The notes under the pieces are model-generated. The model did not search any database. It was not told where the DNA came from and saw only the letters and a list, made by a program, of their open reading frames with translations. A program made the position numbers and the translations under genes. Below are positions 1-64,000 of a stretch of 64,000 nucleotides of DNA, one piece after another; position 1 is the first letter of the stretch, and each line of letters opens with the position of its first letter. The stretch comes from Minisyncoccia bacterium (GTDB taxonomy: Bacteria; Patescibacteriota; Minisyncoccia; Phycocordibacterales; UBA9973), in contig JBAQFC010000010.1 of the NCBI GenBank assembly GCA_049287045.1, positions 14,179 to 78,178 of the forward strand, read 5' to 3'.

Positions 1-169
1 ATATTGCAATAAAAAAAGGAGCACCAGAGATGCTCCCGAAGAGGTTAAACAAAATATTTATTTTTATCTTCTATCAGATTTGGGTTATTAGGTAGACTGA
101 TAACTACCCTCCAAGTAGTATACAACATAATAAAAAAATTGCAAGGGTTATTTGTTTAGTTATCCACAT

Positions 170-235
170 AAAAGGTGGTGGCATTGTGGGGGATAGTGGT
201 CTATAATATATATGAAGTGGGAAAGAGTGGGAAGA
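170..235 (+). promoter_or_regulatory. mraZ promoter region with GTGG(G/T) direct repeats at ~10-bp phasing around a TATAAT (202-207)
   Basis: ggtggtggcattgtgggggatagtggtcTATAATatatatgaagtgggaaagagtgggaag. GTGGN boxes sit near 176, 186, 196, 216 and 226. MraZ is known to bind phased GTGGG-type repeats upstream of its own gene. Confidence 0.5.
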
Positions 236-254
236 AAATATAAAACAAAAAATT

Positions 255-689
255 ATGCTAATAGGAGAATACATACATACAATAGATGACAAAAACAGGG
301 TTTCATTACCTTCTAAATTTCGCAAGGAGATGGGCAAGAAAATAGTCATCACACCAGGATTTGATAATTGTTTGTTTATCTTTACCGCAAAAGAATGGAT
401 CAAAATTTCTGAACAACTTTCCGCACCATCTTTTCTTCAGTCAGATAGTAGAGGTTTGAATCGATACATTTTCGGAGGAGCGACAGAAGTGGACGTAGAT
501 TCGATCGGCAGAATATTGATTCCAGATTTTCTTAAAATAAGAGTCGGATTAGATGGGAAGGCAGCATTAATAGGAGTTAAGAATCGAGTGGAAGTATGGA
601 ATGAAAAAGCATGGTCAGATTACCGAAAGGTTGTTGAAAAACAAGCGGATCAATTAGCAGAGAAGTTAAGTAGTGCTGGAGTTTTATAA
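255..689 (+). CDS. mraZ: Transcriptional regulator MraZ
   Basis: 144 aa with two repeated DxxxR(V/I)xxP-like halves (DDKNRVSLP). First gene of a dcw-type cluster, followed by rsmH. Confidence 0.85.
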   Translation: MLIGEYIHTIDDKNRVSLPSKFRKEMGKKIVITPGFDNCLFIFTAKEWIKISEQLSAPSFLQSDSRGLNRYIFGGATEVDVDSIGRILIPDFLKIRVGLDGKAALIGVKNRVEVWNEKAWSDYRKVVEKQADQLAEKLSSAGVL

Positions 690-1587
690 GATGGATAGCA
701 TTCACAAGACAGTTCTTTTAAATGAAACAGTAGATGGTTTGAATTTACCTTCCAAGGCAATTGTAGTAGATGGCACATTTGGGGGTGGAGGACATTCTGC
801 TTTAGTTTGCACGAAGTTTCCAGGTACTAAAATAATTGCAATTGATCAAGACAAGGGTGCTTGGGAAAAAGCAGAAAATAAGTTTAAGGGTCTTGATTGC
901 AAAGTTTCTTTTCATAACCTGAATTTTAGAGACTTGGATAAGGCTCTAGAAATAGAAGGAATAAAAGAGGTTGATGGAATCATTTTAGATATAGGGTTGA
1001 GTTCAGACCAGTTAGATAATTCCGGACGAGGATTTTCTTTCATGAAAGACGAGCCATTGCTCATGACAATGAAAGAAAATCCGCTTCCAGAAGATTTGAC
1101 CGCCATGGATGTTGTAAATACCTGGGGCGAAGAGAATCTGGCAAATGTTATATACGGTTATGGTGAAGAAAGATATTCCAGAAGAATAGCAAAAGCGATA
1201 TTTGAAGCAAGAAAGGTAAAAAAGATAGAGACGACCTTTGAGTTAGTAAAGATTATCAGTGATTCTGTCCCAGCTGCTTATAGAAGAGGAAGATTGCACT
1301 TTGCCACAAGAACGTTCCAAGCGATAAGAATAGCGGTAAATGACGAATTGGGTGCATTGGAGGCTGGTCTAGAGAAAGGATTTGTTGCATTAAAGAGAGG
1401 TGGCAGAATGTCAGTCATTTCATTTCATAGTCTAGAGGACAGAATCACTAAAAAGTTTTTTAAAGAAAAGGAAAAAAATGGTGAAGCAAAATTAACAACC
1501 AAGAAGCCAATCACAGCTGGAGAAATAGAACTAAAAAATAACCCAAGATCAAGAAGTGCAAAATTAAGAATCTTAGAAAAAATATAA
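673..1587 (+). CDS. rsmH: 16S rRNA (cytosine1402-N4)-methyltransferase RsmH (MraW)
   Basis: SAM-binding motif DGTFGGGGHS. Position after mraZ and 304 aa length are typical. Confidence 0.9.
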   Translation: MLEFYKMDSIHKTVLLNETVDGLNLPSKAIVVDGTFGGGGHSALVCTKFPGTKIIAIDQDKGAWEKAENKFKGLDCKVSFHNLNFRDLDKALEIEGIKEVDGIILDIGLSSDQLDNSGRGFSFMKDEPLLMTMKENPLPEDLTAMDVVNTWGEENLANVIYGYGEERYSRRIAKAIFEARKVKKIETTFELVKIISDSVPAAYRRGRLHFATRTFQAIRIAVNDELGALEAGLEKGFVALKRGGRMSVISFHSLEDRITKKFFKEKEKNGEAKLTTKKPITAGEIELKNNPRSRSAKLRILEKI

Positions 1588-1591
1588 AAAA

Positions 1592-1942
1592 ATGAAAACA
1601 ATTGCCCAAAAAATGAAGACACATGCGATGAATATAAATGTTGTAAACAACAACCTTGAAAGACAAGTGTTGAATTTATTGCTTTGGACTTTGGGTGCAC
1701 TTGCTGTTTGTTACCTTTTCTTCCTGGGAAGTATGGTACTAAATGTAGTAGAACGAAGAAGTCTCGAGACTGGTGCAAATGTCCTAGCAAATCAGGTTCA
1801 GGACTTGGAACTAGAATATCTTTCCGTATCAAATAAAATCGATCTCACCTTTGCAAAATCCTTAGGTTTTCAAGAAACAAAAACAAAATTTGCGACCCGT
1901 AGTTTTCTTGGCAGTCTTAAACTTGCAAAAAATGACTTATAG
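1592..1942 (+). CDS. FtsL-like small bitopic division protein
   Basis: 116 aa with a single TM segment and a coiled-coil region. Sits between rsmH and ftsI, where ftsL normally lies; no sequence motif confirms it. Confidence 0.4.
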   Translation: MKTIAQKMKTHAMNINVVNNNLERQVLNLLLWTLGALAVCYLFFLGSMVLNVVERRSLETGANVLANQVQDLELEYLSVSNKIDLTFAKSLGFQETKTKFATRSFLGSLKLAKNDL

Positions 1943-3644
1943 TTTTCTTTCTAGAACTAGGGTAATTTCTGTACTTTTATTAGTTGCTGCAATTATTCTA
2001 ATAGGAAAGCTTTTTTTGGTACAAGTTGTTCACAAGAATTCATATACTGAACGTGCAGATAGACAATATTCTACACCTTCATCAAATATCTTTGAACGCA
2101 GAACTATCTTCTTTGAACGTAAAGATGGACAGCTTGTTTCTGCTGCAACTCAAACTACTGGGTTCAAATTGGCAGTTGCTCCAAATAAAATTATTGATGC
2201 AGAAAATACTTATCAAAAAATATCAAAAATAACAACTCTTGACCATGATGCTTTTATAGCTAAGGTCTTAAAGAAAAATGATCCATACGAAGAGGTTGCT
2301 GACCGTCTATCAAAGAGCGAAGCGGATGCAATTGCATCTGAAAAAATTCCTGGAGTTTCTATCTATAAGGAAAAATGGCGTTTTTATCCGGGTGACACTC
2401 TGGCTTCTCATACACTAGGTTTTGTTGGTTTCAAAGGTACAGATTTTAGTGGACGCTATGGCCTCGAAAGACAATACAATGCTGAACTCTCTCGAGATGT
2501 GGATAGTCCGTACATCAATTTCTTTGCCGAGGTTTTTTCTAACATTAATACATCACTATTTGAAAAAGAAAAAAAGGGTGGCGATATAATAACAACGATA
2601 GAACCGGCAGTACAAGGATTTCTAGAAAAAAAGTTGGCTGAAGTAAAAGAGAAAGAAAATGTCGATTCCATTGGCGGAATAATAATGGACCCACGTGATG
2701 GATCAATTTACGCTCTTAGTGTTAAGCCAGATTTTAACCCAAATGATTTTTCTAAAGTAAAAAATGCCTCTACTTTCTCAAACCCATTAGTTGAAAATGT
2801 CCTTGAATTCGGGTCAGTCGTGAAGCCCTTGGTAATGGCCTCTGCTCTTGATGCTGGAGTGGTGACAGCTGATACAAAATATAATGATAAAGGGTTTGTA
2901 ATAATTGAGAAAAAACAGATAAATAATTTTGATAAAAAATCACGCGGAAATGGTGTAACAATGCAGGAAGTTCTAAATCAGTCACTTAATACCGGAATGG
3001 TTTATGTATATCAACATTTAGGAAAACAAAATATGCGTGAATACTTACTGTCTTTTGGTATAAAAGAAAAAACTGGAATTGATTTACCAAATGAGACAAG
3101 TGGGCTAGTAGCAAACCTGCAAAGTCCTAGGGAGCTCGAATATGCCAATGCATCTTTTGGACAAGGTATTGCTCTTACTCCAATTGAAATGATTCGTGCT
3201 CTTGCTTCACTTTCCAACGGAGGTAATCTTGTTACTCCTCATATTGCTAAAATAATAAAATATGATGATGGTACACAAAAAGTTTTATCGTATCCTACTA
3301 AGCGCACAAAAATTACCGAAAAAACTTCTGAAGAAATAACACGAATGCTCGTCAATGTGATGGATGCATATATGAAAAGTAAAACTACAAATTTGGAACA
3401 TTACTCTGTCGCAGTAAAAACCGGAACAGCGCAAGTTGCCAAAGAGAGTGGTGGAGGATATTATGAAGATAGACATACGCATTCTTTTTTTGGATATTTT
3501 CCAGCGTATGATCCGAAGTTTATAGTTTTACTTTATGCAATAAACCCGAAAGGTGTTCCTTATGCTTTTCAAACGTGGGCTGATCCATTTTTAGATATTT
3601 CCAAATTTCTGCTTAGTTATTATGAAGTTCCACCGGATAGATGA
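1932..3644 (+). CDS. ftsI: Penicillin-binding protein / peptidoglycan D,D-transpeptidase (FtsI-like)
   Basis: N-terminal TM segment, PBP dimerisation region, and a transpeptidase domain with KTG(T) (VKTGTAQ). Position in the dcw cluster. Start moved to the internal ATG at 1932, just before the TM segment. Confidence 0.8.
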   Translation: MTYSFLSRTRVISVLLLVAAIILIGKLFLVQVVHKNSYTERADRQYSTPSSNIFERRTIFFERKDGQLVSAATQTTGFKLAVAPNKIIDAENTYQKISKITTLDHDAFIAKVLKKNDPYEEVADRLSKSEADAIASEKIPGVSIYKEKWRFYPGDTLASHTLGFVGFKGTDFSGRYGLERQYNAELSRDVDSPYINFFAEVFSNINTSLFEKEKKGGDIITTIEPAVQGFLEKKLAEVKEKENVDSIGGIIMDPRDGSIYALSVKPDFNPNDFSKVKNASTFSNPLVENVLEFGSVVKPLVMASALDAGVVTADTKYNDKGFVIIEKKQINNFDKKSRGNGVTMQEVLNQSLNTGMVYVYQHLGKQNMREYLLSFGIKEKTGIDLPNETSGLVANLQSPRELEYANASFGQGIALTPIEMIRALASLSNGGNLVTPHIAKIIKYDDGTQKVLSYPTKRTKITEKTSEEITRMLVNVMDAYMKSKTTNLEHYSVAVKTGTAQVAKESGGGYYEDRHTHSFFGYFPAYDPKFIVLLYAINPKGVPYAFQTWADPFLDISKFLLSYYEVPPDR

Positions 3645-3664
3645 TTAATTAATTTACAAAATCA

Positions 3665-5002
3665 ATGAAAACAACATTTAAAAAAATAATAGTCTCAATA
3701 TTAAAGATAGAATCACGTCTTATTCTTTGGAAATATAAACCCAAGGTAGTCGCGATTACAGGGTCTGTCGGTAAGACCTCCACCAAAGATGCAGTTTATG
3801 CTGTTCTTTCTGGTATTGCTTATGTTCGAAAAAGTGAAAAAAGTTACAATAGTGAAATAGGACTTCCTCTTACTATTTTAGGATGCCCAAATGGTTGGAA
3901 TAATCCTTATGTTTGGTTTCAAAATATTTTGAAAGGCTTTTGGCTTTTTGTTGCACCTCATAAATATCCAGAATGGCTCGTTCTCGAAGTGGGTATCGGT
4001 AAACCTGATGATATGAAACAGACTGCTTCTTGGCTCAAAACTGATGCAGTGATAATGACAACAATAGGAGAGACTCCGGTGCATATTGAATTTTTTAAAT
4101 CACGCGATCATCTGATAGAAGAAAAAAGTCAGCTTATTAAAACATTAAAAAAAGATGGTCTTTTGGTATTGAATGCTGATGATGAAGCTATTCTTGAAAT
4201 GAAAATAAAAAGTAAAAATCGTATAATAACCTATGGCTTCAAGGAGGGTGCTGATGTATTAGGTTCCGCTGATAGTATCTTTTACTCTGATTCAAATTCA
4301 AATGCTCCTACACAGCAAGGAGAGCCTCAGGGGATAATCTTTAGGGTGGATGAAGGAGGGAAAAGTCTTCCAGTTATTATTGAAGGAGTCTTCGGAAGAA
4401 ATCATGTCTATGCATCTCTTGCATCACTTGCTCTTTCTTTTGGTTTAAAATTTAATATTCTGAATGCGATAAATGCACTTAAAAATTATGACGTTCCACC
4501 TGGACGAATGCGTTTATTGAAAGGAATAAATAATTCTTTGATAATTGATGACACCTATAATTCTTCTCCGTTTGCTTGTGAATCAGCTCTGAAAACTTTA
4601 GGAGAAGTTAATCCCACTCATATGGGTGAAATAATTGGTAGAAAAATAGCTGTCTTGGGTGATATGTTGGAACTCGGTAAACACACAGAAGAAGCACATA
4701 AAAATATTGGGAAAATTGCAAAAGAAAATGCAGAGATACTTATTGTAGTTGGACCAAGAGCAAAGGCTATCAAAGAAGGAGCTCTTCTTGAAGGTATGAA
4801 TGAAAAAAATATTTTCGAACTTTTAAATTCACGCGAGACAGGGGACTTTCTTAAAGTTTTTGCACAAGCAGGCGATTTGATTCTCGTTAAGGGTTCACAA
4901 GGTATGCGTATGGAACGCGCAGTAGAAGCAATTCTTTTAGATCAAAAAAACAAAGAGAAACTATTGGTCCGCCAGGATCCTGAGTGGATTGCGAAGGCTT
5001 AA
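3665..5002 (+). CDS. murF: UDP-N-acetylmuramoyl-tripeptide--D-alanyl-D-alanine ligase MurF
   Basis: Mur ligase P-loop AITGSVGKTSTKD and a C-terminal IDDTYNSSP motif of MurF type. Confidence 0.75.
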   Translation: MKTTFKKIIVSILKIESRLILWKYKPKVVAITGSVGKTSTKDAVYAVLSGIAYVRKSEKSYNSEIGLPLTILGCPNGWNNPYVWFQNILKGFWLFVAPHKYPEWLVLEVGIGKPDDMKQTASWLKTDAVIMTTIGETPVHIEFFKSRDHLIEEKSQLIKTLKKDGLLVLNADDEAILEMKIKSKNRIITYGFKEGADVLGSADSIFYSDSNSNAPTQQGEPQGIIFRVDEGGKSLPVIIEGVFGRNHVYASLASLALSFGLKFNILNAINALKNYDVPPGRMRLLKGINNSLIIDDTYNSSPFACESALKTLGEVNPTHMGEIIGRKIAVLGDMLELGKHTEEAHKNIGKIAKENAEILIVVGPRAKAIKEGALLEGMNEKNIFELLNSRETGDFLKVFAQAGDLILVKGSQGMRMERAVEAILLDQKNKEKLLVRQDPEWIAKA

Positions 5003-5057
5003 TTTGTTATAATACCCTTATATTTTGTTCTTTTATAGAATAGAGAGCTATGCTATT

Positions 5058-5087
5058 GACTTTTAGCTAATAAATGGTGTATAATAT
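5058..5087 (+). promoter_or_regulatory. Sigma70-like promoter TTGACT-N18-TATAAT upstream of the 5137 ORF
   Basis: tattgacttttagctaataaatggtgtataatatagg. Confidence 0.4.
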
Positions 5088-5136
5088 AGGTGTATTAATT
5101 GTACATTAAAATAGTTTCAAACTTAAAACTTGTATT

Positions 5137-5514
5137 ATGGATAGTAAAAGATTTAGGAATATTTCAATGTATATTCCAGATGCCAAAATTCGTATTGAAG
5201 AAATACGTAAAGTATATTTAACACAAAAAGGACTTGCAATTAAGAATCCTAAATTAACTTTTTTAAGTTGGAAAATAATTGCAATAAACCGATGTCCTAC
5301 GTATTTGAAAAATTATCCATCTGATTGGATTGCCTTTATTGTAGAGTTCAGGAAGCAGGAAAAAGAGCAAGAAGAAATAAAAGAAATTCTTAAAGCTTCT
5401 GAAACAAAACAAAAAGTAAAGTCTGAAATTGAAAAAGAATCAGTTTCATCCAAAGTAAAGAAATTTGTAAAAAAATCTCTTTTTGGAGAAGACCAGCTGG
5501 AGTTTAACTTCTGA
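5137..5514 (+). CDS. Hypothetical K/E-rich protein
   Basis: 125-aa ORF with a consensus promoter upstream and a terminator hairpin at 5538-5565. No recognisable domain. Confidence 0.3.
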   Translation: MDSKRFRNISMYIPDAKIRIEEIRKVYLTQKGLAIKNPKLTFLSWKIIAINRCPTYLKNYPSDWIAFIVEFRKQEKEQEEIKEILKASETKQKVKSEIEKESVSSKVKKFVKKSLFGEDQLEFNF

Positions 5515-5566
5515 TAGATTTATCAGAACAAACCTTAAAACGTCACAATGTGGCGTTTTTTTTATT

Positions 5567-6133
5567 TTAATTAAAAATTTCGTTTGAGAGAGTTTTGACT
5601 CCTATTTTTTTCTTTGATGAAAATGGAATGATAATATGACTTCCAACTACATTTTTTATTTCCGTCATTCTTTTATGGTATTGAGATTGGGTCATTTTAT
5701 CAACTTTATTTGCAACGATTAGAAAATCCTTGTGGTGATTCTGAAGTTCATGGAGCATAGAGGTATCCTTGTCAGTTATTCCAACACTCGCATCGATAAT
5801 GAAAACTATTTTCTTTTGAGTATAAAGCGAATTAAAAAGATATGAATCAATAAGTTCACTGATTCTTTCACGACCAAGACCTGAGTTGATAGCGTATCCA
5901 TAACCCGGAAGGTCAACCAAGTAGAAAGAGTCATTTATAAGAAAAATATTTATTTCCTGAGTTCTTCCTGGAAAGGAACTTGTACGTGCTAATTGGCTAT
6001 TAGTCAGAGTATTTATAAGGGTAGATTTTCCTACGTTTGAGCGCCCAATAAAAGCTATCTGAGGAATATCATTCCCCAAGATATCGTCATCTCCTATGAG
6101 TCCTTTAACGAATTTTTTAGATGTTATTTTCAC
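5567..6133 (-). CDS. engB: Ribosome biogenesis GTP-binding protein YihA/EngB
   Basis: G1 motif GRSNVGKSTLIN and a DLPGYG G3 region. 188 aa. Confidence 0.85.
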   Translation of the reverse strand: MKITSKKFVKGLIGDDDILGNDIPQIAFIGRSNVGKSTLINTLTNSQLARTSSFPGRTQEINIFLINDSFYLVDLPGYGYAINSGLGRERISELIDSYLFNSLYTQKKIVFIIDASVGITDKDTSMLHELQNHHKDFLIVANKVDKMTQSQYHKRMTEIKNVVGSHIIIPFSSKKKIGVKTLSNEIFN

Positions 6134-6240
6134 TATTTCATATTAGCAGATAAATAGGTTTAGAGCTATAAAAATATTATTTTTCTAAATAATAAAAAGC
6201 TACCTATAAAGGTAGCTTTTTAAGTATCACTTTGCGTTAT

Positions 6241-6807
6241 TTATTGAACTGCAATTTCAGATGAGGAGTTTGAAGAATCACTAATATCTGAAGGTGCTTT
6301 ACAAGCCTTTAATGATGTCTTGAATGTTGACCAAGCATTTTTTTGGTCTTTTTTCCAAGCAGTATTTGCTGTCTTTGTAGATTTTTTGAAATCTGACCAG
6401 GCAGTTTTTATTGAAGTTTTTGCTTGGGCTTTTGTGGTAGAAGTATAAGCTTGTTGTAATGCAGATGCTCTTGCTGTGTAAGCTGAAGCTATTGCACTAG
6501 AATGGGTACCAATAGCGGTACCGATAGCAGCTTCTCTTGTACTAACAACTGTTCCGACGCAAGCAATAGCAGTGGCAATAGATGCGCTGTCTGTAGTTCC
6601 AGTTGTTATTCCAGCTGGGTTTCTAACTGGGTTTTTAATTGGTTTTTTGATCGGATACATAGCTGGATTTGCAGTCGTAGTTCCTTCTGAAGTTACAGTT
6701 GTGGCTGTAGTTCCAGCTGTAGTTGTGTCTGTTGTTGTTTGAGCAAGTGCAGGTAAGGAAATTAATAGTCCTAAAGCGAAGATTGAAATACTTAATGTTT
6801 TTTTCAT
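6241..6807 (-). CDS. Secreted Thr-rich low-complexity protein with internal AWxxFK repeats
   Basis: Signal peptide MKKTLSISIFALGLLISLPALA, Thr-rich tracts, and repeated KTAWSDFKK / NTAWKKDQK / NAWSTFKT units. Confidence 0.45.
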   Translation of the reverse strand: MKKTLSISIFALGLLISLPALAQTTTDTTTAGTTATTVTSEGTTTANPAMYPIKKPIKNPVRNPAGITTGTTDSASIATAIACVGTVVSTREAAIGTAIGTHSSAIASAYTARASALQQAYTSTTKAQAKTSIKTAWSDFKKSTKTANTAWKKDQKNAWSTFKTSLKACKAPSDISDSSNSSSEIAVQ

Positions 6808-7004
6808 AATTGATTTTTGTTTTAATTAATATATTTAATAAATTCTACTTCGACCATCTTTATTATATTATTTTAAATAAAAACTGTCTATGAAGTTTTT
6901 CCAGATGTTGGACGTCTAGAAATAAAATAGTTAATTTTTGACTTTCTTAGATAAAACACGTAGAGTTAAAAAAAATAATTCATTCACAATTTAAAACTAC
7001 AGCT

Positions 7005-8114
7005 ATGTCAGAAAAAATCAACAAACTCAGTCCAGGCCTCCAGGCCAAAATTTTTACAGGAGAAAGGGATTACAAACCTGATCCAAATACACCCGTGTCG
7101 AACTTTTTAGCCCATACAAAACGCCATTGCAATGGCGGCAAGACAGTAGATGCCGGCATTTGGCTCAGAGATCATTGTGATAATGGTGGAAAAATATTCT
7201 TGACCATGTCAGGAGCAGGGTCTTCTTTCCAACAGGGAATTATGATCAGTGAACTAATACGTGCAGGTAAAATTGCTGCTATTAGTGTCACTGGTGCTAA
7301 TTTAGAAGAAAGCCTTTATCGTTTGGTTGCAAATTCTCATTATGCGTATATTCCTGATTATATGGAGTTAACACGTCAGGAGGAAAAGGAATTAGCGCAA
7401 GCAGGTTTCAGAAGGATTACCGATACATTTCTTCCAGAAGAAGAATCAGTCAGAATTGTGCTTCCAGCTAAGGAAAAATTATGGCGCGAAGCTGAAGAGA
7501 AAGGAGAAAGCTATTTTTGGCACGAATATTTTTTTCAGCTTTTTGAACGAAAAATGATTGAATTTGATCCAACAGCAAATCCAGATGATTGCTGGTTGTA
7601 TCAAGCTTGGTTACATAAAATTCCTATTTTTATACCAGGAATTGAAGATCAAACGATGGGTAATATTTTCACATATTTTTGTTACAAAGGAAATCATCCT
7701 GTACTCAAAAAATATGCTCAAGATAAACCTATTAGTCAAAAAATAATAAAATACGGATTTGACTATATGCACAGTCTTGCTGAGTGGTATTTAGATAATA
7801 CCAAAGAAAAAGGATTAGCCTTTTTACAGCTTGGAGGAGGTATTGCCGCTGACTTTCCTATTTGTGTCGTTCCCCATATTAAAAAAGATTATATGGATGG
7901 ATTCTCTGAAGAAGAACAGGAAAAGGTTGTTCGTTCTTGGGCTGGATTTATAGAAATACATAATGCTACCATGTCCTTTGGATCTTACTCCGGCGCAGGC
8001 TTCAAAGAAAAGATTACCTGGGAGAAGTTTGATGTCGATGCATATGGTATACAGGTATGCGGGGACTATACAGCACATTTTCCTGATATAGCTGCCTTGG
8101 TTTTAAGAAAATAA
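7005..8114 (+). CDS. Deoxyhypusine synthase-like (homospermidine-synthase-like) protein
   Basis: 369 aa with MSGAGSS...ISVTGANLEE, which resembles the DHS family NAD-binding region. Assignment is from motif memory only. Confidence 0.45.
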   Translation: MSEKINKLSPGLQAKIFTGERDYKPDPNTPVSNFLAHTKRHCNGGKTVDAGIWLRDHCDNGGKIFLTMSGAGSSFQQGIMISELIRAGKIAAISVTGANLEESLYRLVANSHYAYIPDYMELTRQEEKELAQAGFRRITDTFLPEEESVRIVLPAKEKLWREAEEKGESYFWHEYFFQLFERKMIEFDPTANPDDCWLYQAWLHKIPIFIPGIEDQTMGNIFTYFCYKGNHPVLKKYAQDKPISQKIIKYGFDYMHSLAEWYLDNTKEKGLAFLQLGGGIAADFPICVVPHIKKDYMDGFSEEEQEKVVRSWAGFIEIHNATMSFGSYSGAGFKEKITWEKFDVDAYGIQVCGDYTAHFPDIAALVLRK

Positions 8115-8282
8115 ATTTTGTTCATTAATTTTAATAAGCTCGACAATGTCGGGCTTATTTTTTTTAATGTCTTGACTTTATGCTCAAAAGTCGTATTCTG
8201 TTTTTAGAACTCTTGAGAATAATCTGATCATATGGTCGGACGCTTATTGGTTCATTTACAAATAAAAATTGGAGGTAACATC

Positions 8283-8996
8283 ATGAGCATTCATATAAAT
8301 GCCAAAGAAGGCGAAATCGCTGAAACAGTATTTTTGTCCGGAGATCCTTTACGGGCGAAATTCATAGCAGAGAATTATTTAAAAGATGTTTTTGGCTATA
8401 ACTCAGTCCGTGGAATGTATGGTTATACAGGCATAACCAAAGAGGGCAAAAGAGTATCAGTTCAAGGAACAGGGATGGGTATGCCTTCTCTAAGTATCTA
8501 CGTAAACGAACTGATTGATTCTTACAAAGTAAAACGCCTAATCAGAGTTGGGAGTGCCGGTTCTTTGCAAAAAGAACTTAAAACTATGAGTATAGTACTT
8601 GCATTAGGATCATGTTCTGATTCTGCAATGAACCTAAGTCGTTTTCCAGTTGGTGCTATTTTTGCTCCAGTTGCTGATTGGGAACTCTTAAAGAAGGCAA
8701 ATGAAATTGCAGAAAAAAAGAAGATTGAAGTAAAAGTAGGTAATATTTTTGCTGCAGATAAATTTTATGATTCAGACACATTTTATGGTTCAGAAACATG
8801 GAAGGTGTTTGCTAAATACAATGTTCTTGCTGTGGAAATGGAAACGGCCGAGTTGTATACATTGGCTGCTCAAAAAGGAGTTCAGGCTTTAACGATGTTA
8901 ACCATTAGTGATAATTTGGTTACAGGAGACAAGTTGAGTTCCAAAGACCGTGAAACAGCCTTCACGGAAATGATAGAAATTGCTTTAGCTTTGTAA
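8283..8996 (+). CDS. deoD: Purine nucleoside phosphorylase, DeoD-type
   Basis: Strong similarity to E. coli DeoD along its whole length (HINAKEGEIAETVFLSGDPLRAKFIAE, VEMETAELY, TISD). Start set at the internal ATG at 8283. Confidence 0.85.
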   Translation: MSIHINAKEGEIAETVFLSGDPLRAKFIAENYLKDVFGYNSVRGMYGYTGITKEGKRVSVQGTGMGMPSLSIYVNELIDSYKVKRLIRVGSAGSLQKELKTMSIVLALGSCSDSAMNLSRFPVGAIFAPVADWELLKKANEIAEKKKIEVKVGNIFAADKFYDSDTFYGSETWKVFAKYNVLAVEMETAELYTLAAQKGVQALTMLTISDNLVTGDKLSSKDRETAFTEMIEIALAL

Positions 8997-9048
8997 TTAT
9001 TAACCAAAAGTTAAATACAAAGTAATACTGACCCTAAATCTTTGAAAA

Positions 9049-9501
9049 ATGAAAAAACAAATTCTTATTCCAGCGTTATGTGTGATTGCTTTCCTTATTT
9101 CTTTTTACATGTATGAATCAAAATATACTGATTGTAAAATATCACAGATATATTTTAAGGGATTAAATACCTCTGAGGTAAAAATATCGTTTAATACTGA
9201 TTATCCAGTTGATTCATTTAAACTTGGTCAAATAGTATTTGAAACAGGTTGTGCTGCCGGTACATTGGAGGAAAACGCTTCATGGGTAGAAAAAAATTAT
9301 CGTACTTCTGTAAAAGAGATAAGATACAATCCTGATGGTGTAACTCAAGTTTCAACGACTATAAACTGCAATTATTTACAATTTTATGATTGTGAATCAG
9401 CCGATTATATATACATTCCAGTCGTAATTTTTACACATAGTGGAATAAAGGAAATTACACTAAAAACCTGTACAAATGATTTGAAGACAGAATTTATATA
9501 A
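9049..9501 (+). CDS. Small secreted or lipoprotein-like hypothetical protein
   Basis: Signal peptide with a Cys-containing hydrophobic N-terminus. 150 aa. Confidence 0.35.
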   Translation: MKKQILIPALCVIAFLISFYMYESKYTDCKISQIYFKGLNTSEVKISFNTDYPVDSFKLGQIVFETGCAAGTLEENASWVEKNYRTSVKEIRYNPDGVTQVSTTINCNYLQFYDCESADYIYIPVVIFTHSGIKEITLKTCTNDLKTEFI

Positions 9502-9595
9502 AATATTTTTTTATTTTACAAAAGCCCCTCTGCAGTAATGCATGGGCTTTTTTATTTTGTATGTACTATTAAGAGAAGGATAAAATTGTAAATAA

Positions 9596-9632
9596 AAATG
9601 ACCTCGAACTTTTGTCGAGGTCATTCTTTTAT
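9596..9632. terminator. Bidirectional intrinsic terminator (10-bp stem atgacctcga/tcgaggtcat) with flanking T-runs
   Basis: aaaaatgacctcgaacttttgtcgaggtcattctttt. Confidence 0.5.
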
Positions 9633-10124
9633 TACTCCAAAGCCATGAAAATCTAGTATTTCTTGAGTTTGATCACTTCCGTAATCAAGCATTTTTATTA
9701 GACCATTGAACTCACAAAAATTTTCTGGCTTAAAAAAATCAACATTTTTTATCCCTCTTTTGATAATTTTTTTTAGAAATTTTATCCATCGAGGATTGGA
9801 AGGATTTAAGACATTACCCTTTGGTTGAATTATTATATAACCAAACAAATATGCCTTTGTTATTGGCAGTAATGCTTCCTCATCTTTGTGTTTCTTAAAA
9901 TATAGATATTCTCTTCTGTTTGAAGACAAAATATAAAAGATATAACGAGGAATTGCTAATATTTTATTTTTACCATAACGGTTAGCTTTCTCATAAAAAA
10001 TACCCTCATCTTTATATTTTAAAAAACATTTAATAAGTAGAAAAAAATTTATCCACGGAATTTTAACAGCAGAGTCTCCATATATGAAGACTAATCTGCT
10101 CAAACCTTGAGTCACAATCTTCAT
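9621..10124 (-). CDS. Hypothetical protein
   Basis: 167-aa ORF with a terminator downstream. No recognisable domain. Confidence 0.3.
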   Translation of the reverse strand: MKIVTQGLSRLVFIYGDSAVKIPWINFFLLIKCFLKYKDEGIFYEKANRYGKNKILAIPRYIFYILSSNRREYLYFKKHKDEEALLPITKAYLFGYIIIQPKGNVLNPSNPRWIKFLKKIIKRGIKNVDFFKPENFCEFNGLIKMLDYGSDQTQEILDFHGFGVIKE

Positions 10125-10179
10125 AACTTTTTATATTTTAATTAGAACTATGTAAATTTATTCTAAGATTACTTTTAAT

Positions 10180-10260
10180 ATGAGTATTTGTCAATTCAAT
10201 AGGCTAAATATAGAAGATTTAGAGTTTTTTCTTGCTTAATAATGAAATAAGTTGTAATGT
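10180..10260 (+). repeat. Degenerate copy of the cassette repeat plus its TTGCTT-N17-TAATGT promoter module
   Basis: ...taggctaaatatagaagatttagagttttttcTTGCTTaataatgaaataagttgTAATGT compared with the consensus ...tgtaagtaatataaggggatttagggtcttctgTTGCTAaa...ttgTAATGT. Confidence 0.4.
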
Positions 10261-10288
10261 TTATTCAAAAGTATAAATAAAAAATATT

Positions 10289-10822
10289 ATGGAAGAAGAG
10301 AAAGTTTTATTAAACGCAACGGTGTGTCTTTTAGTTAAAAGTAATGAGGTTCTTCTTGGTCTTAAAACAAAAAAGATTGGTGCAGGTTGTCGCAATGGTT
10401 ATGGTGGTGGAGTTGAAATAGGAGAAAGTGTGATAAATGCAGCAATCAGGGAGTTAGAAGAGGAAACTGGTAAAAAAATAGGTAATAAATTTATTACAAC
10501 CTTACCAGAGCATCTTGAAAAAGTTGCCATCGTTTATTTCCATAATACAAAAAGTGATGGACAAACTTTTGTTTGTAGAGTTCATTTTTTTATTGTGAGA
10601 GTATGGTTCGGAGAGGCAATAGATACTGATGAGATGGAGAATTTACTTCCTTTCAATATCAATAATCTACCTTTTGATCAGATGATGCCTGCTGATAGGG
10701 AATATTTTCCATTAATTCTGAATGGTAAGAAGATAATTGCTAAGGCAAAGTATGGACCGTATCAGAAAGAATTATTGGAAGAAGTAATTATTCAAGAAGT
10801 TAATTCTTTTCCAGAAGATTAA
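10289..10822 (+). CDS. Nudix hydrolase
   Basis: Nudix box GGGVEIGESVINAAIRELEEETG, matching GX5EX7REUXEEXGU. Confidence 0.65.
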   Translation: MEEEKVLLNATVCLLVKSNEVLLGLKTKKIGAGCRNGYGGGVEIGESVINAAIRELEEETGKKIGNKFITTLPEHLEKVAIVYFHNTKSDGQTFVCRVHFFIVRVWFGEAIDTDEMENLLPFNINNLPFDQMMPADREYFPLILNGKKIIAKAKYGPYQKELLEEVIIQEVNSFPED

Positions 10823-10931
10823 AACCTATTCATATTATGGATAGGTTTTTTTATTTTTATTTTTTTAAAAAAATAAAACCCCATAATATTTTATATATTA
10901 TGGGGTTCTTTATTTAAAAAAAAGAATTTAA

Positions 10932-11996
10932 TTAATTTTGACTAACTTTTTCAACCAAAGTACATTCTGTTTTGTGTATTACACCTTCTTTAGTTCTGAA
11001 GTAATCAATAAATTTGTAAATAAATCCAATAGTATTTTCATTTATCAATTCATCAGGTATCTGGCTTATCACATAAGCGTAGGTTGGCTCAAAATTATCA
11101 GCACTATCATTAAATGATTGATAAGTAGTAATTTTTTCACCAAGCTTAACTTCTGAAGAAACCGGTGTTTCAGGGTTTGTCCTGTGGATATTACTTCCAT
11201 TAATTCTCATCCATATTCCAACATCCATAAAAGCATTATTTATTTCTCCAGGTTCAATAAAAGTATAGCCCTCTTTATCCCATTTGATGATTGGCTTTAC
11301 TTTATCTTTTAATTTAATAGCTTTTTCAATATCTAAAGGTTTTATCAATCCTTCTACGGATGGCAGAGAAATATCTTTTATTGATTCTTCTTTGTTTTTA
11401 CCATAAAAAATTATTGAAGCAGATTGATAGTCTTCATTAATAATTTGAACATCTTTTTTGGGATCTAAAGCAAAAGCCACAACATCTGATGCGATTTCAT
11501 TAGGAATTTGTGCCATCACTTCAGCAAAAGTAATTTTACAGAAACCATAATAACCTCCGATTTTTACAAAAATATCTCTAATTAAAAGCTCCTGTAGACC
11601 AGTTGCCTTTTTAGTTATTTTTCTAGTATCGTCAAAATTGAAAGCTTCATTTCTTAAATTGCAGGATGTTTCTACATAAAAAAGATCAAAATATTTTTCA
11701 TCTTGTTCCTGAGTAAAATATGCTTTACCAAGTAACCCTTGCATTGCTGGTTTAACATACTTTATTTGATTCATTCTTTCAAATAATAATTTATCAGAGA
11801 TAAATGGAATTTTTGGTTCCAGTTCATAATCCAATTTTGCCAAAGCAAGTGCTTTTTTAGGATTTTTAGTATCCTTGTAAGGAAGCGAAGGATTTTTACC
11901 TTTTTTTTGCATTCTGTCAGCGTGAATTATCACCTGAAGTGCTGGACTCATTTTCTTTTTTCTCATTTTATTAGAGGTTTTTATGTTAAACAACAA
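10932..11996 (-). CDS. Hypothetical protein (354 aa)
   Basis: Long ORF with convergent terminators at 10823-10931. No recognised motif. Confidence 0.35.
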   Translation of the reverse strand: MLFNIKTSNKMRKKKMSPALQVIIHADRMQKKGKNPSLPYKDTKNPKKALALAKLDYELEPKIPFISDKLLFERMNQIKYVKPAMQGLLGKAYFTQEQDEKYFDLFYVETSCNLRNEAFNFDDTRKITKKATGLQELLIRDIFVKIGGYYGFCKITFAEVMAQIPNEIASDVVAFALDPKKDVQIINEDYQSASIIFYGKNKEESIKDISLPSVEGLIKPLDIEKAIKLKDKVKPIIKWDKEGYTFIEPGEINNAFMDVGIWMRINGSNIHRTNPETPVSSEVKLGEKITTYQSFNDSADNFEPTYAYVISQIPDELINENTIGFIYKFIDYFRTKEGVIHKTECTLVEKVSQN

Positions 11997-12011
11997 TTAT
12001 ATTTTCACCAA

Positions 12012-12053
12012 CACAATATCACAAAACCATTGACTAGTCAATAAATATTTGGT
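12012..12053. promoter_or_regulatory. Conserved bidirectional promoter/operator motif with palindromic TTGACtaGTCAA (copy 1)
   Basis: acaatatcacaaaaccattgactagtcaataaatatttggta is about 85% identical to 15790-15831. The palindrome gives face-to-face -35 hexamers with -10-like elements 17 nt away on both strands. Confidence 0.45.
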
Positions 12054-12100
12054 AGTGTAACGGTAATATTTAGTTGTTTGAAATAGTGGTTTAGAAGATT

Positions 12101-12154
12101 ATTCAGTGAATTTATCAGATTCTCTTAAAATAGAGCTTGATAAATTCACTGAAT
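12101..12154 (+). promoter_or_regulatory. Long perfect inverted repeat (16-bp stem, ~20-nt loop) in the 5' leader of the 12177 ORF
   Basis: attcagtgaatttatcag...cttgataaattcactgaat, 23 bp upstream of the ATG. Confidence 0.4.
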
Positions 12155-12176
12155 CTATAAACTAAAAAAAGAAAAC

Positions 12177-12554
12177 ATGAATAAAATATTCAATCAAGTA
12201 GATGATAGAGGGAAGCTCATCATTTCCGAGTTCGTTAAAGAGGAAAAGTTAGGCGTTGTTATTTATTTTAATCCTGAAGGCCGTATATTTTTAAGGGAAC
12301 ATTACAAAAGAATATATGATATTTGGATCGAAAAGGAAAATAATTTTACTGCTTTAATTACAGGAATATCAAAGGAAGGTACTCTAAAAGTGCAAATGTT
12401 AAAATCTGATAGAGAAGTGATAGAAGGATCTAATGATTGCTTGTATAAAAAATTCACTCCTCCTCTTTACCCTGATGGTGTAACAATAGAGGTACCAATA
12501 AATTTAATTAAAGATCTGGGTATTTTTAATACAAAGATCCTTAGTAAAATGTAA
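12177..12554 (+). CDS. Hypothetical protein (125 aa)
   Basis: ORF preceded by a structured leader. No recognisable domain. Confidence 0.35.
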   Translation: MNKIFNQVDDRGKLIISEFVKEEKLGVVIYFNPEGRIFLREHYKRIYDIWIEKENNFTALITGISKEGTLKVQMLKSDREVIEGSNDCLYKKFTPPLYPDGVTIEVPINLIKDLGIFNTKILSKM

Positions 12555-12626
12555 GTGAAAAATATAAATTATTTTAAAGAGGCAACGAGTAATCGGGCCT
12601 CTTTTTTATTTTCTTTAAACATTATT

Positions 12627-13070
12627 TTAATTTAAAAATCTCACAAAATCAGAAAGTATTGAATCGTTTTTTAAGTCTCCTTGTATTGATTTAGGTAATA
12701 TATTCGGATTGTCATTTTTGTCTACCCAACATATTTCTGAAAGTTCAAATCTATGGGTGCCACTTAGATTTTCTGTATCTAAGAAAGCTTCCGGGTTGGT
12801 AATTTCAAAAAAGAATTCAATAGATTGTTTTATCTCTTCTTCAATAAAATTATTTACATACAAGAGTCTTCCGATCTGTGGTTCAATTCCTAATTCTTCG
12901 ATAATTTCTCTTTTCATGGCATCGTGTATGTTTTCAGCATATTCAAGGTGTCCTCCAGGTAGAGAATAAAAACTAGAACTAGGAGCGTGTTTTACAACTA
13001 GAAGTTTATTGTTGTGAACAATAACAGCTCTGCACCTTATTACTATTTTTTTAGTTGTTTCGTTTGTCAT
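12627..13070 (-). CDS. Nudix hydrolase
   Basis: Nudix box LPGGHLEYAENIHDAMKREIIEELG. Confidence 0.7.
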   Translation of the reverse strand: MTNETTKKIVIRCRAVIVHNNKLLVVKHAPSSSFYSLPGGHLEYAENIHDAMKREIIEELGIEPQIGRLLYVNNFIEEEIKQSIEFFFEITNPEAFLDTENLSGTHRFELSEICWVDKNDNPNILPKSIQGDLKNDSILSDFVRFLN

Positions 13071-13149
13071 GTCTTATATTGTAACATTATTATAATTTTC
13101 ATAAATAGTGCCTTAGGCGTTATTTATTGTATCTATTTATAACCCAGAC

Positions 13150-13196
13150 GTGAAGTAATTGTGACCTAATTATAAGAAATATAAGGTGATTTGAAT
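13150..13196 (+). repeat. Degenerate cassette-repeat copy
   Basis: gtgacctaattataagaaatataaggtgatttgaat compared with gtgaccc...attgtaagtaatataaggggatttaggg. Confidence 0.3.
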
Positions 13197-13236
13197 ATTT
13201 ATATGAAAAATAGATAAAAATTGATAGAATGTAGTT

Positions 13237-13869
13237 ATGAATCATAAAAATTCTAATTGCACGATTTATATTGTCAGACATGGTGAGACTGAATTCAATG
13301 TTGCCAATATTATGCAGGGTCATACTGATTCACCATTGACTGAAACTGGAGTTAATCAGGCAAAAGCATTAGGTGAAGTATTTAAAGACATAAATTTTGA
13401 TGTCGTTTTCTCTTCAGATTCATTGAGAGCTCGACGGACAGCAGAATTTATTCTTTCTGATAAAAATTTAATGATTAATACATCAAAGATTTTAAGAGAA
13501 AGAAATTATGGAAAATATGATGGTGGAGCAGCTAGTATTTTTAGAGAGGAAAATAAAGATAAATTTGAAAAAATAAAAACACTTAATCGTTTCGAGAAAA
13601 GAATGATAAATATTACACCCGATGTTGAAAGTGATGAGGAAATGTACAATAGACTGGTTCCTCTTCTCAGGGAATTGGCTGTAGCACATACAAACAAAAC
13701 TGTTCTTGTAACTACTCACGGTGGTATTATTCGTGTATTGCTCAGTTATTTAGGATGGAGTGGTGAAGAAGACCTAAAATCTGGATCTGTAAAAAACACA
13801 GCATATGTTAAATTGTTTTCAGATGGAACAGATTTTATTATTGATGATGTTCAAGGAGTTGATAAATAA
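13237..13869 (+). CDS. Histidine phosphatase family protein (phosphoglycerate-mutase-like)
   Basis: RHGETEFN catalytic motif at the N-terminus and a TTHGG(I) motif near the C-terminus. Confidence 0.7.
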   Translation: MNHKNSNCTIYIVRHGETEFNVANIMQGHTDSPLTETGVNQAKALGEVFKDINFDVVFSSDSLRARRTAEFILSDKNLMINTSKILRERNYGKYDGGAASIFREENKDKFEKIKTLNRFEKRMINITPDVESDEEMYNRLVPLLRELAVAHTNKTVLVTTHGGIIRVLLSYLGWSGEEDLKSGSVKNTAYVKLFSDGTDFIIDDVQGVDK

Positions 13870-13872
13870 TAA

Positions 13873-14233
13873 GATGGCTAAAATATATGTAGCTGGTAAA
13901 AATCTTGAAAGAGCACGCTCTGTGATGGATATGTTAATAGAAAATGGTCATTTGATTATATTTGATTGGGTAAAAGATATTAAAAATGAAGAGGACCCTT
14001 TTCAAAAAGCTCGTGATGAACGTGAAGCGGTTAAACAAGCAGACATACTCGTTTATCTTTGGGAATCAGACCAAGAAAGTGCAAGATATGAAGCTGGTAT
14101 GGCGATGGGTCTACATAAACCCATTATAGTTTCTGGGTTTAAAAATAAATTATTTTTTCTATCCTTGCCAGAGGTGATAAATGTATTAGATGATAGTGAA
14201 ATTATTTCTGTGCTTGAAAAGATAAATTTATGA
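13873..14233 (+). CDS. Nucleoside 2-deoxyribosyltransferase-like protein
   Basis: KIYVAG N-terminal motif and ESARYEAGMAMGLHKPIIV, which parallels the NDT-family DSGTAFELGYA.GKP catalytic-Glu segment. Confidence 0.45.
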
Positions 14234-14268
14234 AAAAATTAGTAGAGCGGAGGCGTTGCTTCGCTCTA

Positions 14269-14326
14269 GACACAAACGGGACGGAATTGGGATCTGATTT
14301 TATGAATAAAAGGGGATTTAGAGTCT
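14269..14326 (+). repeat. Cassette repeat copy R1, preceded by a GC hairpin (14244-14268)
   Basis: cacaaacgggacggaattgggatctgattttatgaataaaaggggatttagag. Confidence 0.6.
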
Positions 14327-14371
14327 TAATTAGTTATGCATTAGCAAGTTGAATTCAGCCTTACGGTCAGA

Positions 14372-14399
14372 TTGACAATTATATTAAATATGCTATAAT
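14372..14399 (+). promoter_or_regulatory. Consensus promoter TTGACA-N16-TATAAT
   Basis: attgacaattatattaaatatgctataattg. A GGAGG ribosome-binding site (14433-14439) and the ATG at 14444 follow. Confidence 0.6.
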
Positions 14400-14443
14400 T
14401 GACTCAGGTAATTTTGCCTAGATCTTTTAAAAAAGGAGGAATA

Positions 14444-15052
14444 ATGTATCTCATTTCTGTTTGCACTGCCTCTGTTATTTTGATGGCTGGTAGTTTCTGG
14501 TATTGTTACCAGATTTTGCGTGAAGAGGTACATCCACCTCCCGCAACATTTATAATATTGTCCTTCACATTTCCACTTGCACTTTATTTGTATACTCAAA
14601 AGCCCGATTGGAGCTTTTCAGCAAATATTGGACTAACAGTTGGAGTTGTGAGTGTATGGGTAGTTAGTGTATTTCTAATCGCAAAGCTTTTTATCCAAAA
14701 GAAATTAAGCATTGAGGTAAATCTCTTTCAGAGAATAACGATATTAGTATCACTTATAATATTATTATTTTGGTTTATAACAAAAGACCAACTCACTGCT
14801 TATATCCTTCTTCAAATTTCTGCTCTTGTTAGTTATATACCAGTAATCAAAAATCTTTGGAATGCAGAAAAGAATCGTGATTCAATTATGTTTTGGGGTT
14901 CATTATTTCTTTCTACTTGTGTTGCTTCTTATGCCGCATATGAAAGAAATGATATCCAATCCTGGATTTACATAATTAGGGCGATTCCATCAACAATGGT
15001 AGTCCTATTAATGATGATTCGAATAGAATTAAGACAAAAAGCCTTGCGATAA
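14444..15052 (+). CDS. Integral membrane protein (6-7 TM; possibly PnuC-like nucleoside transporter)
   Basis: Multiple hydrophobic segments, preceded by a strong promoter and ribosome-binding site. Family assignment is speculative. Confidence 0.45.
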   Translation: MYLISVCTASVILMAGSFWYCYQILREEVHPPPATFIILSFTFPLALYLYTQKPDWSFSANIGLTVGVVSVWVVSVFLIAKLFIQKKLSIEVNLFQRITILVSLIILLFWFITKDQLTAYILLQISALVSYIPVIKNLWNAEKNRDSIMFWGSLFLSTCVASYAAYERNDIQSWIYIIRAIPSTMVVLLMMIRIELRQKALR

Positions 15053-15090
15053 CATCAAAAGGCTTTTTTTATTTCTAAAATGGTAAATTT

Positions 15091-15140
15091 GTGTCCTAAC
15101 AGGACGGAATTGGAATCTAATTTGTAGGGGATATGAAGGT
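15091..15140 (+). repeat. Cassette repeat copy R2 (divergent)
   Basis: gtgtcctaacaggacggaattggaatctaatttgtaggggatatgaaggt. Confidence 0.5.
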
Positions 15141-15250
15141 ATTTTGTTTATTAACTCACGATTATAGCTCTCAAATCTTTTTAATGTATGATATTGGAAA
15201 TAAAAAACTCCACTATTTTTTAGTGGAGTTTAATTTTAAAATTGTAGTAT

Positions 15251-15724
15251 TTACAAACGATAAACATCAGGAAATATTTCTTTTTTATTCTTCAATCTTT
15301 TTTCTATTTCGTTAAAAGGCAAATTTTGATTTTTCAGTTCTATGTAGGTTGGACTGTATGCTTTTATTTGTTCACAAAAACTTTCTCTGGAATTATGAAT
15401 TATTTGCAACATATCTCCAACTTTAAAAATGGATGGAATAAGACCATCATACGCAAATTTTTGCTGAGACCCGTGACTTTCAAAGTATTGAGGAATAACC
15501 TTGTTTAGAATAAAAGCCTTATCGTCTTTATTGCAATATTCATACTTACCTCTATCAAAAAGTTTACTGTCTCGAAAAAGATTAATCATAACCTCATGCT
15601 GATTTTCCTGACCCTTCGGCATAAAGTAGATACTTTTGATTACATCAAAAACCTTTTTCGTTTTACGGTTAAAAAAAAGTAATTCTTTGTCATGTAAAAT
15701 GACACGTATATTTTCTATGTGCAT
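15251..15724 (-). CDS. Hypothetical protein (157 aa)
   Basis: ORF with a downstream terminator hairpin (15203-15237). Divergent from the 15869 gene across the conserved promoter motif. Confidence 0.35.
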   Translation of the reverse strand: MHIENIRVILHDKELLFFNRKTKKVFDVIKSIYFMPKGQENQHEVMINLFRDSKLFDRGKYEYCNKDDKAFILNKVIPQYFESHGSQQKFAYDGLIPSIFKVGDMLQIIHNSRESFCEQIKAYSPTYIELKNQNLPFNEIEKRLKNKKEIFPDVYRL

Positions 15725-15789
15725 TTTTAAAAATATTAAGTTTTTATGGCAAAATTGCCTACAATATTATTTGTTCGAACAATATCACA

Positions 15790-15831
15790 AAATTATTGAC
15801 AGGTCAATGATTTATTGGTAATCTATTATAA
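15790..15831. promoter_or_regulatory. Conserved bidirectional promoter/operator motif with palindromic TTGACagGTCAA (copy 2)
   Basis: acaatatcacaaaattattgacaggtcaatgatttattggta. TTGACA-N17-TAATCT is present on the plus strand. Confidence 0.45.
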
Positions 15832-15868
15832 ATAAAAATAGTTTTTAATCAATTAAATATCGTAGAAA

Positions 15869-16639
15869 ATGAAACAGAAAAAAGCTTACATTGGTGTTAC
15901 GGGATTCATGTCTTCCCAGGAAATAACCGATACCCTTAGAGGTATTGATTATAAAAAAACAGACAGGTTGATTATGGTTGGTGTTCTTGCAAGTTTTAAA
16001 ACCTTGCAAGGAATTGCCAATAAATGGGTTAATCGTTATCCTTTAGTAAATGAAATTGCAGGTATTTTTCAACCAAATGAAAATTTCCTAAATTTGATTC
16101 ATTTTAATACTAAAGAACTGAATACATTTTTTGCTCAGCTTATTCAGATAAATGACTTAGCTGGTGATTCTTTTAATGGTTTCCAGTTAAACATTGCTTG
16201 GCCTGATCCTAAAGTATTAGAAAAATACAAAAGATTATGCCCTGACAAAAACATTGTTCTTCAAATTGGAGGAGGAGCCTTTGAAAAAATATCTCATTCT
16301 CCGGTAAAACTTGCAGAAAAAATAAACAATGAATATGCAGGTCTCATTGATTATGTTTTACTTGACCCAAGTGGTGGTACTGGAAAACAATTTGATCCAA
16401 TAGTTGCCAGGGGTTATTTGGAGGAATTAAGTAAACATGAAAATGACTTTGGTTTGGGTGTTGCCGGAGGATTAAGTTCTTCAACATTGAATCTGATTGA
16501 ACCTCTTGTTAAAGATTTTCCAAATATCAGCATTGATGCTGAAGGAAAATTAAGAACATCAGAAGATCATTTGGATGTAAATGAGGCAGGTTCTTACATT
16601 AAAAAATCTTTGGATTTATTTTCTATTTCAGTTATTTAA
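15869..16639 (+). CDS. Phosphoribosylanthranilate isomerase (TrpF)-like TIM-barrel protein
   Basis: C-terminal region LLDPSGGTGKQFD...GVAGGLSSSTL...ISIDAEGKLRT matches the TrpF motifs LLD..GGTGK.FDW, AGGL..N and D.SSGVE. Confidence 0.5.
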   Translation: MKQKKAYIGVTGFMSSQEITDTLRGIDYKKTDRLIMVGVLASFKTLQGIANKWVNRYPLVNEIAGIFQPNENFLNLIHFNTKELNTFFAQLIQINDLAGDSFNGFQLNIAWPDPKVLEKYKRLCPDKNIVLQIGGGAFEKISHSPVKLAEKINNEYAGLIDYVLLDPSGGTGKQFDPIVARGYLEELSKHENDFGLGVAGGLSSSTLNLIEPLVKDFPNISIDAEGKLRTSEDHLDVNEAGSYIKKSLDLFSISVI

Positions 16640-16701
16640 AAATCTCCCTAACAGGGAGTAAACCTATGGTACCAAAAGTATCATAGGTTTTTTTATTATC
16701 T

Positions 16702-16762
16702 GTGTGATTCAAACGAGACGGAATTGGAACTAGATTGTAGGAAATCTAAGGGGATTTAGGGT
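16702..16762 (+). repeat. Cassette repeat copy R3
   Basis: gtgtgattcaaacgagacggaattggaactagattgtaggaaatctaaggggatttaggg, preceded by two terminator hairpins. Confidence 0.6.
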
Positions 16763-16811
16763 TTTCAATTAAAGTGTGGCATTTGCTTATTGAGCTTGGA
16801 GTACTAATACT

Positions 16812-16839
16812 TTGACAAGTGCTGATTTTGTGCTATAAT
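16812..16839 (+). promoter_or_regulatory. Consensus promoter TTGACA-N16-TATAAT
   Basis: tttgacaagtgctgattttgtgctataatt. Confidence 0.6.
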
Positions 16840-16915
16840 TATCCTTAGATTAAAGGTGATGAAGCTACCTATAAATGATTCATAAATAAATAGTTTTTTA
16901 ACATTCAAATACGAA

Positions 16916-17551
16916 ATGCTCATGAAAAAAATTGAGAATGTCGGAAAGTTTGCAAAGCATACTACCGAAGCACATAATGCGCTTTTAAAAGCGATCCCAT
17001 CTTGGGTTTACGAAAAAAATATGCAATATGGAATTATTGGAAATAAAAACCTTCCGAATATTATGGAGGATGTATTTAGAAAAATTTATGAAGGAAGTAT
17101 TAGTTTTTCTTTTGGAATACGTCAAACATTCATAGATAGTGATATTCCAATGTGGCATAATGACTTTTTCTCATCTATTATTAGTGTTTCAGGACACAAA
17201 ATAATATCAACCAATGAAGTAGAAGAACTTTCTAAATATGTTGTATCAAAGACAGGAATGAATGATTCTTTAATCCAAGATAAAGTTAGAAGTGGATTTC
17301 TAGAAGAAGATTTATTTTTTGCAATTCTTTATCTTTTAATTTTCAAACCAGAATCTGGTAAAGAATTTTTAAACCTTGAATTAAAAAAGGATAAACTTTA
17401 TCTCTTCCATGTTAATTTAGATTCTCTAAAAAAAGTTTCGATAACAATATTCTGGAATGATGGTAAGTGGATGTTAAGTGCGACTGATTTTAATTTTATT
17501 TCTTCTTGGGATGAAGGACGCATCTTTGTTTATTTTTGTAGAAATTATTGA
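16916..17551 (+). CDS. Hypothetical protein (211 aa)
   Basis: Cassette ORF with its own promoter and a terminator (17570-17605). Confidence 0.4.
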   Translation: MLMKKIENVGKFAKHTTEAHNALLKAIPSWVYEKNMQYGIIGNKNLPNIMEDVFRKIYEGSISFSFGIRQTFIDSDIPMWHNDFFSSIISVSGHKIISTNEVEELSKYVVSKTGMNDSLIQDKVRSGFLEEDLFFAILYLLIFKPESGKEFLNLELKKDKLYLFHVNLDSLKKVSITIFWNDGKWMLSATDFNFISSWDEGRIFVYFCRNY

Positions 17552-17611
17552 TTCCTTAAAGAATCATTTTTAGAAACCATAATCCAAAAAAGGATTGTGG
17601 TTTTTTTTATT

Positions 17612-17668
17612 TGTGACCCAAATAGGATGGAATAGGAACTTTATTGTGTCGAATATAAAGGGCTTTAA
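17612..17668 (+). repeat. Cassette repeat copy R4
   Basis: tgtgacccaaataggatggaataggaactttattgtgtcgaatataaagggctttaac. Confidence 0.55.
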
Positions 17669-17794
17669 CTCTCAATTATGAAAATACTATTTTTTTGACA
17701 AGTAACCTTAAAAGTTGTAGTTTATAGTCAAACGTACCTTTATAAATATTTTGTGTATTTAACTAACAATACTAACAATTTAATAAATAGAAAA

Positions 17795-18460
17795 ATGAAA
17801 ACAAAAATCAAACTAATTTTACCTAACAATGGTATTGTTCTTAATTTACAGCAAGGAGAACGGCTTTACTTTTTAGCTGGTCCTATTAGTGGAGCCGGAG
17901 ATTGGCAGGCAAATGCAATAAAGATGTTAGCAGAAAAAGATCCTAATTGTTTCATTGTTTGTCCTTGTAGATATGATAATACTCATGAACTATTTCAGTT
18001 TTCATTACCACCTACCTATGATGAGTTAATAAGTGATGATGAAAGAGAAAGTCCAACAAGAACATTGCAGTTCCAAAATCAAACAATGTGGGAACGACAT
18101 TATTTAGAACAGGCATCTTACTTTGGTTCAGTAATTTTTTGGCTTCCTTCTGAAGATTCAGAAAATCCACGCAAGAAAGAAACTGGCCCGTATGCTCGTG
18201 ATACTTATGGTGAACTTGGTAGATGGAGCTTAAAAAGTTCAAAGCCAGATCAATTTTCAATTCATAATTACAAAGGTAAAATGGTTAACCTTACTATTGG
18301 TGCTGAAAAAGATTTTCATGGGTTAAGTGTAATTCAAAAGAATTTTGATGCTGACCATGGTGAACCTTTTCCAATTTATTCAACGCTTGAGGAAACTATT
18401 TCTGAAGCAGTAAAGCTTGGTAAAAAGACAAACCCGCAACCAATGATGATGAATGATTAA
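17795..18460 (+). CDS. Nucleoside 2-deoxyribosyltransferase-like / DUF4406-like Rossmann protein
   Basis: LYFLAGPISGAGDW plus ARDTYGELGRW, an NDT-like YLAGP ... DxGTxFELG pattern. Start set at the internal ATG at 17795. Confidence 0.4.
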   Translation: MKTKIKLILPNNGIVLNLQQGERLYFLAGPISGAGDWQANAIKMLAEKDPNCFIVCPCRYDNTHELFQFSLPPTYDELISDDERESPTRTLQFQNQTMWERHYLEQASYFGSVIFWLPSEDSENPRKKETGPYARDTYGELGRWSLKSSKPDQFSIHNYKGKMVNLTIGAEKDFHGLSVIQKNFDADHGEPFPIYSTLEETISEAVKLGKKTNPQPMMMND

Positions 18461-18526
18461 TTTTTTTTAACTAAATTTAAAACTGCAGTTTCCTAATGGA
18501 GATTGTGGTTTTTTTTATTTAAAATT

Positions 18527-18612
18527 TTAATACGCTTCTCGTGCTAGCACGTGATGGTGACCCAAACGGCACGAATTAGAACCAGATTGTAAGTAACATA
18601 AGGGGATTTCAG
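18527..18612 (+). repeat. Cassette repeat copy R5 (longest), with a 5' extension containing the palindrome CGTGCTAGCACG
   Basis: aatacgcttctcgtgctagcacgtgatggtgacccaaacggcacgaattagaaccagattgtaagtaacataaggggatttcag. The 5' part aatacgctt matches the flank downstream of tRNA-Glu at 26823-26831. Confidence 0.6.
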
Positions 18613-18620
18613 ACTTTTTA

Positions 18621-18649
18621 TTGCTAAAACATAAAATAAGTTGTAATGT
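18621..18649 (+). promoter_or_regulatory. Repeat-associated promoter TTGCTA-N17-TAATGT
   Basis: ttgctaaaacataaaataagttgtaatgt. Confidence 0.5.
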
Positions 18650-18700
18650 AAAGAAAAATTCAGTACTAACTGGAGCATTCGCTCTTTAAAATTAAATAAA

Positions 18701-19123
18701 ATGGAAAAGCACAATTCACATGGTCCATTCCATTTAGAAGATGGAAAAGTAATTAGCAAAGAAAAATGGCTTGAATTTTTTAAAGTTATTTTAGAAATGG
18801 AACGTTCAGGTTCAAATCATTTTGTATTTGATATTGGTATAGCTTGTTATTTTGATAATCTTTCTTATTATTCTGGTTTAAATAATAGAGAAAAATCACT
18901 TTTAAATCTCAAAAAAATGTTAGAGGAACTAATAATTACTTATAAGGTAAGTGAAAATGATGTTGATTCTATCTATAATTTAATTGATCTATTACTTGAG
19001 TGCCATCTTGAACCAGCTGGCTATAAAGTTTTTGCAAAGAAAGTGAAAGATGAAATTTGTCATATACCAAATTCTCGAAAGAAAGAAATTTTGGTTCTAA
19101 CTATTGATAAAAATTTTAACTAG
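18701..19123 (+). CDS. Hypothetical protein (140 aa)
   Basis: First gene of a two-gene cassette. Confidence 0.4.
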   Translation: MEKHNSHGPFHLEDGKVISKEKWLEFFKVILEMERSGSNHFVFDIGIACYFDNLSYYSGLNNREKSLLNLKKMLEELIITYKVSENDVDSIYNLIDLLLECHLEPAGYKVFAKKVKDEICHIPNSRKKEILVLTIDKNFN

Positions 19124-19147
19124 TACAAACAATCTAAATTAAAAAAA

Positions 19148-19573
19148 ATGTGGGACCATCGTAAAAATACAAGGAGGGAACATTGGTATATTTATGAAAA
19201 ATTACCTTTTAAGCCTCATCGTCCTGAATATGGTAAAGAAAAAATTATTTGGGAGACCGATATAATTATCGACCACGATACGACAGAATTTGATAAATAT
19301 AATTGTTTTGACGAGGTGTTGCGTGATAAAACTGAGCAATTCCTTGTGACAGATATTATTTATGAACCATTGTTTAATGATGGTGATAATTTTGGTAAGT
19401 GGGTAATAAAATTACATAAAATTGAAAATGGTAAGTTGACCAAAAAGTATCAAACAAGATATGAAAGTCGAGCATCATTATCAATACGTTTTGTAAAAAA
19501 AGCTAATTACAAAGAAGTATCAATAATGAAAGAGGAGTACATAACTCTTATAGTTAATTCAGACAAAAAATAA
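19148..19573 (+). CDS. Hypothetical protein (141 aa)
   Basis: Second gene of the cassette. A terminator hairpin lies at 19590-19608. Confidence 0.4.
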   Translation: MWDHRKNTRREHWYIYEKLPFKPHRPEYGKEKIIWETDIIIDHDTTEFDKYNCFDEVLRDKTEQFLVTDIIYEPLFNDGDNFGKWVIKLHKIENGKLTKKYQTRYESRASLSIRFVKKANYKEVSIMKEEYITLIVNSDKK

Positions 19574-19611
19574 TTTCAAAACCTTCCTTAAACAAGGAGG
19601 TTTTTTTATTT

Positions 19612-19668
19612 GTGACCCAAACAGAACGGAATTGGAACCTTATTGTAAGTAATATAAGGGGATTTAAG
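19612..19668 (+). repeat. Cassette repeat copy R6
   Basis: gtgacccaaacagaacggaattggaaccttattgtaagtaatataaggggatttaag. Confidence 0.6.
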
Positions 19669-19722
19669 ACTATGTTTACATATTAAGCTAGTATTTTCTG
19701 GTTTAAGTGGTATATTGTACTT

Positions 19723-20418
19723 ATGTCACAAGAATTTAATTTTAAACTTGAGCCAATACATACAACAAAAGATTTAGATGCATTAACAAAGTCTAATAAT
19801 CAAAAATACGGTGATTTTGACTCAAATACAAGGAGTCTTGATAAAAGATTTATAGATACATTCACAAATACACTAAAGGGTGAATTTAATAATGTAATTG
19901 TTTGTGGTGCAAATAAAGGAGAAGAAGTAAAAATTATAAAAGATATTAATCCAACCGCAGAGATTACAGCTCTTGATATTTCTGATGTTGCACTTGAGAA
20001 ATTACATAATACAGAAGGCCTCCAAGATGTAAAATGCTTACATAAAGATTTAGAGAATACAACTGCAAATGATAAACAATTTGATATATATGTTGCTCTT
20101 CGAACAATTCCATCATCAAATGTAGATATGGCAAAAGCTTTAAATGAAGCAATGAGAATTACAAAAAATAAAATAGTTCTTTCTGTTCCAAATGGATATG
20201 TAATTGATGGAAAGATTTTTAATGGAATGTACGAATATGAAGGAAAAACAATTGATAAAACTATCCCTTTCGAGATAAGGGAGGAACTAGCTAAGTATTT
20301 CGAATTACATGGCTGGGGTGTCACATATGGTGAATCAGATGGAGATCTTTTTATAACTGCTATTCCAACACCAGGAGAAAATGCACATATTCCTGATTCT
20401 CGAGCTAATTTAATTTAA
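19723..20418 (+). CDS. Class I SAM-dependent methyltransferase-like protein
   Basis: Motif I-like VIVCGANKGEEV, motif II-like ALDISD, and FDIYVALRTIP. Confidence 0.35.
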   Translation: MSQEFNFKLEPIHTTKDLDALTKSNNQKYGDFDSNTRSLDKRFIDTFTNTLKGEFNNVIVCGANKGEEVKIIKDINPTAEITALDISDVALEKLHNTEGLQDVKCLHKDLENTTANDKQFDIYVALRTIPSSNVDMAKALNEAMRITKNKIVLSVPNGYVIDGKIFNGMYEYEGKTIDKTIPFEIREELAKYFELHGWGVTYGESDGDLFITAIPTPGENAHIPDSRANLI

Positions 20419-20427
20419 TTTTTATCT

Positions 20428-20485
20428 GTGACCCAAACGGGACGGAATTGGAACCTTATTGTAAGTAATATAAGGGGATTTAGGG
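20428..20485 (+). repeat. Cassette repeat copy R7 (closest to the consensus)
   Basis: gtgacccaaacgggacggaattggaaccttattgtaagtaatataaggggatttaggg. Confidence 0.65.
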
Positions 20486-20563
20486 AATTTACAGAAATAA
20501 AAAGAGCCTCCCATGATTATGGCAGACTCTTATGTAATTAATTAAACTCACTTTATATAAAAA

Positions 20564-21160
20564 TTAAAAGCCAAGCTTTGTTCTGATTTCTTTTATAAAC
20601 TCAGGATTTCTATTTGATTCTTCAATAAAACATTTTGGTACACTTACCTGAAACTCAAAAGATGGAACATTTTTTTCATAGTGATTGTCTATATATCTCA
20701 AATAAACAGATATAGAGTGGAAAACTCTCCCTTCAAGTTTCATACTTGGCTTAACATTAAACAGAAGCCACATGTGAAAGTTTAATAGTTTTCTGTAAAA
20801 ATCCTCTCGTGCTAAACCAATGTGTGATTCTTCACTATAACTAATGTTGCATTGTTTTGTTGTTTTCAGAGAATTAATACCTATTATTCCATAGTTGTTT
20901 TCGAGATTCTTGTCAACTACTAAGATTTTGCTCATAGCTTTTGGAGCTTCAAAAAGTGTTGTACTATATACATCTCCATGTGAACGACGGAATAATTCTT
21001 TTACTCGAGATCCAGATGATTTATTAATATTAAATCCCATTAATCTTAAAATGGATTCTAGTTTTGGTTCTATCGAATATTTCGATTCAACCATTGCATA
21101 TCCATTCCATAAGCCAGTTTGATTCAACATGGCAGTTTCTAAAAAGTTTTTCTTTTTCAT
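20564..21160 (-). CDS. Hypothetical protein (198 aa)
   Basis: Cassette ORF on the opposite strand, so the repeat lies 3' of this gene. Confidence 0.4.
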   Translation of the reverse strand: MKKKNFLETAMLNQTGLWNGYAMVESKYSIEPKLESILRLMGFNINKSSGSRVKELFRRSHGDVYSTTLFEAPKAMSKILVVDKNLENNYGIIGINSLKTTKQCNISYSEESHIGLAREDFYRKLLNFHMWLLFNVKPSMKLEGRVFHSISVYLRYIDNHYEKNVPSFEFQVSVPKCFIEESNRNPEFIKEIRTKLGF

Positions 21161-21303
21161 TTTATATTTATTTAATTGTTAGTTATTAGGTTACCTTTAC
21201 TTCCTTAAAGAAGCATAGGAAACCCAATAATGAGAACAAAAAATAAAAATATCAAAGAACTATCACTAGATGTATGATAGCATAATTAAGTTAAAAAGTC
21301 AAG

Positions 21304-21361
21304 GTGACCCAAACGGGACGGAATTGGAACCAGATTGTACGGAATATAAGGGGATTTAGGG
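21304..21361 (+). repeat. Cassette repeat copy R8
   Basis: gtgacccaaacgggacggaattggaaccagattgtacggaatataaggggatttaggg. Confidence 0.65.
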
Positions 21362-21368
21362 TCTTCTG

Positions 21369-21397
21369 TTGCTAAATCATATAATAAATTGTAATGT
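21369..21397 (+). promoter_or_regulatory. Repeat-associated promoter TTGCTA-N17-TAATGT
   Basis: ttgctaaatcatataataaattgtaatgt. A GGAGG ribosome-binding site lies at 21419-21423. Confidence 0.5.
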
Positions 21398-21429
21398 AAA
21401 ATAAAAGTAAATTAAAAAAGGAGGTAAAA

Positions 21430-22044
21430 ATGGAATATATAGCTACAAGAAATCGTTGTGCTGTCATATTAAATTCATTAAATCTGCCAATCTCAAATGA
21501 AGAAACCTTAAAAATATTAAAAATAAAAGGTTTTGAAAAAAAAGAAGTAGATCTAATTGAATTAGCTAGACAGTGTATTGGTAAATCACAATATCGGCGA
21601 GGTGTAAAAATTTCTGAGGCTCCTGCAGTTTTAGACTGCTCTAGTTTTATGAAATATTTATATTCTCAACGTGGAATTTGGTTACCAAGAAGATCAATTC
21701 AGCAACGTGAATTAGGAGAAATTATTAAACTAGAAGAAGTTTTGTTTGGTGATTTAATTTTTATTTCTGGTTGCATTGATTATTACATTGATAATCCTTT
21801 AGATGGGGTTGGACATGTTGGAATTGTAGCTGATAAAAATACTGTTATTCATGCTGCCAATAGAAAGAATGGAGTTATAGAATCATCAATAACTGATTTT
21901 GTTGGAAAAGAAAAATTTCGTGGGGCAAGGAGATATGTTCCTAATGGTATTGAGGTTATCACTTTAACTGTTCCTTCTAACAGAGACGTTGAATTTTCAG
22001 ATGATCTAAGGTGGATTGTTTTACAATCTTTACCAAGAATTTGA
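21430..22044 (+). CDS. NlpC/P60 family cysteine peptidase
   Basis: Catalytic Cys context DCSSFMKY, His context GHVGIV, and a third polar residue VIHAAN. Confidence 0.6.
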   Translation: MEYIATRNRCAVILNSLNLPISNEETLKILKIKGFEKKEVDLIELARQCIGKSQYRRGVKISEAPAVLDCSSFMKYLYSQRGIWLPRRSIQQRELGEIIKLEEVLFGDLIFISGCIDYYIDNPLDGVGHVGIVADKNTVIHAANRKNGVIESSITDFVGKEKFRGARRYVPNGIEVITLTVPSNRDVEFSDDLRWIVLQSLPRI

Positions 22045-22092
22045 TCTGATCTAAAGTTCTGGGCAAAATAATTGTCCAGAACTTTTTTATTA

Positions 22093-22121
22093 TATGCTTC
22101 TCGTGCTAACACGTGATGGTG
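22093..22121 (+). repeat. Truncated cassette repeat R9, marking the right boundary of the array
   Basis: tatgcttctcgtgctaacacgtgatggtga matches the 5' extension of R5 (18530-18558) and then diverges. It is preceded by the terminator of the NlpC/P60 gene. Confidence 0.55.
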
Positions 22122-22277
22122 AACTCTATGTTAAGTTCTTTAATGACCTTGTAAAGATAATATTTAACTTTGAAAAACCATTAAATTATCAGGTTTTGCA
22201 ACAAGAGATGCTTCCCGTTTCTTCCCTTAATGGTATTTAAATACAAGGCAAATACATTTTAAAAATGTATTGTGTAT

Positions 22278-23228
22278 TTAAACCTTTTTTGGTTTATCGT
22301 ATGTATAAAGAAATTGTGCAACTTTATTAAGTTCTATGAGTAAATCTTTATTTTTGTGAAAACCAAAATTAAGAGACCTCATTAAGTTGTAAATATTTAT
22401 GGTGTGTATTGCTCCTTTGTTGTTGGTTATATCTTTTCTGTTAACTTTTTTCCCTGACTCCTGATTAGGATATCGTGCAATGATTACAATTCTTGGGCTA
22501 AGAATAAAAGTTTGTTCTCTGGATAGAAAATCATTACCAAAAAATTCTTTACTGAGGGCTATGTCTTGATAAGGTGTGTCTGTAGTAATAAAATCTCCAT
22601 TTCTTGAAACATATATTTTCCAATATTTTGCTGTAAGTAAATTACAAAACCCTTGCATATCTTTCATAATCCGTAAATGATGCATATTACCAAAATCAAC
22701 AGAGTACTCACCTTTATTCGCAAATTCAGTCATCTCTTCTTGCGTTATACCTAGTTTATCCATTTCAGCTTTTGTTTCTGGATTTTTATCCATAAAAGGA
22801 ATAGACATCTTACTAATTTCCTTTACAAAATACTCTGACATACTCTTAGATTCTTCCCTGTATTTTTTACCCTTAAAATGCAAAAACAACATACACTGAG
22901 ATAGATTAAATTTATCTCCTTCTGTAATTTGTGCATTATCTAGGATCTTCTTTTCAATTTTTGGCAATTCAATAGAAAAAATACCCTCAATTTCTGTAAA
23001 CCTTTCTTCTATTATTTGGCTAGTTTTATCTGCTTTTCCTGTATGTTGAGCATAGAAGAAGTTTTCAAAACAAAATCTAATTGGGTTTGATTTGTTATTA
23101 AATATTTTAAGTTGTGGGGGTTCTTTGTTTTCTATCTTTACAGGGTAAAAACTTTCATCTTCATCACACCATTGACGCAGATAGAATTGAGGAACATAGT
23201 GTTGCTTTTTTGTTGGTTTCTTTTCCAT
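22278..23228 (-). CDS. DUF4238-family protein (N-terminal HYVPQFYLRQW motif)
   Basis: The HYVPQFYL signature near the N-terminus is characteristic of DUF4238 (PF14022) as I recall it. Last gene of a three-gene minus-strand operon. Confidence 0.5.
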   Translation of the reverse strand: MEKKPTKKQHYVPQFYLRQWCDEDESFYPVKIENKEPPQLKIFNNKSNPIRFCFENFFYAQHTGKADKTSQIIEERFTEIEGIFSIELPKIEKKILDNAQITEGDKFNLSQCMLFLHFKGKKYREESKSMSEYFVKEISKMSIPFMDKNPETKAEMDKLGITQEEMTEFANKGEYSVDFGNMHHLRIMKDMQGFCNLLTAKYWKIYVSRNGDFITTDTPYQDIALSKEFFGNDFLSREQTFILSPRIVIIARYPNQESGKKVNRKDITNNKGAIHTINIYNLMRSLNFGFHKNKDLLIELNKVAQFLYTYDKPKKV

Positions 23229-23248
23229 ACATATAATTTTTTGCTGAT

Positions 23249-23545
23249 TTAATAGGGTTCATCTACTGTGTCCACAGTGGATAGGTTATCAAGAACATTC
23301 CCCATGTCTTCATAGGAAGACCATGCATAATCTCTTGCTTCTTCAATAATTGAATTAGCGTCCTCAATATTATTATTGGCTTCCTCAAGAGCATATTGAT
23401 ATTCTTCAAGTTGGCTTTCCTGTGAGGAAATTCTATCTTCCAACATAGCCCTTTCTCCATGGTTAGAACTTCCAGATGACCAAGAGATAATGAGTAAGAC
23501 CAGTAGGATGATTGATGTGTATTTGTATTTATTATCTGTTTCCAT
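23249..23545 (-). CDS. Small membrane-anchored or secreted acidic coiled-coil protein
   Basis: N-terminal hydrophobic segment ILLVLLIISWSSG followed by an acidic heptad-like region. 21 bp from its neighbour downstream and 8 bp from its neighbour upstream. Confidence 0.4.
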   Translation of the reverse strand: METDNKYKYTSIILLVLLIISWSSGSSNHGERAMLEDRISSQESQLEEYQYALEEANNNIEDANSIIEEARDYAWSSYEDMGNVLDNLSTVDTVDEPY

Positions 23546-23552
23546 AAATTAT

Positions 23553-26378
23553 TTATTCTTCTTTATTGGCTTCAAATTCTTCTTTTTCCTCTCTTAATCT
23601 TCTTACATAGTCTTCATCACTTCTCGCTATATCTATATCCAAGTGCTTGATTTCTTTCTTGCAGAATTTCTTTACTCTTTTATTTTTAGTTTTTTGCATT
23701 TCCTCGTTAAGGCTATTTCTTAAAGCTCTTAAAGCATTTCCATGAATATTATCCTCAGGGCTTCCTGATAAAACTCCTGTGCTTCTCATTCTACCACCTA
23801 CCGTATTCCAAATTTCTTTATTATCTGTAGCAGCAACTATTTTGAAACAAATATCAAAATTAGGTGTTTCAATAAGAGGAAAAAGAGATAAGACCTTTTT
23901 TAGGTTTATTTCTTTTTCGCTGGCAACAAGTTCTTCTAATACTTGGGTAAGTGCATTACCACCAATTTCATGAATAAGTTTTCCTAAGTCCATGGCATAT
24001 AAATCTCTACGCTCATTTACCTTAGAAATCCAAGTTTTTAACACTTTAGGATATTTCGGGTGGTCTTTAATCAAATCAGCAATATCAGTTGAAAAATGAT
24101 ATGGGAATGCAATGTATCTTGTTTCAGGTTGTTGTGCTTCTCTGTTTAGTCGTCTGCTATAGATAGACATCATCAATTCAAAATCCACCTTACCAATTCC
24201 GTTAATAACTTGTTCGTGATTATAGTCTAACTCTTGTGCTTCAACTGCTAAATCAGCCAACTCTTTGAGTTCTTCTGGTGTCCAATCTGAAAGTTCTATC
24301 CACTTAAAATGAACAGCTGTACCAATGTGGTCAAAAAAAGACTTTTCAAACTTAGGCTGACTTTTCATTTGCTCTAATAGTAATTTTCTGAAAACTTTAG
24401 GGTTAGATTCATAGAGATATGTAATGCATCTTCCAATTTGGTATTGAAGCCTTGAGTTTTCTTTATCTAGGAAAGAGAAATTATTTTGAGCCTTAGAAAT
24501 ATCAACAATTAAAGCAATGTCTTCTTTTCTTATATTTAAATCATCTCGTTTTCTCATTTCAAAGGATTGGAGTAGTTGAATGGTCAATTCAATTGATTTA
24601 TCTCTTTTAGCTTGGTTTGCATATTTATCCCATAGAGAGAGTGAACTGATTCTCAAGCCAAAGATAAAACTTCCTGCAAATAAATAAAGATCGCTTTTGT
24701 CTTTGTATATTTTCTGAAGAAATTTGTCTGTTAATTTTGGTTTACTTTTTCCTATTCTTGCCAAAAAATCACGGAATATATTAAAATGCCAATCCTCGGT
24801 ATTGTCCTTAAAAATACTTATCTTTTCCAATGTCTTGCACCATGAGTCAAGATTTTTTTCATTTATAGACTCTAAGTTACCTTTAATTTTTTCCTCTCTT
24901 TCTTTTTCTACAACATTATAGTCAGCGTCAATTCTTAAACGGTGTGGCTCTCCTACAAAGAGTCTATAAAGACTATAGTCATTTTTTGATGAACGCAGAG
25001 TTTGTAAAAGTTTTTCGTGGCCAGGTATAATACGCTTCCAAACTTTAAGCAAAGCAAGTTGACACTCTACTTCATAAACTACAGGAAAAGAATCTATAGG
25101 GTTTCCTTTTGGGTTAAGTACAATTTTTTTATATTTTCCAATAATATACTTTGCCTCTTCATCAAGCATAGAACGGAAAGCATCCTCTGCGTCACTGTCA
25201 GCAAATCCATGGTCTGGTAAATGAAAGACCCTTGAAAGACTCTTCAGGGCTTGAATTTTATTAGGGAAATTACTGCTATGTTGAATTATTTCTAATAGCA
25301 AATTAATTGAATCTTTTCTTATTTTCATTAGATACGGGGTAGCTTGAAGTGCTCCTATGTGAAAAGTGATTGTTCTCATATCCGGATTTGAAGTACCTTC
25401 AAAATCAGGTTCTAGGAGGTTTCCAAGAATCACTACTACCAAGTTTTCTATTTTTTCATCTCTCAAAGATAAAGGCTGCTCCAGAGAATCAAAGAGTATT
25501 CTTTGGGGTCCATACCCTATAGAATTCAGAACGTGGAAATTGTATTTAGAAATAGAAAGTATAACCTTTTTTGCTTGTTCCCTTATCGTTTCTTCTTTGT
25601 CCATAAGAAAGATAAAAAGGGCTTCAATAACTTTTTGTGTTTCTTGATAAGTAATTTTTTCTAAAAGTTTAATATAAGAAGATTTAGAGTCAGTATCTCC
25701 GTACTGTCTTATCTCGTTTGCAATTGAAAAAGCCAAATCTATTAATGGGAATCTTCCAGTATTTGTTCTGTAAAAAACTAATTGCTCTAGTGTTGCTAAT
25801 CTTTCCGCAGCTATGCGTTCTTGAGGAGTGCCTTTGCCAAGATCTTTAAGATATTTAGAGATTATTTTATCGTTAGATTCATTTCTGTGATGGAGGCAAA
25901 TCTTTTTCCACTCCTTGGGGTAATTTTTTTCTGTCTGGGTTATTTTGTTCTTTTCAATGAAATATATTGAAATAGTATGACTTGGAATTTGCTCCTTTTC
26001 TGCTAAGTAATTATTAATAAACTCAGGAGACAAATACGCCCAATAAGCTAGATTTTTATTGGGGTCAACCCCAATAAGTAAAACTGGTGTTGAAGAATCA
26101 TGAGCGTGCGCTAAAAGAGTTGGTTTGCATGTTGTGAATGGTTTCCCATTTTTAGTATATAAAAGTGGCTTTACTTGGACTTGTAGGGATAAACCAGACA
26201 TCTCCCTAGAATCTGTTAATAAGTGAAAATAGCCATCAATATTAGGAAAGTCATCATCTCCACCAGTAATCTGAGATATTACAGAATCATTCAGTAATAT
26301 TTCTAAAACAGCATTTTCTTTCTTCTCAATGCTTTTACTTTTGGAATATTTAGCTTTTCTTAAAATTTGCTTAGCCAT
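23553..26378 (-). CDS. Large (941 aa) protein with an N-terminal DUF4365 / PD-(D/E)xK-like nuclease-fold domain and a C-terminal alpha-helical repeat region
   Basis: N-terminal DFPNIDGYFHLL...LQVQVK...LLIGVDPNKNLAYWAYL matches the DUF4365 pattern (D.GiDg ... QvK ... yw). No Walker A motif. The remaining ~750 aa are helical and repetitive. Confidence 0.5.
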   Translation of the reverse strand: MAKQILRKAKYSKSKSIEKKENAVLEILLNDSVISQITGGDDDFPNIDGYFHLLTDSREMSGLSLQVQVKPLLYTKNGKPFTTCKPTLLAHAHDSSTPVLLIGVDPNKNLAYWAYLSPEFINNYLAEKEQIPSHTISIYFIEKNKITQTEKNYPKEWKKICLHHRNESNDKIISKYLKDLGKGTPQERIAAERLATLEQLVFYRTNTGRFPLIDLAFSIANEIRQYGDTDSKSSYIKLLEKITYQETQKVIEALFIFLMDKEETIREQAKKVILSISKYNFHVLNSIGYGPQRILFDSLEQPLSLRDEKIENLVVVILGNLLEPDFEGTSNPDMRTITFHIGALQATPYLMKIRKDSINLLLEIIQHSSNFPNKIQALKSLSRVFHLPDHGFADSDAEDAFRSMLDEEAKYIIGKYKKIVLNPKGNPIDSFPVVYEVECQLALLKVWKRIIPGHEKLLQTLRSSKNDYSLYRLFVGEPHRLRIDADYNVVEKEREEKIKGNLESINEKNLDSWCKTLEKISIFKDNTEDWHFNIFRDFLARIGKSKPKLTDKFLQKIYKDKSDLYLFAGSFIFGLRISSLSLWDKYANQAKRDKSIELTIQLLQSFEMRKRDDLNIRKEDIALIVDISKAQNNFSFLDKENSRLQYQIGRCITYLYESNPKVFRKLLLEQMKSQPKFEKSFFDHIGTAVHFKWIELSDWTPEELKELADLAVEAQELDYNHEQVINGIGKVDFELMMSIYSRRLNREAQQPETRYIAFPYHFSTDIADLIKDHPKYPKVLKTWISKVNERRDLYAMDLGKLIHEIGGNALTQVLEELVASEKEINLKKVLSLFPLIETPNFDICFKIVAATDNKEIWNTVGGRMRSTGVLSGSPEDNIHGNALRALRNSLNEEMQKTKNKRVKKFCKKEIKHLDIDIARSDEDYVRRLREEKEEFEANKEE

Positions 26379-26410
26379 AAGCCCATTCTATCACTTTTGA
26401 TTCATTAAGT

Positions 26411-26551
26411 CTTGATTTACCTGATTAAATTAGCAGTTTTAGACAATAAAAATTTTGATTAAACTTGATTTAATTCACAGTTTTAGAGCCTAAAAAAAGT
26501 TTTGATACTTTTGATATATTTACCAGTTTTAGAGACCAGAAATGATTTTGT
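26411..26551. repeat. Three tandem ~46-bp imperfect repeats (TTGAT...CAGTTTTAGA...TTTTGAT) upstream of the 941-aa gene
   Basis: ttgatttacctgattaaattagcagttttagacaataaaaatt / ttgattaaacttgatttaattcacagttttagagcctaaaaaaagtt / ttgatacttttgatatatttaccagttttagagaccagaaatgatt. Confidence 0.6.
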
Positions 26552-26654
26552 TAAGGGTAATGGGTAATGGGGACAGCCACCATTAATTTGTATTTTGTAT
26601 GGTCTAATATATTATAGGTTAACGGATTACTAAGTATAAAAGAAATTAAATTAT

Positions 26655-26830
26655 TGTTGCGCTTTGCGCACACATCAGTGTAGTCACAAGTTACTAAGTA
26701 TAATTTTTCGCCTTGCTCAAATTCTACTAAGTACTCGCGACCCCGCCTCGCCTGTCGCTTTGCGACATGGCTGCGGCCTCACAAAAGCGAAAAGGAACAC
26801 CGCAGGGTGCTCCTTTTTTAAATACGCTTT
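26655..26830 (+). ncRNA. GC-rich structured segment ending in an intrinsic terminator; candidate small RNA or tRNA 3' trailer
   Basis: Local GC is far above the genome background. Hairpins gcgctttgcgc and gtcgctttgcgac are followed by the terminator ggaacaccgcagggtgctcctttttt (26795-26830). Confidence 0.25.
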
Positions 26831-26832
26831 TG

Positions 26833-26904
26833 TGACCCTACGCGGAATCGAACCGCGATTCTATCCTTGAGAAGGATATGTCCTAACCGTTAGACGATAG
26901 GGCC
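26833..26904 (-). tRNA. tRNA-Glu (anticodon CUC)
   Basis: Reverse complement GGCCCTATCGTCTAACGGTTAGGACATATCCTTCTCAAGGATAGAATCGCGGTTCGATTCCGCGTAGGGTCA folds with a 7-bp acceptor stem, D-arm, anticodon loop TTCTCAA and a GGTTCGATTCC T-arm. 72 nt; CCA is not encoded. Confidence 0.8.
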
Positions 26905-26950
26905 AATTACTAATTTCAGAAACTAAACATTTTATTAATTTTTTCTTTAC

Positions 26951-27006
26951 CTTCTCATAAGAAGGATATGTCCGCTATATTCTAACTTGGCTAGACGATA
27001 GGGCCC
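26951..27006 (-). pseudogene. tRNA-Glu 5'-half fragment with an 18-nt insertion in the D-loop region (pseudo-tRNA or att remnant)
   Basis: The reverse complement GGCCCTATCGTCTA...GGACATATCCTTCT is identical to tRNA-Glu positions 1-14 and 22-35, but carries an extra gccaagttagaatatagc and lacks the T-arm and 3' acceptor. Confidence 0.5.
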
Positions 27007-27154
27007 TAAACTATCTTTGATAGTCGGGCGAACATTTACTTTGTAAATGTTTTAGCCAAAACTACTTTTCCAATATAACATTTTTTAAGAAAAAACCAAA
27101 AATAAAAACGTGCACCATCTGGTTGCACGTCTTTTTTGTTAATAACTCTTTTAT

Positions 27155-27358
27155 CTAAAATCTCAACATCTCACTCCGTTTTCGACCTTGCTTTCGCAAG
27201 TTTCTTTTAACTATTAGTTGTTTTGGACTCTTTCCAGAATCTCCATAACCATAAGTTTTTTTTGCACCAGATGTGGTTACTAGCACAGTTACTCTGTTTT
27301 CTTTTTTAGGCGAGACAGGGATTGTCTTCCTTTTTCTGAGTGTTGTTGTTGAACGCAT
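27155..27358 (-). CDS. Small highly basic protein (67 aa), possibly ribosomal-protein-like
   Basis: Lys/Arg-rich ORF with no confident family match. Confidence 0.2.
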   Translation of the reverse strand: MRSTTTLRKRKTIPVSPKKENRVTVLVTTSGAKKTYGYGDSGKSPKQLIVKRNLRKQGRKRSEMLRF

Positions 27359-27449
27359 AGATTTTTATTAAATTGTGAATAACTAAAAGAACTATAGAAA
27401 AAAATTATACTCTCATGGAATATATTGTCAATATAAAATTAACAAAAAT

Positions 27450-27484
27450 AAAACGCACTCCTATTTTGGAATGCGTTTTTTTTA
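27450..27484. terminator. Bidirectional intrinsic terminator
   Basis: aaaacgcactcctattttggaatgcgtttttttt. Confidence 0.5.
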
Positions 27485-27491
27485 TTTCTGT

Positions 27492-28040
27492 TTAAACCAT
27501 TACTTCAGTTTCTATTTCAATTTTTTTATCTACCTCTTTTACATCTGAAGGGAAAAAAATATCTTTTACTTCTGAATAAGGAAACAGATCTGTAATTTCA
27601 AAATAGAAGGTTAATCCTGCTGCTTTGTAAGTTACTGTTTCACCTTTTTTCTTACCCAATAAAGCTGTCCCAAATGGAGAATCTGATGGAATGATCTTGT
27701 GATTTGCCGGTAGCTTGTTTTCAATGCTAACAGGCCCTTCAAGAGATAATACATGTTCAGTTTCTTTGTTTCCATTAAGGTAACCTTTAATACCACTACC
27801 GACTAATGCGCAATTTGTTTGGTCTTTAGGAATAAAAGACGGTCGATTCAATAATTGCTGAATCTTCTGAATTTTAGAATAGACCAATTCTGGCCCAATT
27901 TCTTCCCCTAAAAAAATGTTTTTTTCGCCTAACTCCCTCATCTGTTTTAGAAGATGGTTTTTTCCATTTTCAGTGATGGCTTTTTCATTAATGAAAGGAG
28001 TTATACCTTTCGCTACTTTTTTTCCCTTAGTCTTTTTCAT
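27492..28040 (-). CDS. greA: Transcription elongation factor GreA family
   Basis: C-terminal signature IIPSDSPFGTALLGKKKGETVTY, which parallels the IS.SPlG.ALLGkk.GD.V motif. Confidence 0.65.
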   Translation of the reverse strand: MKKTKGKKVAKGITPFINEKAITENGKNHLLKQMRELGEKNIFLGEEIGPELVYSKIQKIQQLLNRPSFIPKDQTNCALVGSGIKGYLNGNKETEHVLSLEGPVSIENKLPANHKIIPSDSPFGTALLGKKKGETVTYKAAGLTFYFEITDLFPYSEVKDIFFPSDVKEVDKKIEIETEVMV

Positions 28041-28140
28041 AAGCTTGGTTTTTGGTTTATTTATTTATTTGTCAATTTGCAAGATATCTACTATATAAAA
28101 ATATAGCCATTGTGTCAATATAAAAAAATTATTTTTTTGG

Positions 28141-29193
28141 TTAGTCTTCTAGTTTGGGTTTTTCGAGTTCTAGAGCTGAGAGTTCAGGAGAAGATCCTGC
28201 GATACGTAACACATCTTTATCTATCTTTTTAAGTTCTTTATTGGAAGCATTGTAGTGATTGATAACAGTCGAAAGGGAATTACCAAGCTTTACATGATAC
28301 TCATCATAAGACTTCAAATGCTTACCAAGGTCTTCAACTTTTTTGATTATTTCTTTTGCAGATTCTTCTATCTGTAGTGCCTTGAGGCCCTGTAAGACAG
28401 TCTGTAGGTATGCAAGGAAAGAAGTGGGGCTCGTAATGATAACTTTGTATTTTCCAGCAGCACGCTGGATGAGATTTTCATTTTCGTCGTCTTTTAATCC
28501 ACCAATCTTATTTACGAGCAAGTCATAATATATCGCTTCGTGTGGAATAAACATGAAAGCGAAGTCTGTCGTACCTTGTGCGGGTTGGACATATTTGGCA
28601 GTTTCCACGATTCTGTTTTTTAAATCACTGACAAAAATTTTCTCATATTTATCTTTTTCTTCTGCACTCTTGCTCTCAATCATTCGGTTATAATTCTCTA
28701 GTGAGAATTTAGAATCGATAGGAATTATTTTATCTTTTACGAAAACTACTGCATCTACGATGGTACCATCAGGAAAAGGGTACTGCATTTGATAGCTGCC
28801 AGGTGGTAGGACATTTTTTAAAACAGTTTCAAGATAATACTCACCGAGTATTCCACGTTGTTTTGGATTCTTTAATATGTCTTGCAGACTTTGGAGTTGG
28901 TCTGCGAAAGAGATAACTTGTTTATTTGTCTCATCAAGTCGAGTAAGTCTCTCTGTAACATCACGGATTATTTTATTTGATTCAATAGAATGAAAACGTA
29001 AACTTTCATTTACTTGTTTATGTGATTCACCGATACGAGTGTCGACAGTTCTAGAAATTTCATTCAGTTGAGTTAAAATGAGTTGAAGGCCAACATCACT
29101 CTTTTCGTTGTTTTTGTCTTTTTTATTTAATAACAAGTAAACAAGGATTCCTCCCCCTAAAATTCCGATAATAATCCAAGAAATATTTTGCAT
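28141..29193 (-). CDS. rmuC: DNA recombination protein RmuC
   Basis: N-terminal TM segment, a long coiled coil, and the RmuC core GILGEYYLETVL...PDGTIVDAVV...IDSKFSLENY. Confidence 0.7.
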   Translation of the reverse strand: MQNISWIIIGILGGGILVYLLLNKKDKNNEKSDVGLQLILTQLNEISRTVDTRIGESHKQVNESLRFHSIESNKIIRDVTERLTRLDETNKQVISFADQLQSLQDILKNPKQRGILGEYYLETVLKNVLPPGSYQMQYPFPDGTIVDAVVFVKDKIIPIDSKFSLENYNRMIESKSAEEKDKYEKIFVSDLKNRIVETAKYVQPAQGTTDFAFMFIPHEAIYYDLLVNKIGGLKDDENENLIQRAAGKYKVIITSPTSFLAYLQTVLQGLKALQIEESAKEIIKKVEDLGKHLKSYDEYHVKLGNSLSTVINHYNASNKELKKIDKDVLRIAGSSPELSALELEKPKLED

Positions 29194-29325
29194 AATTCTA
29201 TTTTAACAGTATTTAATAAAAGAATATAGCTATTGACAAAATGACATAAATAAGTTATTCTTTAGTTAGAATTTTTCTTTAAATAAACCCTCGTAGGTCA
29301 TGTTTGACTGAATAAAAACAACATT

Positions 29326-29652
29326 ATGGAAAATCTTAAAACTTTCTTTTTTATCAAACAGGAATCATGTTTGATTCAGATTAACATTAAAAGTATTTTA
29401 TATGTAAAAGGAAATGGTGATTATGTTTCTATTCAAACAGCAGACAAGTTGTATACGATTCATTCAACTATGGCGACAATTGAGAAAAAACTCCCAGCAG
29501 ATGATTTTATGCGTATTCATAACTCGTATATTGTCCGAATGGATAAAATTATTTCAATTGAGGGTTCAACTCTTATAATGAAAAAAGAAATAATGATTCC
29601 AGTTAGTCGCGCACATAAAAAAGTATTCTTTGATAGAATCGTTTCACTTTAA
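29326..29652 (+). CDS. LytTR-family DNA-binding domain protein
   Basis: FMRIHNSYIVRMDKI matches the LytTR signature RIHRSYIVN. Stand-alone 108 aa. Confidence 0.6.
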   Translation: MENLKTFFFIKQESCLIQINIKSILYVKGNGDYVSIQTADKLYTIHSTMATIEKKLPADDFMRIHNSYIVRMDKIISIEGSTLIMKKEIMIPVSRAHKKVFFDRIVSL

Positions 29653-29726
29653 GTGTCGTGTTAATTGAAACAGAATTTTTAACAAAAGAGCTGCAAGATA
29701 AATATCTTGCGGCTCTTCTTTATTTT

Positions 29727-30446
29727 TTAATGTTTTCCTAGATAGTATTTAAGTGTATAAATCCAATCTTCATCAACTTGGTCGCTTTCAAGTTTTTGCT
29801 TTAAAAGCCATTCAAGATAACCAGGATCAATTTTAACAACTTCTTCTAAAGTCTTACCAATATGTTTACCAAATGGGATAGAACGTAATAGGGAAGGACG
29901 GGAAGTAATATCTATCATTTTTTTAATAGCTTCGGATTCTGATAAATTTTCACTTTCCATTATTTTGGTATTCAATCTTTCAAAAAGTTTTTCTAGAACA
30001 ATTACATCACCGAGAGCATCGTGCGCAGTGGCTTCAATATCGAGGTCTAGGAAATAACGCAAGTACTGTAAATTGTATTTTCCTATTTTCCCTTCAGGGT
30101 CCAGATGACGGGCTACTTTTAAAGTACAAATAAAATTTTTTGGAATGATATTTTCATTTTTGATCATCATCACATCAAAACTAGCATTGTGTGCAACTAA
30201 GACTGAATTTTCATCTTCAAAGAGCTTTTTGGTGTTTTGGAAATCAGGACTTTCACTGAAAGAAAGTTTATCTGCAACCATTTTGTTTGTAATGTGATGC
30301 ACAGCTGAAGATTCGGGTGGAATTTTAATCGGAGGTTTATAAAGACCGTTGAAAGTTTCGTCGCCCACCTTGTAGGCAATTTGGCAGATGTAATCCTTTT
30401 CGGTAACACCTGTAGTTTCAGTATCAAAAAATATTATCTTAGACAT
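29727..30446 (-). CDS. DEDDh 3'-5' exonuclease (DNA polymerase III epsilon-like)
   Basis: Exo I IIFFDTETTG, Exo II HNASFDVMMI, and Exo III TAHDALGD. Confidence 0.75.
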   Translation of the reverse strand: MSKIIFFDTETTGVTEKDYICQIAYKVGDETFNGLYKPPIKIPPESSAVHHITNKMVADKLSFSESPDFQNTKKLFEDENSVLVAHNASFDVMMIKNENIIPKNFICTLKVARHLDPEGKIGKYNLQYLRYFLDLDIEATAHDALGDVIVLEKLFERLNTKIMESENLSESEAIKKMIDITSRPSLLRSIPFGKHIGKTLEEVVKIDPGYLEWLLKQKLESDQVDEDWIYTLKYYLGKH

Positions 30447-30624
30447 AGGGCTATTTTATCATATATATTATTTATGATACAATAATTAAAGAAATATATT
30501 TATTAGAAAGCCTTGCGCAGGCCGACTGGGCCGAGCAGAGCAATTTGTCAGCAGACAAATATGTGTGCTTTATAATAAATGATATTTCTCTAATTATTGT
30601 TTTTAATCTTTATAATAAAATTAT

Positions 30625-31074
30625 ATGTTACATGAACAAATAAAAAGTGGAATAAAAGAAGCGATGATGGCTAGAGATTCTGTAAAACTCGAGGTTCTTC
30701 GTGGTCTTGTTACAGCATTTACCAATGAGCTTGTTGCTACAAATCGTACCCCTCAAGATTTTCTTACTGATGAACAAGCATTAGCTGTTATTACTCGTGC
30801 TTCCAAGCAACGCAAAGATTCAATCGAACAATTTACCAAGGGTGGACGCGCAGATTTAGCTGATGCAGAAAAAGCCCAGCTTGCTATATTGGAGACGTAT
30901 TTGCCTGCATTGATGGACAAGAGTGAAGTAGAAAAAATAGTCTTAGCTAAAAAAAATGAATTAGGTGTCACTGATGCGACCAAAAAAGGAATGCTGATGG
31001 CAGCTGTTATGAAAGATTTAAAAGGTAAGGCTGATGGTATGGTAGTCAAAGAAGTAGTAGATGCCCTATTTTAA
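30625..31074 (+). CDS. GatB/YqeY domain protein
   Basis: 149 aa beginning LHEQIKSGIKEAMMARD..LEVLRGL, typical of the YqeY family. Confidence 0.7.
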   Translation: MLHEQIKSGIKEAMMARDSVKLEVLRGLVTAFTNELVATNRTPQDFLTDEQALAVITRASKQRKDSIEQFTKGGRADLADAEKAQLAILETYLPALMDKSEVEKIVLAKKNELGVTDATKKGMLMAAVMKDLKGKADGMVVKEVVDALF

Positions 31075-31083
31075 ATTTACAAT

Positions 31084-31689
31084 ATGCATACTGTAAATTT
31101 TCTAAAACATTTAGTAGAGGGTTATGAAGTTTTGGCGTATGCTTTGATTCTTTTTGGTATTATTTTTGAAGGAGAGTTTATTATTATATGTACAGGAATT
31201 CTCGCCTATCTAGGAGTGTTAGATGTTTACACAGCTTTTGTTTTTATTTTATGTGGAGGTCTTGGTAAAACATTTTTAGGATACTATGTTGGTGTCCTTG
31301 TTAATAGAAAATGGAAAGATAAAAAATTTATAAAATATATCGAACGTAGAGTTTCTTTTGTAATGCCCCATTTTGATGAGAAACCTTTTTGGTCAATCTT
31401 TATTTCTAAATTTATTTTAGGAGTGAATCATGTAGTGATAATTTTTTCAGGTTTTAAAAAAATACCCTTAAAAATATACCTAAAAGCAGAACTTATCACG
31501 ACAGCTATTTGGGCTCCAGGTTTCTTTTCTTTGGGTTTTTTCTTTGGTTATACAGCGCTAAGCGTAAGTAAAGAAATCTGGAGATTTTCTCTTGTAGTAT
31601 TGCTTTTGGTAATAGGTTTTATTATTTTTGATAAATTAGTCGGGTGGATTTATGAGCTTTTTGAATTATCTTATGACGATAAACAATAA
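31084..31689 (+). CDS. DedA/VTT-family-like membrane protein
   Basis: Polytopic membrane protein of about 200 aa with a Gly-rich re-entrant-like region. Assignment is tentative. Confidence 0.35.
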   Translation: MHTVNFLKHLVEGYEVLAYALILFGIIFEGEFIIICTGILAYLGVLDVYTAFVFILCGGLGKTFLGYYVGVLVNRKWKDKKFIKYIERRVSFVMPHFDEKPFWSIFISKFILGVNHVVIIFSGFKKIPLKIYLKAELITTAIWAPGFFSLGFFFGYTALSVSKEIWRFSLVVLLLVIGFIIFDKLVGWIYELFELSYDDKQ

Positions 31690-32578
31690 TAAAATAGTAA
31701 CTCACAATAATTCTTTTCATGCAGATGATATTTTTGCATGTGCATCTTTTTCCCTTTTGTTTGAAAAGAGAGGGGAGACTTTTGAAGTTATCCGCACGAG
31801 AGATGCAGAATTAATAAAAAATGCTGATTATGTTTTTGATGTAGGTGGTATATATGACCCAGCGTTAAAAAGATTTGATCATCATCAGGTAGGAGGTGCA
31901 GGTAAGAGGTCAAATGGTATAGAATATTCTTCTTTTGGCTTGGTGTGGAAAGAGTACGGCAAAGAAATCGCAGGCAATATAGAAGTACAAAATTTTATCG
32001 AACAAAAACTCGTTATGCCTGTAGATGCAAATGATAACGGAATAGATCTTTATAAAACAAATTTTGAAAATATTTCTCCATATAAAATAAATGATGTTTT
32101 TGCTATTTTTGCTCCGACAGCGTTGGAAAAATTTAATAAAGATGAACAGTTTTTGAAAGCTGTTGTTTGGGCAAAAGAAATATTAACCAGAGAAATTAAA
32201 AAAGCCAATGATGAAATAGAAGTTAAAAAAATTATTCAAAATTTTTACGAAAACAGTGAAGACAAGAGATTGGTTGTGGTGGATGAACCTAGGGTTTCTA
32301 GATATGAGATCTGGAATGCACTGCAGGATTTTAATACACCACTTTTTGCTGTTTACGGTGATGGTGAAGATTGGTCTATTGTTGCTATGAGAATGGAAAT
32401 GAATAGTCACCAAAATAGAAAAGACTTACCGAGTGCATGGGCTGGATTAAAGGATGAGGAACTTCAAAAAATAACAGGAGTGCCTGATGCAATATTTTGT
32501 CATCGAGGTCTTTTCCTTGCTGGGGCTAAAAGCAAGGAGGGGGCTATTAAATTGGCAAAAATTGTGTTAGAATCATAA
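31673..32578 (+). CDS. MYG1-family metal-dependent hydrolase (UPF0160)
   Basis: N-terminal IVTHNNSFHADDIFA matches MYG1 THsGxFHaDE. Length is about 300 aa. Confidence 0.6.
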   Translation: MTINNNKIVTHNNSFHADDIFACASFSLLFEKRGETFEVIRTRDAELIKNADYVFDVGGIYDPALKRFDHHQVGGAGKRSNGIEYSSFGLVWKEYGKEIAGNIEVQNFIEQKLVMPVDANDNGIDLYKTNFENISPYKINDVFAIFAPTALEKFNKDEQFLKAVVWAKEILTREIKKANDEIEVKKIIQNFYENSEDKRLVVVDEPRVSRYEIWNALQDFNTPLFAVYGDGEDWSIVAMRMEMNSHQNRKDLPSAWAGLKDEELQKITGVPDAIFCHRGLFLAGAKSKEGAIKLAKIVLES

Positions 32579-32579
32579 A

Positions 32580-33575
32580 ATGGCTTTTATAGATGAAATA
32601 AATATACACGCAGAGGCAGGAAGAGGTGGTGACGGCGTAGTACGCTGGCGTCAGGAAAAATTCGTACCAAAGGGTGGCCCTGCAGGAGGAGACGCTGGAC
32701 GTGGCGGTAATTTTTTCGTGGAAACAGTACGTGATGTTAGTATTCTCTCAAAATATAAAATGAAAAAAGACTTTATCGCAGAACGCGGTGAAGATGGAGC
32801 CAAGAAAAGTCTACATGGTAAAAATGGTGATGATTATGTCCTAGAATTACCTATTGGTTCTATTGTGACAAACAGAAAGACAGGTGAAAAACTATCTCTG
32901 TTTAATGAAGGAGAAAAAATAATGCTTTTGAAAGGTGGTTACGGCGGTTATGGTAATGAGCATTTCAAGAGTTCTACAAATACCACTCCGGAAGAATTCA
33001 ATCCCGGCCAAGAAGGTGAACAAGGAGATTTTCATATTGAGCTTGAACTCTTTGCAGATATTGGACTTGTTGGTTTACCAAACGCTGGTAAATCTTCTTT
33101 GCTGAATGCTCTAACAAACGCTGAAGCAAAAGTGGGAGATTATGCTTTCACAACTTTAGACCCGAACTTGGGAGAATTTTACGGTTACATTATTGCTGAT
33201 ATTCCAGGAATCATTGAAGGTGCTTCTGAGGGTAAAGGTCTTGGTGTTAAATTCCTAAAACATATTAAGCGTACAAAAATGCTTGCCCACCTTATTTCTT
33301 TTGAGAATGCCAACATGATGAAAGTCTACAAAGAGATCCGTAATGAGCTTGAATCTTATGATAAAAACAATGGACTAACAGAAGGTGGTCTTTCTACAAA
33401 AGAAGAAATAATTTTACTTACAAAAACTGACGTCGCAGAAGATGAAAAACTTATAGAAAAAAGAAGAAAAGAATTTGAGAAGTTGGGTAAAAAAGTCTAT
33501 ACCATTTCTTTATTTGATGACGCCTCAGTAAAAAACTTTAGAGACGAACTAGTAAAGATTTTAAAGAAAAAATAA
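32580..33575 (+). CDS. obg: GTPase Obg/CgtA
   Basis: Gly-rich Obg fold GRGGDGVVRWRQEKFVPKGGPAGGDAGRGGN, and G motifs GLPNAGKSS and DIPG. Confidence 0.9.
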   Translation: MAFIDEINIHAEAGRGGDGVVRWRQEKFVPKGGPAGGDAGRGGNFFVETVRDVSILSKYKMKKDFIAERGEDGAKKSLHGKNGDDYVLELPIGSIVTNRKTGEKLSLFNEGEKIMLLKGGYGGYGNEHFKSSTNTTPEEFNPGQEGEQGDFHIELELFADIGLVGLPNAGKSSLLNALTNAEAKVGDYAFTTLDPNLGEFYGYIIADIPGIIEGASEGKGLGVKFLKHIKRTKMLAHLISFENANMMKVYKEIRNELESYDKNNGLTEGGLSTKEEIILLTKTDVAEDEKLIEKRRKEFEKLGKKVYTISLFDDASVKNFRDELVKILKKK

Positions 33576-33613
33576 TAATTAAAATATTATTTTTATTCTG
33601 CTATAATTAAAGA

Positions 33614-36304
33614 ATGTTGTTAAAATGGCACACAATTTCAACTTTGGAAGTTTTATCTCATTTTAAATCAAATGAATTGGGATTAAGTGAAGAAGAAGCT
33701 CATTCTAGGTTATTAGTTTACGGCCCAAATGCTCTACCGGAAGAAAAAGTTCGAGGTGTTTTTTATATATTTTTTTCTCAATTCATAAGCCCTCTTATTT
33801 TAATTCTAATTTTAGCTTCTATAACTGTTTTACTTATGGGTGATGTTGTAGACGGACTTATTATTCTTTTCGTTCTTGTTTTCAATGCAATAGTTGGAAC
33901 TATACAAGAAGGTAGAGCTCAAAATACTCTGCGTGCACTTAAGAATTTTATTGAAGGCACTGCGACGGTTATGCGTGATGGTAAGGCTTTAATAATTCCA
34001 GATAAAGAAGTTGTTCCAGGTGATATTCTTATTTTACAAGAGGGTGAAAAAATTCCAGCTGATGCTCGGATTTTATTTTCTCGTTCTTTAAAAATAGATG
34101 AATCTAGTCTGACAGGTGAATCTGTTCCAGTTCTTAAAACAATAGAAGAAATTTCTAATCCTGAAATTTCTATTGCAGATCAAAAGAATATGTTGTTTAA
34201 GGGTACAACAATAGTATCCGGTAATGGTGAAGCTGTAGTTATTGCAACAGGACTTTCTACTGAAATAGGAAAGATATCAAAAGCTATTGTATCCATAGAC
34301 GAAGATGTTCCTTTAAAGAAAAATATTTCAAATCTTTCCAAGTTGATCATAATTGCAACCATTATCGTCGGTATTCTTGTTTTTTTTCTAGGAATAATGC
34401 GGGGTGAAGATATGAGACAAATGTTTTCTACTGTTGTCGCTATTGCGGTATCAATAATTCCAGAAGGTTTGCCTATTGTAATGACTTTAGTATTGGCTTC
34501 TGGTGTATGGAGAATGACTAAACAAAATGTCTTAGTAAAAAAACTACAGGCAGTAGAAGCACTTGGACAGGCTAGTGTTCTTGCTTTGGACAAGACTGGT
34601 ACCTTGACCAAAAATGAAATGACTCTGGAGAAAGTGTATGTCGATGGAAAATTTTATAATATAGGTGGTTTAGGTTATGAACCTAAAGGTGATGTTTCTC
34701 TTGATGGATTGGTTGTTGATTCACTTAATCACCCTGAGTTACTTATGGCTGGCAGGGTTGCTGGTTTTTGTTCAAACGCTAAAGTTGTTTACTCTGAGGA
34801 GTTAAAAAGATGGAGAGTTTCAGGAGATCCTACTGAAGCAGCTATGGGAGTCTTTGCGGAAAAAATAGGATTTAAAAATATTATGGATGAATCAAAAAAG
34901 ATTTTTGAAATACCTTTTGATTATCTTACTAAATATCATTTAAATATTCATAAATTTGAAGAGAAGAATTTTTTAACAGTCGCTGGTGCACCAGAAATAA
35001 TTTTAGGCCTTTGCAGCAGAGTTTGGAGAAAACAAAAATCTGAAAAATTTTCTTTAGAAGAAAAGAAACAAACAGAGGAAATATTTCTAAAAATGTCCGA
35101 AGAGGGATATAGAATTATTGCTTTCGCTATTGATCCAGACACAGAAGCAGTAATCGAAGAAAAAAATATTTCAAATCTTATTTTTGTTGGATTTTTCTGT
35201 TTAAAAGATCCTCTTCGAGAAGAGGTTTTTGGTGCTGTTAATAGAGCAAGATCTGCTGGAATTAAAGTGATTATGATAACAGGGGATCATAAGATTACCG
35301 CTAGCGCTATTGCAAAAGAAGCAGGTATTTTTCACGAGGGAGATGAAATAATTACCGGGGAAGAATTGGAAAATTTATCTGATAAGGAACTTATGGATAG
35401 ATTTGATAAGGTTAGTGTTTTTGTGAGAGTAACTCCAGTTCATAAAATGAGGATAATTGATTTATTTAAGAAAAAAGGAGAAATCATTGCGATGACTGGT
35501 GATGGTGTCAACGATGCACCATCGCTTGCCTCAGCAGACCTTGGTGTTGCAATGGGAGTTTCTGGAACAGAAGTTGCAAAAGAAGCATCAGACATAGTCC
35601 TTCTTGATGATAATTTCGGTAATATAATATCGGCAGTTGAAGAGGGCAGAAGTATTTATAAAACCATAAAAAAAGTGGTTTTATATTTGTTTTCCACAAG
35701 TATTGGTGAAGTATTTACAATTACTGGGGCTATTTTCCTTGGATTACCGTTACCTGTTTTACCTGCGCAAATTATTTGGCTCAATTTTGTGACGGATGGT
35801 TTTCTTGATATATCTCTTGCAATGGAACCATCTGAAGATGGATTACTCAAACATAAAGTAAAACATTCAAAATATATTTTAGATTCTTTTTCAGTAAAAA
35901 GAATGATTTTTATGGGAGTTATTATTGCTGTGGGAACTTTGTTTATTTTTACACAATATTTGGGTGATAGCGCAGGAAAAGCCCTCACTGTTTCTATGAC
36001 CACCTTGGCTGTTTTCCAGTGGTTTAATGCTTGGAATTGTAAAAGTGAAAACAAATCCTTGTTCTCATTCGGTTCTTTTAATAACATTCATCTAATTTTT
36101 GCGACATGTACAGTTATTTTCTTGCAGTTAATGGCAATTTATAATCCTTTTTTACAGAAAATTTTACATACCGTACCATTAAACATAACTGATTGGATAT
36201 ATATTATAAGTGTAGCAGGAAGTATTCTTATATTAGAAGAGATGAGAAAGTTTATATTTAATAGAAGAAATAAAAATATTAATTTGGAACTAAATTTTAA
36301 ATAA
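33614..36304 (+). CDS. P-type cation-transporting ATPase (P2-type, Ca2+/Mg2+-like)
   Basis: DKTGTLT phosphorylation site, TGDGVNDAPSL hinge, TGES, and about 10 TM segments. Confidence 0.85.
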   Translation: MLLKWHTISTLEVLSHFKSNELGLSEEEAHSRLLVYGPNALPEEKVRGVFYIFFSQFISPLILILILASITVLLMGDVVDGLIILFVLVFNAIVGTIQEGRAQNTLRALKNFIEGTATVMRDGKALIIPDKEVVPGDILILQEGEKIPADARILFSRSLKIDESSLTGESVPVLKTIEEISNPEISIADQKNMLFKGTTIVSGNGEAVVIATGLSTEIGKISKAIVSIDEDVPLKKNISNLSKLIIIATIIVGILVFFLGIMRGEDMRQMFSTVVAIAVSIIPEGLPIVMTLVLASGVWRMTKQNVLVKKLQAVEALGQASVLALDKTGTLTKNEMTLEKVYVDGKFYNIGGLGYEPKGDVSLDGLVVDSLNHPELLMAGRVAGFCSNAKVVYSEELKRWRVSGDPTEAAMGVFAEKIGFKNIMDESKKIFEIPFDYLTKYHLNIHKFEEKNFLTVAGAPEIILGLCSRVWRKQKSEKFSLEEKKQTEEIFLKMSEEGYRIIAFAIDPDTEAVIEEKNISNLIFVGFFCLKDPLREEVFGAVNRARSAGIKVIMITGDHKITASAIAKEAGIFHEGDEIITGEELENLSDKELMDRFDKVSVFVRVTPVHKMRIIDLFKKKGEIIAMTGDGVNDAPSLASADLGVAMGVSGTEVAKEASDIVLLDDNFGNIISAVEEGRSIYKTIKKVVLYLFSTSIGEVFTITGAIFLGLPLPVLPAQIIWLNFVTDGFLDISLAMEPSEDGLLKHKVKHSKYILDSFSVKRMIFMGVIIAVGTLFIFTQYLGDSAGKALTVSMTTLAVFQWFNAWNCKSENKSLFSFGSFNNIHLIFATCTVIFLQLMAIYNPFLQKILHTVPLNITDWIYIISVAGSILILEEMRKFIFNRRNKNINLELNFK

Positions 36305-36328
36305 ATGTTATAATGTAGTTATAAATAT

Positions 36329-36592
36329 ATGAGAATTTCAGGATCATTTTTTACAATGCTTTTAATTTGGGCTTTGGGATATACCCACTTTTTAGGTGGC
36401 CCGTACATACTTTTCAAAGTAATCTTTTGGATTGCTATTTTACCTGCACTTATTAGTATCTTTGTTTTACTGCTAGTATTGTTTAAAGCTAAGAAAATTA
36501 TAAAAACAACTCGAGAAAGACAGTCCTCCTCAAACCATACTGGAAGTACTGTTCATGAAACTATTCACGTTGAAGCTACTATTAAAGAATAA
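36329..36592 (+). CDS. Small membrane protein (hypothetical)
   Basis: Two hydrophobic helices. 87 aa. Confidence 0.3.
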   Translation: MRISGSFFTMLLIWALGYTHFLGGPYILFKVIFWIAILPALISIFVLLLVLFKAKKIIKTTRERQSSSNHTGSTVHETIHVEATIKE

Positions 36593-36634
36593 TATATTTC
36601 CAAAAACCTATAAAAATATGATATTATAGTATTT

Positions 36635-38083
36635 ATGGAAAAGAAATATTACACGACAATCGGATTGGAAATACACGCAGAACTAAAAACAATTACCAAG
36701 ATGTTTTGTAGTTGCAAAAACGATCCTGATGAAGAAACTCCAAATAAAAATATTTGCCCAGTGTGCATGGCGCATCCTGGTACTTTACCTGTTGTAAATA
36801 AAAAGGCTGTTGAGAGTGTTATCAAAGTTGGTTTGGCTCTCGGCTCAAATATTGCAGATTTTACTGAATTCGACCGTAAGAATTATTTCTACCCGGATAT
36901 TCCAAAAGGTTATCAGATTTCACAATTTAAATACCCGATAGTTTCTGGTGGAAAGTTGGCTGGGATGGATTTGACTCGTATTCACTTGGAAGAAGATACT
37001 GCCAATAATAAACATTATGAAAGTACTAGTGGTGGATACTCATTGATTGATTTCAATCGCGCAGGTGTGCCTTTGATGGAGCTGGTTACTGAAGCTCATA
37101 CTTTTGAAAATCCTGATGATGCTGCCAAGGCCGCTTCAGTTTTTGCAAAGGAGTACCAGATGATACTTTGGTACCTCGGTGCTTCTGAAGCCAATATGGA
37201 GAAGGGTGAAATGCGTGTGGAGGCGAATGTTTCTGTGTCACCGGATAAAGATAAGAAATGGGAGGCTTATGTTGAAGTAAAAAATCTGAATTCATTCAGA
37301 ACTGTCGAGAAAGCTATCAAATACGAAGTAGAGAGAATGATAGAACTTTTTGAAACAGGAAAGGAAAGTGAAATAGTAAAAGAAACTCGCGGTTGGGATG
37401 ACAATAAACAGAAAACTTTTTCTCAAAGAAAAAAGGAATCCAGTCAGGATTACCGATATTTCCCAGATCCAGATATTCCAAAATTTAAACTACACGAGGT
37501 TTTTGATATAGAAGAATTAAAGAAAGGATTACCAGAATTGCCTTCTGAAATGCGCTCACGTTATACAAATAATTTTGGTATTAAAGATGAGGATGTAGAA
37601 GTATACATCAATGATCCAGTATTAGGATCTTGGTTTGAAAAAGTAGCTACTATTCTTATAGTGCCTGAAAAGTTAAAAACAGCTTCAAATTTCATTACTT
37701 CTGATTATTTAGGATTGAAGAAGATTAATGCGGAAGTCCGACTTCCGCAAGCTGAGAATTTTGCTGAACTTATAAATTTGTTTATAGAAAATAAAATCTC
37801 TTCCAGAGTCGCAAAAGATATCTTGGCCGTCATTGTTTTAAATGATGAATCACCATTGAAAATCGCCACAGAAAAAGATCTATTACAAAAAAATGATACA
37901 GGTGCAATCAAGACTATTGCAGAAAAAGTTGTTTCAGAAAATCCTGAAGTTGTAGCTACTTATAAGGGTGGAAAAGAAAATGCCATTATGTCTCTCGTTG
38001 GAAAAATCATAAAAGAAAGTAATGGTAGTGCAAACCCTAAAATAGTTATTGAAATCTTAAAAGAATTGCTTGCCCACTCGTAG
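36635..38083 (+). CDS. gatB: Asp-tRNA(Asn)/Glu-tRNA(Gln) amidotransferase subunit B
   Basis: N-terminal YTTIGLEIHAELKT..KMFCSC, and a C-terminal YqeY-like tail. Confidence 0.9.
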   Translation: MEKKYYTTIGLEIHAELKTITKMFCSCKNDPDEETPNKNICPVCMAHPGTLPVVNKKAVESVIKVGLALGSNIADFTEFDRKNYFYPDIPKGYQISQFKYPIVSGGKLAGMDLTRIHLEEDTANNKHYESTSGGYSLIDFNRAGVPLMELVTEAHTFENPDDAAKAASVFAKEYQMILWYLGASEANMEKGEMRVEANVSVSPDKDKKWEAYVEVKNLNSFRTVEKAIKYEVERMIELFETGKESEIVKETRGWDDNKQKTFSQRKKESSQDYRYFPDPDIPKFKLHEVFDIEELKKGLPELPSEMRSRYTNNFGIKDEDVEVYINDPVLGSWFEKVATILIVPEKLKTASNFITSDYLGLKKINAEVRLPQAENFAELINLFIENKISSRVAKDILAVIVLNDESPLKIATEKDLLQKNDTGAIKTIAEKVVSENPEVVATYKGGKENAIMSLVGKIIKESNGSANPKIVIEILKELLAHS

Positions 38084-38115
38084 CTTTTTAAGTGAAGTGG
38101 AGTTAAAATAAGGTA

Positions 38116-38982
38116 ATGAAAACATTACGTGAATATATCAAAGAAGCTGGTGAAAAGGGAGTTGCCATTGGGCATTTTAATATTTCAAATTTAGAAGCTT
38201 TGCATGGTATTTATAATGCGGCAAAGAAATTAAACCTACCTGTTATTATTGGAGTTTCAGAAGGAGAAGAAAAATTTGCTGGATTGGAGGAAGTATATGC
38301 TTTAGTAAATGAAATTCGTACTCGTGATAGTTACCCGATATTTTTAAATGCAGATCATCATGCGAGTTTTGAATCGGTGAAGAAATGTATTGATGTTGGT
38401 TTTGATATGGTCATCGTTGATGCTGCGAAATTGCCCTTTGATGAAAATGCAAAAGTTACTAAGCAATGTGTAGATTATGCTCGGGAAGTTTCAAAAAATA
38501 CTGGACGGGATATTTTAGTCGAAGCTGAGCTAGGCTTCATTGGTTCAGGATCAATTATTCGAGAAAGTGTACCAGAAGGTGCAGGAATTTTGACAACACC
38601 CGAAGATGCGAAAAAATTTGTAGATGCAACTGGTATTGATTTGTTTGCTCCATCTGTCGGTAGTATTCATGGATTAATCAAAACAGGTAAGCCGCATATC
38701 AATGCAGAGCTTGTTACAGAAATTAAAAAAATAACAGGCATTCCTCTGGTGTTGCATGGTGGTTCAGGTTTACGTGATGAAGATTTTACCAATGCTATCA
38801 AGGCCGGTATTTCAATTGTGCATATTAACAGTGAAATTCGTTTGGCTTTCAGACAAGCTGTCGAGCAATCATTGAAAGATCTTCCAGATGAAATAACTCC
38901 TGCTAAAATTCTTCAACCAGCCGTAGATGCTATCGAGGTAGTAGTGGAAGCTAGATTAAAACTTTTTAATGGTATTCAATAA
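38116..38982 (+). CDS. fba: Fructose-bisphosphate aldolase, class II
   Basis: GHFNISNLE, the NADHH metal-binding region and GSGL are typical of the class II FBA/TBP family. Confidence 0.8.
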   Translation: MKTLREYIKEAGEKGVAIGHFNISNLEALHGIYNAAKKLNLPVIIGVSEGEEKFAGLEEVYALVNEIRTRDSYPIFLNADHHASFESVKKCIDVGFDMVIVDAAKLPFDENAKVTKQCVDYAREVSKNTGRDILVEAELGFIGSGSIIRESVPEGAGILTTPEDAKKFVDATGIDLFAPSVGSIHGLIKTGKPHINAELVTEIKKITGIPLVLHGGSGLRDEDFTNAIKAGISIVHINSEIRLAFRQAVEQSLKDLPDEITPAKILQPAVDAIEVVVEARLKLFNGIQ

Positions 38983-38990
38983 ATATTCTT

Positions 38991-40814
38991 GTGAAAGAAG
39001 ACATAAAAAAATTTTTCAAAGGGGATGTAGAAGATAGTGAAGAAATACTTAAAACGTATTCACATGATGCGAGTATTTTTGAAGTATTTCCAAAAGTTGT
39101 TGTCTTCCCAAAAGATTCGGAAGATGTTCAGAATTTAGTGAAATGGGTTAATCAAAACAGCGGTAGGCAAGACCTACCGCTGTTATCAATCACTGCACGA
39201 TGTGCAGGTACAGATATGTCTGGTGGTGCAATAGGTGAATCTATTATTTTAGATTTCACTAAATACATGAATAAGTTGGTAAGCTGGAATCAACCTCTAA
39301 AAAATTCCTCCGGCTTAACTCTTCCTTTAGTAAATGATGGGACCGTTCAGAATTCTTTAGAAGTTGATTCCTTAACCGTACAACCCGGTATGTTTTACCG
39401 AGATTTTGAAAAAATAACTTTAGAAAAAGGTCTTATTTTACCTTGTTATACTGCATCAAAAAGCTTGAATGCGATGGGTGGAATGTTTGGTAATAATTCG
39501 GCAGGTGAGCGAACTTTGAAATACGGAAAGACAGAAGATTATGTTGTGGAATCAAAAGTTATTTTTGCAGATGGTAACGAGTATTTAGTGAAGCCAATGT
39601 CAAGGCTTAACCTTGACATTAAGATGGCACAAAAAGATTTTGAAGGTGAAATTTATCGAAAACTATATGAACTTATAAAAAGTAATCAAGAAGAAATAAA
39701 TAATGCACGACCAAAAGTCCATAAAAATTCTGCAGGTTATTATCTTTGGAATGTTTTAAATAACCAATCTCTAAAAAATTCCTCCGGCTTAACACTTCCT
39801 TTAGCAAATGATGGGACCGCTCAGAATTTACAACAGACTGAGTATTTTAACCTTAATAAACTCCTTGTAGGCTCTCAGGGTACTCTTGGTATAGCTACAG
39901 AGATTACTTTCAAGCTTGTTAAAAACCCAAAATATTCAAAGCTTGTAGCCGTGTTTATGAACGATTTAGAGCCATTGGGACGACTTGTAGATGAAATATT
40001 AAAAGAAGACCCAGAAACATTGGAGACTTATGATGATAAGACAATGAAACTTGCTGTCAGATTTTTCCCTGATTTTTTGAAAACAAAAGGATTTGTCGGA
40101 ATGATAAAATTTATGTGGAGTTTTATGCCGGAACTAGGGATGATGATCACAGGTGGTTTTCCAAAATTAATTTTATTGGCTGAGTTTGCAGGAGAAAATG
40201 AAGATGAAGTAAATATAAAGTGTCAGAAACTTGTAGAAAGAATTAAAGTTTTTAAAATTAAAACTCATATAACAGGATCTGAAGCAGAAGCAGGAAAATA
40301 CTGGGACATAAGACGTGATAGTTTTAGTCTTTTACGTAAGCACGTATCAGGTAAACGCACAGCGCCATTTATTGATGATATTATTGTTCGCCCAGAATTT
40401 TTACCTAAATTTATTCCAGAACTAAATAAAATATTATCGGAATACGATATTACTTATACTCTTGCTGGTCACGCTGGAGATGGCAATTTTCATATTATTC
40501 CTTTAATGGATTTTAATAGGTCTGATACTATCAAAATAATTTTAGAACTTTCAGAAAAAGTTTATAGTTTAGTCCTGCATTATGAAGGTTCTATTACTGC
40601 AGAACATAATGATGGTCTTATTCGTACAATGTATCTAAAGAAAATGTATGGTGAGAAAATCTATAATTTGTTTGCAGAAGTAAAGAATATATTTGATGTG
40701 AAAAATATATTTAATCCAGGTAAGAAAGTAGCTCTGCCTGACGGGCAAGCTGGTACTAAAGAATATATTTCATCACATCTTGCATTAGAGCATAATGTAA
40801 AACATGGTTCTTAA
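38991..40814 (+). CDS. FAD-linked oxidase (PCMH-type FAD-binding; GlcD/D-lactate-dehydrogenase-like) with two copies of an inserted ~25-aa peptide
   Basis: FAD-binding segments CAGTDMSGGAIGESIILD and GSQGTLGIATEITFKL. The duplicated peptide is LKNSSGLTLPL(V/A)NDGT(V/A)QN, encoded by 60-bp direct repeats at 39295-39354 and 39769-39829. Confidence 0.7.
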   Translation: MKEDIKKFFKGDVEDSEEILKTYSHDASIFEVFPKVVVFPKDSEDVQNLVKWVNQNSGRQDLPLLSITARCAGTDMSGGAIGESIILDFTKYMNKLVSWNQPLKNSSGLTLPLVNDGTVQNSLEVDSLTVQPGMFYRDFEKITLEKGLILPCYTASKSLNAMGGMFGNNSAGERTLKYGKTEDYVVESKVIFADGNEYLVKPMSRLNLDIKMAQKDFEGEIYRKLYELIKSNQEEINNARPKVHKNSAGYYLWNVLNNQSLKNSSGLTLPLANDGTAQNLQQTEYFNLNKLLVGSQGTLGIATEITFKLVKNPKYSKLVAVFMNDLEPLGRLVDEILKEDPETLETYDDKTMKLAVRFFPDFLKTKGFVGMIKFMWSFMPELGMMITGGFPKLILLAEFAGENEDEVNIKCQKLVERIKVFKIKTHITGSEAEAGKYWDIRRDSFSLLRKHVSGKRTAPFIDDIIVRPEFLPKFIPELNKILSEYDITYTLAGHAGDGNFHIIPLMDFNRSDTIKIILELSEKVYSLVLHYEGSITAEHNDGLIRTMYLKKMYGEKIYNLFAEVKNIFDVKNIFNPGKKVALPDGQAGTKEYISSHLALEHNVKHGS

Positions 40815-40822
40815 AATGTAAC

Positions 40823-42181
40823 TTATTGAATCTTTTCTATTTTATTTCCACCCGAAGAGTCTTTGATCTCATAGCCGAGAGATTTTATTTTATCTCGAAG
40901 CTCATCACTTTTTTTAAAGTCTTTGTTTGTACGTGCTTCTTCGCGTTCTTTTACAAGTTCGGTTATTTCGTCTGGAATAACTTCTTCTTTTATTTTATCA
41001 AAACCTAGTCCTAAAACTTTATCAAATTCAAGAACAGTTGCACGTTTATCAGCATTACTCATAAACTCATCTTTAAATACATCCCACAGAAGTGAAAGAG
41101 CTCTGGGTGTGTCTAGGTCATCTGCTAAATAATTTTTGAATTTTTGGTTTAACTCACCGTTTACTTTTCCAGTATCTTCGCCTAAATCTTTATAGAGTCT
41201 ATACAGGCGTTTCAAGGCTATTTCAGAGCCCTCCAAGGCCTCCCAGACGAAGTTTACTCTGGTTCGGTAATTTGCCATTAAAAGCCAAAATCTATAAGAA
41301 ATTGGATTGATTCCTTTCTCTATTAGATCACGCAAAGTAAAGAAGTTCTTGGCAGATTTTGACATCTTTTTTTGATCAACCAAAACCCACTCGTTGTGCA
41401 TCCAATATTTTACAAATTGTTTTCCTGTTGCTCCTTCGGATTGAGCAATTTCGTTTTCATGGTGAGGAAACATATTATCAACTCCACCTGTGTGAATGTC
41501 TATTTGTTCTCCCAAGTTTGACATAGACATAGCTGAACATTCTATATGCCAGCCAGGTCGTCCTTTTCCGAGTTCAGTCTCCCAAAAAACATCGCCATCT
41601 TTTTCATCCCACATTTTCCAAAGAGCGAAGTCTTGGATGTTGTCTTTATCATATTCGTCACTTGTTATTCTTCCTGCAGCGTTCTCTTTTTGTTCTTCTA
41701 TTACAAGATGAGAAAGTTTTCCATAATTTTTAAATTTCTTTATATTAAAATAAATACTACCATCCGTACTCTTGTAAGCAAGACCTTTTTCAAGTAATTT
41801 CTTTATAAGACTAATCATCTCGTCTATATAGTCTGTAGCTTTTATTAGTTTTGTTGGACTTAAAATATTTAGAGATTTTGTATCTTTTATAAATTCCTCA
41901 GTATAAAACTCAGTGAAATCTTTTAGTGATTTTCCTTCTTTTTGTGAATCACGAATAGTTTTATCATCAATATCAGTGACATTCATGATTGATTTTACAT
42001 TAAATCCTTCACAAGTGAGGACTCTTTTTAAGATATCAGCAAAAATATAAGCTCGATAGTTTCCTATATGGGGATAATTGTATACAGTTGGACCACAAGT
42101 ATACATAGTAACCTCGTTTGGGTTAATAGGTAAAAATTCTTCCTTTTCTCGAGTTAATGTGTTGAAAAATTTTAAAGCCAT
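40823..42181 (-). CDS. cysS: Cysteine--tRNA ligase
   Basis: HIGN-type signature YTCGPTVYNYPHIGNYR and KMSKS. Confidence 0.9.
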   Translation of the reverse strand: MALKFFNTLTREKEEFLPINPNEVTMYTCGPTVYNYPHIGNYRAYIFADILKRVLTCEGFNVKSIMNVTDIDDKTIRDSQKEGKSLKDFTEFYTEEFIKDTKSLNILSPTKLIKATDYIDEMISLIKKLLEKGLAYKSTDGSIYFNIKKFKNYGKLSHLVIEEQKENAAGRITSDEYDKDNIQDFALWKMWDEKDGDVFWETELGKGRPGWHIECSAMSMSNLGEQIDIHTGGVDNMFPHHENEIAQSEGATGKQFVKYWMHNEWVLVDQKKMSKSAKNFFTLRDLIEKGINPISYRFWLLMANYRTRVNFVWEALEGSEIALKRLYRLYKDLGEDTGKVNGELNQKFKNYLADDLDTPRALSLLWDVFKDEFMSNADKRATVLEFDKVLGLGFDKIKEEVIPDEITELVKEREEARTNKDFKKSDELRDKIKSLGYEIKDSSGGNKIEKIQ

Positions 42182-43083
42182 TTTTTTAATTTAAAGAAAA
42201 TGAAGGTAGCAATGCTTGTCAAAAACATTCCACCTAATATCATATAAAATTCAACAAAAGTTCTTATAAGAGGGAATTCCGTGTTCATCATAAAAATACT
42301 TGCGAGTAATGTTGCTGGTGCAATGATGAAAGTCATTATAGTGAGTATTCTCATTGTCTCATTTGTTTTAGATGAAAGTAGTGAATCGTTTGTCTCACGT
42401 AAGTCTGTCAAAACATCTTTTTCATTATCCAAAATATTTTTTATTTTATTGTATTCACTGATGATAGATTCAAGATAAAAAGCGAATTCTGGGTCAAAAA
42501 ATTTTTTACCAACTGACTCGAAAGATTTTAGAGTCTCATAATGGAAACGTAATGATTGTCTATAACTAAGAAGATGTCTATTTAAATTTGAAATTGTTTT
42601 TACTGTTTCTTTTTCTCTACCTTCAAATATGTTGTGTTCTATTTTCTTTAGATCAGGATTAATAGTGTCGAGCTCAGTTATCACATTTTTGTAAAGTTGT
42701 TTAATTACGCTGTAAAAGAGATGCCCAGCATGATTGCCTACATTGTGTTTATCAAGTAAAGCATCCATTTCGAATTTTTTGGAAAATTCATGCAACGGGT
42801 TTATTAATTCATAATGTATTGTTATTAAAAAATTCTTTCCAATAACGAAGTCTATTTCTTGTTCAGTTTTGTAATTTTTAAGATGGCGATTGACCGGGAA
42901 ATGAAGAACTAGAAAGATTAAATCCTTATAAAGGTCTACTTTTGACCGAACTGTCTCAGAAATGAACTCTTCAGCCATTAATGTAGGAAGAGAGAATTCT
43001 TCTACTAAGTGTGAAACTTCTTCTGGTGTAGGAGACTGTAAATCAACCCAAGTAATATTATTAAAACTATATTTTGAAATCAT
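42172..43083 (-). CDS. CorA-like divalent cation transporter
   Basis: Two C-terminal TM helices with MMNTEF, a variant of GMN, and a long cytoplasmic N-terminal domain. Confidence 0.55.
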   Translation of the reverse strand: MISKYSFNNITWVDLQSPTPEEVSHLVEEFSLPTLMAEEFISETVRSKVDLYKDLIFLVLHFPVNRHLKNYKTEQEIDFVIGKNFLITIHYELINPLHEFSKKFEMDALLDKHNVGNHAGHLFYSVIKQLYKNVITELDTINPDLKKIEHNIFEGREKETVKTISNLNRHLLSYRQSLRFHYETLKSFESVGKKFFDPEFAFYLESIISEYNKIKNILDNEKDVLTDLRETNDSLLSSKTNETMRILTIMTFIIAPATLLASIFMMNTEFPLIRTFVEFYMILGGMFLTSIATFIFFKLKKWL

Positions 43084-43143
43084 ATAAATAGATTATAGCA
43101 AAGATGCTTGCATTTTTACAAGGTTTCGTATAATATAGAACTT

Positions 43144-43461
43144 ATGGAATTTGCAGTTATACAAACAGGCGGAAAACAATACAAAGTCTCAACAGGAGAT
43201 CTTTTTTCTACTGAGAAAATAAAGGGCGAATATAAGAAAGGGGACAAAGTTTCTTTTGATAAAGTTCTTTTAGTTGATGACGGAAAAGATACAACTATTG
43301 GTACTCCTTATATCACTGGTGCGAAAGTTGATGCTGAACTTATCGAAATCGGCCGCACACGAAAAGTTATGGTTATCAAGTACAAACAAAAGTCCCGCTA
43401 CCTACGCCGAAATGGACACAGACAGCCTTATTTCAAATTTAAAATACTTTCTATAAGCTAA
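43144..43461 (+). CDS. rplU: 50S ribosomal protein L21 (bL21)
   Basis: MEFAVIQTGGKQYKV..GD is the canonical bL21 N-terminus. Terminator at 43463-43495. Confidence 0.85.
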   Translation: MEFAVIQTGGKQYKVSTGDLFSTEKIKGEYKKGDKVSFDKVLLVDDGKDTTIGTPYITGAKVDAELIEIGRTRKVMVIKYKQKSRYLRRNGHRQPYFKFKILSIS

Positions 43462-43462
43462 A

Positions 43463-43495
43463 CAAAAAAAATCCACCTATACGGTGGATTTTTTT
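43463..43495 (+). terminator. Intrinsic terminator of rplU
   Basis: aaaaaaaatccacctatacggtggatttttttg. Confidence 0.6.
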
Positions 43496-43674
43496 GTTTG
43501 CTTTATATTTATTTCTAAGTTATATTAAATATAATTGTTCTTTATCTAGACCTTGTCCGCATCGCACGAGTCATCCGTGGGTTTTTAAAAGAGCAACACC
43601 TCACTTGAAATATAGTGAGGTTTTTTTATTTAAATTTTTAACCTCGATTTTTCAATGCGTTTTTTAGTGTTTCA

Positions 43675-44400
43675 TTGTAACTACATAGGAGTTTCCTATG
43701 TACACAGGAAACTCCTATGTATTCTCTTTTTCATTAAAATTCAGCCATTCAAATAATTCCTTTTTATGATCATCAGGTTTTTTAAAATAAGAAGGAAACT
43801 GTAACGGATTTAGTATTTTAAATTTATTCTCACTATATTCTTTTATACTTGAATATGGATATTCAAAAATATATTTTAATAATTCGGAAATTGATTTAGT
43901 TCTTTTTTCTTTCCAATTTTTATCTATAAGTTTTGCAGGATTTAAATGTATGTATGAATATATGTATTTTAAATAATTGTCTGTATTAATGTGAGTTGAT
44001 TTATATACACCTTCGTATAATTTTCCAGTTCGAGTATATTTTTTATTGAAATACATAGAATATCCCGTAAGTAATTTACGCATATATGTAGAAATACCAC
44101 TTTCTATTTTTTCGCGTACAAGTATGTGAAAATGATTTGGCATAAGACAAAAGGCACCAATATCAACAATTGTTTCTTTTCGATCAAAAAATTCACCAAC
44201 ATTTCTTAAAGCTATACTTTTTTCAGTGTTGCAAATATACATTAAGAATAAAAAATGTTGATAATCTTGTTTATCTAAAAAGATTAGTCTTTTTTCTGTG
44301 CCACGATTATATAAATGATAATACTCATCAATAGCAAAAGACTGTTTTCGTAAAGCCATAGTTTAAGTATAACATACATAGGAGACTCCTATGTATTGAC
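43675..44400 (-). mobile_element. IS200/IS605-family-like element (tnpA only) with subterminal palindromic hairpins at both ends
   Basis: Left end ctacataggagtttcctatgtacacaggaaactcctatgta, right end acatacataggagactcctatgtat. These flank a HUH Y1 transposase gene. Confidence 0.55.
43715..44359 (-). CDS. tnpA: HUH-motif Y1 tyrosine transposase (IS200-like / RAYT-like)
   Basis: YHLYNRG near the N-terminus, HUH motif FCLMPNHFHILV, and Tyr-containing YIYSYIHLNPAK. Confidence 0.6.
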   Translation of the reverse strand: MALRKQSFAIDEYYHLYNRGTEKRLIFLDKQDYQHFLFLMYICNTEKSIALRNVGEFFDRKETIVDIGAFCLMPNHFHILVREKIESGISTYMRKLLTGYSMYFNKKYTRTGKLYEGVYKSTHINTDNYLKYIYSYIHLNPAKLIDKNWKEKRTKSISELLKYIFEYPYSSIKEYSENKFKILNPLQFPSYFKKPDDHKKELFEWLNFNEKENT

Positions 44401-44521
44401 AAATATACATAAATATGATAAACTTTGTTTAGTTCTTTCTGTACAGAAAGATTGCCATGTGGCTCCAGAGTAGTCTTTATTCTCTGTAATATATAAAGAG
44501 TTCTTTAAATAACATCGTACG

Positions 44522-44860
44522 ATGAAAAACACAATTCAAATTTTAAGTGGTCCTTCAAGAGAAGAACTATTTGATGGTTTACGTCTTTTTTTTGAAAAGA
44601 GAACTGTAAATTTTACTGTAGAAAATGATAATGGAAGATCTAAAAGAGGTTTACCAACTATTATTCAATGTATTGAACCAGAAGATGGAAGTGGAGATTC
44701 TTGGAATATTAGATTTAATATTCCAACTGAGGATTTATTACGTCTTGATTATAGTTTTTTTCCTGATAATTTTTATGACTCTCATGTAAACAAAAAAATG
44801 GTAGGTGTAAAAGCTTATTATTCAACAAAAAGTAGAGTAGGAACAATAACTATTGAATAA
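44522..44860 (+). CDS. Hypothetical protein (112 aa) carried next to the IS200-like element
   Basis: ORF with a downstream terminator (44881-44905). No recognisable domain. Confidence 0.35.
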   Translation: MKNTIQILSGPSREELFDGLRLFFEKRTVNFTVENDNGRSKRGLPTIIQCIEPEDGSGDSWNIRFNIPTEDLLRLDYSFFPDNFYDSHVNKKMVGVKAYYSTKSRVGTITIE

Positions 44861-44917
44861 AGTTTCTAATCATCCAAAAAGACCCTCACAAATGTGGGGG
44901 CTTTTTTATTTAAATTT

Positions 44918-45535
44918 TTAACTTCTATTTTTTAAAGCATTCTTTAGAGTTTCATTATCAGAGTATTCAAGTTCTGTACCGGTGGAAAGACCACGACCTA
45001 AGGATGAAATTTTTATTGATAGGGAATCTGTAATATCTTTTAATTGTTCTCTTACGTAATAATCAGTATGGTCTCCTTGGGGACTTAAAGAAAAGGCGAG
45101 TATTACTTCCTTTAGACCTTTATTGGTATTCTCTTTAATTTTTTCTATAAGCTCATTTATTCGTATTCTAGTTTTAGTATTTTTTTCAACGATCGGTACA
45201 AGTCCACCCAAGACAAAATATTTTCCGTGATAGGTACGACTTTTTTTTATACTTTCCAAATCAGAATCTTTTTCAACTATCATCAGGGTTGAGATGTCTG
45301 TCGAAGAGTCACTACAGATATCACAGAGCTTGTCTTTATTTGAGTTAAAAATATAAAATCTAAAACATTCTTTACATTGAGAGACTTCTCTTTTTAATTC
45401 AGTAATCAAACTAGATAAATTATCTGTGTAGCTTGTACTACGAGACATAAGAAAATAAACAAAACGTTTCGCTTGTCTTTCACCGATACCAGGGAATTCC
45501 TTAAAATATTCTGTTAATTTTTCTATTGGATCCAT
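44918..45535 (-). CDS. recR: Recombination protein RecR
   Basis: HhH N-terminus, C4 zinc finger CKECFRF...CDICSD, and a Toprim domain. Confidence 0.85.
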   Translation of the reverse strand: MDPIEKLTEYFKEFPGIGERQAKRFVYFLMSRSTSYTDNLSSLITELKREVSQCKECFRFYIFNSNKDKLCDICSDSSTDISTLMIVEKDSDLESIKKSRTYHGKYFVLGGLVPIVEKNTKTRIRINELIEKIKENTNKGLKEVILAFSLSPQGDHTDYYVREQLKDITDSLSIKISSLGRGLSTGTELEYSDNETLKNALKNRS

Positions 45536-45543
45536 TGTGTATA

Positions 45544-46935
45544 TTAAAACTCACTCAAACTATTTCCATTTTTAGGTGGAGAGAATTCACTCATGTCGCT
45601 TCTTTCAAGGTTTAGGAACGTTGTAGTTTTTTCATCGAAATAAAGATCTACTTTTCCGACTGGACCATTTCTGTGTTTTTCAATCAATATTTCTGCTATG
45701 TTTGTCTTTTCAGATTCTTCTTTACCTCGGTCTTCGCGGTGAATAAACATAACGACATCTGCATCTTGTTCGATAGATCCTGAGTCACGAAGGTCTGAAA
45801 GTCTTGGTTTTCCTCCTCTGGATTCTACGGCACGAGAAAGCTGAGAAAGAGCTAATACAGGCACATTAAGCTCTTTTGCCAACGCCTTGAGAGATCTAGA
45901 AATTTCAGTAACTTGATTGACCATTGAATCATGATTTTTGGAAGTAGTCATAAGCTGCAAGTAATCCACAACAATAAGATCCAAACCTTTTTCGGCTTTG
46001 ATTCTTCGAGCGAGTGATTTCATTCTGACAATAGAGTTACCAGCTTGATCATCGATATACATTTTTGCTTTTGAAAGTTTGTCTAAAGAATCACGTAGTT
46101 GTGCAAAATCTTTATCGGAAGATAAATTTCCAGTACGCAAATTCCATGCATTCACTCTTGATTGAGCGGAAAGCATTCTATCAACTAATTGTTGAGAGGA
46201 CATTTCTAGAGAAAATATCAAAATAGATTTTTCATGATTTACTGCTGCTAGACGTGCGATATCCAAAGCTAGTGTAGTCTTACCCATAGAAGGCCGAGCA
46301 GCAAGAATTATTAAATCTTGATTTTGAAGACCAGAAAGAAGACCATCTAAATCTCTAAAGCCTGTAGGCAGTCCACGAAGCATACCTTTTGTCTCATGTA
46401 ATTTTTCTAATCTTTCATAAGCTTCTGGTAACTCATCTTTCAAACTAACAAATTTTTGACTTTTTGGAGAAGAAACAACACTAAACATTCTTTTTTCTGC
46501 CATGTCTAAAATATCATCCATGTGGTCGTCGCCTTCTTCAAAAGCAAGTTCAGAAACATAATCAGCAGCTTCAATCAGACTTCTTAAGACAAATTTTTTT
46601 TGAACTATATCGGCATAATGTTTTGCGTTTGTAGAAGAGGGAACTGTATTTACTATATCAGCTAGATATTGATTGCCTCCGATATTGTCAATTAATTTTT
46701 GTTCACCTAATTTTGTAGAAAGTGAAAGCATGTCTATCGGTTCATTTTTTGAAGATAGATCGAGCATCGCATTAAAAATAATTTTATGTTTTTCAGCGTA
46801 AAAAGAATCCGGATTAATCGTGTCTTCTATTTCATGCATTGCTTCTTTGCGGAGCATAATAGAACCGAGAACTGCTTTTTCAGACTCGATATGTTGTGGT
46901 GGAATGCGTATTTCATTTTTTCTTGTTTTTATCAT
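45544..46935 (-). CDS. dnaB: Replicative DNA helicase DnaB
   Basis: N-terminal DnaB domain PQHIESEKAVLGSIM, Walker A ARPSMGKTTLAL, and a RecA-like C-terminal domain. Confidence 0.9.
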   Translation of the reverse strand: MIKTRKNEIRIPPQHIESEKAVLGSIMLRKEAMHEIEDTINPDSFYAEKHKIIFNAMLDLSSKNEPIDMLSLSTKLGEQKLIDNIGGNQYLADIVNTVPSSTNAKHYADIVQKKFVLRSLIEAADYVSELAFEEGDDHMDDILDMAEKRMFSVVSSPKSQKFVSLKDELPEAYERLEKLHETKGMLRGLPTGFRDLDGLLSGLQNQDLIILAARPSMGKTTLALDIARLAAVNHEKSILIFSLEMSSQQLVDRMLSAQSRVNAWNLRTGNLSSDKDFAQLRDSLDKLSKAKMYIDDQAGNSIVRMKSLARRIKAEKGLDLIVVDYLQLMTTSKNHDSMVNQVTEISRSLKALAKELNVPVLALSQLSRAVESRGGKPRLSDLRDSGSIEQDADVVMFIHREDRGKEESEKTNIAEILIEKHRNGPVGKVDLYFDEKTTTFLNLERSDMSEFSPPKNGNSLSEF

Positions 46936-47051
46936 TAGGGCTATTCTAACACGCCCGAGAAATAGTGAAAGTATGAAAAGTGGGCAAACATGTTATTAAA
47001 ATGGGGACAAATATTTGGGACTAATAATTGGGAATATGATAATATATAAAG

Positions 47052-48062
47052 ATGAAAAAAGAGGATATAAAGATAGTTTTAACAGGCGATAGACCAACAG
47101 GTAAGCTTCATTTAGGGCATTTTGTTGGATCTATACAAAATAGACTTAAACTTCAGGACGAAGCGTTTAAATCTTTTTATATGGTGGCAGATATGCAGGC
47201 ATTTACCGATAATGCAGATAATCCAGAAAAAATAAGAATAAACACCTTGGAAGTAGCCTTAGATAACCTAGCTTGTGGACTTGATCCAAAAAAGACCACG
47301 ATGTTTGTACAGTCACAGATACCAGAAATATCTGAATTAGCTATTTTATTTCTAAACTTAGTAAGTTTGGCTCGATTAAAAAGAAACCCAACAGTAAAAG
47401 CAGAAATGCAACAAAAAGGTTTCGGTGAAGATGTGCCAGCTGGATTTTTAGTTTATCCAATATCACAAGCCGCAGATATTCTTTTTGCAAAAGCAAATAT
47501 GATTCCTGTGGGCGAAGATCAGAAGCCTGTGATAGAGCAAGTAAATGAAATAGTGGATACTTTCAACCGTCTCTATGGGGATACATTTAATCATGTGTCA
47601 TGTTTGATTGGAGACACACCAAGGCTTGTTGGAACAGATGGTAATGCAAAAATGTCTAAGTCTTTGAATAATGGAATTTATCTTTCTGACTCTGATGAAG
47701 TGATAGAAAAAAAAGTAATGGAAATGTACACAGACCCGAATCATATTCATGTGCAGGATCCAGGCAAGGTAGAAGGTAATGTTGTATTTATGTATCTTGA
47801 TATTTTTGATGAAGACAAAAAAGCTGTCGCAGAATTAAAAAAAGAATATGAAAAAGGTGGACTTGGTGATGTAAAGATTAAAAAACATTTAGCAAAAGTT
47901 TTATCTAGTTTAATAACTCCTATTAGAGAAAGAAGGGAGAAGCTCGCAGAAAATCCTAAAGTTGTAATGGAAATTCTAGAAGAAGGTACAAAGAAGGCCC
48001 GTGAGGAAGCAGTTAAGACTCTAAATGAAGTTCGTCGTGCGATGAAGATAGATTTCTTCTAA
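47052..48062 (+). CDS. trpS: Tryptophan--tRNA ligase
   Basis: HIGH-type signature TGDRPTGKLHLGHFVG and KMSKS. 336 aa. Confidence 0.9.
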   Translation: MKKEDIKIVLTGDRPTGKLHLGHFVGSIQNRLKLQDEAFKSFYMVADMQAFTDNADNPEKIRINTLEVALDNLACGLDPKKTTMFVQSQIPEISELAILFLNLVSLARLKRNPTVKAEMQQKGFGEDVPAGFLVYPISQAADILFAKANMIPVGEDQKPVIEQVNEIVDTFNRLYGDTFNHVSCLIGDTPRLVGTDGNAKMSKSLNNGIYLSDSDEVIEKKVMEMYTDPNHIHVQDPGKVEGNVVFMYLDIFDEDKKAVAELKKEYEKGGLGDVKIKKHLAKVLSSLITPIRERREKLAENPKVVMEILEEGTKKAREEAVKTLNEVRRAMKIDFF

Positions 48063-48067
48063 AGAAT

Positions 48068-49882
48068 ATGAAAAAACAAAATAATAAAAAAAGCTTTATT
48101 GCTCAAATATTGCAGCTTTTCCGTCCATTTCGAAAATATGTTTTCATTGTTCTTTTTGTGTCTATTTTAAGTCAATTAATAGGGGCATTGTCTCCATATT
48201 TATTTGGTAAGAGTATCGATGCAGTTACAAAAAATGATATAAATTTAACTTTTTACTATTTGATTGCAGCTTTTCTTTTGTCAGTTTTTCAATCAATATT
48301 TTTATCATGGTATAGAGAAAATATTGAAATTAAAAATCTTGACAGTAATTTAGAAAAATCTTTCTCGATATTTTCTTTAAGTAAAATGATGCAATTTTCA
48401 ATTGGGCAGCATATTAATGAACATTCAGGTGTAAAGCAAACTATAGTCAATAAGGGTCAAAACTCATTAAGTAAATTAGTAGAATCCGTTTTTTATAATA
48501 TGTTGCCTAATATAATTCAAATTTTAGTAACATTGATAATACTTTCTATTTTCGATTGGAGAATTGCTTTGACAGCTTTTACTTTTGTGGGTATTTATAT
48601 ATATGTATCTTTAAAAAGAAATAAACAAGCTTTTCCAGAAATAGATGAAATAAGAAAAAAGCACCAATCCCAAGGTAAATTGCAGTCTGAATTATATAGG
48701 AATTCAACTTTAGTCATTTCTGAGGCTCAAGAATCAACTACAATCAATAATTTTAACATTACATGGAACAAAGTAACTGATTTTGAAATAAAAACATGGA
48801 CTGATTATTTAAAATCTTTTTATCCCCAAAGAATGTTTATAATATTTGGTCAATATGCTTGTTTAGGTTTGGGTGTGTATTTAATTTTGATTGGACAACA
48901 TTCAGTGGGTATGATTGTTACTTTGGTTTCTTGGTTAGCCTTAATTTTTGGAAATTTATTAAATTTAATGAGTGCTCAAAGACAACTGTTATTCCAGATA
49001 GCTGAAATTAAAAAATATTTTGATTTATTGGATATTGCTCCAGATATTGACTCGAATCCAAATGGAATAATCTTAGAAAATTTAAAAGGCGAAATAGAAT
49101 TCAAAAATGTAAACTTCGCATATCCTTATCGTAAATCAGCAAAGCAAGAAGAAGATGAAGAAGAGGTTGAAGAAAAAGAAGAAGACCATACAGTTTCCGG
49201 TATAAATTTTATTATTCCGGCAGGAGCCAAGATTGGTTTTGTTGGCATGTCTGGTTCTGGAAAGACTACAATTGTGAATCTGCTCAGAAGATATTACGAA
49301 GTAACAAGTGGAGAGATATTAATTGATGGCATTAATATTAAAGATATAAATTTGAAATGGCTTCGTTCCAATATAGGAAATGTTGAACAAAAAATTGATT
49401 TGTTCGATATCTCTATTAAAGACAATATTTTATTTGGATTACCAGTGGATAAAAAAAATATTGATGACAAAAAATTACAGAAAACAATAAAAGATGCATC
49501 GTTAACTGGTTTTGTTGAGAAATTAAAAGACCATGGTTTAGATACAATGATAGGAGAGGGTGGAATAAAAGTTTCTGGTGGAGAAAGACAAAGAATAGGT
49601 ATTGCAAGAGCTTTGATAAAGGATCCTAAAATTCTTATTTTTGACGAAGCGACAAGCGCTCTGGATTCATATAATGAAAAATTAATTCACAAAGCAATAA
49701 ATCATGGAGCAAAAGGTAGGACTACAATCATCATTGCCCATCGTCTTTCTACTATCGCTGATGCTGATAAAATCTTTGTTGTGGCTGATGGAAAAATAGT
49801 CGGAGAGGGAACTCACACTAAACTTTCAAAATCTTGTAAACAATATAAAGAGTTATTAAAACACCAGCTTTTTGGGGTTTAA
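48068..49882 (+). CDS. ABC transporter, fused permease/ATP-binding protein (MsbA-like exporter)
   Basis: Six-TM N-terminal domain, Walker A GMSGSGKTT, ABC signature VSGGERQRIGIARAL, and Walker B ILIFDEATSALD. Confidence 0.85.
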   Translation: MKKQNNKKSFIAQILQLFRPFRKYVFIVLFVSILSQLIGALSPYLFGKSIDAVTKNDINLTFYYLIAAFLLSVFQSIFLSWYRENIEIKNLDSNLEKSFSIFSLSKMMQFSIGQHINEHSGVKQTIVNKGQNSLSKLVESVFYNMLPNIIQILVTLIILSIFDWRIALTAFTFVGIYIYVSLKRNKQAFPEIDEIRKKHQSQGKLQSELYRNSTLVISEAQESTTINNFNITWNKVTDFEIKTWTDYLKSFYPQRMFIIFGQYACLGLGVYLILIGQHSVGMIVTLVSWLALIFGNLLNLMSAQRQLLFQIAEIKKYFDLLDIAPDIDSNPNGIILENLKGEIEFKNVNFAYPYRKSAKQEEDEEEVEEKEEDHTVSGINFIIPAGAKIGFVGMSGSGKTTIVNLLRRYYEVTSGEILIDGINIKDINLKWLRSNIGNVEQKIDLFDISIKDNILFGLPVDKKNIDDKKLQKTIKDASLTGFVEKLKDHGLDTMIGEGGIKVSGGERQRIGIARALIKDPKILIFDEATSALDSYNEKLIHKAINHGAKGRTTIIIAHRLSTIADADKIFVVADGKIVGEGTHTKLSKSCKQYKELLKHQLFGV

Positions 49883-49920
49883 AAATTGGAAATTACTAGT
49901 TTTTATGTTAAATTTATTAA

Positions 49921-51258
49921 ATGCAAAACAGAACATATATTAAAGATTTAGATACAAAAGTAGGGGAAGAAGTCGTTTTGGGTGGATGGGTAAATATCCG
50001 TCGCGATCAAGGCAAAATGGTCTTTTTTGATATTCGTGATATGACCGGAAAAATTCAATGTGTCACACTTCCAAACAGTGAAGGTATTACACAAGCCAAG
50101 GAAATTCGTCCAGAGTGGGTTTTGAAAGTAACTGGAAAAGTAAATGCGCGTCCAGAAAAAAATGTAAATAAAGATATGCAGAATGGAACTATTGAACTTG
50201 AAGTTCTGCAAATTGAAGTTTTAGCAGAAGCTGCAACACTTCCTTTTGATATGTCACTTGAAGGATACAACTTAGACCTTATTACTGAATTAGATAACCG
50301 AGCTTTGGCTATCAGACATCCCAAGAACCAAGCAATATTTAAAATCAAAGAAACCGTTATTGATTCTTTTAGAGAATTCATGAAACAAAATATGTTTTTT
50401 GAATTTCAGGCTCCTAGTATTGTACCTGCTACAGCCGAAGGTGGTGCAGAAGTTTTTCAAGTTAATTATTTTGATAAGAAAGCATTTCTTTCTCAATCTC
50501 CTCAACTATATAAACAAATTGTGATGTCAGCATTTGAAAGATGTTACTCTGTGAACAAGGTTTTTAGAGCTGAGCCTAGTACAACGACTCGTCACTTAAC
50601 AGAAATAATATCTCTCGATGCTGAAATGGGTTTTATTGATGGTTGGAAAGATGTACGTGATATGGCCGAAGATACTATTAGATATATTTTGACACAAATA
50701 AAAGAAAAGAATGCAGAACATTTAAAAATACTTAAAGTTGAACTTCCAGAAATGATAGATTACACACCAACAATGTCACTGACTGAAGCTCACCAAAAAA
50801 TATTTGATACATATGGAAGAGATAATAGAGGAGACAAAGATCTAAGCTCACAAGACGAAGTGGAAATTTCTGAAATAGTTAAAAAAGAAACTGGTTCTGA
50901 TTTTGTTTTCGTTTACGGTTACCCAACACGCCAAAAACCTTTTTATGTTTTCCCAAGTGAAGAAAATCCAGAATTTAATGAAGGAGTAGATTTGGTTTGT
51001 CGTGGACGTGAATTATTGAGTGGTGGAAGAAGAATAAACAAGTATGACCAGCTGATGGAACATGTGAAAATATGGGATATGGATCCAAATAAAATAAAAA
51101 TGTTCTTAGATGCTTTCAAGTATGGAGTACCACCCGAAGGCGGCTTCGCTTTTGGTGCAGAACGTATCACTATGCAATTTTTAAACCTCGCAAATGTTCG
51201 TGAAGCGTGTCTTTTCCCTAGAGACATGAATAGAATAGATGAAAGTCTTTCTGAATAA
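49921..51258 (+). CDS. aspS: Aspartate--tRNA ligase (archaeal/asparaginyl-type class IIb; probably non-discriminating given gatB)
   Basis: OB-fold N-terminus, class II motifs including FRAE and GGGFAFGAERI. About 445 aa. Confidence 0.7.
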   Translation: MQNRTYIKDLDTKVGEEVVLGGWVNIRRDQGKMVFFDIRDMTGKIQCVTLPNSEGITQAKEIRPEWVLKVTGKVNARPEKNVNKDMQNGTIELEVLQIEVLAEAATLPFDMSLEGYNLDLITELDNRALAIRHPKNQAIFKIKETVIDSFREFMKQNMFFEFQAPSIVPATAEGGAEVFQVNYFDKKAFLSQSPQLYKQIVMSAFERCYSVNKVFRAEPSTTTRHLTEIISLDAEMGFIDGWKDVRDMAEDTIRYILTQIKEKNAEHLKILKVELPEMIDYTPTMSLTEAHQKIFDTYGRDNRGDKDLSSQDEVEISEIVKKETGSDFVFVYGYPTRQKPFYVFPSEENPEFNEGVDLVCRGRELLSGGRRINKYDQLMEHVKIWDMDPNKIKMFLDAFKYGVPPEGGFAFGAERITMQFLNLANVREACLFPRDMNRIDESLSE

Positions 51259-51306
51259 AGTAGCCGCGCTTTAATCGTCGTTGCGCGGCATAATTTCGCA
51301 AAATTA

Positions 51307-53907
51307 ATGATGAAAAAATCCAAGGTAAGATTAGCTAAACATATCTTTCCATTACACTATGAGATAACCTTAAGGCCTGATTTGGAAGCGCATACCTTTT
51401 CAGGTGAAGAAATAATTCAGATAAATACAGACAAAGCTGTTAAAGAAATTACTCTTCATTCAAAAGAATTAAATATTAGTAGTGCAGAAATTATTTCTGG
51501 TAAAGAAAAAATTCAAACTAGTAAGATTACTTATAACACTGAACTAGAAACTGTTACTTTTGTTTTTTCAAAAAAAATAAATAAAGGTAAAATTATGCTC
51601 CACATACATTTTCTCGGAATCCTCGCAGATAATATGCGTGGATTTTACAAGAGTAAATATATCGTAGATGGAAAAGAACGTTTTATGGCAACAACTCAAT
51701 TTGAGGCGACTGATGCACGTCGTTGTATTCCTTGTTTTGATGAACCTTCTCAAAAGGCAGTTTTTAAAGTGCACCTAGTTATCCCAAATGACAAAACTGC
51801 TATTTCAAATACTTTGCCATCAATAATAAAAGAGCATGATGCAGGTTTTAAAATTGTCTCTTTTGATGAAACACCTAAAATGTCTACTTATCTCTTGGCT
51901 TTTATTATTGGAGATTTTGAGTGGATTGAGAAAAAAACAAAGTCAGGAGTATTGGTTCGTGTAATGACAATCCCTGGTAAAAAACATCAAGCTTCTTTTT
52001 CTCTTGATGTAACAGTGCGTTGTTTAGAATTTTATGAAAAATATTTTAATATTCCTTACCCTCTAAATACTCTCGATATGATTGCAATTCCAGATTTCTC
52101 TGCACTTGCTATGGAGAACTGGGGAGCAATTACTTTTCGTGAAGTTGGACTTTTGGTTGATGAAAAAAATACTTCTACAGCTTCAAAAGAACTTGTTGCT
52201 ATTGTTATTGCTCATGAACTGGCTCATCAATGGTTTGGTAATTTAGTAACTATGGAATGGTGGACACATTTATGGCTCAATGAAGGGTTTGCTTCTTATA
52301 TCCCATACCTTGCTATTAGTGAACTTTTCCCTGAATGGAACATTTGGGAACAATTTGCAACAGATGATTTGGCTGTAGCTTTGAAGTTAGATGCGTTAAA
52401 TAATACCCATCCAATCGAAATTGATGTTCATAATCCAGATGAAATTGGTGAAATTTTTGATGCAGTTTCTTATAGTAAAGGTGCGACAGTCATCCGTATG
52501 CTAGCTGATTATTTAGGAGAGGAGAGTTTTCGTGATGGTCTTCGATATTATTTAAAAAAGCATAGTTATAAAAATGCTTCGACGATACATCTCTGGGATG
52601 CACTTGAAAAAGTTTCTAAAAGACCAGTAAAAAAAATGATGACTATTTGGACTTTGAAATCTGGCTACCCAGTTATTTCAATAAAAGAAAAAGGGGATAA
52701 ATTAGAAATTTCTCAAGAAAGATATTTTTCAAGTGAGGGAAGTAGAAAGGCTAGCAAAGACAAAACAGTTTGGCCTATTCCACTTTCGATATCCACAAAA
52801 AAAGGTGAACAAAAATTACCTTTAATGACTTCAAAAAAGATGATTATACCTAAACCTCTCAATACTTGGTTTAAAATGAATTCTAATGAGAGTGGATTAT
52901 ATAGGACAAATTATGATACAAAAATGTTAGAGGCATTGAGCGAACCAATAAAAAATAAAAAAATATCCAGTGTAGACAGACTGGGAGTTATTCGTGATTT
53001 ATTTGTTTTTGCTGAAGCTGGTTTAATATCTTCAACACAAGTTCTCGAAACTTGTTTACTATACAAAAATGAAACAGAATATGTTGTCTGGTTAGAAATA
53101 ATTTCCGGACTTCGTTATGTTTCCAATCTTTTAGCTGGAACAAAAAATCCTGCCCGTCCTCACGATAGTTCGGGAGCAGGCGGGGAAGAATTATTTAGGA
53201 AATATGCTCATGAAATTTTATATAATATTGTGTCCCATGTTGGATGGAAAAATAAAAAAGATGAAACTCACAATGAATCACTTCTTCGACCTCTTGTTTT
53301 AGGTGCCGGTTCTTATTTTGGAGATAAAAAAATAATAACGGAAGCCAAAAAAATATTCAATAATAGAAAAAAACAACCTATCGATGCTGATCTTCGTGGT
53401 ATAGTTTATTCTACTTTTGTTCGTGAGGGTGGTGAAAAGGAATATAAAATAATTCTTAATATGTATAAAAATGAAATTATGCATGAAGAGAAAAACCGTC
53501 TGCTTGGAGCTCTCGGTTCATCACGCAATGAAAATTTATTAAAAAGAACCCTAGATTTTATTATTACAGATGCAGTTCGTATGCAAGATAGAAATAGTGC
53601 TTTTGCAAGTGTATTAGTAAATACTTACGGACGAACACTGGGTTGGGAATTTCTAAAAAAGAACTGGAAAAAAATAGGTGAGGCTTATGGAGAGGGTAAT
53701 CATTTACTAGCCAGATTGGTCTCTGTGTTGAATCGTAATACAACCAAGGCTGCGTATAATGATATTAAAAAATTCTTCAAAACGCATAGTGCACCATCCG
53801 CCGACCGTACGATCCTTCAAACTCTTGAACACATTGATTCAAATATAATGTGGTTGAAAAGAGATGAAAAGAAGATTAAATTATGGTTAAATAACTATTA
53901 TGGATAA
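51307..53907 (+). CDS. pepN: Aminopeptidase N (M1 family)
   Basis: GAMEN-like AMENWG, zinc-binding HELAHQWFGNLVTMEWW...LWLNEGFA. Confidence 0.85.
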   Translation: MMKKSKVRLAKHIFPLHYEITLRPDLEAHTFSGEEIIQINTDKAVKEITLHSKELNISSAEIISGKEKIQTSKITYNTELETVTFVFSKKINKGKIMLHIHFLGILADNMRGFYKSKYIVDGKERFMATTQFEATDARRCIPCFDEPSQKAVFKVHLVIPNDKTAISNTLPSIIKEHDAGFKIVSFDETPKMSTYLLAFIIGDFEWIEKKTKSGVLVRVMTIPGKKHQASFSLDVTVRCLEFYEKYFNIPYPLNTLDMIAIPDFSALAMENWGAITFREVGLLVDEKNTSTASKELVAIVIAHELAHQWFGNLVTMEWWTHLWLNEGFASYIPYLAISELFPEWNIWEQFATDDLAVALKLDALNNTHPIEIDVHNPDEIGEIFDAVSYSKGATVIRMLADYLGEESFRDGLRYYLKKHSYKNASTIHLWDALEKVSKRPVKKMMTIWTLKSGYPVISIKEKGDKLEISQERYFSSEGSRKASKDKTVWPIPLSISTKKGEQKLPLMTSKKMIIPKPLNTWFKMNSNESGLYRTNYDTKMLEALSEPIKNKKISSVDRLGVIRDLFVFAEAGLISSTQVLETCLLYKNETEYVVWLEIISGLRYVSNLLAGTKNPARPHDSSGAGGEELFRKYAHEILYNIVSHVGWKNKKDETHNESLLRPLVLGAGSYFGDKKIITEAKKIFNNRKKQPIDADLRGIVYSTFVREGGEKEYKIILNMYKNEIMHEEKNRLLGALGSSRNENLLKRTLDFIITDAVRMQDRNSAFASVLVNTYGRTLGWEFLKKNWKKIGEAYGEGNHLLARLVSVLNRNTTKAAYNDIKKFFKTHSAPSADRTILQTLEHIDSNIMWLKRDEKKIKLWLNNYYG

Positions 53908-54655
53908 TGAAATCATAGAAGATTCATACACCGTGAAAACACCAGGTTTTGAAGGGCCTTTTGGTTTACTTTTAAGCCTTGTTGAAGCCCGTAAACTTTT
54001 CATAAATGAAATTTCTTTATCTAAAGTTACTGAAGATTATATTCAGTACATGAATAAATTGGGTGGATTGACTCCGACTGAGATTTCCAATTTTATTATT
54101 GTCGCTGCAACTTTGATTCTGATTAAATCCAAGTCGCTTTTGCCCAATTTGAATCTAACTTCAGAGGAAGTGAGTGATATTTCTAAATTAGAAGATAGAC
54201 TTCGTTTATATGGAGTTTATATGAAACTTTCTGAAAATGTAAAAAACATGTTTGGAAAAAAAATAATTTTTGCTCCTCTTGAGAGGAAAAACGAAACACT
54301 AGTATTTTTACCTGATAACCAGATCACGAAAGAAAGCATGATGCAGTTTGCTCGTGACTCTTTAGTTCGAGTTCCGAAGAAAATTTTCTTGCCGGAAGTA
54401 GAAATAAAAAAGGTTATGAGTATTGATGAAATGATAGATAAGCTGACAGAAAGAATTCAGAGTTCTATAAAAATGAACTTTAGAGAATTCGCTGGCGTAG
54501 CAGAGACCCGAGAAGAAAAGATTGTTGTAATTGTTGGATTTCTTGCTATGCTTGAATTAGTTCGAGGAGGAATCTTGAATGCTATACAAGAAAATAATTT
54601 TGAGGATATTATGATTGAAAAACAAGTTTTAATAATTAACGAAGATTTTATATAA
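53900..54655 (+). CDS. scpA: Segregation and condensation protein A
   Basis: 251 aa, immediately upstream of scpB and overlapping it. Confidence 0.55.
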   Translation: MDNEIIEDSYTVKTPGFEGPFGLLLSLVEARKLFINEISLSKVTEDYIQYMNKLGGLTPTEISNFIIVAATLILIKSKSLLPNLNLTSEEVSDISKLEDRLRLYGVYMKLSENVKNMFGKKIIFAPLERKNETLVFLPDNQITKESMMQFARDSLVRVPKKIFLPEVEIKKVMSIDEMIDKLTERIQSSIKMNFREFAGVAETREEKIVVIVGFLAMLELVRGGILNAIQENNFEDIMIEKQVLIINEDFI

Positions 54656-54659
54656 AAAT

Positions 54660-55217
54660 ATGGATTTAGAAACAAAAATCGAAGCTATACTTTTTTGGAA
54701 AGGAGAACCAGTCTCTGTTGATAAACTTGTGGACCTTTTAAAAGTTTCAAAGGATGAAATCAATTCTGCTGTAGTGTCACTTACTGAGAAATTAGTTGGT
54801 AGAGGTATCGTTTTGTTGGCGCGAGAAGGGGAATTGACTCTTGGTACTAATCCAGAACTTTCCAATCTAATAGAAGGTATGCAAAAAGATGAGTTAAATA
54901 AAGACCTTTCAAGGTCGAGTCTAGAAACACTCTCAATCGTACTTTACAAAAATGGAGTAAGTCGAGCTGAAATCGATTATATCAGAGGGGTAAATTCTAG
55001 TTTTATTTTACGTGCACTGTCTGTTCGAGGATTGGTTGAAAAAACTGTTGATGAAAATGATAATAGGCGTTTTATTTATAAACCAACACTTGGGTTGTTG
55101 TCATTTATGGGTGTAACTTCTCCAAAAGACTTGCCTGATTATGGCGATATAAATATTTCAATTGAAGCTGCTGCAAAAAATCTAGCAGAAGAGTTAAAAA
55201 ATGAAACAGGAGTATAA
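54660..55217 (+). CDS. scpB: Segregation and condensation protein B
   Basis: Tandem winged-helix pattern EAILFWKGEPVSVDKL...LETLSIVLYKNGVSRAEID. Confidence 0.7.
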   Translation: MDLETKIEAILFWKGEPVSVDKLVDLLKVSKDEINSAVVSLTEKLVGRGIVLLAREGELTLGTNPELSNLIEGMQKDELNKDLSRSSLETLSIVLYKNGVSRAEIDYIRGVNSSFILRALSVRGLVEKTVDENDNRRFIYKPTLGLLSFMGVTSPKDLPDYGDINISIEAAAKNLAEELKNETGV

Positions 55218-56100
55218 AAATAACAATCTTTTATATTTTGTTTTAATCATGATTGCCTTAGAGGCAATTTTGTTTTCTATTGGAAATTTTAAATTAAATA
55301 CTGCTTTCCTAAAAGAAGAAAATAGAATTATAAATATTCAAAATAAATTTGCTAGTACTACTGTTCAAGCAAAAGCATTTTCTATTTATGATGTAAATTC
55401 AGGTCTTGAGATTTATGGTAAAAATCAAAATGAATCTCTTCCTCTTGCTTCACTGGCAAAAACGATGACAGTAATAGTGGCACTTGCCAGTCATGAGCCA
55501 GGTTCTATTGTATTAATATCTCCCGATGCTATACATCAGGCTGGGGATTATGGGTTTTTTACTAATGAGAAATGGAAAATAGAAGATCTTGCAAGATTTA
55601 CTTTAATTGGTTCAGCCAATGATGGAGCTTATGCTCTTTCTGGGAATAATAGTGATTTTATAGAAGAAATGAATAATAAAGCAAAAAAAATTGGTATGGA
55701 AAATACTTTATTTTTAAATACAACGGGACTTGATATTGCTGGTACAGAAATAGGCTCGTCTGCACAAGTAGGGGCTTACGCGTCTGCGTTTGATGCAAAC
55801 ATAATGGCTGTATATGCTTTAAAGATACGTCCGAATATTTTTAGTTCAACAGTGTTACCAGAAATTAATTTAAAATCAGAATCAGGTTATAGTCATAATA
55901 TTAAAAATACAGATATAGTTTTACATAAGATTCCAAATTTACGTTTTTCTAAAACTGGTTATACAAATCTGACAGGAGGTAATTTAACGATAATCTTTGA
56001 AGATAAAAGTGGTCATGAAATAGCGATAACAGTTCTGGGCTCTACAATAGAAGGTCGTTTTTCAGATATGGAAAAATTAGTAAATGTATTATACTTGTAA
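55201..56100 (+). CDS. D-alanyl-D-alanine carboxypeptidase (S11 family, low-molecular-weight PBP)
   Basis: SxxK motif ASLAKTMT, SxN (GSAND) and a KTG-like FSKTGYT motif, plus a signal or TM N-terminus. Confidence 0.65.
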   Translation: MKQEYKNNNLLYFVLIMIALEAILFSIGNFKLNTAFLKEENRIINIQNKFASTTVQAKAFSIYDVNSGLEIYGKNQNESLPLASLAKTMTVIVALASHEPGSIVLISPDAIHQAGDYGFFTNEKWKIEDLARFTLIGSANDGAYALSGNNSDFIEEMNNKAKKIGMENTLFLNTTGLDIAGTEIGSSAQVGAYASAFDANIMAVYALKIRPNIFSSTVLPEINLKSESGYSHNIKNTDIVLHKIPNLRFSKTGYTNLTGGNLTIIFEDKSGHEIAITVLGSTIEGRFSDMEKLVNVLYL

Positions 56101-56102
56101 AT

Positions 56103-57155
56103 ATGTTACCGAATTTAGTTAAAATTTTCTTGCCGACAGCTTTGTCCTTTTTCTTGGGTATTTTAATTACACCAATAGCCACACATTTTTTCTATAAGTA
56201 TAAAATGTGGAAAAGATACTCAAGAGAATTGGATATTACGAATAGTGATTTTAAAAAAATTCATAATGAGGATAATGAATTAAAAACTCCAAGAGTAGGC
56301 GGTATTGTTATTTGGGTATCGGTTCTAATCGTGACTCTTTCTTTTTATCTTATCTCAATAATTTTTCCTTCAGATAATATGATTAAACTTAATTTTTTAA
56401 GTCGTAATCAAACGTTAATTCCTTTACTGACTTTATTCCTAGGATCTTTAATTGGTCTTATTGATGATCTTATTCAAATATATGGTACTGGTAAAATATC
56501 ACGTGACGATAAATCTTGGCGTAAAATAAAAGCTCTACTTGTCGGTTTACTTTCTCTTGTGGTCGCAATATGGTTTTTCTATAAGCTTGGAATGCATTCT
56601 ATTCATATTCCATTTGATGGTTTTTGGGAACTTGGTTTTTTCTTTATCCCTTTCTTTATTATCGTATCACTGGCTACTTTTTCTGGTGGTGTGATAGATG
56701 GTATCGATGGACTCTCTGGGGGTGTATTAGCATCAATTTTTGCAGCCTACGGAGCTATTGCATTTGCAAATCATCAAATAGATTTGGCTGCTTTTTCAGG
56801 AGCAGTAACTGGAGCAATATTAGCTTTTTTATGGTTCAATATTCCACCAGCCAGATTTTATATGGGTGAGACGGGTATTATGGGACTTACAATAACTTTG
56901 GCGACACTAGCATTTTTAACTGATTCAGTTTTAGTTCTTCCTGTTGTCGCACTACCACTTGTTTTAACTTCACTCTCAGTTATTTTACAAATTTCTTATA
57001 AAAAATTTACTGGAGGTAAAAGATTATTTAGACTTGCACCGATACATCATCATTTTGAGGCTATTGGTTGGCCTTCCTATAAAGTTACTATGCGTTTTTG
57101 GATTTTGTCTGTTGTGTTTGCGATTATAGGAATAATTTTAGCAATTATTAGCTGA
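56103..57155 (+). CDS. mraY: Phospho-N-acetylmuramoyl-pentapeptide-transferase
   Basis: GLIDDL, and PIHHHFE with the IHHHFEAIGW signature. About 10 TM segments. Confidence 0.9.
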   Translation: MLPNLVKIFLPTALSFFLGILITPIATHFFYKYKMWKRYSRELDITNSDFKKIHNEDNELKTPRVGGIVIWVSVLIVTLSFYLISIIFPSDNMIKLNFLSRNQTLIPLLTLFLGSLIGLIDDLIQIYGTGKISRDDKSWRKIKALLVGLLSLVVAIWFFYKLGMHSIHIPFDGFWELGFFFIPFFIIVSLATFSGGVIDGIDGLSGGVLASIFAAYGAIAFANHQIDLAAFSGAVTGAILAFLWFNIPPARFYMGETGIMGLTITLATLAFLTDSVLVLPVVALPLVLTSLSVILQISYKKFTGGKRLFRLAPIHHHFEAIGWPSYKVTMRFWILSVVFAIIGIILAIIS

Positions 57156-58258
57156 TGAGAGAAAAAAAACCAGATAGATTTTTTTTAGTAATAGTGTTGA
57201 TATTAATTTCTGCAGGAATGGCAATGTTTATTTCTGCATCTCTTGGTATTTTTGCTAAAAATAAAGATATTTTTTATTCAGCACTTTTTAGTCAACTAGT
57301 TCTTGGCTTTGGCTTAGGACTTGTTGGAATGTATTTTTCTTACAAGATTGATTATAAATTTTGGAGAAAATATTCTTTTTATGTTTTTTTAGGCTCAGCA
57401 GTATTAACTGCCTTGGTTTTTGTGCCGCATTTGGGTTGGAATCATGGAGGGGCGACAAGGTGGATAAAACTTGGGCCTGTTTCATTTCAACCTGCAGAAC
57501 TATTAAAATTTGGATTTATAATATATTTAGCGGCATGGTTATCTTGGGCAAAAAGTAGAGTACAAGATTTTAAATTTGGAATTTTACCATTGTGTGTAAT
57601 GATTGGATTTATCGCTTTAATTTTATTAAAACAACCTGATACTAAAAGTTTGATTTTAATTATTGGGACTGGAGCTTCGATGCTCTTCATTTCAGGTGTT
57701 CCTTATAAATATATTCTAGGAACAATTGCTATAGCAGCAGTCTTGTTTGGGTTTCTTGTTGCTTTTACTCCTTATCTAAAAGATCGTGTTAATACTTTCC
57801 TAGACCCTTCGCAAGATCCTCGCGGGACTTCTTATCAACTCCAACAATCACTCATTGCTATTGGCTCTGGTGGAATATTTGGACGAGGATATGGCCAGAG
57901 TATTCAAAAATTTAGTTATTTGCCTGAACCGCAAGGGGATTCAATTTTCGCTGTTTTAGGTGAAGAGTTAGGTTTCATCGGAACTGTTGCTATGGTTTTG
58001 CTTTATTCTTTTTTTGCCTTACGAGGAATGCGTATTGCCAATAATTCTCCAGATTTATTCAGTAGACTTTTAGTCTCTGGAATTGTTATACTGATTACAG
58101 CACAGTCGTTTATGAACATCGCTTCTATTATTGGAGTTTTTCCTTTGACTGGTGTTCCATTGCCTTTTATGAGTCAGGGAGGTACTTCACTTATGATTTA
58201 TCTCGTTGCGACAGGTATCGTGCTCCAAATATCAAAGTTTCAGCAGCAGAGTGCTTAA
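57155..58258 (+). CDS. ftsW: SEDS-family peptidoglycan glycosyltransferase FtsW/RodA
   Basis: Ten-TM SEDS topology and a conserved PEPQGDSIFAV..EE segment. Sits between mraY and murG. Confidence 0.8.
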   Translation: MREKKPDRFFLVIVLILISAGMAMFISASLGIFAKNKDIFYSALFSQLVLGFGLGLVGMYFSYKIDYKFWRKYSFYVFLGSAVLTALVFVPHLGWNHGGATRWIKLGPVSFQPAELLKFGFIIYLAAWLSWAKSRVQDFKFGILPLCVMIGFIALILLKQPDTKSLILIIGTGASMLFISGVPYKYILGTIAIAAVLFGFLVAFTPYLKDRVNTFLDPSQDPRGTSYQLQQSLIAIGSGGIFGRGYGQSIQKFSYLPEPQGDSIFAVLGEELGFIGTVAMVLLYSFFALRGMRIANNSPDLFSRLLVSGIVILITAQSFMNIASIIGVFPLTGVPLPFMSQGGTSLMIYLVATGIVLQISKFQQQSA

Positions 58259-58289
58259 ATAAGTTATAAAGTAAAAGAATAAAAAGATA

Positions 58290-59420
58290 ATGAAAATAGT
58301 TTTCACAGGAGGAGGGACAGGCGGGCATTTTTATCCAATCATTGCCGTCTCTCAAAAGGTTAATAAAATAATAGATAATGAAAAAATAATCGGAGCAAAG
58401 CTTTATTATTTTTCTGATAGCCCTTATGATAAAGAAGCTCTTTTTGAAAATGGACTTGCTTTCGAAGAAGTAAAAGCCGGAAAAGTTCGTACATATTTTT
58501 CTTTTAAGAATTTTACTGATATTTTTAAAATGTTTTTTGGTGTGATCAATGCAATTTTTAAAATATATTCAATTTATCCGGATGTTGTTTTTGGCAAGGG
58601 TGGTTATGCATCATTTCCTGCTATCTTGGCTGCTAGAATCTTGGGTATACCTGTTGTGATTCATGAATCAGATTCTGCTCCTGGGCGTGTAAATAAATGG
58701 GCTGGACGTTTTGCAAAAAAAGTAGCAGTTTCTTTTATTGAAGCAGCAGAATATTTTCCGAAGGATGTCGTTGCTTGGACTGGTCAGCCAATCCGAGTCG
58801 AAATAGAACATCCAGCTTTGCGCGAAGATGCTCTTGATTATTTTAAACTAGAATCAGAACTGCCTGTTATTCTAATACTCGGAGGTTCACAGGGAGCTGA
58901 ACTTATAAACAACACTGTGCTTGATGCATTACCAAGGCTTATAAAAAATTATCAAATTATTCATCAGACTGGTGTTAGAAATTTTAAAATGGTCACAGGC
59001 AGAGCTGAAGTTGTTCTTACGAACAACCGAGATAAATCAAGATATTTACCTTATTCTTTTTTAAATCCTCTTGCGATGAAAATGGCTGCCGGAGCAGCTA
59101 CTATTATCGTATCACGAGCAGGCTCAGGACTTTTTGAAATTGCTTCTTGGGGGATACCATCAATTTTAATACCAATAACTAAAACAAATTTAGATCATCA
59201 AAAGAAAAATTCTTTTAATTATGCTCGCGCAGGTGCTTGTAGTGTAATCGAGGAAATGAATATGACTTCTAATATTCTAAGTTCAGAAATTGAAAGAATA
59301 ACAGAAGATAAACAAATGTACGATAAAATGGCTGCAAGTGCTCGTGCATTTAACAAACCCGATGCGGCAGCTAAAATCGCTCGAGCCCTCGTGGATATTG
59401 CTTTGAAACATGAAAAATAA
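58290..59420 (+). CDS. murG: UDP-N-acetylglucosamine--N-acetylmuramyl-(pentapeptide) pyrophosphoryl-undecaprenol N-acetylglucosamine transferase
   Basis: N-terminal FTGGGTGGHFYPIIAV and a C-terminal GT-B domain. Confidence 0.85.
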   Translation: MKIVFTGGGTGGHFYPIIAVSQKVNKIIDNEKIIGAKLYYFSDSPYDKEALFENGLAFEEVKAGKVRTYFSFKNFTDIFKMFFGVINAIFKIYSIYPDVVFGKGGYASFPAILAARILGIPVVIHESDSAPGRVNKWAGRFAKKVAVSFIEAAEYFPKDVVAWTGQPIRVEIEHPALREDALDYFKLESELPVILILGGSQGAELINNTVLDALPRLIKNYQIIHQTGVRNFKMVTGRAEVVLTNNRDKSRYLPYSFLNPLAMKMAAGAATIIVSRAGSGLFEIASWGIPSILIPITKTNLDHQKKNSFNYARAGACSVIEEMNMTSNILSSEIERITEDKQMYDKMAASARAFNKPDAAAKIARALVDIALKHEK

Positions 59421-59469
59421 TTTTTAAAAATTTCTTTTCTTAACTACTCAAAAATGTTAAGATAAAGAA

Positions 59470-60885
59470 ATGGAAAATAAAGTTGTTACAAGATTTGCCC
59501 CTTCGCCTACAGGCTTTATGCATGTTGGGGGAGTTCGAACTGCGTTGTATGCTTACCTTTGGGCTAGGAAAAATAACGGTACTTTTATATTGAGAATTGA
59601 AGATACTGACAAGGAAAGGGAAGTCGAAGGTTCTGTTGAACACATCATTAAATCATTAAAATGGTTGAATATTAATTGGGATGAAGGCCCAGATATTGGT
59701 GGCCCACATGCTCCATATTTGCAATCACAAAGACTTGATTCTTATAAGAAATACGCGCAAATTTTGATTGATAAAGGTTTGGCATATCCTGACCCTTATA
59801 CAGAAGAAGAAATTGAACAATTTAGAAACAAAGCAGAATTAGAAAAAAAACCATTTTTGTACAGAGAATACCGACCGGAAAGTTTTGGTGTTTGGGATGG
59901 TACTAGGGCTCTTCGTCTAAAAGTTCCAGAAGTAAAATCATATAAATGGCATGATCTTGTGTATGGGGATTTGTCTGCAGGACCAGAAGCGTTGGATGAT
60001 TTTATTTTAATTAAAGGTGACGGATATCCCACATATAATTTTGCTCACATTATAGATGATTTAGAAATGGGTGTGACTCATATCATGCGTGGTCAGGAAT
60101 TTATTTCTTCGACTCCAAAATTTTTATCTGTTTATGATGCATTAGGTATTACCCCTCCATTATTTGCAACATTGCCTCCTATTATGGGACCAGACGGAAA
60201 GAAAAAATTAGGAAAAAGAGATGGAGCAAAAGATGTTTTGGATTATGGAAAAGAAGGTTATTTACCTGAGGCTATGGTCAACTTCTTGGCTCTTTTGGGC
60301 TGGAATCCCGGAGATGAACGTGAAATATTCACCATGCAAGAATTAGTAGATTCTTTTGATATTTCTCGCATAGGGCATTCTGGAGCACAGCTAAATGATG
60401 AAAAACTTGATTGGATAAACAAGGAGCATATTAAAAAAATGTCCCCGGAAGATTTGCAGAAAAATATTTTTGAATGGTTACCAGAAAATATGAGAATACA
60501 AAAAATAATTCCAATTATTTCAGAAAGAATTTCTAAATTTTCTGACGTTAAAAAAATGGTAGAAGCAGGGGAGTTGGATTTCTTTTTTAAGCAACCTGAA
60601 TTTTCAAAAGAAAAATTAGTTTTCAAAAATACTACACCTGAAAAAATAAATGAGAATTTAAAACTAGCAATAAAGGCGTTTGAATGTATTGATGAAAAAG
60701 ATTTCACAGCAGAAAATATAAAAGCTGCTTTAATGAAAATAGCTGATACTTTGGAAAGTCGAGGGGAACTATTACATCCTATTCGTTTTAGTTTATCAGG
60801 TTTAGATAAATCACCAGATCCTTTTATAATAGCTGATATTTTAGGAAAAAATGAAACTTTATCTCGCCTACAAAAAGCAATTTAA
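59470..60885 (+). CDS. gltX: Glutamate--tRNA ligase
   Basis: HIGH-type signature VTRFAPSPTGFMHVGG, and a KMSKS-like KLGKRDG. Confidence 0.9.
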   Translation: MENKVVTRFAPSPTGFMHVGGVRTALYAYLWARKNNGTFILRIEDTDKEREVEGSVEHIIKSLKWLNINWDEGPDIGGPHAPYLQSQRLDSYKKYAQILIDKGLAYPDPYTEEEIEQFRNKAELEKKPFLYREYRPESFGVWDGTRALRLKVPEVKSYKWHDLVYGDLSAGPEALDDFILIKGDGYPTYNFAHIIDDLEMGVTHIMRGQEFISSTPKFLSVYDALGITPPLFATLPPIMGPDGKKKLGKRDGAKDVLDYGKEGYLPEAMVNFLALLGWNPGDEREIFTMQELVDSFDISRIGHSGAQLNDEKLDWINKEHIKKMSPEDLQKNIFEWLPENMRIQKIIPIISERISKFSDVKKMVEAGELDFFFKQPEFSKEKLVFKNTTPEKINENLKLAIKAFECIDEKDFTAENIKAALMKIADTLESRGELLHPIRFSLSGLDKSPDPFIIADILGKNETLSRLQKAI

Positions 60886-62143
60886 GATTTTTTTACTAAT
60901 TGTTTTGGTTTTTTTACCATTTGTTTTTTCCTATGCTCAAACAGCAGTAGAATTAAATAATAAAATAAATCAAAAGAACAATGATATTGCGGCACTAGAA
61001 AAAGAAATTAAACAGTACCAACTACAATTGGACGCTCTAGGAAAACAAAAAAGTTCTTTAAATGGTTCTATAAAAGAATTAGATTTAACACGTAAAAAAT
61101 TGGTCGCAGATATGAATATTACTCAGAATAAAATTGATCAAACAAATTTTAAAATACAAGGTTTGAGTTTTCAGATTGGTGATAAAGAAGAAATAATACA
61201 AAATAATACTGAGGCTATAAAAATTGATATTAGAAAAATAAATGAAATTGAACTTGATTCTATTACTGAAAAACTTCTTTCTGAAGTTAAAATTAGTGAT
61301 GTATGGAACGATATTGATAATATGGTGACAGTTCGTAATAAAATAAGACAGAATATTATTGATTTAAAGCAAGTAAAAAATGAATTGGAGTTTACAAAAA
61401 AGAAAACTACAGATGCGAGAAATGAATTGGTATCTCTTAAAAATGAACTTGCTGATCAGAAAAAAATTGTTGTTCAAAATACTAATGATAAAAAGAAACT
61501 TTTAGCACAAACTAAAAATAATGAAGCGAATTATCAAAAACTTCTAAAAGATAGGCTAGCAAAAAAAGATGCATTCGAAAAAGATTTGCGTGATTATGAA
61601 TCGCAACTAAAATATATTCTTGATCCATTAAAACTTCCAGGAAGTGGAGTATTGAGTTGGCCACTAGATTATATTTATATAACTCAATTATTCGGTAAAA
61701 CAGAAGCAGGTAAGCGTCTATATGCTAGTGGTTCACACAATGGAGAAGATTTCCGCGCACCAGTCGGTACGCCTGTGAAAGCTATGGCAGATGGTATTGT
61801 AGCGGGTATAGGAGATACTGATTTACAATGTCCTGGGGTCTCATTTGGACGTTTTGTGCTTATTAAGTATGATAATGGACTAGCAAGTACTTTTGGTCAT
61901 TTTTCCCTTATTAAGGTAAAAACAGGAGAAAGAGTTTCTCGTGGTCAGATAGTCGGCTATAGTGGAAATACTGGATATTCAACCGGCCCACACTTACATG
62001 TTTCAGTTTATGCTCGTGATGCTGTTAACTTACAGACTCTACCAAGTAAGTCGTGTCCTGGTCACGTTTTAACTCAACCAATATCTCCAATTAATGCTTA
62101 TCTTGATCCATCCTACTATTTACCTCCTTATAAAAAACCATAA
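60851..62143 (+). CDS. M23-family metallopeptidase with an N-terminal coiled-coil domain (EnvC-like)
   Basis: Signal or TM N-terminus, a long coiled coil, and the C-terminal M23 motifs HNGEDF and GPHLHVSV (HxH). Confidence 0.7.
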   Translation: MKLYLAYKKQFKIFLLIVLVFLPFVFSYAQTAVELNNKINQKNNDIAALEKEIKQYQLQLDALGKQKSSLNGSIKELDLTRKKLVADMNITQNKIDQTNFKIQGLSFQIGDKEEIIQNNTEAIKIDIRKINEIELDSITEKLLSEVKISDVWNDIDNMVTVRNKIRQNIIDLKQVKNELEFTKKKTTDARNELVSLKNELADQKKIVVQNTNDKKKLLAQTKNNEANYQKLLKDRLAKKDAFEKDLRDYESQLKYILDPLKLPGSGVLSWPLDYIYITQLFGKTEAGKRLYASGSHNGEDFRAPVGTPVKAMADGIVAGIGDTDLQCPGVSFGRFVLIKYDNGLASTFGHFSLIKVKTGERVSRGQIVGYSGNTGYSTGPHLHVSVYARDAVNLQTLPSKSCPGHVLTQPISPINAYLDPSYYLPPYKKP

Positions 62144-62191
62144 ATAATTTTCGTATTGTTTTGGTTTAATGATTGGTGGTATAATAAAAAC

Positions 62192-62335
62192 ATGAATATA
62201 GAAAATAAAGAAGGAGGATTTTTACGATTAATTATCTTTATTATTGTAGTTGTGTTTTTGATGAGCTATTTCCATATTACTCTAAGTGGAGCTTATAATT
62301 GGTTCGCAACTATGTTTCATAATGTTGTTTCATAA
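62192..62335 (+). CDS. Small single-TM protein (47 aa)
   Basis: Not in the supplied ORF track because it is under 60 aa. First of three tandem small membrane ORFs. Confidence 0.25.
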   Translation: MNIENKEGGFLRLIIFIIVVVFLMSYFHITLSGAYNWFATMFHNVVS

Positions 62336-62337
62336 AT

Positions 62338-62685
62338 ATGAAAAATTTAAGCACCACAAATATTTTTACTAAATCAAACAAAAAAGGAGGAATAAGTATT
62401 TTAGGAGTTGTACTTCTGACAATTGTTCTAATTTTTGTTTTGTCATTTTTCAAGATAAATTTAAAAGCAGTTGTTGAAAGTCCAGATGCACAAAGTAATT
62501 TACAGTATGTTGGTTATACAGGCAGAAGTTTATGGAATGATTATCTTGCTAAGCCAATAGCAAATGTTATTGGTGATCTTAAACTAAAAACAGTTTGGGA
62601 CGCATTTATATCAAATATGCAAAGAATTCACGATGGTCAACCTACTGATTTTCAAAAACTCGCACCAACAGTCGACGTAAAGTAA
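62338..62685 (+). CDS. Small single-TM protein with conserved C-terminal SNMQRIHDGQPTDFQ motif
   Basis: Paralogous to the next ORF in its N-terminal TM segment and its C-terminal motif. Confidence 0.4.
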   Translation: MKNLSTTNIFTKSNKKGGISILGVVLLTIVLIFVLSFFKINLKAVVESPDAQSNLQYVGYTGRSLWNDYLAKPIANVIGDLKLKTVWDAFISNMQRIHDGQPTDFQKLAPTVDVK

Positions 62686-62723
62686 CTGTTGACAACTCTC
62701 TACCTGTAAGTTAAAATATAGGT

Positions 62724-62924
62724 ATGAATCGAATAAGTGATCAAAATGGGGGATTCATCCAAGCGATCATTTCTATCATCATTACGATAGTTTTATTTTA
62801 CTTCGTCTTAACTGCTAATTTCTCTAAATATTTTATTGATTCTTTCGTATCAAATATGCAAAGAATCCATGATGGTCAACCCACAGATTGGCAGCTAGCT
62901 GCTCCTTCGGTTTTGTTAAAATAA
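62724..62924 (+). CDS. Small single-TM protein with conserved C-terminal SNMQRIHDGQPTDWQ motif
   Basis: Paralogous to the preceding ORF. Confidence 0.35.
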   Translation: MNRISDQNGGFIQAIISIIITIVLFYFVLTANFSKYFIDSFVSNMQRIHDGQPTDWQLAAPSVLLK

Positions 62925-62982
62925 TTGTGTAACAAAAAATTCGTGCTAAAATAATTGTATACATAATCAATCAAGTGTATTT

Positions 62983-64000
62983 ATGAATATAGTTATTATT
63001 GTTACAATTTTTACTATTGTCTTGAACCTCTATCTTGGATCAGCGGTAGTTTTGCGAAATCCTAAAAGTGTTACACATCAACTTTTTGGTTTCTATACAT
63101 TATTAGTAGCGCTGTGGGCATTTTCTAATTATTTCACAATATACCCAAGTACACCGGAAGTTACATTAATTTTCATTCGTATTGTATGCGTGATAACTTC
63201 TTTTTTGGCACCAGTTTTATTTTTACTTTCGTATAATTTTCCGACAGACAAGCTTATTATAAAACCATGGTTGCGTTTCAGCGTATATCTTTTTGCTATT
63301 GGTACTGCAATACTTTCTATTACTCCACTTATATATGATCATATTGAAATAATTAATGGCGTTATTGTACCTTATTTTGGTCCTCTCTTCATACTTTATG
63401 GGTTAAATGTATTTGGTTTGCCTGTGTTGTCTTTTATTTTACTTATACGTAAATTTCGTAAAGCTACCAATCATCGTCGCCTGCAAATTTTAATATTTAT
63501 GTTGGGTGTAGGCATAACATATGCTCTTGCTGAAATATTGAGTTTTATATTTATTTTATTAAAATATACTAAACTAGTTTTTTTAGGTCCATTTTTCACA
63601 CTTATATTAGTTGTTTTTGTTTTCTATGCCATTACTAAATATAAATTTTTAGATATAAAATTATTGATATTTCGTTCAGTCACATATATTTTACTTATTG
63701 TAACTGTGGCATTATTTTATATTTTTGGTCTGTTTATAGCATTGAGATACATTTTTCCTAGTATATATATCTCTACAGACATATATTGGCTCCTTTTCTT
63801 TTTAAGTTTTACTATTGTTATTGGTTTTAATTCTCTTTACAAAGGAATAGAATCTATATTAGGAAAATTATTGTTTAAAACGAGATATAATCCAGAGGAT
63901 CTTGTATTTAAGGTTGTTCAAACTATGGCGACTGAAGTAGATTTTGATATGATTGCACCAAAAGTATTAAATACAATAATGTCTACCTTAAATATAACGA
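62983..64000 (+). CDS. Polytopic membrane protein, partial (possible sensor or 7TM receptor-like N-terminal domain)
   Basis: Open frame from the ATG at 62983 to the window end with at least 7 hydrophobic helices. The 3' end lies outside the window. Confidence 0.4.
   Translation, partial: MNIVIIVTIFTIVLNLYLGSAVVLRNPKSVTHQLFGFYTLLVALWAFSNYFTIYPSTPEVTLIFIRIVCVITSFLAPVLFLLSYNFPTDKLIIKPWLRFSVYLFAIGTAILSITPLIYDHIEIINGVIVPYFGPLFILYGLNVFGLPVLSFILLIRKFRKATNHRRLQILIFMLGVGITYALAEILSFIFILLKYTKLVFLGPFFTLILVVFVFYAITKYKFLDIKLLIFRSVTYILLIVTVALFYIFGLFIALRYIFPSIYISTDIYWLLFFLSFTIVIGFNSLYKGIESILGKLLFKTRYNPEDLVFKVVQTMATEVDFDMIAPKVLNTIMSTLNIT

Follow-up and report, generated by a model that had tools for sequence, protein, structure and literature searches.

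Several described systems share traits with the cassette array reported here. In SCC islands at rlmH/orfX, large serine recombinases (Ccr) likewise target the 3' end of a single conserved gene for insertion, short direct repeats with the integration-site sequence lie between tandem elements, and some units (pseudo-SCC without ccr) lack a recombinase and are served in trans; a three-element island that includes a pseudo-SCC has been described (10.1101/336396). CIMEs and the tandem accretion of ICEs and IMEs (ICESt1/ICESt3, streptococcal tRNA-Lys islands) also present att-flanked units without an integrase, and the route of integration, decay and accretion is documented for these elements (PMC5704250). 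Tycheposon islands in the streamlined genome of Prochlorococcus reflect repeated integration beside tRNA genes, each time at one and the same site, after which partial tRNAs remain as repeats together with degraded elements; tycheposons carry replication genes and a minority use large serine recombinases (10.1101/2020.12.28.424599). Newer elements there shove older ones inward, as is proposed below for the array. Integrons, both sedentary chromosomal ones and CALINs, share with the array mostly single-gene units of 0.5-2 kb with one ~60-bp site each, very diverse cargo, turnover between relatives and age polarity. Clusters of attC sites lacking an integrase are mentioned in PMC5737381.

The array lies beside the tRNA-Glu gene of a candidate-phyla-radiation bacterium, in a stretch of 64 kb, all of which was analysed in silico and which is here called the window. 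The explanation considered reasonably probable is that it consists of serially added, recombinase-less cassettes headed by the attachment sequence of a tRNA-Glu-specific large serine recombinase (LSR).

The repeat copies and the units between them

Direct-repeat finding and an nhmmer profile revealed nine full copies of a ~57-60-bp repeat between positions 13140 and 21365, all on the + strand, with E-values of 3.5e-8 to 2.5e-19. No further copies were detected elsewhere in the 64-kb window even at E<=50, and a 28-mer of the repeat had three occurrences with <=3 mismatches, compared with an expectation of 0.00 from shuffled sequence. The eight full copies listed in an initial annotation of this DNA were all correctly placed: R1 (14269-14326, E=1.1e-9), R2 (15095-15147, E=2.2e-10), R3 (16703-16765), R4 (17611-17671), R5 (18555-18617, or 18531-18617 with a left arm termed X), R6 (19610-19671), R7 (20426-20489, the best score at E=2.5e-19) and R8 (21303-21365). 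Overlooked was R0 (13140-13199, E=3.5e-8), the most degenerate copy, at the distal end of the array beside a NUDIX gene (12627-13070, - strand). Against a family-A consensus built only from other metagenomes, and hence independent of the window, identity of R0 to R8 climbed from 0.75 to 0.96 toward the tRNA-Glu gene (75% for R0, 95% for R6 and 96% for R7; Spearman 0.85, p=0.003). Repeat quality drops with distance from tRNA-Glu.

The units are 0.75-1.6 kb each, contain no recombinase and mostly hold a single gene. Cassette 0 (13237-14233, +) encodes a histidine phosphatase (13237-13869; Pfam His_Phos_1, 6.7e-46) and an NDT-like protein (13805-14233, +; weak match to Nuc_deoxyrib_tr, 3.5e-4). 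The 217-aa ORF of cassette 1 (14399-15052, +), a membrane protein according to the initial annotation, had no Pfam match. Cassette 2 (15251-16639) holds a divergent pair from the ORF list, of 157 aa (15251-15724, -) and 256 aa (15869-16639, +), neither with a Pfam match; the latter had been called a TrpF-like barrel, a label for which no PDB sequence match was found either. The ORF list and Pfam scan gave a 211-aa hypothetical protein in cassette 3 (16916-17551, +), to which a Logan contig of 1045 bp is identical in DNA sequence, and hypothetical proteins of 140 and 141 aa in cassette 5 (18701-19573, +). Cassette 4 encodes a 235-aa NDT-like protein (17753-18460, +; weak match to Nuc_deoxyri_tr2, 2.5e-4), cassette 6 a class-I SAM methyltransferase (19723-20418, +; Methyltransf_11 and Methyltransf_25), cassette 7 a 198-aa hypothetical protein (20564-21160, -) with a 100% match to WA057_05765, by which the source was recognised as a Candidatus Magasanikiibacteriota MAG, and cassette 8 an NlpC/P60 peptidase (21430-22044, +; Pfam 2e-16). 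Pfam agreed with the previous labels for the NDT-like protein, though weakly, the methyltransferase and the peptidase. Cargo in both orientations, as first reported, was borne out by 15251-15724 and 20564-21160; the other array genes are on the + strand.

Terminator-like sites numbered 14 between 12.9 and 22.4 kb against 3.4 expected. A terminator had been claimed before each copy; six sites end <=45 nt upstream of R0, R3 (16660-16690), R4 (17572-17605), R5 (X arm included), R6 (19583-19600) and R9, a truncated copy described below. Near-consensus promoters had likewise been proposed, and two promoters with a perfect 12/12 match to TTGACA-N16-TATAAT lie downstream of repeats, at 14372-14399 after R1 and at 16812-16839 after R3. 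A ~100-nt head (TTGCTAAA..TTGTAATGTAAA) comes after R8 and again after R5, and cassettes of loci L043 and L059 have it too. A leader, TTGTAATGT, in an L053 cassette at 3179 was judged by eye to be like the R8 head.

The tRNA-Glu end and junctions in related loci

The tRNA-Glu(CTC) gene is at 26832-26904 on the - strand (ARAGORN; Rfam 60 bits). Directly downstream of it is a conserved non-coding tail (26655-26831, +) ending in ..ACGCTTTT|GTGACCC, which aligns with tails adjoining the repeat (L046, L021 and L003) or the tRNA (L039). Judged from these alignments, the tail is probably the B-side arm of an unoccupied attB, in which the last bases of the tRNA gene (antisense GTGAC) would hold the crossover and the T-arm would serve as the B' arm. 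The likeness of the repeat to the tRNA-Glu 3' end claimed in the initial annotation is specific: the consensus scored 19-24 against most antisense tRNA-Glu ends and 15-21 against two weaker ones, compared with 10-20 against other tRNAs and 10-18 against the sense orientation. The repeat is not, as was thought, a reiterated copy of the tRNA end and its flank, since only a core of 5-12 nt (TTTGTGACCC(TA)) is tRNA sequence. The remainder, a candidate element-side arm (P'), carries a GGAAT..GAACC motif that resembles the T-arm of the tRNA with a displacement of 5 bp. Counted from the G of GTGAC, the start of GAACC is at 23 nt in 49 of 52 repeats and at 18 nt in the 14 tRNA-Glu genes carrying GTGAC. 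The ZD motifs of serine integrases are 5 bp nearer the centre in attB than in attP (PMC3783163), an offset that the shift of GAACC between repeat and tRNA matches. This offset and the position of the breakpoints within GTGAC (below) argue that the repeat is the crossover core plus the P' arm of an LSR attachment site.

A pattern scan of metagenomes yielded ~30 genuine repeat loci in three sequence families. In ~35 loci from other Patescibacteria the repeat was 0.5-7 kb downstream of tRNA-Glu where the latter was present, oriented as in the window; in the pattern-scan loci that hold tRNA-Glu it was 0.5-5.4 kb past the 3' end, again in that orientation (10 of 10). The genome-wide dispersal against which the initial annotation had cautioned was seen neither in the window nor on contigs of 203 and 253 kb, each of which holds a single repeat stretch. 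In five loci a mobile element encoding a rolling-circle Rep and an LSR fills the interval from repeat to tRNA, with the 3' end of the LSR gene on the tRNA; the order in L021 is tRNA-Glu, LSR (Resolvase, Recombinase and Zn_ribbon domains), rolling-circle Rep, cargo and repeat. Loci L046, L049, L051, L052 and L053 were retrieved via the LSR protein alone, without the DNA pattern, and the repeat was found at the predicted far end of L046, L049 and L052 (E ~1e-7 to 1e-8), weakly in L051, and in four copies in L053. No repeat was found beside an LSR homolog abutting tRNA-Ala. The tRNA-Glu-specific LSR family is common in Patescibacteria, and the related loci implicate a large serine recombinase as the enzyme.

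Empty and occupied sites between them presented each of the four possible pairings of arms: tail|tRNA in the window and L039; tail|repeat in L046, L021 and L003; X|tRNA in L059; and X|repeat at R5 in the window and in L031, L034 and L053. The junction LSR 3' end|tRNA was seen in L021, L046 and L049, read base by base, and in L051, where it was taken from the printed flank of the tRNA and from coordinates. Every breakpoint that was read base by base fell within GTGAC at the tRNA 3' end. These comparisons uphold the proposal that the repeats are att-type sequences of site-specific recombination at tRNA-Glu and mark cassette boundaries. At R5 the X arm, GCTTCTCGTGCTAGCAC at 18534-18550, is followed by GTGATG and then GTGACCC; R5 is an X|P' junction, such as the attP of a circular cassette would be expected to have. 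The motif aatacgctt, previously matched to the tRNA flank, belongs to X, a separate conserved arm at the right end of cassettes, whose five true occurrences, at four loci, keep a constant distance of 4-5 nt to the core. The truncated copy reported in the initial annotation exists (R9, 22094-22122, +) and comprises the X arm and GGTGA without the P' arm. Its likeness to the repeat ends inside the core: only the left arm, ATGCTTCTCGTGCTAACACGTGATGGTGA, is common with the copy at 18531-18561, and the right side scored 26 against 24.7 +/- 7 for random DNA. R9 is the right end of cassette 8.

Locus L059 is a relative at the same site; its RmuC is 91% identical, and the nucleotide identity of the flanks is 75-81%. 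It holds two family-A repeats and five small genes unrelated to the cargo of the window, and a ~1-kb unit of repeat, promoter, gene, terminator and X sits directly on its tRNA. The comparison demonstrates, at the level of sequence, cargo turnover at a syntenic site, the cassette-level variation for which the initial annotation had proposed a strain comparison. Spacing from repeat to repeat over all loci was 508-2042 bp, the size of a single gene. As first noted, the integron-like or tandem-island layout has no recombinase in the window (53 ORFs scanned with Pfam; tblastn with LSR and Rep queries), and tblastn at E<=10 returned only noise for LSR or Rep remnants. Between the array and the tRNA is an island (22278-26378, -) encoding a DUF4238 protein, a 98-aa ORF and a 941-aa DUF4365 protein (Pfam), with only a weak REase match in PADLOC. 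The island, which has an atypical left junction, is possibly the most recent insertion.

Proposed serial insertion and alternative explanations

A cassette would comprise the core and P' arm, in most cases a promoter of its own, one or two genes, a terminator and, in some units, the conserved right arm X. Cassettes were most likely inserted serially beside tRNA-Glu by a recombinase supplied in trans, each fresh insertion shifting older cassettes farther from the tRNA, where their sites would decay while the cargo could still be expressed from its own promoters. We infer that the LSR family acts on recombinase-less cassettes, that these move as small circles, that insertion occurs at the tRNA-proximal end and that the cassettes of the window have been mobile. 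Canonical serine integrases recombine only attP with attB. Array building needs insertion beside an occupied site (X|tRNA, terminator|tRNA), which implies a relaxed left-arm requirement and counts against serial insertion. Also counted against it are the failure to find a recombinase of any kind in the 64-kb window, the X arm being unlike LSR-side P arms, left arms of most copies that are mere terminator T-runs, conservation of the repeat over ~57 nt, beyond what a ~25-bp half-site needs, unchanged cassette order in near-identical (99.97%) MAG contigs, homologs of one cargo protein elsewhere that have no flanking repeat, and the 22.1-26.65 kb segment (R9 to the unoccupied tail|tRNA), which misfits a simple accretion order.

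Alternatively, full Rep+LSR elements of 4-7 kb integrated repeatedly at tRNA-Glu and lost their modules, leaving each time one cargo gene and the far junction, so that the repeats are scars of classical CIME formation followed by accretion. This is unlikely, even though the documented ICE/IME route supports it, full elements bounded by repeat and tRNA exist, in L046 a full LSR element comes after a small cassette and a degenerate repeat, and the decay gradient shows that sites are unmaintained once within the array. Nine precise deletions would be required, each sparing promoter, gene and terminator without a trace of LSR or Rep (tblastn, E<=10); unit sizes are uniformly small in many genomes; and the dedicated X arm, unrelated to the LSR gene end, recurs near the core and is on the tRNA in L059. 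A further step down in probability is RecA-type exchange without a dedicated enzyme, with the repeat and its head as portable homology, or in a variant local duplication of a module followed by gene replacement. The lack of a recombinase in the window, the 77-95% identity over 100-160 nt of repeat and head between some units, and a shared terminator, tail and repeat unit of >250 nt in L003 would fit such exchange. It would spread breakpoints over the homology, but those of all base-read junction classes are in one 5-nt core; the 5-bp motif offset would be meaningless; the repeat is the far junction of LSR elements, the near junction being the LSR gene end on the tRNA; and the older copies, 75-82% identical over 57 nt, are poor substrates.

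A cis-regulatory or RNA element (operator, UP element, small RNA, REP/MITE) is largely refuted and very improbable. The repeat is usually 40-100 nt upstream of a promoter and its distal ~30 nt are also conserved, but Rfam gave no match except the tRNA, no consensus fold was found on either strand, and a candidate hairpin was paired in only 56-62% of cells, not clearly above slid controls. Moreover, what comes next after two of the copies is the 3' end of a minus-strand gene, each genome has the repeat at a single locus, always in an orientation tied to tRNA-Glu, and the repeat marks an insertion boundary when empty and occupied sites are compared. Least credible is a classical integron or CALIN, in which a tyrosine integron integrase encoded elsewhere would act on the repeats as attC sites, recombining them in folded single-stranded form. 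Mostly single-gene units, a ~60-bp separating element and an integrase not nearby are as expected, but the imperfect-palindrome structure is absent, conservation is in sequence and not in structure, the site is at the 5' end of each unit, units have their own promoters, and among the ORFs scanned in related loci the repeat-adjacent recombinases were serine and none tyrosine.

Relation to known systems

The likeness of the array to SCC is drawn on the serine-recombinase class and the layout. The SCC target is a protein-coding gene whereas that of the array is a tRNA gene end, SCC units are 10-60 kb against ~1 kb for mostly single genes with their own promoters, and the array site is one-sided, ~57-60 nt long and conserved in sequence across genera in a different group of hosts, the Patescibacteria. 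CIME and ICE systems rely on tyrosine integrases and identity segments; a CIME is a large element that has decayed, and a site usually has one or two of them, whereas the array has nine uniform small units with a dedicated right arm (X) and without remnants of decay. The repeats of tycheposons are partial tRNAs, in contrast to 5-12 nt of tRNA sequence plus an element arm, and their units are multi-gene with integrases whereas those of the array lack a recombinase; for tycheposons, 10.1101/2020.12.28.424599 describes no regular array of units that each hold a single gene and a promoter but no recombinase. Compared with integrons, the array is without an IntI tyrosine recombinase, attI and Pc promoter; its site, conserved as linear sequence and lacking the attC hairpin, stands at the head of the unit rather than at its tail, and its units carry their own promoters and terminators and are anchored at a tRNA gene. 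Overall, the array is like an integron that relies on another enzyme and another site.

The repeat array and its units

Direct-repeat finding and an nhmmer profile revealed nine full copies of a ~60-nt repeat in the AT-rich window (30-35% GC), all on the plus strand, with starts at 13140, 14269, 15095, 16703, 17611, 18555, 19610, 20426 and 21303 (R0 to R8). The array of eight copies described in the initial annotation was confirmed as to the repeat, the copy at 13140 having been overlooked. No further copies were detected outside 13.1-22.2 kb of the 64 kb, even at E≤50 with nhmmer, and the number of chance matches expected for a 28-mer of the repeat is zero. The partial copy at 22094-22122 (R9), previously taken for a truncated ninth copy, has a left arm in common with the copy at 18531 and an unrelated right side. 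Its candidacy as a full-length diverged copy was rejected because global alignment was no better than with random windows, and R9 is truncated at the core, the short sequence GTGAC also present at the 3' end of tRNA-Glu.

The window array comprises nine units of 0.75-1.6 kb, mostly single-gene and each delimited by one site; over all loci, the spacing from repeat to repeat was 508-2042 bp. Terminator-like sites were ~4-fold enriched (14 versus 3.4 expected). In six cases such a site ends at most 45 nt ahead of a repeat, where the X arm of R5, the conserved right-end arm of cassettes, is counted within R5. Near-consensus promoters had been proposed for several cassettes, and two perfect consensus promoters were found downstream of repeats. 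The description of unrelated genes in either orientation was likewise borne out by heterogeneous cargo on both strands, and the label "TrpF-like" for 15869-16639 was without support. One cargo protein has a 100% match to a named NCBI protein, which places the window in a MAG of Candidatus Magasanikiibacteriota. A ~100-nt promoter and leader region following the repeat (the head) is common to cassettes of the window and of two related loci from other genomes or metagenomes (L043 and L059) that carry different cargo, and a leader resembling it is visible after the repeat in L053.

The identity of R0-R8 to the consensus of repeat family A, derived from other metagenomes only, is 0.75 at the far end of the array and increases towards the tRNA, where it reaches 0.93-0.96 (Spearman 0.85, p = 0.003), with a rho of 0.97 for the profile bit scores. 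This polarity fits tRNA-proximal insertion followed by decay of old sites.

Several features of the surrounding DNA were also recorded. Nucleoside and nucleotide salvage genes are clustered in or beside the array (6241-13070 and the array cargo; 4275-4547 in L003), the set comprising PNP_UDP_1, two NUDIX, a histidine phosphatase and two NDT-like genes, with Ppnp in L003. The 6.2-13.1 kb region is without counterpart in the relatives L003 and L059 and may consist of older cassettes with decayed repeats. A 369-aa protein encoded at 7005-8114 (plus strand) matches deoxyhypusine synthase (Pfam DS, 7e-27), a family known chiefly from archaea and eukaryotes. Three co-oriented genes at 22278-26378 (minus strand) separate the array from the tRNA: one for a DUF4238 protein, a 98-aa ORF, and one for a protein of 941 aa that has a DUF4365 nuclease-like domain at its N-terminus. 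They are bounded on the left by R9, a copy without the element-side arm (P'). These genes look like a defence-type island, with a PADLOC match that is only weak. On the other side of this 4.5-kb DUF4238/DUF4365 segment from R9 is the site where the tail (described below) meets the tRNA, a site that appears unoccupied. A 214-aa ORF with an IS200-like Y1 transposase domain (Y1_Tnp, 1e-8) at 43715-44359 (minus strand) is located 20 kb from the array, with no link to the repeat.

Linkage to tRNA-Glu and structure of the junctions

Exact-pattern scans recovered a single locus from genomes (L003) and 42 stretches from metagenomes, of which ~30 are genuine. Eleven of the 42 were set aside as chance matches in GC-rich coding DNA, as was L002 from the genome-contig scan, a chance match within coding sequence; the viral contigs of IMG/VR yielded no match to the pattern. 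Among the genuine copies three sequence families can be distinguished, which have GTGACC-N8-ACGGAATTGGAAC in common. Ten loci include tRNA-Glu (CTC or TTC), and in every one of them the repeat is found downstream of the tRNA, 0.5-5.4 kb from its 3' end and oriented as in the window. Several loci are syntenic with the window, with MurE/PBP on one side and tRNA-Glu and RmuC on the other. The hotspot between the cell-wall (Mur/PBP) genes and RmuC spans ~2.4 kb in L003, ~4 kb in L059 and ~22 kb in the window; the distance from MurE to the tRNA is ~2.4 kb in L003 versus 21.8 kb in the window. Alignment of repeat consensus sequences with antisense tRNA-Glu ends gave scores of 19-24 for most, versus 10-20 for other tRNAs. 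Only TTTGTGACCC(TA) is common to the repeat and tRNA-Glu, the rest of the repeat differing from the tRNA, with a 4+1-nt insertion relative to it; the repeats are thus not partial tRNA genes of the kind found in tycheposons.

Evidence bearing on turnover was obtained from L059, a relative with RmuC 91% identical and flanks of 75-81% nucleotide identity. At the same locus it carries two repeats of family A along with five small genes that have no homology to the window cargo. Its tRNA-adjacent unit runs from the repeat through the head promoter, a 231-aa gene, a terminator and X to the tRNA, and is a ~1-kb integrated element without a recombinase in which both junctions are present. No homologs of window cargo ORFs were found in the related loci, so that common cargo is uninformative as proof of mobility; homologs of the 198-aa cargo protein occur elsewhere beside rve transposases and not beside repeats.

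Junctions with the tail, the conserved DNA directly downstream of tRNA-Glu, provide a comparison of empty and occupied sites. The ~190-nt tail lies directly on the tRNA in the window and L039, and directly on the repeat in L046, L021 and L003. The X arm (ATGCTTCTCGTGCTAGC..TG) lies on the repeat in window R5, L031, L034 and L053, and on the tRNA itself in L059. Since the tail and X each occur on either the repeat or the tRNA, all four arm combinations exist (tail|tRNA, tail|R, X|tRNA and X|R), in addition to junctions of an LSR (large serine recombinase) end with the tRNA. Wherever a junction was read at single-base level, divergence sets in on both sides of GTGAC, a stretch that spans the first base of the tRNA trailer, the discriminator base and the three terminal acceptor bases. 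The comparison shows exchange of arms at one short crossover, narrowed to within these 5 nt.

Partner sites of serine integrases have an identical 2-bp central dinucleotide and half-sites with partial dyad symmetry. By eye, the left arms (tail, X, LSR end and T-runs) showed no clear or convincing symmetry with P' or with the tRNA-side arm (B'). Measured from the G of GTGAC, the GAACC motif starts at 23 nt in 49 of 52 repeats and at 18 nt in tRNA-Glu genes. This +5 offset agrees with the rule of Rutherford et al. for serine integrases, by which the zinc-ribbon-domain (ZD) motif of attB is nearer the centre by 5 bp than that of attP (PMC3783163). On this basis we take the 5' half of the repeat for a P'-type half-site and the acceptor/T-arm of the tRNA for the B' half-site, and we infer that a ZD domain binds the GAACC motif. 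In the related loci, the arm exchange, the motif offset and an adjoining LSR gene are features of an LSR attachment-site system.

The tail is itself non-coding and conserved across genera (window 26655-26831; L003 4590-4812 and 5390-5585; L020 13400-13620; L021 11215-11012, minus strand; L039 2445-2601; L046 4040-4200). At its start are an X-like motif and a degenerate core (GTGGTCACAAG), and it contains a hairpin that varies in sequence between genomes with pairing kept, a conserved TTTTCCAGCCCCGG block and a terminator. The tail could be an sRNA, a non-coding cassette or a long form of the cassette right arm. Its identification as LOOT RNA was rejected: the sole match (RF03000; 47.2 bits, gathering score 46.4) was a marginal one in L014 at 4688-4805 (plus strand), which begins 143 nt past tRNA-Glu on its downstream side, whereas L003 and L021 have tails that gave no match. 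LOOT is not dealt with in the main text of the source paper. Rearrangements were also seen. The whole segment from tail to tRNA-Glu in L046 (2538-11558, compared with window 26832-29193) is inverted relative to RmuC and ExoX, an orientation that differs from the window, L003 and L019. In L053 at 3127-3190, an inverted core copy (GGGTCACAAATT ... AATTTGTGACCC) brackets a terminator by a minus-strand cassette, a hint that the DNA was inverted or was inserted the other way round.

A serine recombinase at related loci

L021 contains a 5.4-kb element between the tRNA and the repeat that encodes an LSR and a rolling-circle replication protein (Rep), and the LSR ORF extends into the antisense of the tRNA. 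An LSR gene with Resolvase, Recombinase and zinc-ribbon domains adjoins a junction in L021, L023, L046, L049, L051, L052 and L053. Loci L046, L048, L049, L051, L052 and L053 were fetched via LSR proteins, independently of the DNA pattern. The 3' end of the LSR gene lies on tRNA-Glu in L046, L049 and L051 with a repeat at the far boundary, the LSR is bracketed by repeat and tRNA-Glu in L052, and four repeats stand in a row beside a Rep and LSR element in L053. In L048 the LSR adjoins tRNA-Ala and there is no such repeat. The family is large, with 1,744 matches at E≤1e-30, one member being named from Candidatus Nomurabacteria. No LSR was found in the window by Pfam, phmmer or tblastn.

The LSR reading frame crosses the junction into the tRNA-Glu antisense in L021 (5512-5552), L046 (11484-11512) and L049 (11487-11527), so that the last ~10-13 LSR codons are tRNA sequence. 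The tRNA genes beside an LSR or X arm read GGGTCACCA, with an encoded CCA; where the tail or an unrelated flank adjoins, the reading is GGGTCACAA or GGGTCACAC. The close LSR homolog of L048 (10001-11520) lies against tRNA-Ala(GGC) instead of tRNA-Glu, and a second Recombinase-domain gene (16615-17795) lies beside tRNA-Ala(TGC); the family seems to have been retargeted between tRNAs. Cargo at the same hotspot in L053 (5068-8564) and L039 (3603-5422) includes a retron-type reverse transcriptase, a NOV_C/PD-T4-1-like protein and an AbiL-like ATPase with DUF4276, which makes the tRNA-Glu site also a defence-gene hotspot. By eye, the two L003 cassette genes (4275-4547 and 5059-5322) appear much more GC-rich than the AT-rich flanks and cassette backbone, a contrast that would fit foreign cargo within a conserved cassette frame.

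Alternative explanations and relation to known systems

The most likely explanation for the array is integration of small circles by an LSR acting in trans. Circles carrying X|core|P' would be integrated next to tRNA-Glu, and older units would be displaced outward by each insertion. Canonical LSRs recombine only attP with attB, and insertion beside an X|tRNA or terminator|tRNA junction would therefore need relaxed recognition of the left arm. Among the alternatives, the greatest weight is given to decay of full elements, the CIME route. Units flanked by att sites and devoid of integration or transfer genes, as expected of a CIME, are what the loci contain. No pseudogene remnants of full elements and no traces of LSR or Rep genes were found in the window, and the uniform small size and dedicated X arm argue for cassettes that are small by nature, with decay a less favoured but possible origin. 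Exchange by homologous recombination ranks second. Three other contigs of the same population are collinear, as would be expected from their 99.97-100% identity, and are too close to inform on strain-level variation.

A regulatory or RNA element is third in weight. In Rfam searches, tRNA-Glu(CTC) at 26832-26904 was the sole match at both the gathering threshold and permissive E-values, and RNAalifold returned no consensus pairs for the nine copies on either strand. When two hand-drawn candidate hairpins were laid over 44 copies of the repeat drawn from many genomes, 56-62% of cells were paired, a level that does not clearly exceed slid controls. A structured RNA or single-stranded DNA reading was rejected on these results, and the lack of a consensus fold with hairpins near the control level indicates that the repeat is a conserved linear DNA sequence, neither structured RNA nor an attC-type hairpin. 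A classical integron has the least weight of the four. Integrons have an IntI-type tyrosine recombinase with attI and the Pc promoter at one end, and their attC sites are imperfect palindromes (R''-L''...L'-R') kept in structure rather than sequence. The window array resembles them in its mostly single-gene cassettes with one site each; against this explanation, there is no IntI, with no Phage_integrase-type domain among the 53 window ORFs scanned, the repeat is conserved in sequence and without palindrome structure, and the units have their own promoters. REP/MITE-type repeats are scattered through a genome in many copies and are usually palindromic. The expectation in the initial annotation that the repeat would not be dispersed genome-wide was upheld in the DNA scanned: its copies are confined to one region of the window and to one stretch each of 203-kb and 253-kb contigs, with no scattered copies and no hairpin.

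The feature is real, and the central idea of the initial annotation, an integron-like array formed by site-specific cassette capture at tRNA-Glu, is largely sustained. We propose, with some reserve and at less than even confidence, that Patescibacteria have an integron-like, LSR-based form of gene capture in which ~1-kb minicircles integrate in trans at the tRNA-Glu 3' end. Each cassette would hold a single gene with a promoter and terminator of its own, between a one-sided P' site of ~60 bp and a short X arm, and insertion would regenerate a usable target, so that arrays of expressed accessory genes could grow.

Bacteria of the candidate phyla radiation have tiny genomes, and their gain and exchange of genes are little understood. 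The tRNA-Glu hotspot holds accessory genes, predicted to be expressed, in small uniform units, and the proposal, if true, would place accessory-gene arrays in ultra-small genomes for which other routes of gene gain seem to be few. If the units are mobilized in trans by the LSR family, they would represent a second, mechanistically independent route to cassette arrays alongside integrons, and the short, defined, directional attP/attB pair targeting a universal tRNA sequence would be of practical interest for serine-integrase tools. Independent of mobility, the 5-bp offset in ~50 natural sites supports the structural model of attP/attB discrimination by serine integrases.

Judged from sequence, the array would be classed as tandem accretion at a tRNA hotspot, in a form differing from described cases. 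No paper joining Patescibacteria, gene cassette, recombinase and tRNA was found in a literature search of incomplete coverage. Among known systems, SCC composite islands, CIME accretion, tycheposon islands and integrons come nearest. The SCC islands depend on an LSR and consist of tandem units that include recombinase-less pseudo-SCC elements (10.1101/336396), and integrons have the array logic in common with the window locus. Compared with all described cases, the window locus is set apart by its tRNA-end target, its ~1-kb promoter-bearing single-gene units, its one-sided sequence-conserved site and its host group, the Patescibacteria.

Follow-up and report, generated by a model that had tools for sequence, protein, structure and literature searches.

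A DUF4365–alpha-solenoid protein and two neighbouring genes at a tRNA-Glu hotspot of a Minisyncoccia genome

In SPARDA, DUF4365 forms the collateral nuclease DREN, with an active site of the QxK type (PMC10810196, PMC12205087); in TmuRE this site is formed by Q62 and K64, which were mutated in PMC10810196. By itself, DREN is an inactive monomer, and tetramerisation switches it on. The domain is also found, together with a crr6 domain, in Divona, a validated defence protein from a Vibrio integron cassette. As part of an oligomer, the sensor of DSR2 (defence-associated sirtuin 2) binds a phage protein (PMC11263360), and one DUF4238 protein confers strong resistance to T7 (Rousset 2022, PMC9122126). 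An initial annotation of a 64,000-nucleotide stretch (the window) of the genome of an uncultured Minisyncoccia bacterium, a member of the candidate phyla radiation (CPR), had proposed that three adjacent genes, coding for a DUF4365 protein, a small membrane protein and a DUF4238 protein, form one novel defence system, and had called both domains poorly characterised. The latter description is out of date, both for DUF4365, given its place in SPARDA and Divona, and for DUF4238, of which a single protein protects against T7.

Layout of the three-gene cluster

The three genes lie on the minus strand, as annotated, and the ORF listing gives proteins of 941 aa (23553..26378), 98 aa (23249..23545) and 316 aa (22278..23228). 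Their spacing is as tight as had been claimed, but the gaps are of 7 bp (941-aa/98-aa genes) and 20 bp (98-aa/316-aa genes), not 8 and 21 bp. No convincing terminator was found between the three genes, and they are probably co-transcribed in this genome. A promoter-like sequence (TTGAAG-16-AATAAT) is located shortly upstream of the 98-aa gene, within the 3' end of the 941-aa gene. Another promoter-like site is found at 26640-26611 (minus strand), and such sites are not enriched relative to shuffled sequences. Upstream of the 941-aa gene, at 26441..26551 (minus strand), three direct repeats with a spacing of about 46 nt (TCTAAAACTG…AATCA) can be read from the sequence. Possibly, this is the operator or promoter region of the gene. 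Positions 26443-26551 are 78% identical to an intergenic stretch of two other loci (L010 and L011).

The trio is bounded by a truncated cassette repeat on one side and by a tRNA-Glu gene on the other, and both positional claims of the initial annotation were borne out. The tRNA-Glu(CTC) gene, at 26832-26904 on the minus strand (ARAGORN; Rfam, 60 bits), has its 3' end towards the cluster. The truncated copy, at 22087-22122 on the plus strand, comprises only the flank part of the repeat and was found in a repeat search to be 89% identical to 18525-18560. The complete repeat, of about 130 nt, punctuates positions 13104-21399 of the window as mapped with a repeat HMM, which detected no copy within 22123-26831. 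Directly 3' of the DUF4238 gene, where the tRNA-side cargo gives way to the cassette array, lies a conserved non-coding element (22122..22277, minus strand), for which the ORF listing shows nothing of 50 aa or longer. Relatives of this element, non-coding and with about 80-82% identity, lie downstream of DUF4238 in locus L009 and, in loci L013-L019, downstream of an unrelated gene of 131/134 aa. In the window itself, the neighbours of the trio are phosphatase, methyltransferase, NlpC/P60, GreA-like and RmuC genes, with no recognisable defence gene among them.

The 941-aa protein, its family and its genomic context

The 941-aa protein, of which a 100%-identical copy is present in an NCBI Minisyncoccia MAG, consists of an N-terminal DUF4365 domain (Mrr/RecB-like, PD-(D/E)xK) and a C-terminal alpha-solenoid. 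Its full-length relatives align starting at M1 and are stand-alone genes elsewhere. Residues 23-145 (25944..26312, minus strand) match DUF4365 in Pfam (PF14280; E 5e-6) with 27.1 bits, a marginal pass, 2.8 bits over the gathering cut-off of 24.3 bits, so that the earlier assignment was narrowly upheld. Aga_REase was the sole defence model of PADLOC to be matched, at residues 46-117, and no PADLOC model matched beyond the nuclease core. The D…QxK motif recognised in the initial annotation is real and conserved, but its numbering (D44/Q66/K68) was two off, the residues being D42, D48, Q68 and K70. In 17 aligned sequences, K70 is invariant (17/17), and D42, D48 and Q68 are each conserved in at least 90%.

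The AF2 model of the protein is confident (pLDDT 85.4) and shows an alpha/beta core at residues 15-140, with an all-helical remainder past the nuclease domain. As proposed earlier, this remainder has no sign of an NTPase: it contains no Walker A motif, and the family searches gave no NTPase match. A family profile search, together with the all-helical model, delimits a HEAT/ARM-like solenoid module of about 770 aa (residues ~165-939; 23562..25886, minus strand), interrupted by a single beta-hairpin at residues 325-343. Fold searches with the module returned generic solenoids only. With hmmsearch, the family profile matched 2140 of 1.84 billion representatives at E≤1e-3, 1397 at E≤1e-10 and 587 at E≤1e-30, and most of the 587 cover profile positions ~165-933. 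The N-terminal domain is exchanged within the family: DUF4365 is present in 19 of the 49 members sampled (best E 2.8e-17), RelA_SpoT in 12, and TIR and NB-ARC in one each, and the other 16, many of which are the module alone, have no Pfam-recognised N-terminal domain. In Legionella and Pseudanabaena plasmids, moreover, a module-only gene follows a PIN_12 gene at a distance of 2 bp. The module forms the conserved core of a large unannotated family with swappable effector domains.

The marginal Pfam score, together with PDB sequence matches to DREN-APAZ that are weak and not significant (E 0.26-0.53) and with a relative found among tRNA synthetase and ScpAB genes, in a housekeeping-like setting (L004), could suggest a catalytically dead or spurious DUF4365 domain in a protein that is a non-enzymatic, housekeeping helical scaffold. 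We give this view hardly any credence, as D42, D48, Q68 and K70 are kept across relatives of 30-59% identity, DUF4365 recurs in the family and the model has the alpha/beta core. The distribution of the protein, moreover, is too patchy for a housekeeping scaffold (3/185,579 species representatives).

The relatives with 30-59% identity occupy 11 other loci, and members of the solenoid family often reside in integrative elements. Large serine recombinases are encoded within about 5 kb of the relatives in L003, L005, L008, L022 and L023, a tyrosine integrase and a primase-polymerase near the relative in L006, and terminase-like genes near those in L001 and L003; the Legionella pair of PIN and module genes adjoins integrase and toprim genes. 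Known defence genes are present in some of the related loci only, for example a type ISP restriction-modification system with AbiU2 in L001, and SIR2, caspase-family and VapBC genes, along with an integrase gene, around a relative in Rhizobium. Across 67 sequences, solenoid residues R354, R743, P759 and G872 are invariant at a mean column identity of about 23%, and the motifs KYN, PSFEGTS, YDAIPY and TGVxSGxxG are conserved. These features suit a conserved ligand-binding or catalytic site over a fast-evolving sensor, so that not only the trigger but sensing itself is in doubt as a role.

By analogy with Olokun and DSR2, the most likely reading of the 941-aa protein is that of an immune protein combining effector and sensor in a single chain. 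The solenoid would hold the N-terminal nuclease inactive and would recognise an infection-associated or mobile-element-associated trigger. Recognition would then lead to solenoid-driven oligomerisation, bringing the nuclease domains together, and the indiscriminate cleavage of DNA or RNA that could follow may result in abortive infection or growth arrest. We infer the defence role and trigger sensing, and, from the inactivity of monomeric DREN, a possible activation by oligomerisation. Conversely, the recombinase, integrase, primase-polymerase, toprim and terminase-like neighbours, and the invariant motifs, which suggest a fixed ligand or substrate, might reflect a non-defence function in mobile elements, as an addiction/toxin module, an inter-element weapon or a DNA-processing enzyme of CPR integrative elements. 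We regard such a function as unlikely. Defence genes are a common cargo of integrative elements, and the element context therefore does not discriminate; exchange among nuclease, RelA/SpoT, TIR and NB-ARC domains is typical of immune effectors and not of a DNA-processing enzyme; and searches of IMG/VR viral contigs and of INPHARED phages gave no relative.

One system or separate cargo

The assignment of the 316-aa protein to DUF4238 proved sound: residues 8-285 match PF14022 over nearly its full length (profile 1-271 of 281; E 1.5e-30, 107 bits). Its AF2 model (pLDDT 91) has no fold match in the PDB. Of its 60 homologs, every one with a source name is from CPR, and the protein has neither a PADLOC match nor a tblastn match in the phage collection. 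None of the four close DUF4238 loci (L009-L012, 67-78% identity), and none of 80 further metagenomic loci, 45 of them with 1 kb or more of sequence upstream, contains a relative of the 941-aa protein, of its module or of the 98-aa protein, and no conserved partner gene of DUF4238 was found across the 84 loci. The 316-aa gene is best read as a single-gene module of its own, of the type represented by Rst_DUF4238.

According to hydropathy and charge, the 98-aa protein has a single N-terminal hydrophobic segment (residues 11-25), a predicted membrane anchor, and an acidic helical tail (pI 4.05). Family searches with it gave no significant match, and seven homologs were found. One of them, 80% identical and from Nomurabacteria, adjoins a reverse transcriptase gene and a different gene, of 131/134 aa; in L013-L019 the 98-aa gene is accompanied by the 3' non-coding element, with a non-DUF4238 gene between the two. 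The 98-aa gene is a third independent gene of the trio. This pairing with the 3' element, the 20 bp gap and the promoter-like sequence just upstream of the 98-aa gene could nevertheless indicate a unit of two genes, the 98-aa and the DUF4238 gene, in which the membrane protein senses for DUF4238 or anchors it, and to which the 941-aa gene would be a separate neighbour. This seems to us quite improbable, because the gene framed in L013-L019 is not DUF4238 and all 84 other DUF4238 loci are without a 98-aa gene. Also, with the lysines that precede the hydrophobic segment as the sole basis, the acidic tail may be extracellular and thus away from DUF4238, which would be cytoplasmic.

We likewise consider very improbable a single novel, lineage-specific defence system whose three components act jointly, as the initial annotation had it. 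In its favour are the common orientation, the gaps of 7 and 20 bp and the lack of convincing terminators between the genes, and in L012 a Mrr-type nuclease gene directly follows DUF4238, which hints at DUF4238 beside REase-fold genes. The neighbourhood, however, is unconserved from all three sides: none of the 11 loci with a 941-aa relative carries DUF4238 or a 98-aa relative (0/11), nor is the arrangement kept in the DUF4238 loci (0/84) or in the listed places of the small gene (0/8). Moreover, the 941-aa and DUF4238 genes each occur alone in many genomes, and a DUF4238 protein is active alone in E. coli. In Nomurabacteria, the 98-aa gene and the 3' element frame another middle gene, which shows gene replacement in a hotspot and not a fixed operon. 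The claim of a single system is unsupported, and the comparative data largely refute it.

Matches at tRNA-Glu were obtained with blastn in L009, L010, L012 and L013-L018, and the DUF4238-bearing and 98-aa-gene-bearing loci of other CPR genomes have the tRNA-Glu integration hotspot in common. That this tRNA-Glu and the 3' non-coding element border differing cargo elsewhere argues for independence of the three genes. We lean towards the reading that the trio is juxtaposed, independently mobile cargo at this hotspot, and that the 941-aa protein is a self-contained effector–sensor conflict protein. The tight gaps may mean co-expression here, and there may be a lineage-specific functional interaction.

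Comparison with known systems

The 941-aa protein and SPARDA DREN-APAZ/TmuRE have the PF14280 nuclease in common, with Q68/K70 in the place of Q62/K64, and possibly also activation by induced oligomerisation. Unlike the SPARDA protein, the 941-aa protein has no APAZ, matching the Aga_REase model at positions 38-112 of 429 only, and no Argonaute gene lies near its gene; its regulatory part is a solenoid of about 770 aa in the same chain, with no sign of nucleic-acid guides. Like Divona, a single gene in a cassette array, it fuses an N-terminal DUF4365 to an unrelated C-terminal domain, but this domain is the solenoid and not crr6, Divona is far shorter, and the 941-aa gene lies outside the repeat-bounded cassettes. 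The 316-aa protein resembles Rst_DUF4238, of an E. coli P2 prophage hotspot, in that DUF4238 spans nearly the whole protein and the gene stands alone in a variable hotspot or mobile element, although it is a distant CPR homolog, without a match in PADLOC or the phage collection.

Olokun, with the adaptin-like OloA and the PD-(D/E)xK protein OloB, likewise combines an alpha-solenoid lacking an NTPase motif with a nuclease of the restriction-endonuclease fold, and the split operons of PIN_12 and module genes mimic its two-gene layout. In the 941-aa protein, by contrast, a single polypeptide comprises both nuclease and solenoid, the nuclease being DUF4365, not OloB. Two members of the solenoid family match the OloA model (E 5e-9 and 3e-7) at the same positions, ~99-387, which correspond to residues ~515-809 of the 941-aa protein. 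The model was matched by 1/49 full-length family members and, even at E≤10, by 0/10 excised solenoid segments, that of the 941-aa protein included. The link to OloA is thus transitive, and any homology would be remote at best. DSR2, of about 1000 aa, shares with the 941-aa protein a single-gene architecture in which an N-terminal toxic enzyme, SIR2 in DSR2, is followed by about 700 aa of helical/HEAT repeats without an NTPase.

The tRNA-Glu site and its flanks

Three minus-strand ORFs lie beside a tRNA gene, exactly where the initial annotation had placed them: a giant protein of 941 aa (26378..23553), a small protein of 98 aa (23545..23249) and a DUF4238 protein of 316 aa (23228..22278). The gaps between the genes measure 7 and 20 bp, and not 8 and 21 bp as first given. 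For each of the giant, the DUF4238 protein and the small protein an identical protein is on record, all three on a single 165-kb contig of a MAG that NCBI labels Minisyncoccia bacterium (CPR/Patescibacteria). On one side of the cluster lies tRNA-Glu(CTC) (26832-26904, minus strand), with its 3' end toward the cluster, and on the other a cassette-repeat array, a truncated copy of which (22087-22122) abuts the trio; the description of the site as tRNA-proximal and directly following a truncated cassette repeat is thus correct. An Rfam search of the 12-28 kb interval returned nothing besides the tRNA. Promoter-like and terminator-like sites were not enriched relative to shuffled sequences, so that operon structure has to be judged from spacing alone. 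Given this tight spacing, and with no convincing internal terminator, the three genes are probably co-transcribed in this genome.

Directly 3' of the DUF4238 gene is a non-coding element (22122-22277) of about 130-155 nt that is some 80-82% conserved across CPR genomes, as assessed by blastn. Copies were found downstream of a related DUF4238 gene in locus L009 (approximately 6952-7106) and in the Nomurabacteria locus L013 (5743-5863); in L013-L019 the element lies downstream of a 131/134-aa gene unrelated to DUF4238. A putative long-range stem (ACCATTAA…TTAATGGT) with a T-run behind it can be read from the sequence of the element. In the window, similarity of the element stops exactly at the start of the truncated cassette repeat, the boundary falling between …ATAGAGTT and CACCATCACGTG. 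It might act as a terminator, a small RNA or a recombination site. On the upstream side of the giant gene there are three direct repeats with a spacing of about 46 nt (TCTAAAACTG…AATCA; 26441-26551), which may serve as an operator, and the stretch 26443-26551 shares 78% identity with intergenic DNA of the DUF4238 loci L010/L011. Between the tRNA terminator and the promoter region of the giant gene is a GC-rich stretch (26730-26790), odd for so AT-rich a genome.

The array itself (13104-21399) consists of direct repeats of about 130 nt, eight full copies and one partial, 0.8-2.4 kb apart, starting at 13104, 14239, 15095 (the partial copy), 16664, 17577, 18523, 19575, 20391 and 21275. Each spacer carries one ORF, the products including His_Phos_1, SAM methyltransferase, NlpC/P60 and nucleoside-deoxyribosyltransferase-like proteins and several unknowns. 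An HMM built from the array repeats found no copy within the three-gene cluster, and no recombinase gene was present among the ORFs examined (approximately 5.5 to 30.5 kb). The repeat core, taken on the minus strand (GGTTCCAATTCCGTCCCGTTTGGGTCAC), resembles by eye the 3' terminus of the neighbouring tRNA-Glu (GGTTCGATTCCGCGTAGGGTCAC). This likeness suggests either that the array arose by tandem att-site accretion or that this CPR genome has an integron-like system of cassettes. We also considered whether the DUF4238 protein or the giant could be the recombinase of the array, and rejected both: L013-L019 have the 3' element without DUF4238, and relatives of the giant were not found beside such arrays in an unsystematic look.

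Neighbourhoods of the three genes in other genomes

The trio had been proposed to form one novel defence system. Examining the conservation of the neighbourhood from each of the three genes in turn, we found no instance of co-occurrence, be it in the 11 loci with relatives of the giant, the 84 DUF4238 loci or the eight listed places of the small gene. The trio is therefore very probably not an obligate system, and dissolving the three-gene proposal means that no chance juxtaposition enters the catalogues as a system.

About 15 full-length relatives of the giant, 30-59% identical to it, were found; a narrow alignment search across species representatives gave only three with relatives. Their contexts comprise 11 independent loci (L001-L006, L008, one JGI contig, without DNA, and L021-L023; L007 duplicates L006), in none of which a relative of the DUF4238 or small protein was detected by gene call or tblastn. 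Locus L002 stops 265 bp past the relative's gene and is thus silent on downstream genes. Large serine recombinases were found near the relatives in L003, L005, L008, L022 and L023, a tyrosine integrase with a primase-polymerase in L006, terminase-like genes in L001 and L003, and a Type ISP restriction enzyme with a HEPN AbiU2 gene, again in L001; in L004 the relative sits amid housekeeping genes. The ortholog in a Candidatus Taylorbacteria MAG (L021, JAYTYJ010000009.1, 3247-6063), 59% identical to the giant, is broken into two ORFs (492 and 403 aa) about 125 nt apart, and may represent a pseudogene or an assembly error.

The DUF4238 assignment was borne out by a near full-length match to Pfam PF14022 (aa 8-285 against profile positions 1-271 of 281; 107 bits, E = 1.5e-30). 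Residues H10-P13 (the HYVP motif), E74, E81, W203, D217 and N278 are invariant. The AF2 model is very confident (pLDDT 91); used as a Foldseek query against the PDB it gave nothing better than E of about 1, and a search of PDB chain sequences with the family profile gave nothing. Sixty homologs were found, and every one with a source name is from CPR bacteria. The loci at 67-78% identity (L009-L012) have differing neighbours and contain neither the giant nor the small gene. A metagenome scan added 80 further loci (453 kb in total), 70 of them with a DUF4238 ORF, of which 45 have at least 1 kb upstream. No match to the giant HMM, the module HMM (built on the helical part of the giant; see below) or, by phmmer, the small protein was found in these 80 loci, nor was there a dominant partner cluster; a serine recombinase, present in six of the 80, is one of the commoner neighbours.

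In L012 (6001-8249), there is a 4-bp overlap between the DUF4238 gene and the start of a gene for a 419-aa Mrr_cat protein, in which N-terminal hydrophobic segments and a coiled coil are apparent from sequence. This locus adjoins a large serine recombinase that itself abuts tRNA-Glu, and in no other locus was a REase-fold gene seen in direct coupling with DUF4238.

The small protein has a hydrophobic segment (aa 11-25) and an acidic tail (19 D/E against 3 K/R, pI 4.05), and showed no significant family match in Pfam, PADLOC or NCBIfam. Only seven homologs of its gene were found. The one at 80% identity was found on 21 contigs of Nomurabacteria, where a divergent reverse-transcriptase gene flanks it and the unrelated 131/134-aa gene comes after it. 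At the tRNA-Glu site of L013-L020 (for example, L013 698-6410) the cargo consists of an HTH gene, a Trypsin_2 protease, two unknown genes, a 288-aa reverse transcriptase on the opposite strand, the 98-aa small gene and the gene for the 131/134-aa protein, a coiled-coil protein with CxxC pairs; a conserved block of UDG, NTP_transferase, glutamate dehydrogenase and PaaX genes follows. This reverse transcriptase-containing set may itself be a defence module.

Matches to the tRNA-Glu were found by blastn in three of the DUF4238 loci (L009, L010 and L012) and in loci L013-L018 of the small gene. Since the same tRNA-Glu and 3' element flank different genes elsewhere, the site is, on the loci compared, a hotspot at which cargo is swapped between conserved flanks in CPR genomes.

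The nuclease domain and solenoid of the giant

Residues 23-145 of the giant match Pfam PF14280 (DUF4365/DREN; profile positions 7-126 of 139) with E = 5e-6 and 27.1 bits; because the gathering score of the family is 24.3, the proposed DUF4365 assignment passes, only marginally. The match is backed by three further lines. The DUF4365 model is matched by 19 of 49 sampled members of the wider family to which the giant belongs (best E = 2.8e-17), and a PADLOC model for Argonaute-associated REases matches the giant at aa 46-117. The D…QxK motif reported initially is present as Q68-V-K70 with conserved D42 and D48: in 17 relatives K70 is invariant and the other three residues are at least 90% conserved, and in the 13 closest relatives all four are invariant. 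Q68 and K70 correspond to Q62 and K64 of TmuRE, a short-Argonaute DUF4365 nuclease, where they form the active-site pair mutated for inactivation (PMC10810196). Searching PDB chain sequences with the family profile of the giant gave only DREN/DUF4365 matches, all non-significant. The domain had been called poorly characterised; it is the DREN nuclease of SPARDA, and also stands at the head of Divona, a validated cassette protein. DREN of SPARDA is a collateral DNase/RNase, monomeric and inactive alone, which is activated when filament formation forces it into tetramers (PMC12205087).

Past the nuclease, the AlphaFold2 model of the giant (pLDDT 85.4, pTM 0.63) is all-helical apart from one beta-hairpin. 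This agrees with the helical remainder described before, as does the lack of a Walker A motif or of any match to an NTPase family. A profile search of 1.84 billion representatives returned 2140 matches at E≤1e-3, of which 587 reach E≤1e-30; the majority cover only positions ~165-933, the helical part. We refer to this solenoid as the module. None of Pfam, NCBIfam and PADLOC has a model specific to it, no protein of the trio had a significant NCBIfam match, and within an incomplete coverage of the literature we found no description of the solenoid family or of DUF4365–solenoid fusions.

The module occurs alone (about 750-820 aa) or behind different N-terminal domains: DUF4365 (about 930-1090 aa; 19 of 49 sampled members), RelA_SpoT (about 970-1030 aa; 12 of 49, with a further example on a Sphingobium plasmid), TIR (P0232) and, in a distant member, NB-ARC (P0205). 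On the Rhizobium rhizogenes plasmid pC6.5d (L024, 6653-10585), a 1310-aa protein combines RelA_SpoT and the module with a C-terminal poly-gamma-glutamate hydrolase. The latter protein is annotated only as a PGA hydrolase, and its neighbours are genes for a 1108-aa SIR2 protein, a metallophosphoesterase, a caspase-family protein, VapBC and an integrase. On plasmids of Legionella adelaidensis (L026, NZ_LR134418.1, 6706-10127) and Pseudanabaena galeata (L027, NZ_CP112879.1, 6952-10403), which like the Sphingobium and Rhizobium hosts are cultured bacteria, a PIN_12 gene lies 2 bp ahead of a module-only gene, so that the effector is supplied in trans; these operons are candidate split forms of the same system. 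Such pairs, seen in two distant phyla, adjoin integrase, toprim and toxin-antitoxin genes, and their PIN_12 and module genes fall outside PADLOC systems, save for a weak OloA match of the Pseudanabaena module. No match to the giant, the DUF4238 protein or a module-only protein was found in a phage collection by tblastn, a scan of IMG/VR with the giant family gave no relative, and the protein P0095 had no match among plasmids.

The swapping of toxic N-terminal domains on a constant C-terminal body is a recognised mark of effector–sensor proteins of immunity, Avs, DSR and the partners of short pAgos among them, and candidate defence families of this sort have been reported in large numbers. The giant may thus be read as an NTPase-free effector–sensor protein, possibly related to Olokun, of a large family that has no model. 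We consider it somewhat probable, by analogy with known systems, that it acts as follows. The solenoid would keep the DUF4365 nuclease inactive and would sense a cue derived from infection or from a mobile element; sensing would lead to oligomerisation, so that the DUF4365 domains assemble as an active multimer, and this multimer would degrade nucleic acids indiscriminately, resulting in abortive infection or growth arrest. What is observed is the intact DREN-type active site, the NTPase-free solenoid in the same chain, the swapping of effectors and the fact that integrative elements often carry such genes; SPARDA supplies the model for the oligomerisation step, and DSR2, in which a HEAT-repeat sensor binds a phage tail-tube protein within an oligomer (PMC11263360), that for the general sensor logic.

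A broader reading, which we offer tentatively and hold to be rather less than an even chance, is that the solenoid defines a new and broad class of immune sensors or regulators, in CPR bacteria, Proteobacteria and Cyanobacteria (at least 587 clusters at 50% identity), perhaps distantly akin to OloA. It would serve at least five toxic effectors (DUF4365, RelA/SpoT, TIR and NB-ARC fused, PIN_12 in trans), with invariant Arg/Tyr/Gly-rich motifs as the trigger-binding site, and the giant would amount to an Olokun-like nuclease system in a single chain, carried by an episymbiotic CPR bacterium. The lead that remains from the locus is the module, which in distant phyla is combined with nuclease, alarmone-synthetase-like, TIR, PIN and NB-ARC domains. 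Should it prove to be a sensor, DSR2 and Olokun would be joined by a further effector–sensor family free of NTPases, there would be a way into the control of DREN-type nucleases without Argonaute, and candidate immunity would be on record for CPR bacteria, whose defences are, to our knowledge, poorly known.

Comparison with known defence systems

The giant shares its nuclease domain with SPARDA. It lacks the APAZ domain, however, and matches only positions 38-112 of the 429-position Aga_REase-PNTD1-PNTD2 model, the rest being solenoid. There is also no Argonaute-like ORF at the trio locus, where the neighbours are the 98-aa gene, the DUF4238 gene and tRNA-Glu, nor in the related loci. With both the APAZ domain and an Argonaute partner absent, the giant is not a member of SPARDA. 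With DSR2 the logic of the architecture is alike, but the SIR2 NADase effector is absent and no homology of the sensors was detectable. Unlike STAND/NLR-like sensors (Avs, bNACHT), the giant has no central P-loop NTPase (NACHT/NB-ARC).

Closest in concept is Olokun, in which the adaptin-like OloA is bound to the PD-(D/E)xK nuclease OloB in a 2:2 complex (bioRxiv 10.1101/2025.07.10.664194). Two module-family members match the same region of the PADLOC OloA model (E = 5e-9 and 3e-7), which maps to aa ~515-809 of the giant. The model matched neither the whole giant nor its excised aa 480-830 at E≤10, nor any of the excised segments of ten members, the giant's included, at the same threshold, and among the 49 sampled family members it was matched by one. 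With so few matches, kinship between the module and OloA is remote and unproven, and we do not claim membership of Olokun. OloB is not matched by any protein of the trio, and the nuclease of the giant is fused and of the DUF4365 type.

The DUF4238 protein has a counterpart of its own. In an E. coli P2 prophage hotspot, a single DUF4238 protein, the only member assayed, confers strong T7 resistance (PMC9122126). The window protein resembles this Rst_DUF4238 in its near-full-length PF14022 match and in having no fixed partner, both in L009-L012 and in the 80 metagenomic loci. By its profile match and its neighbourhoods, it is a distant, full-length CPR member of PF14022 that has in common with the E. 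coli protein a stand-alone habit.
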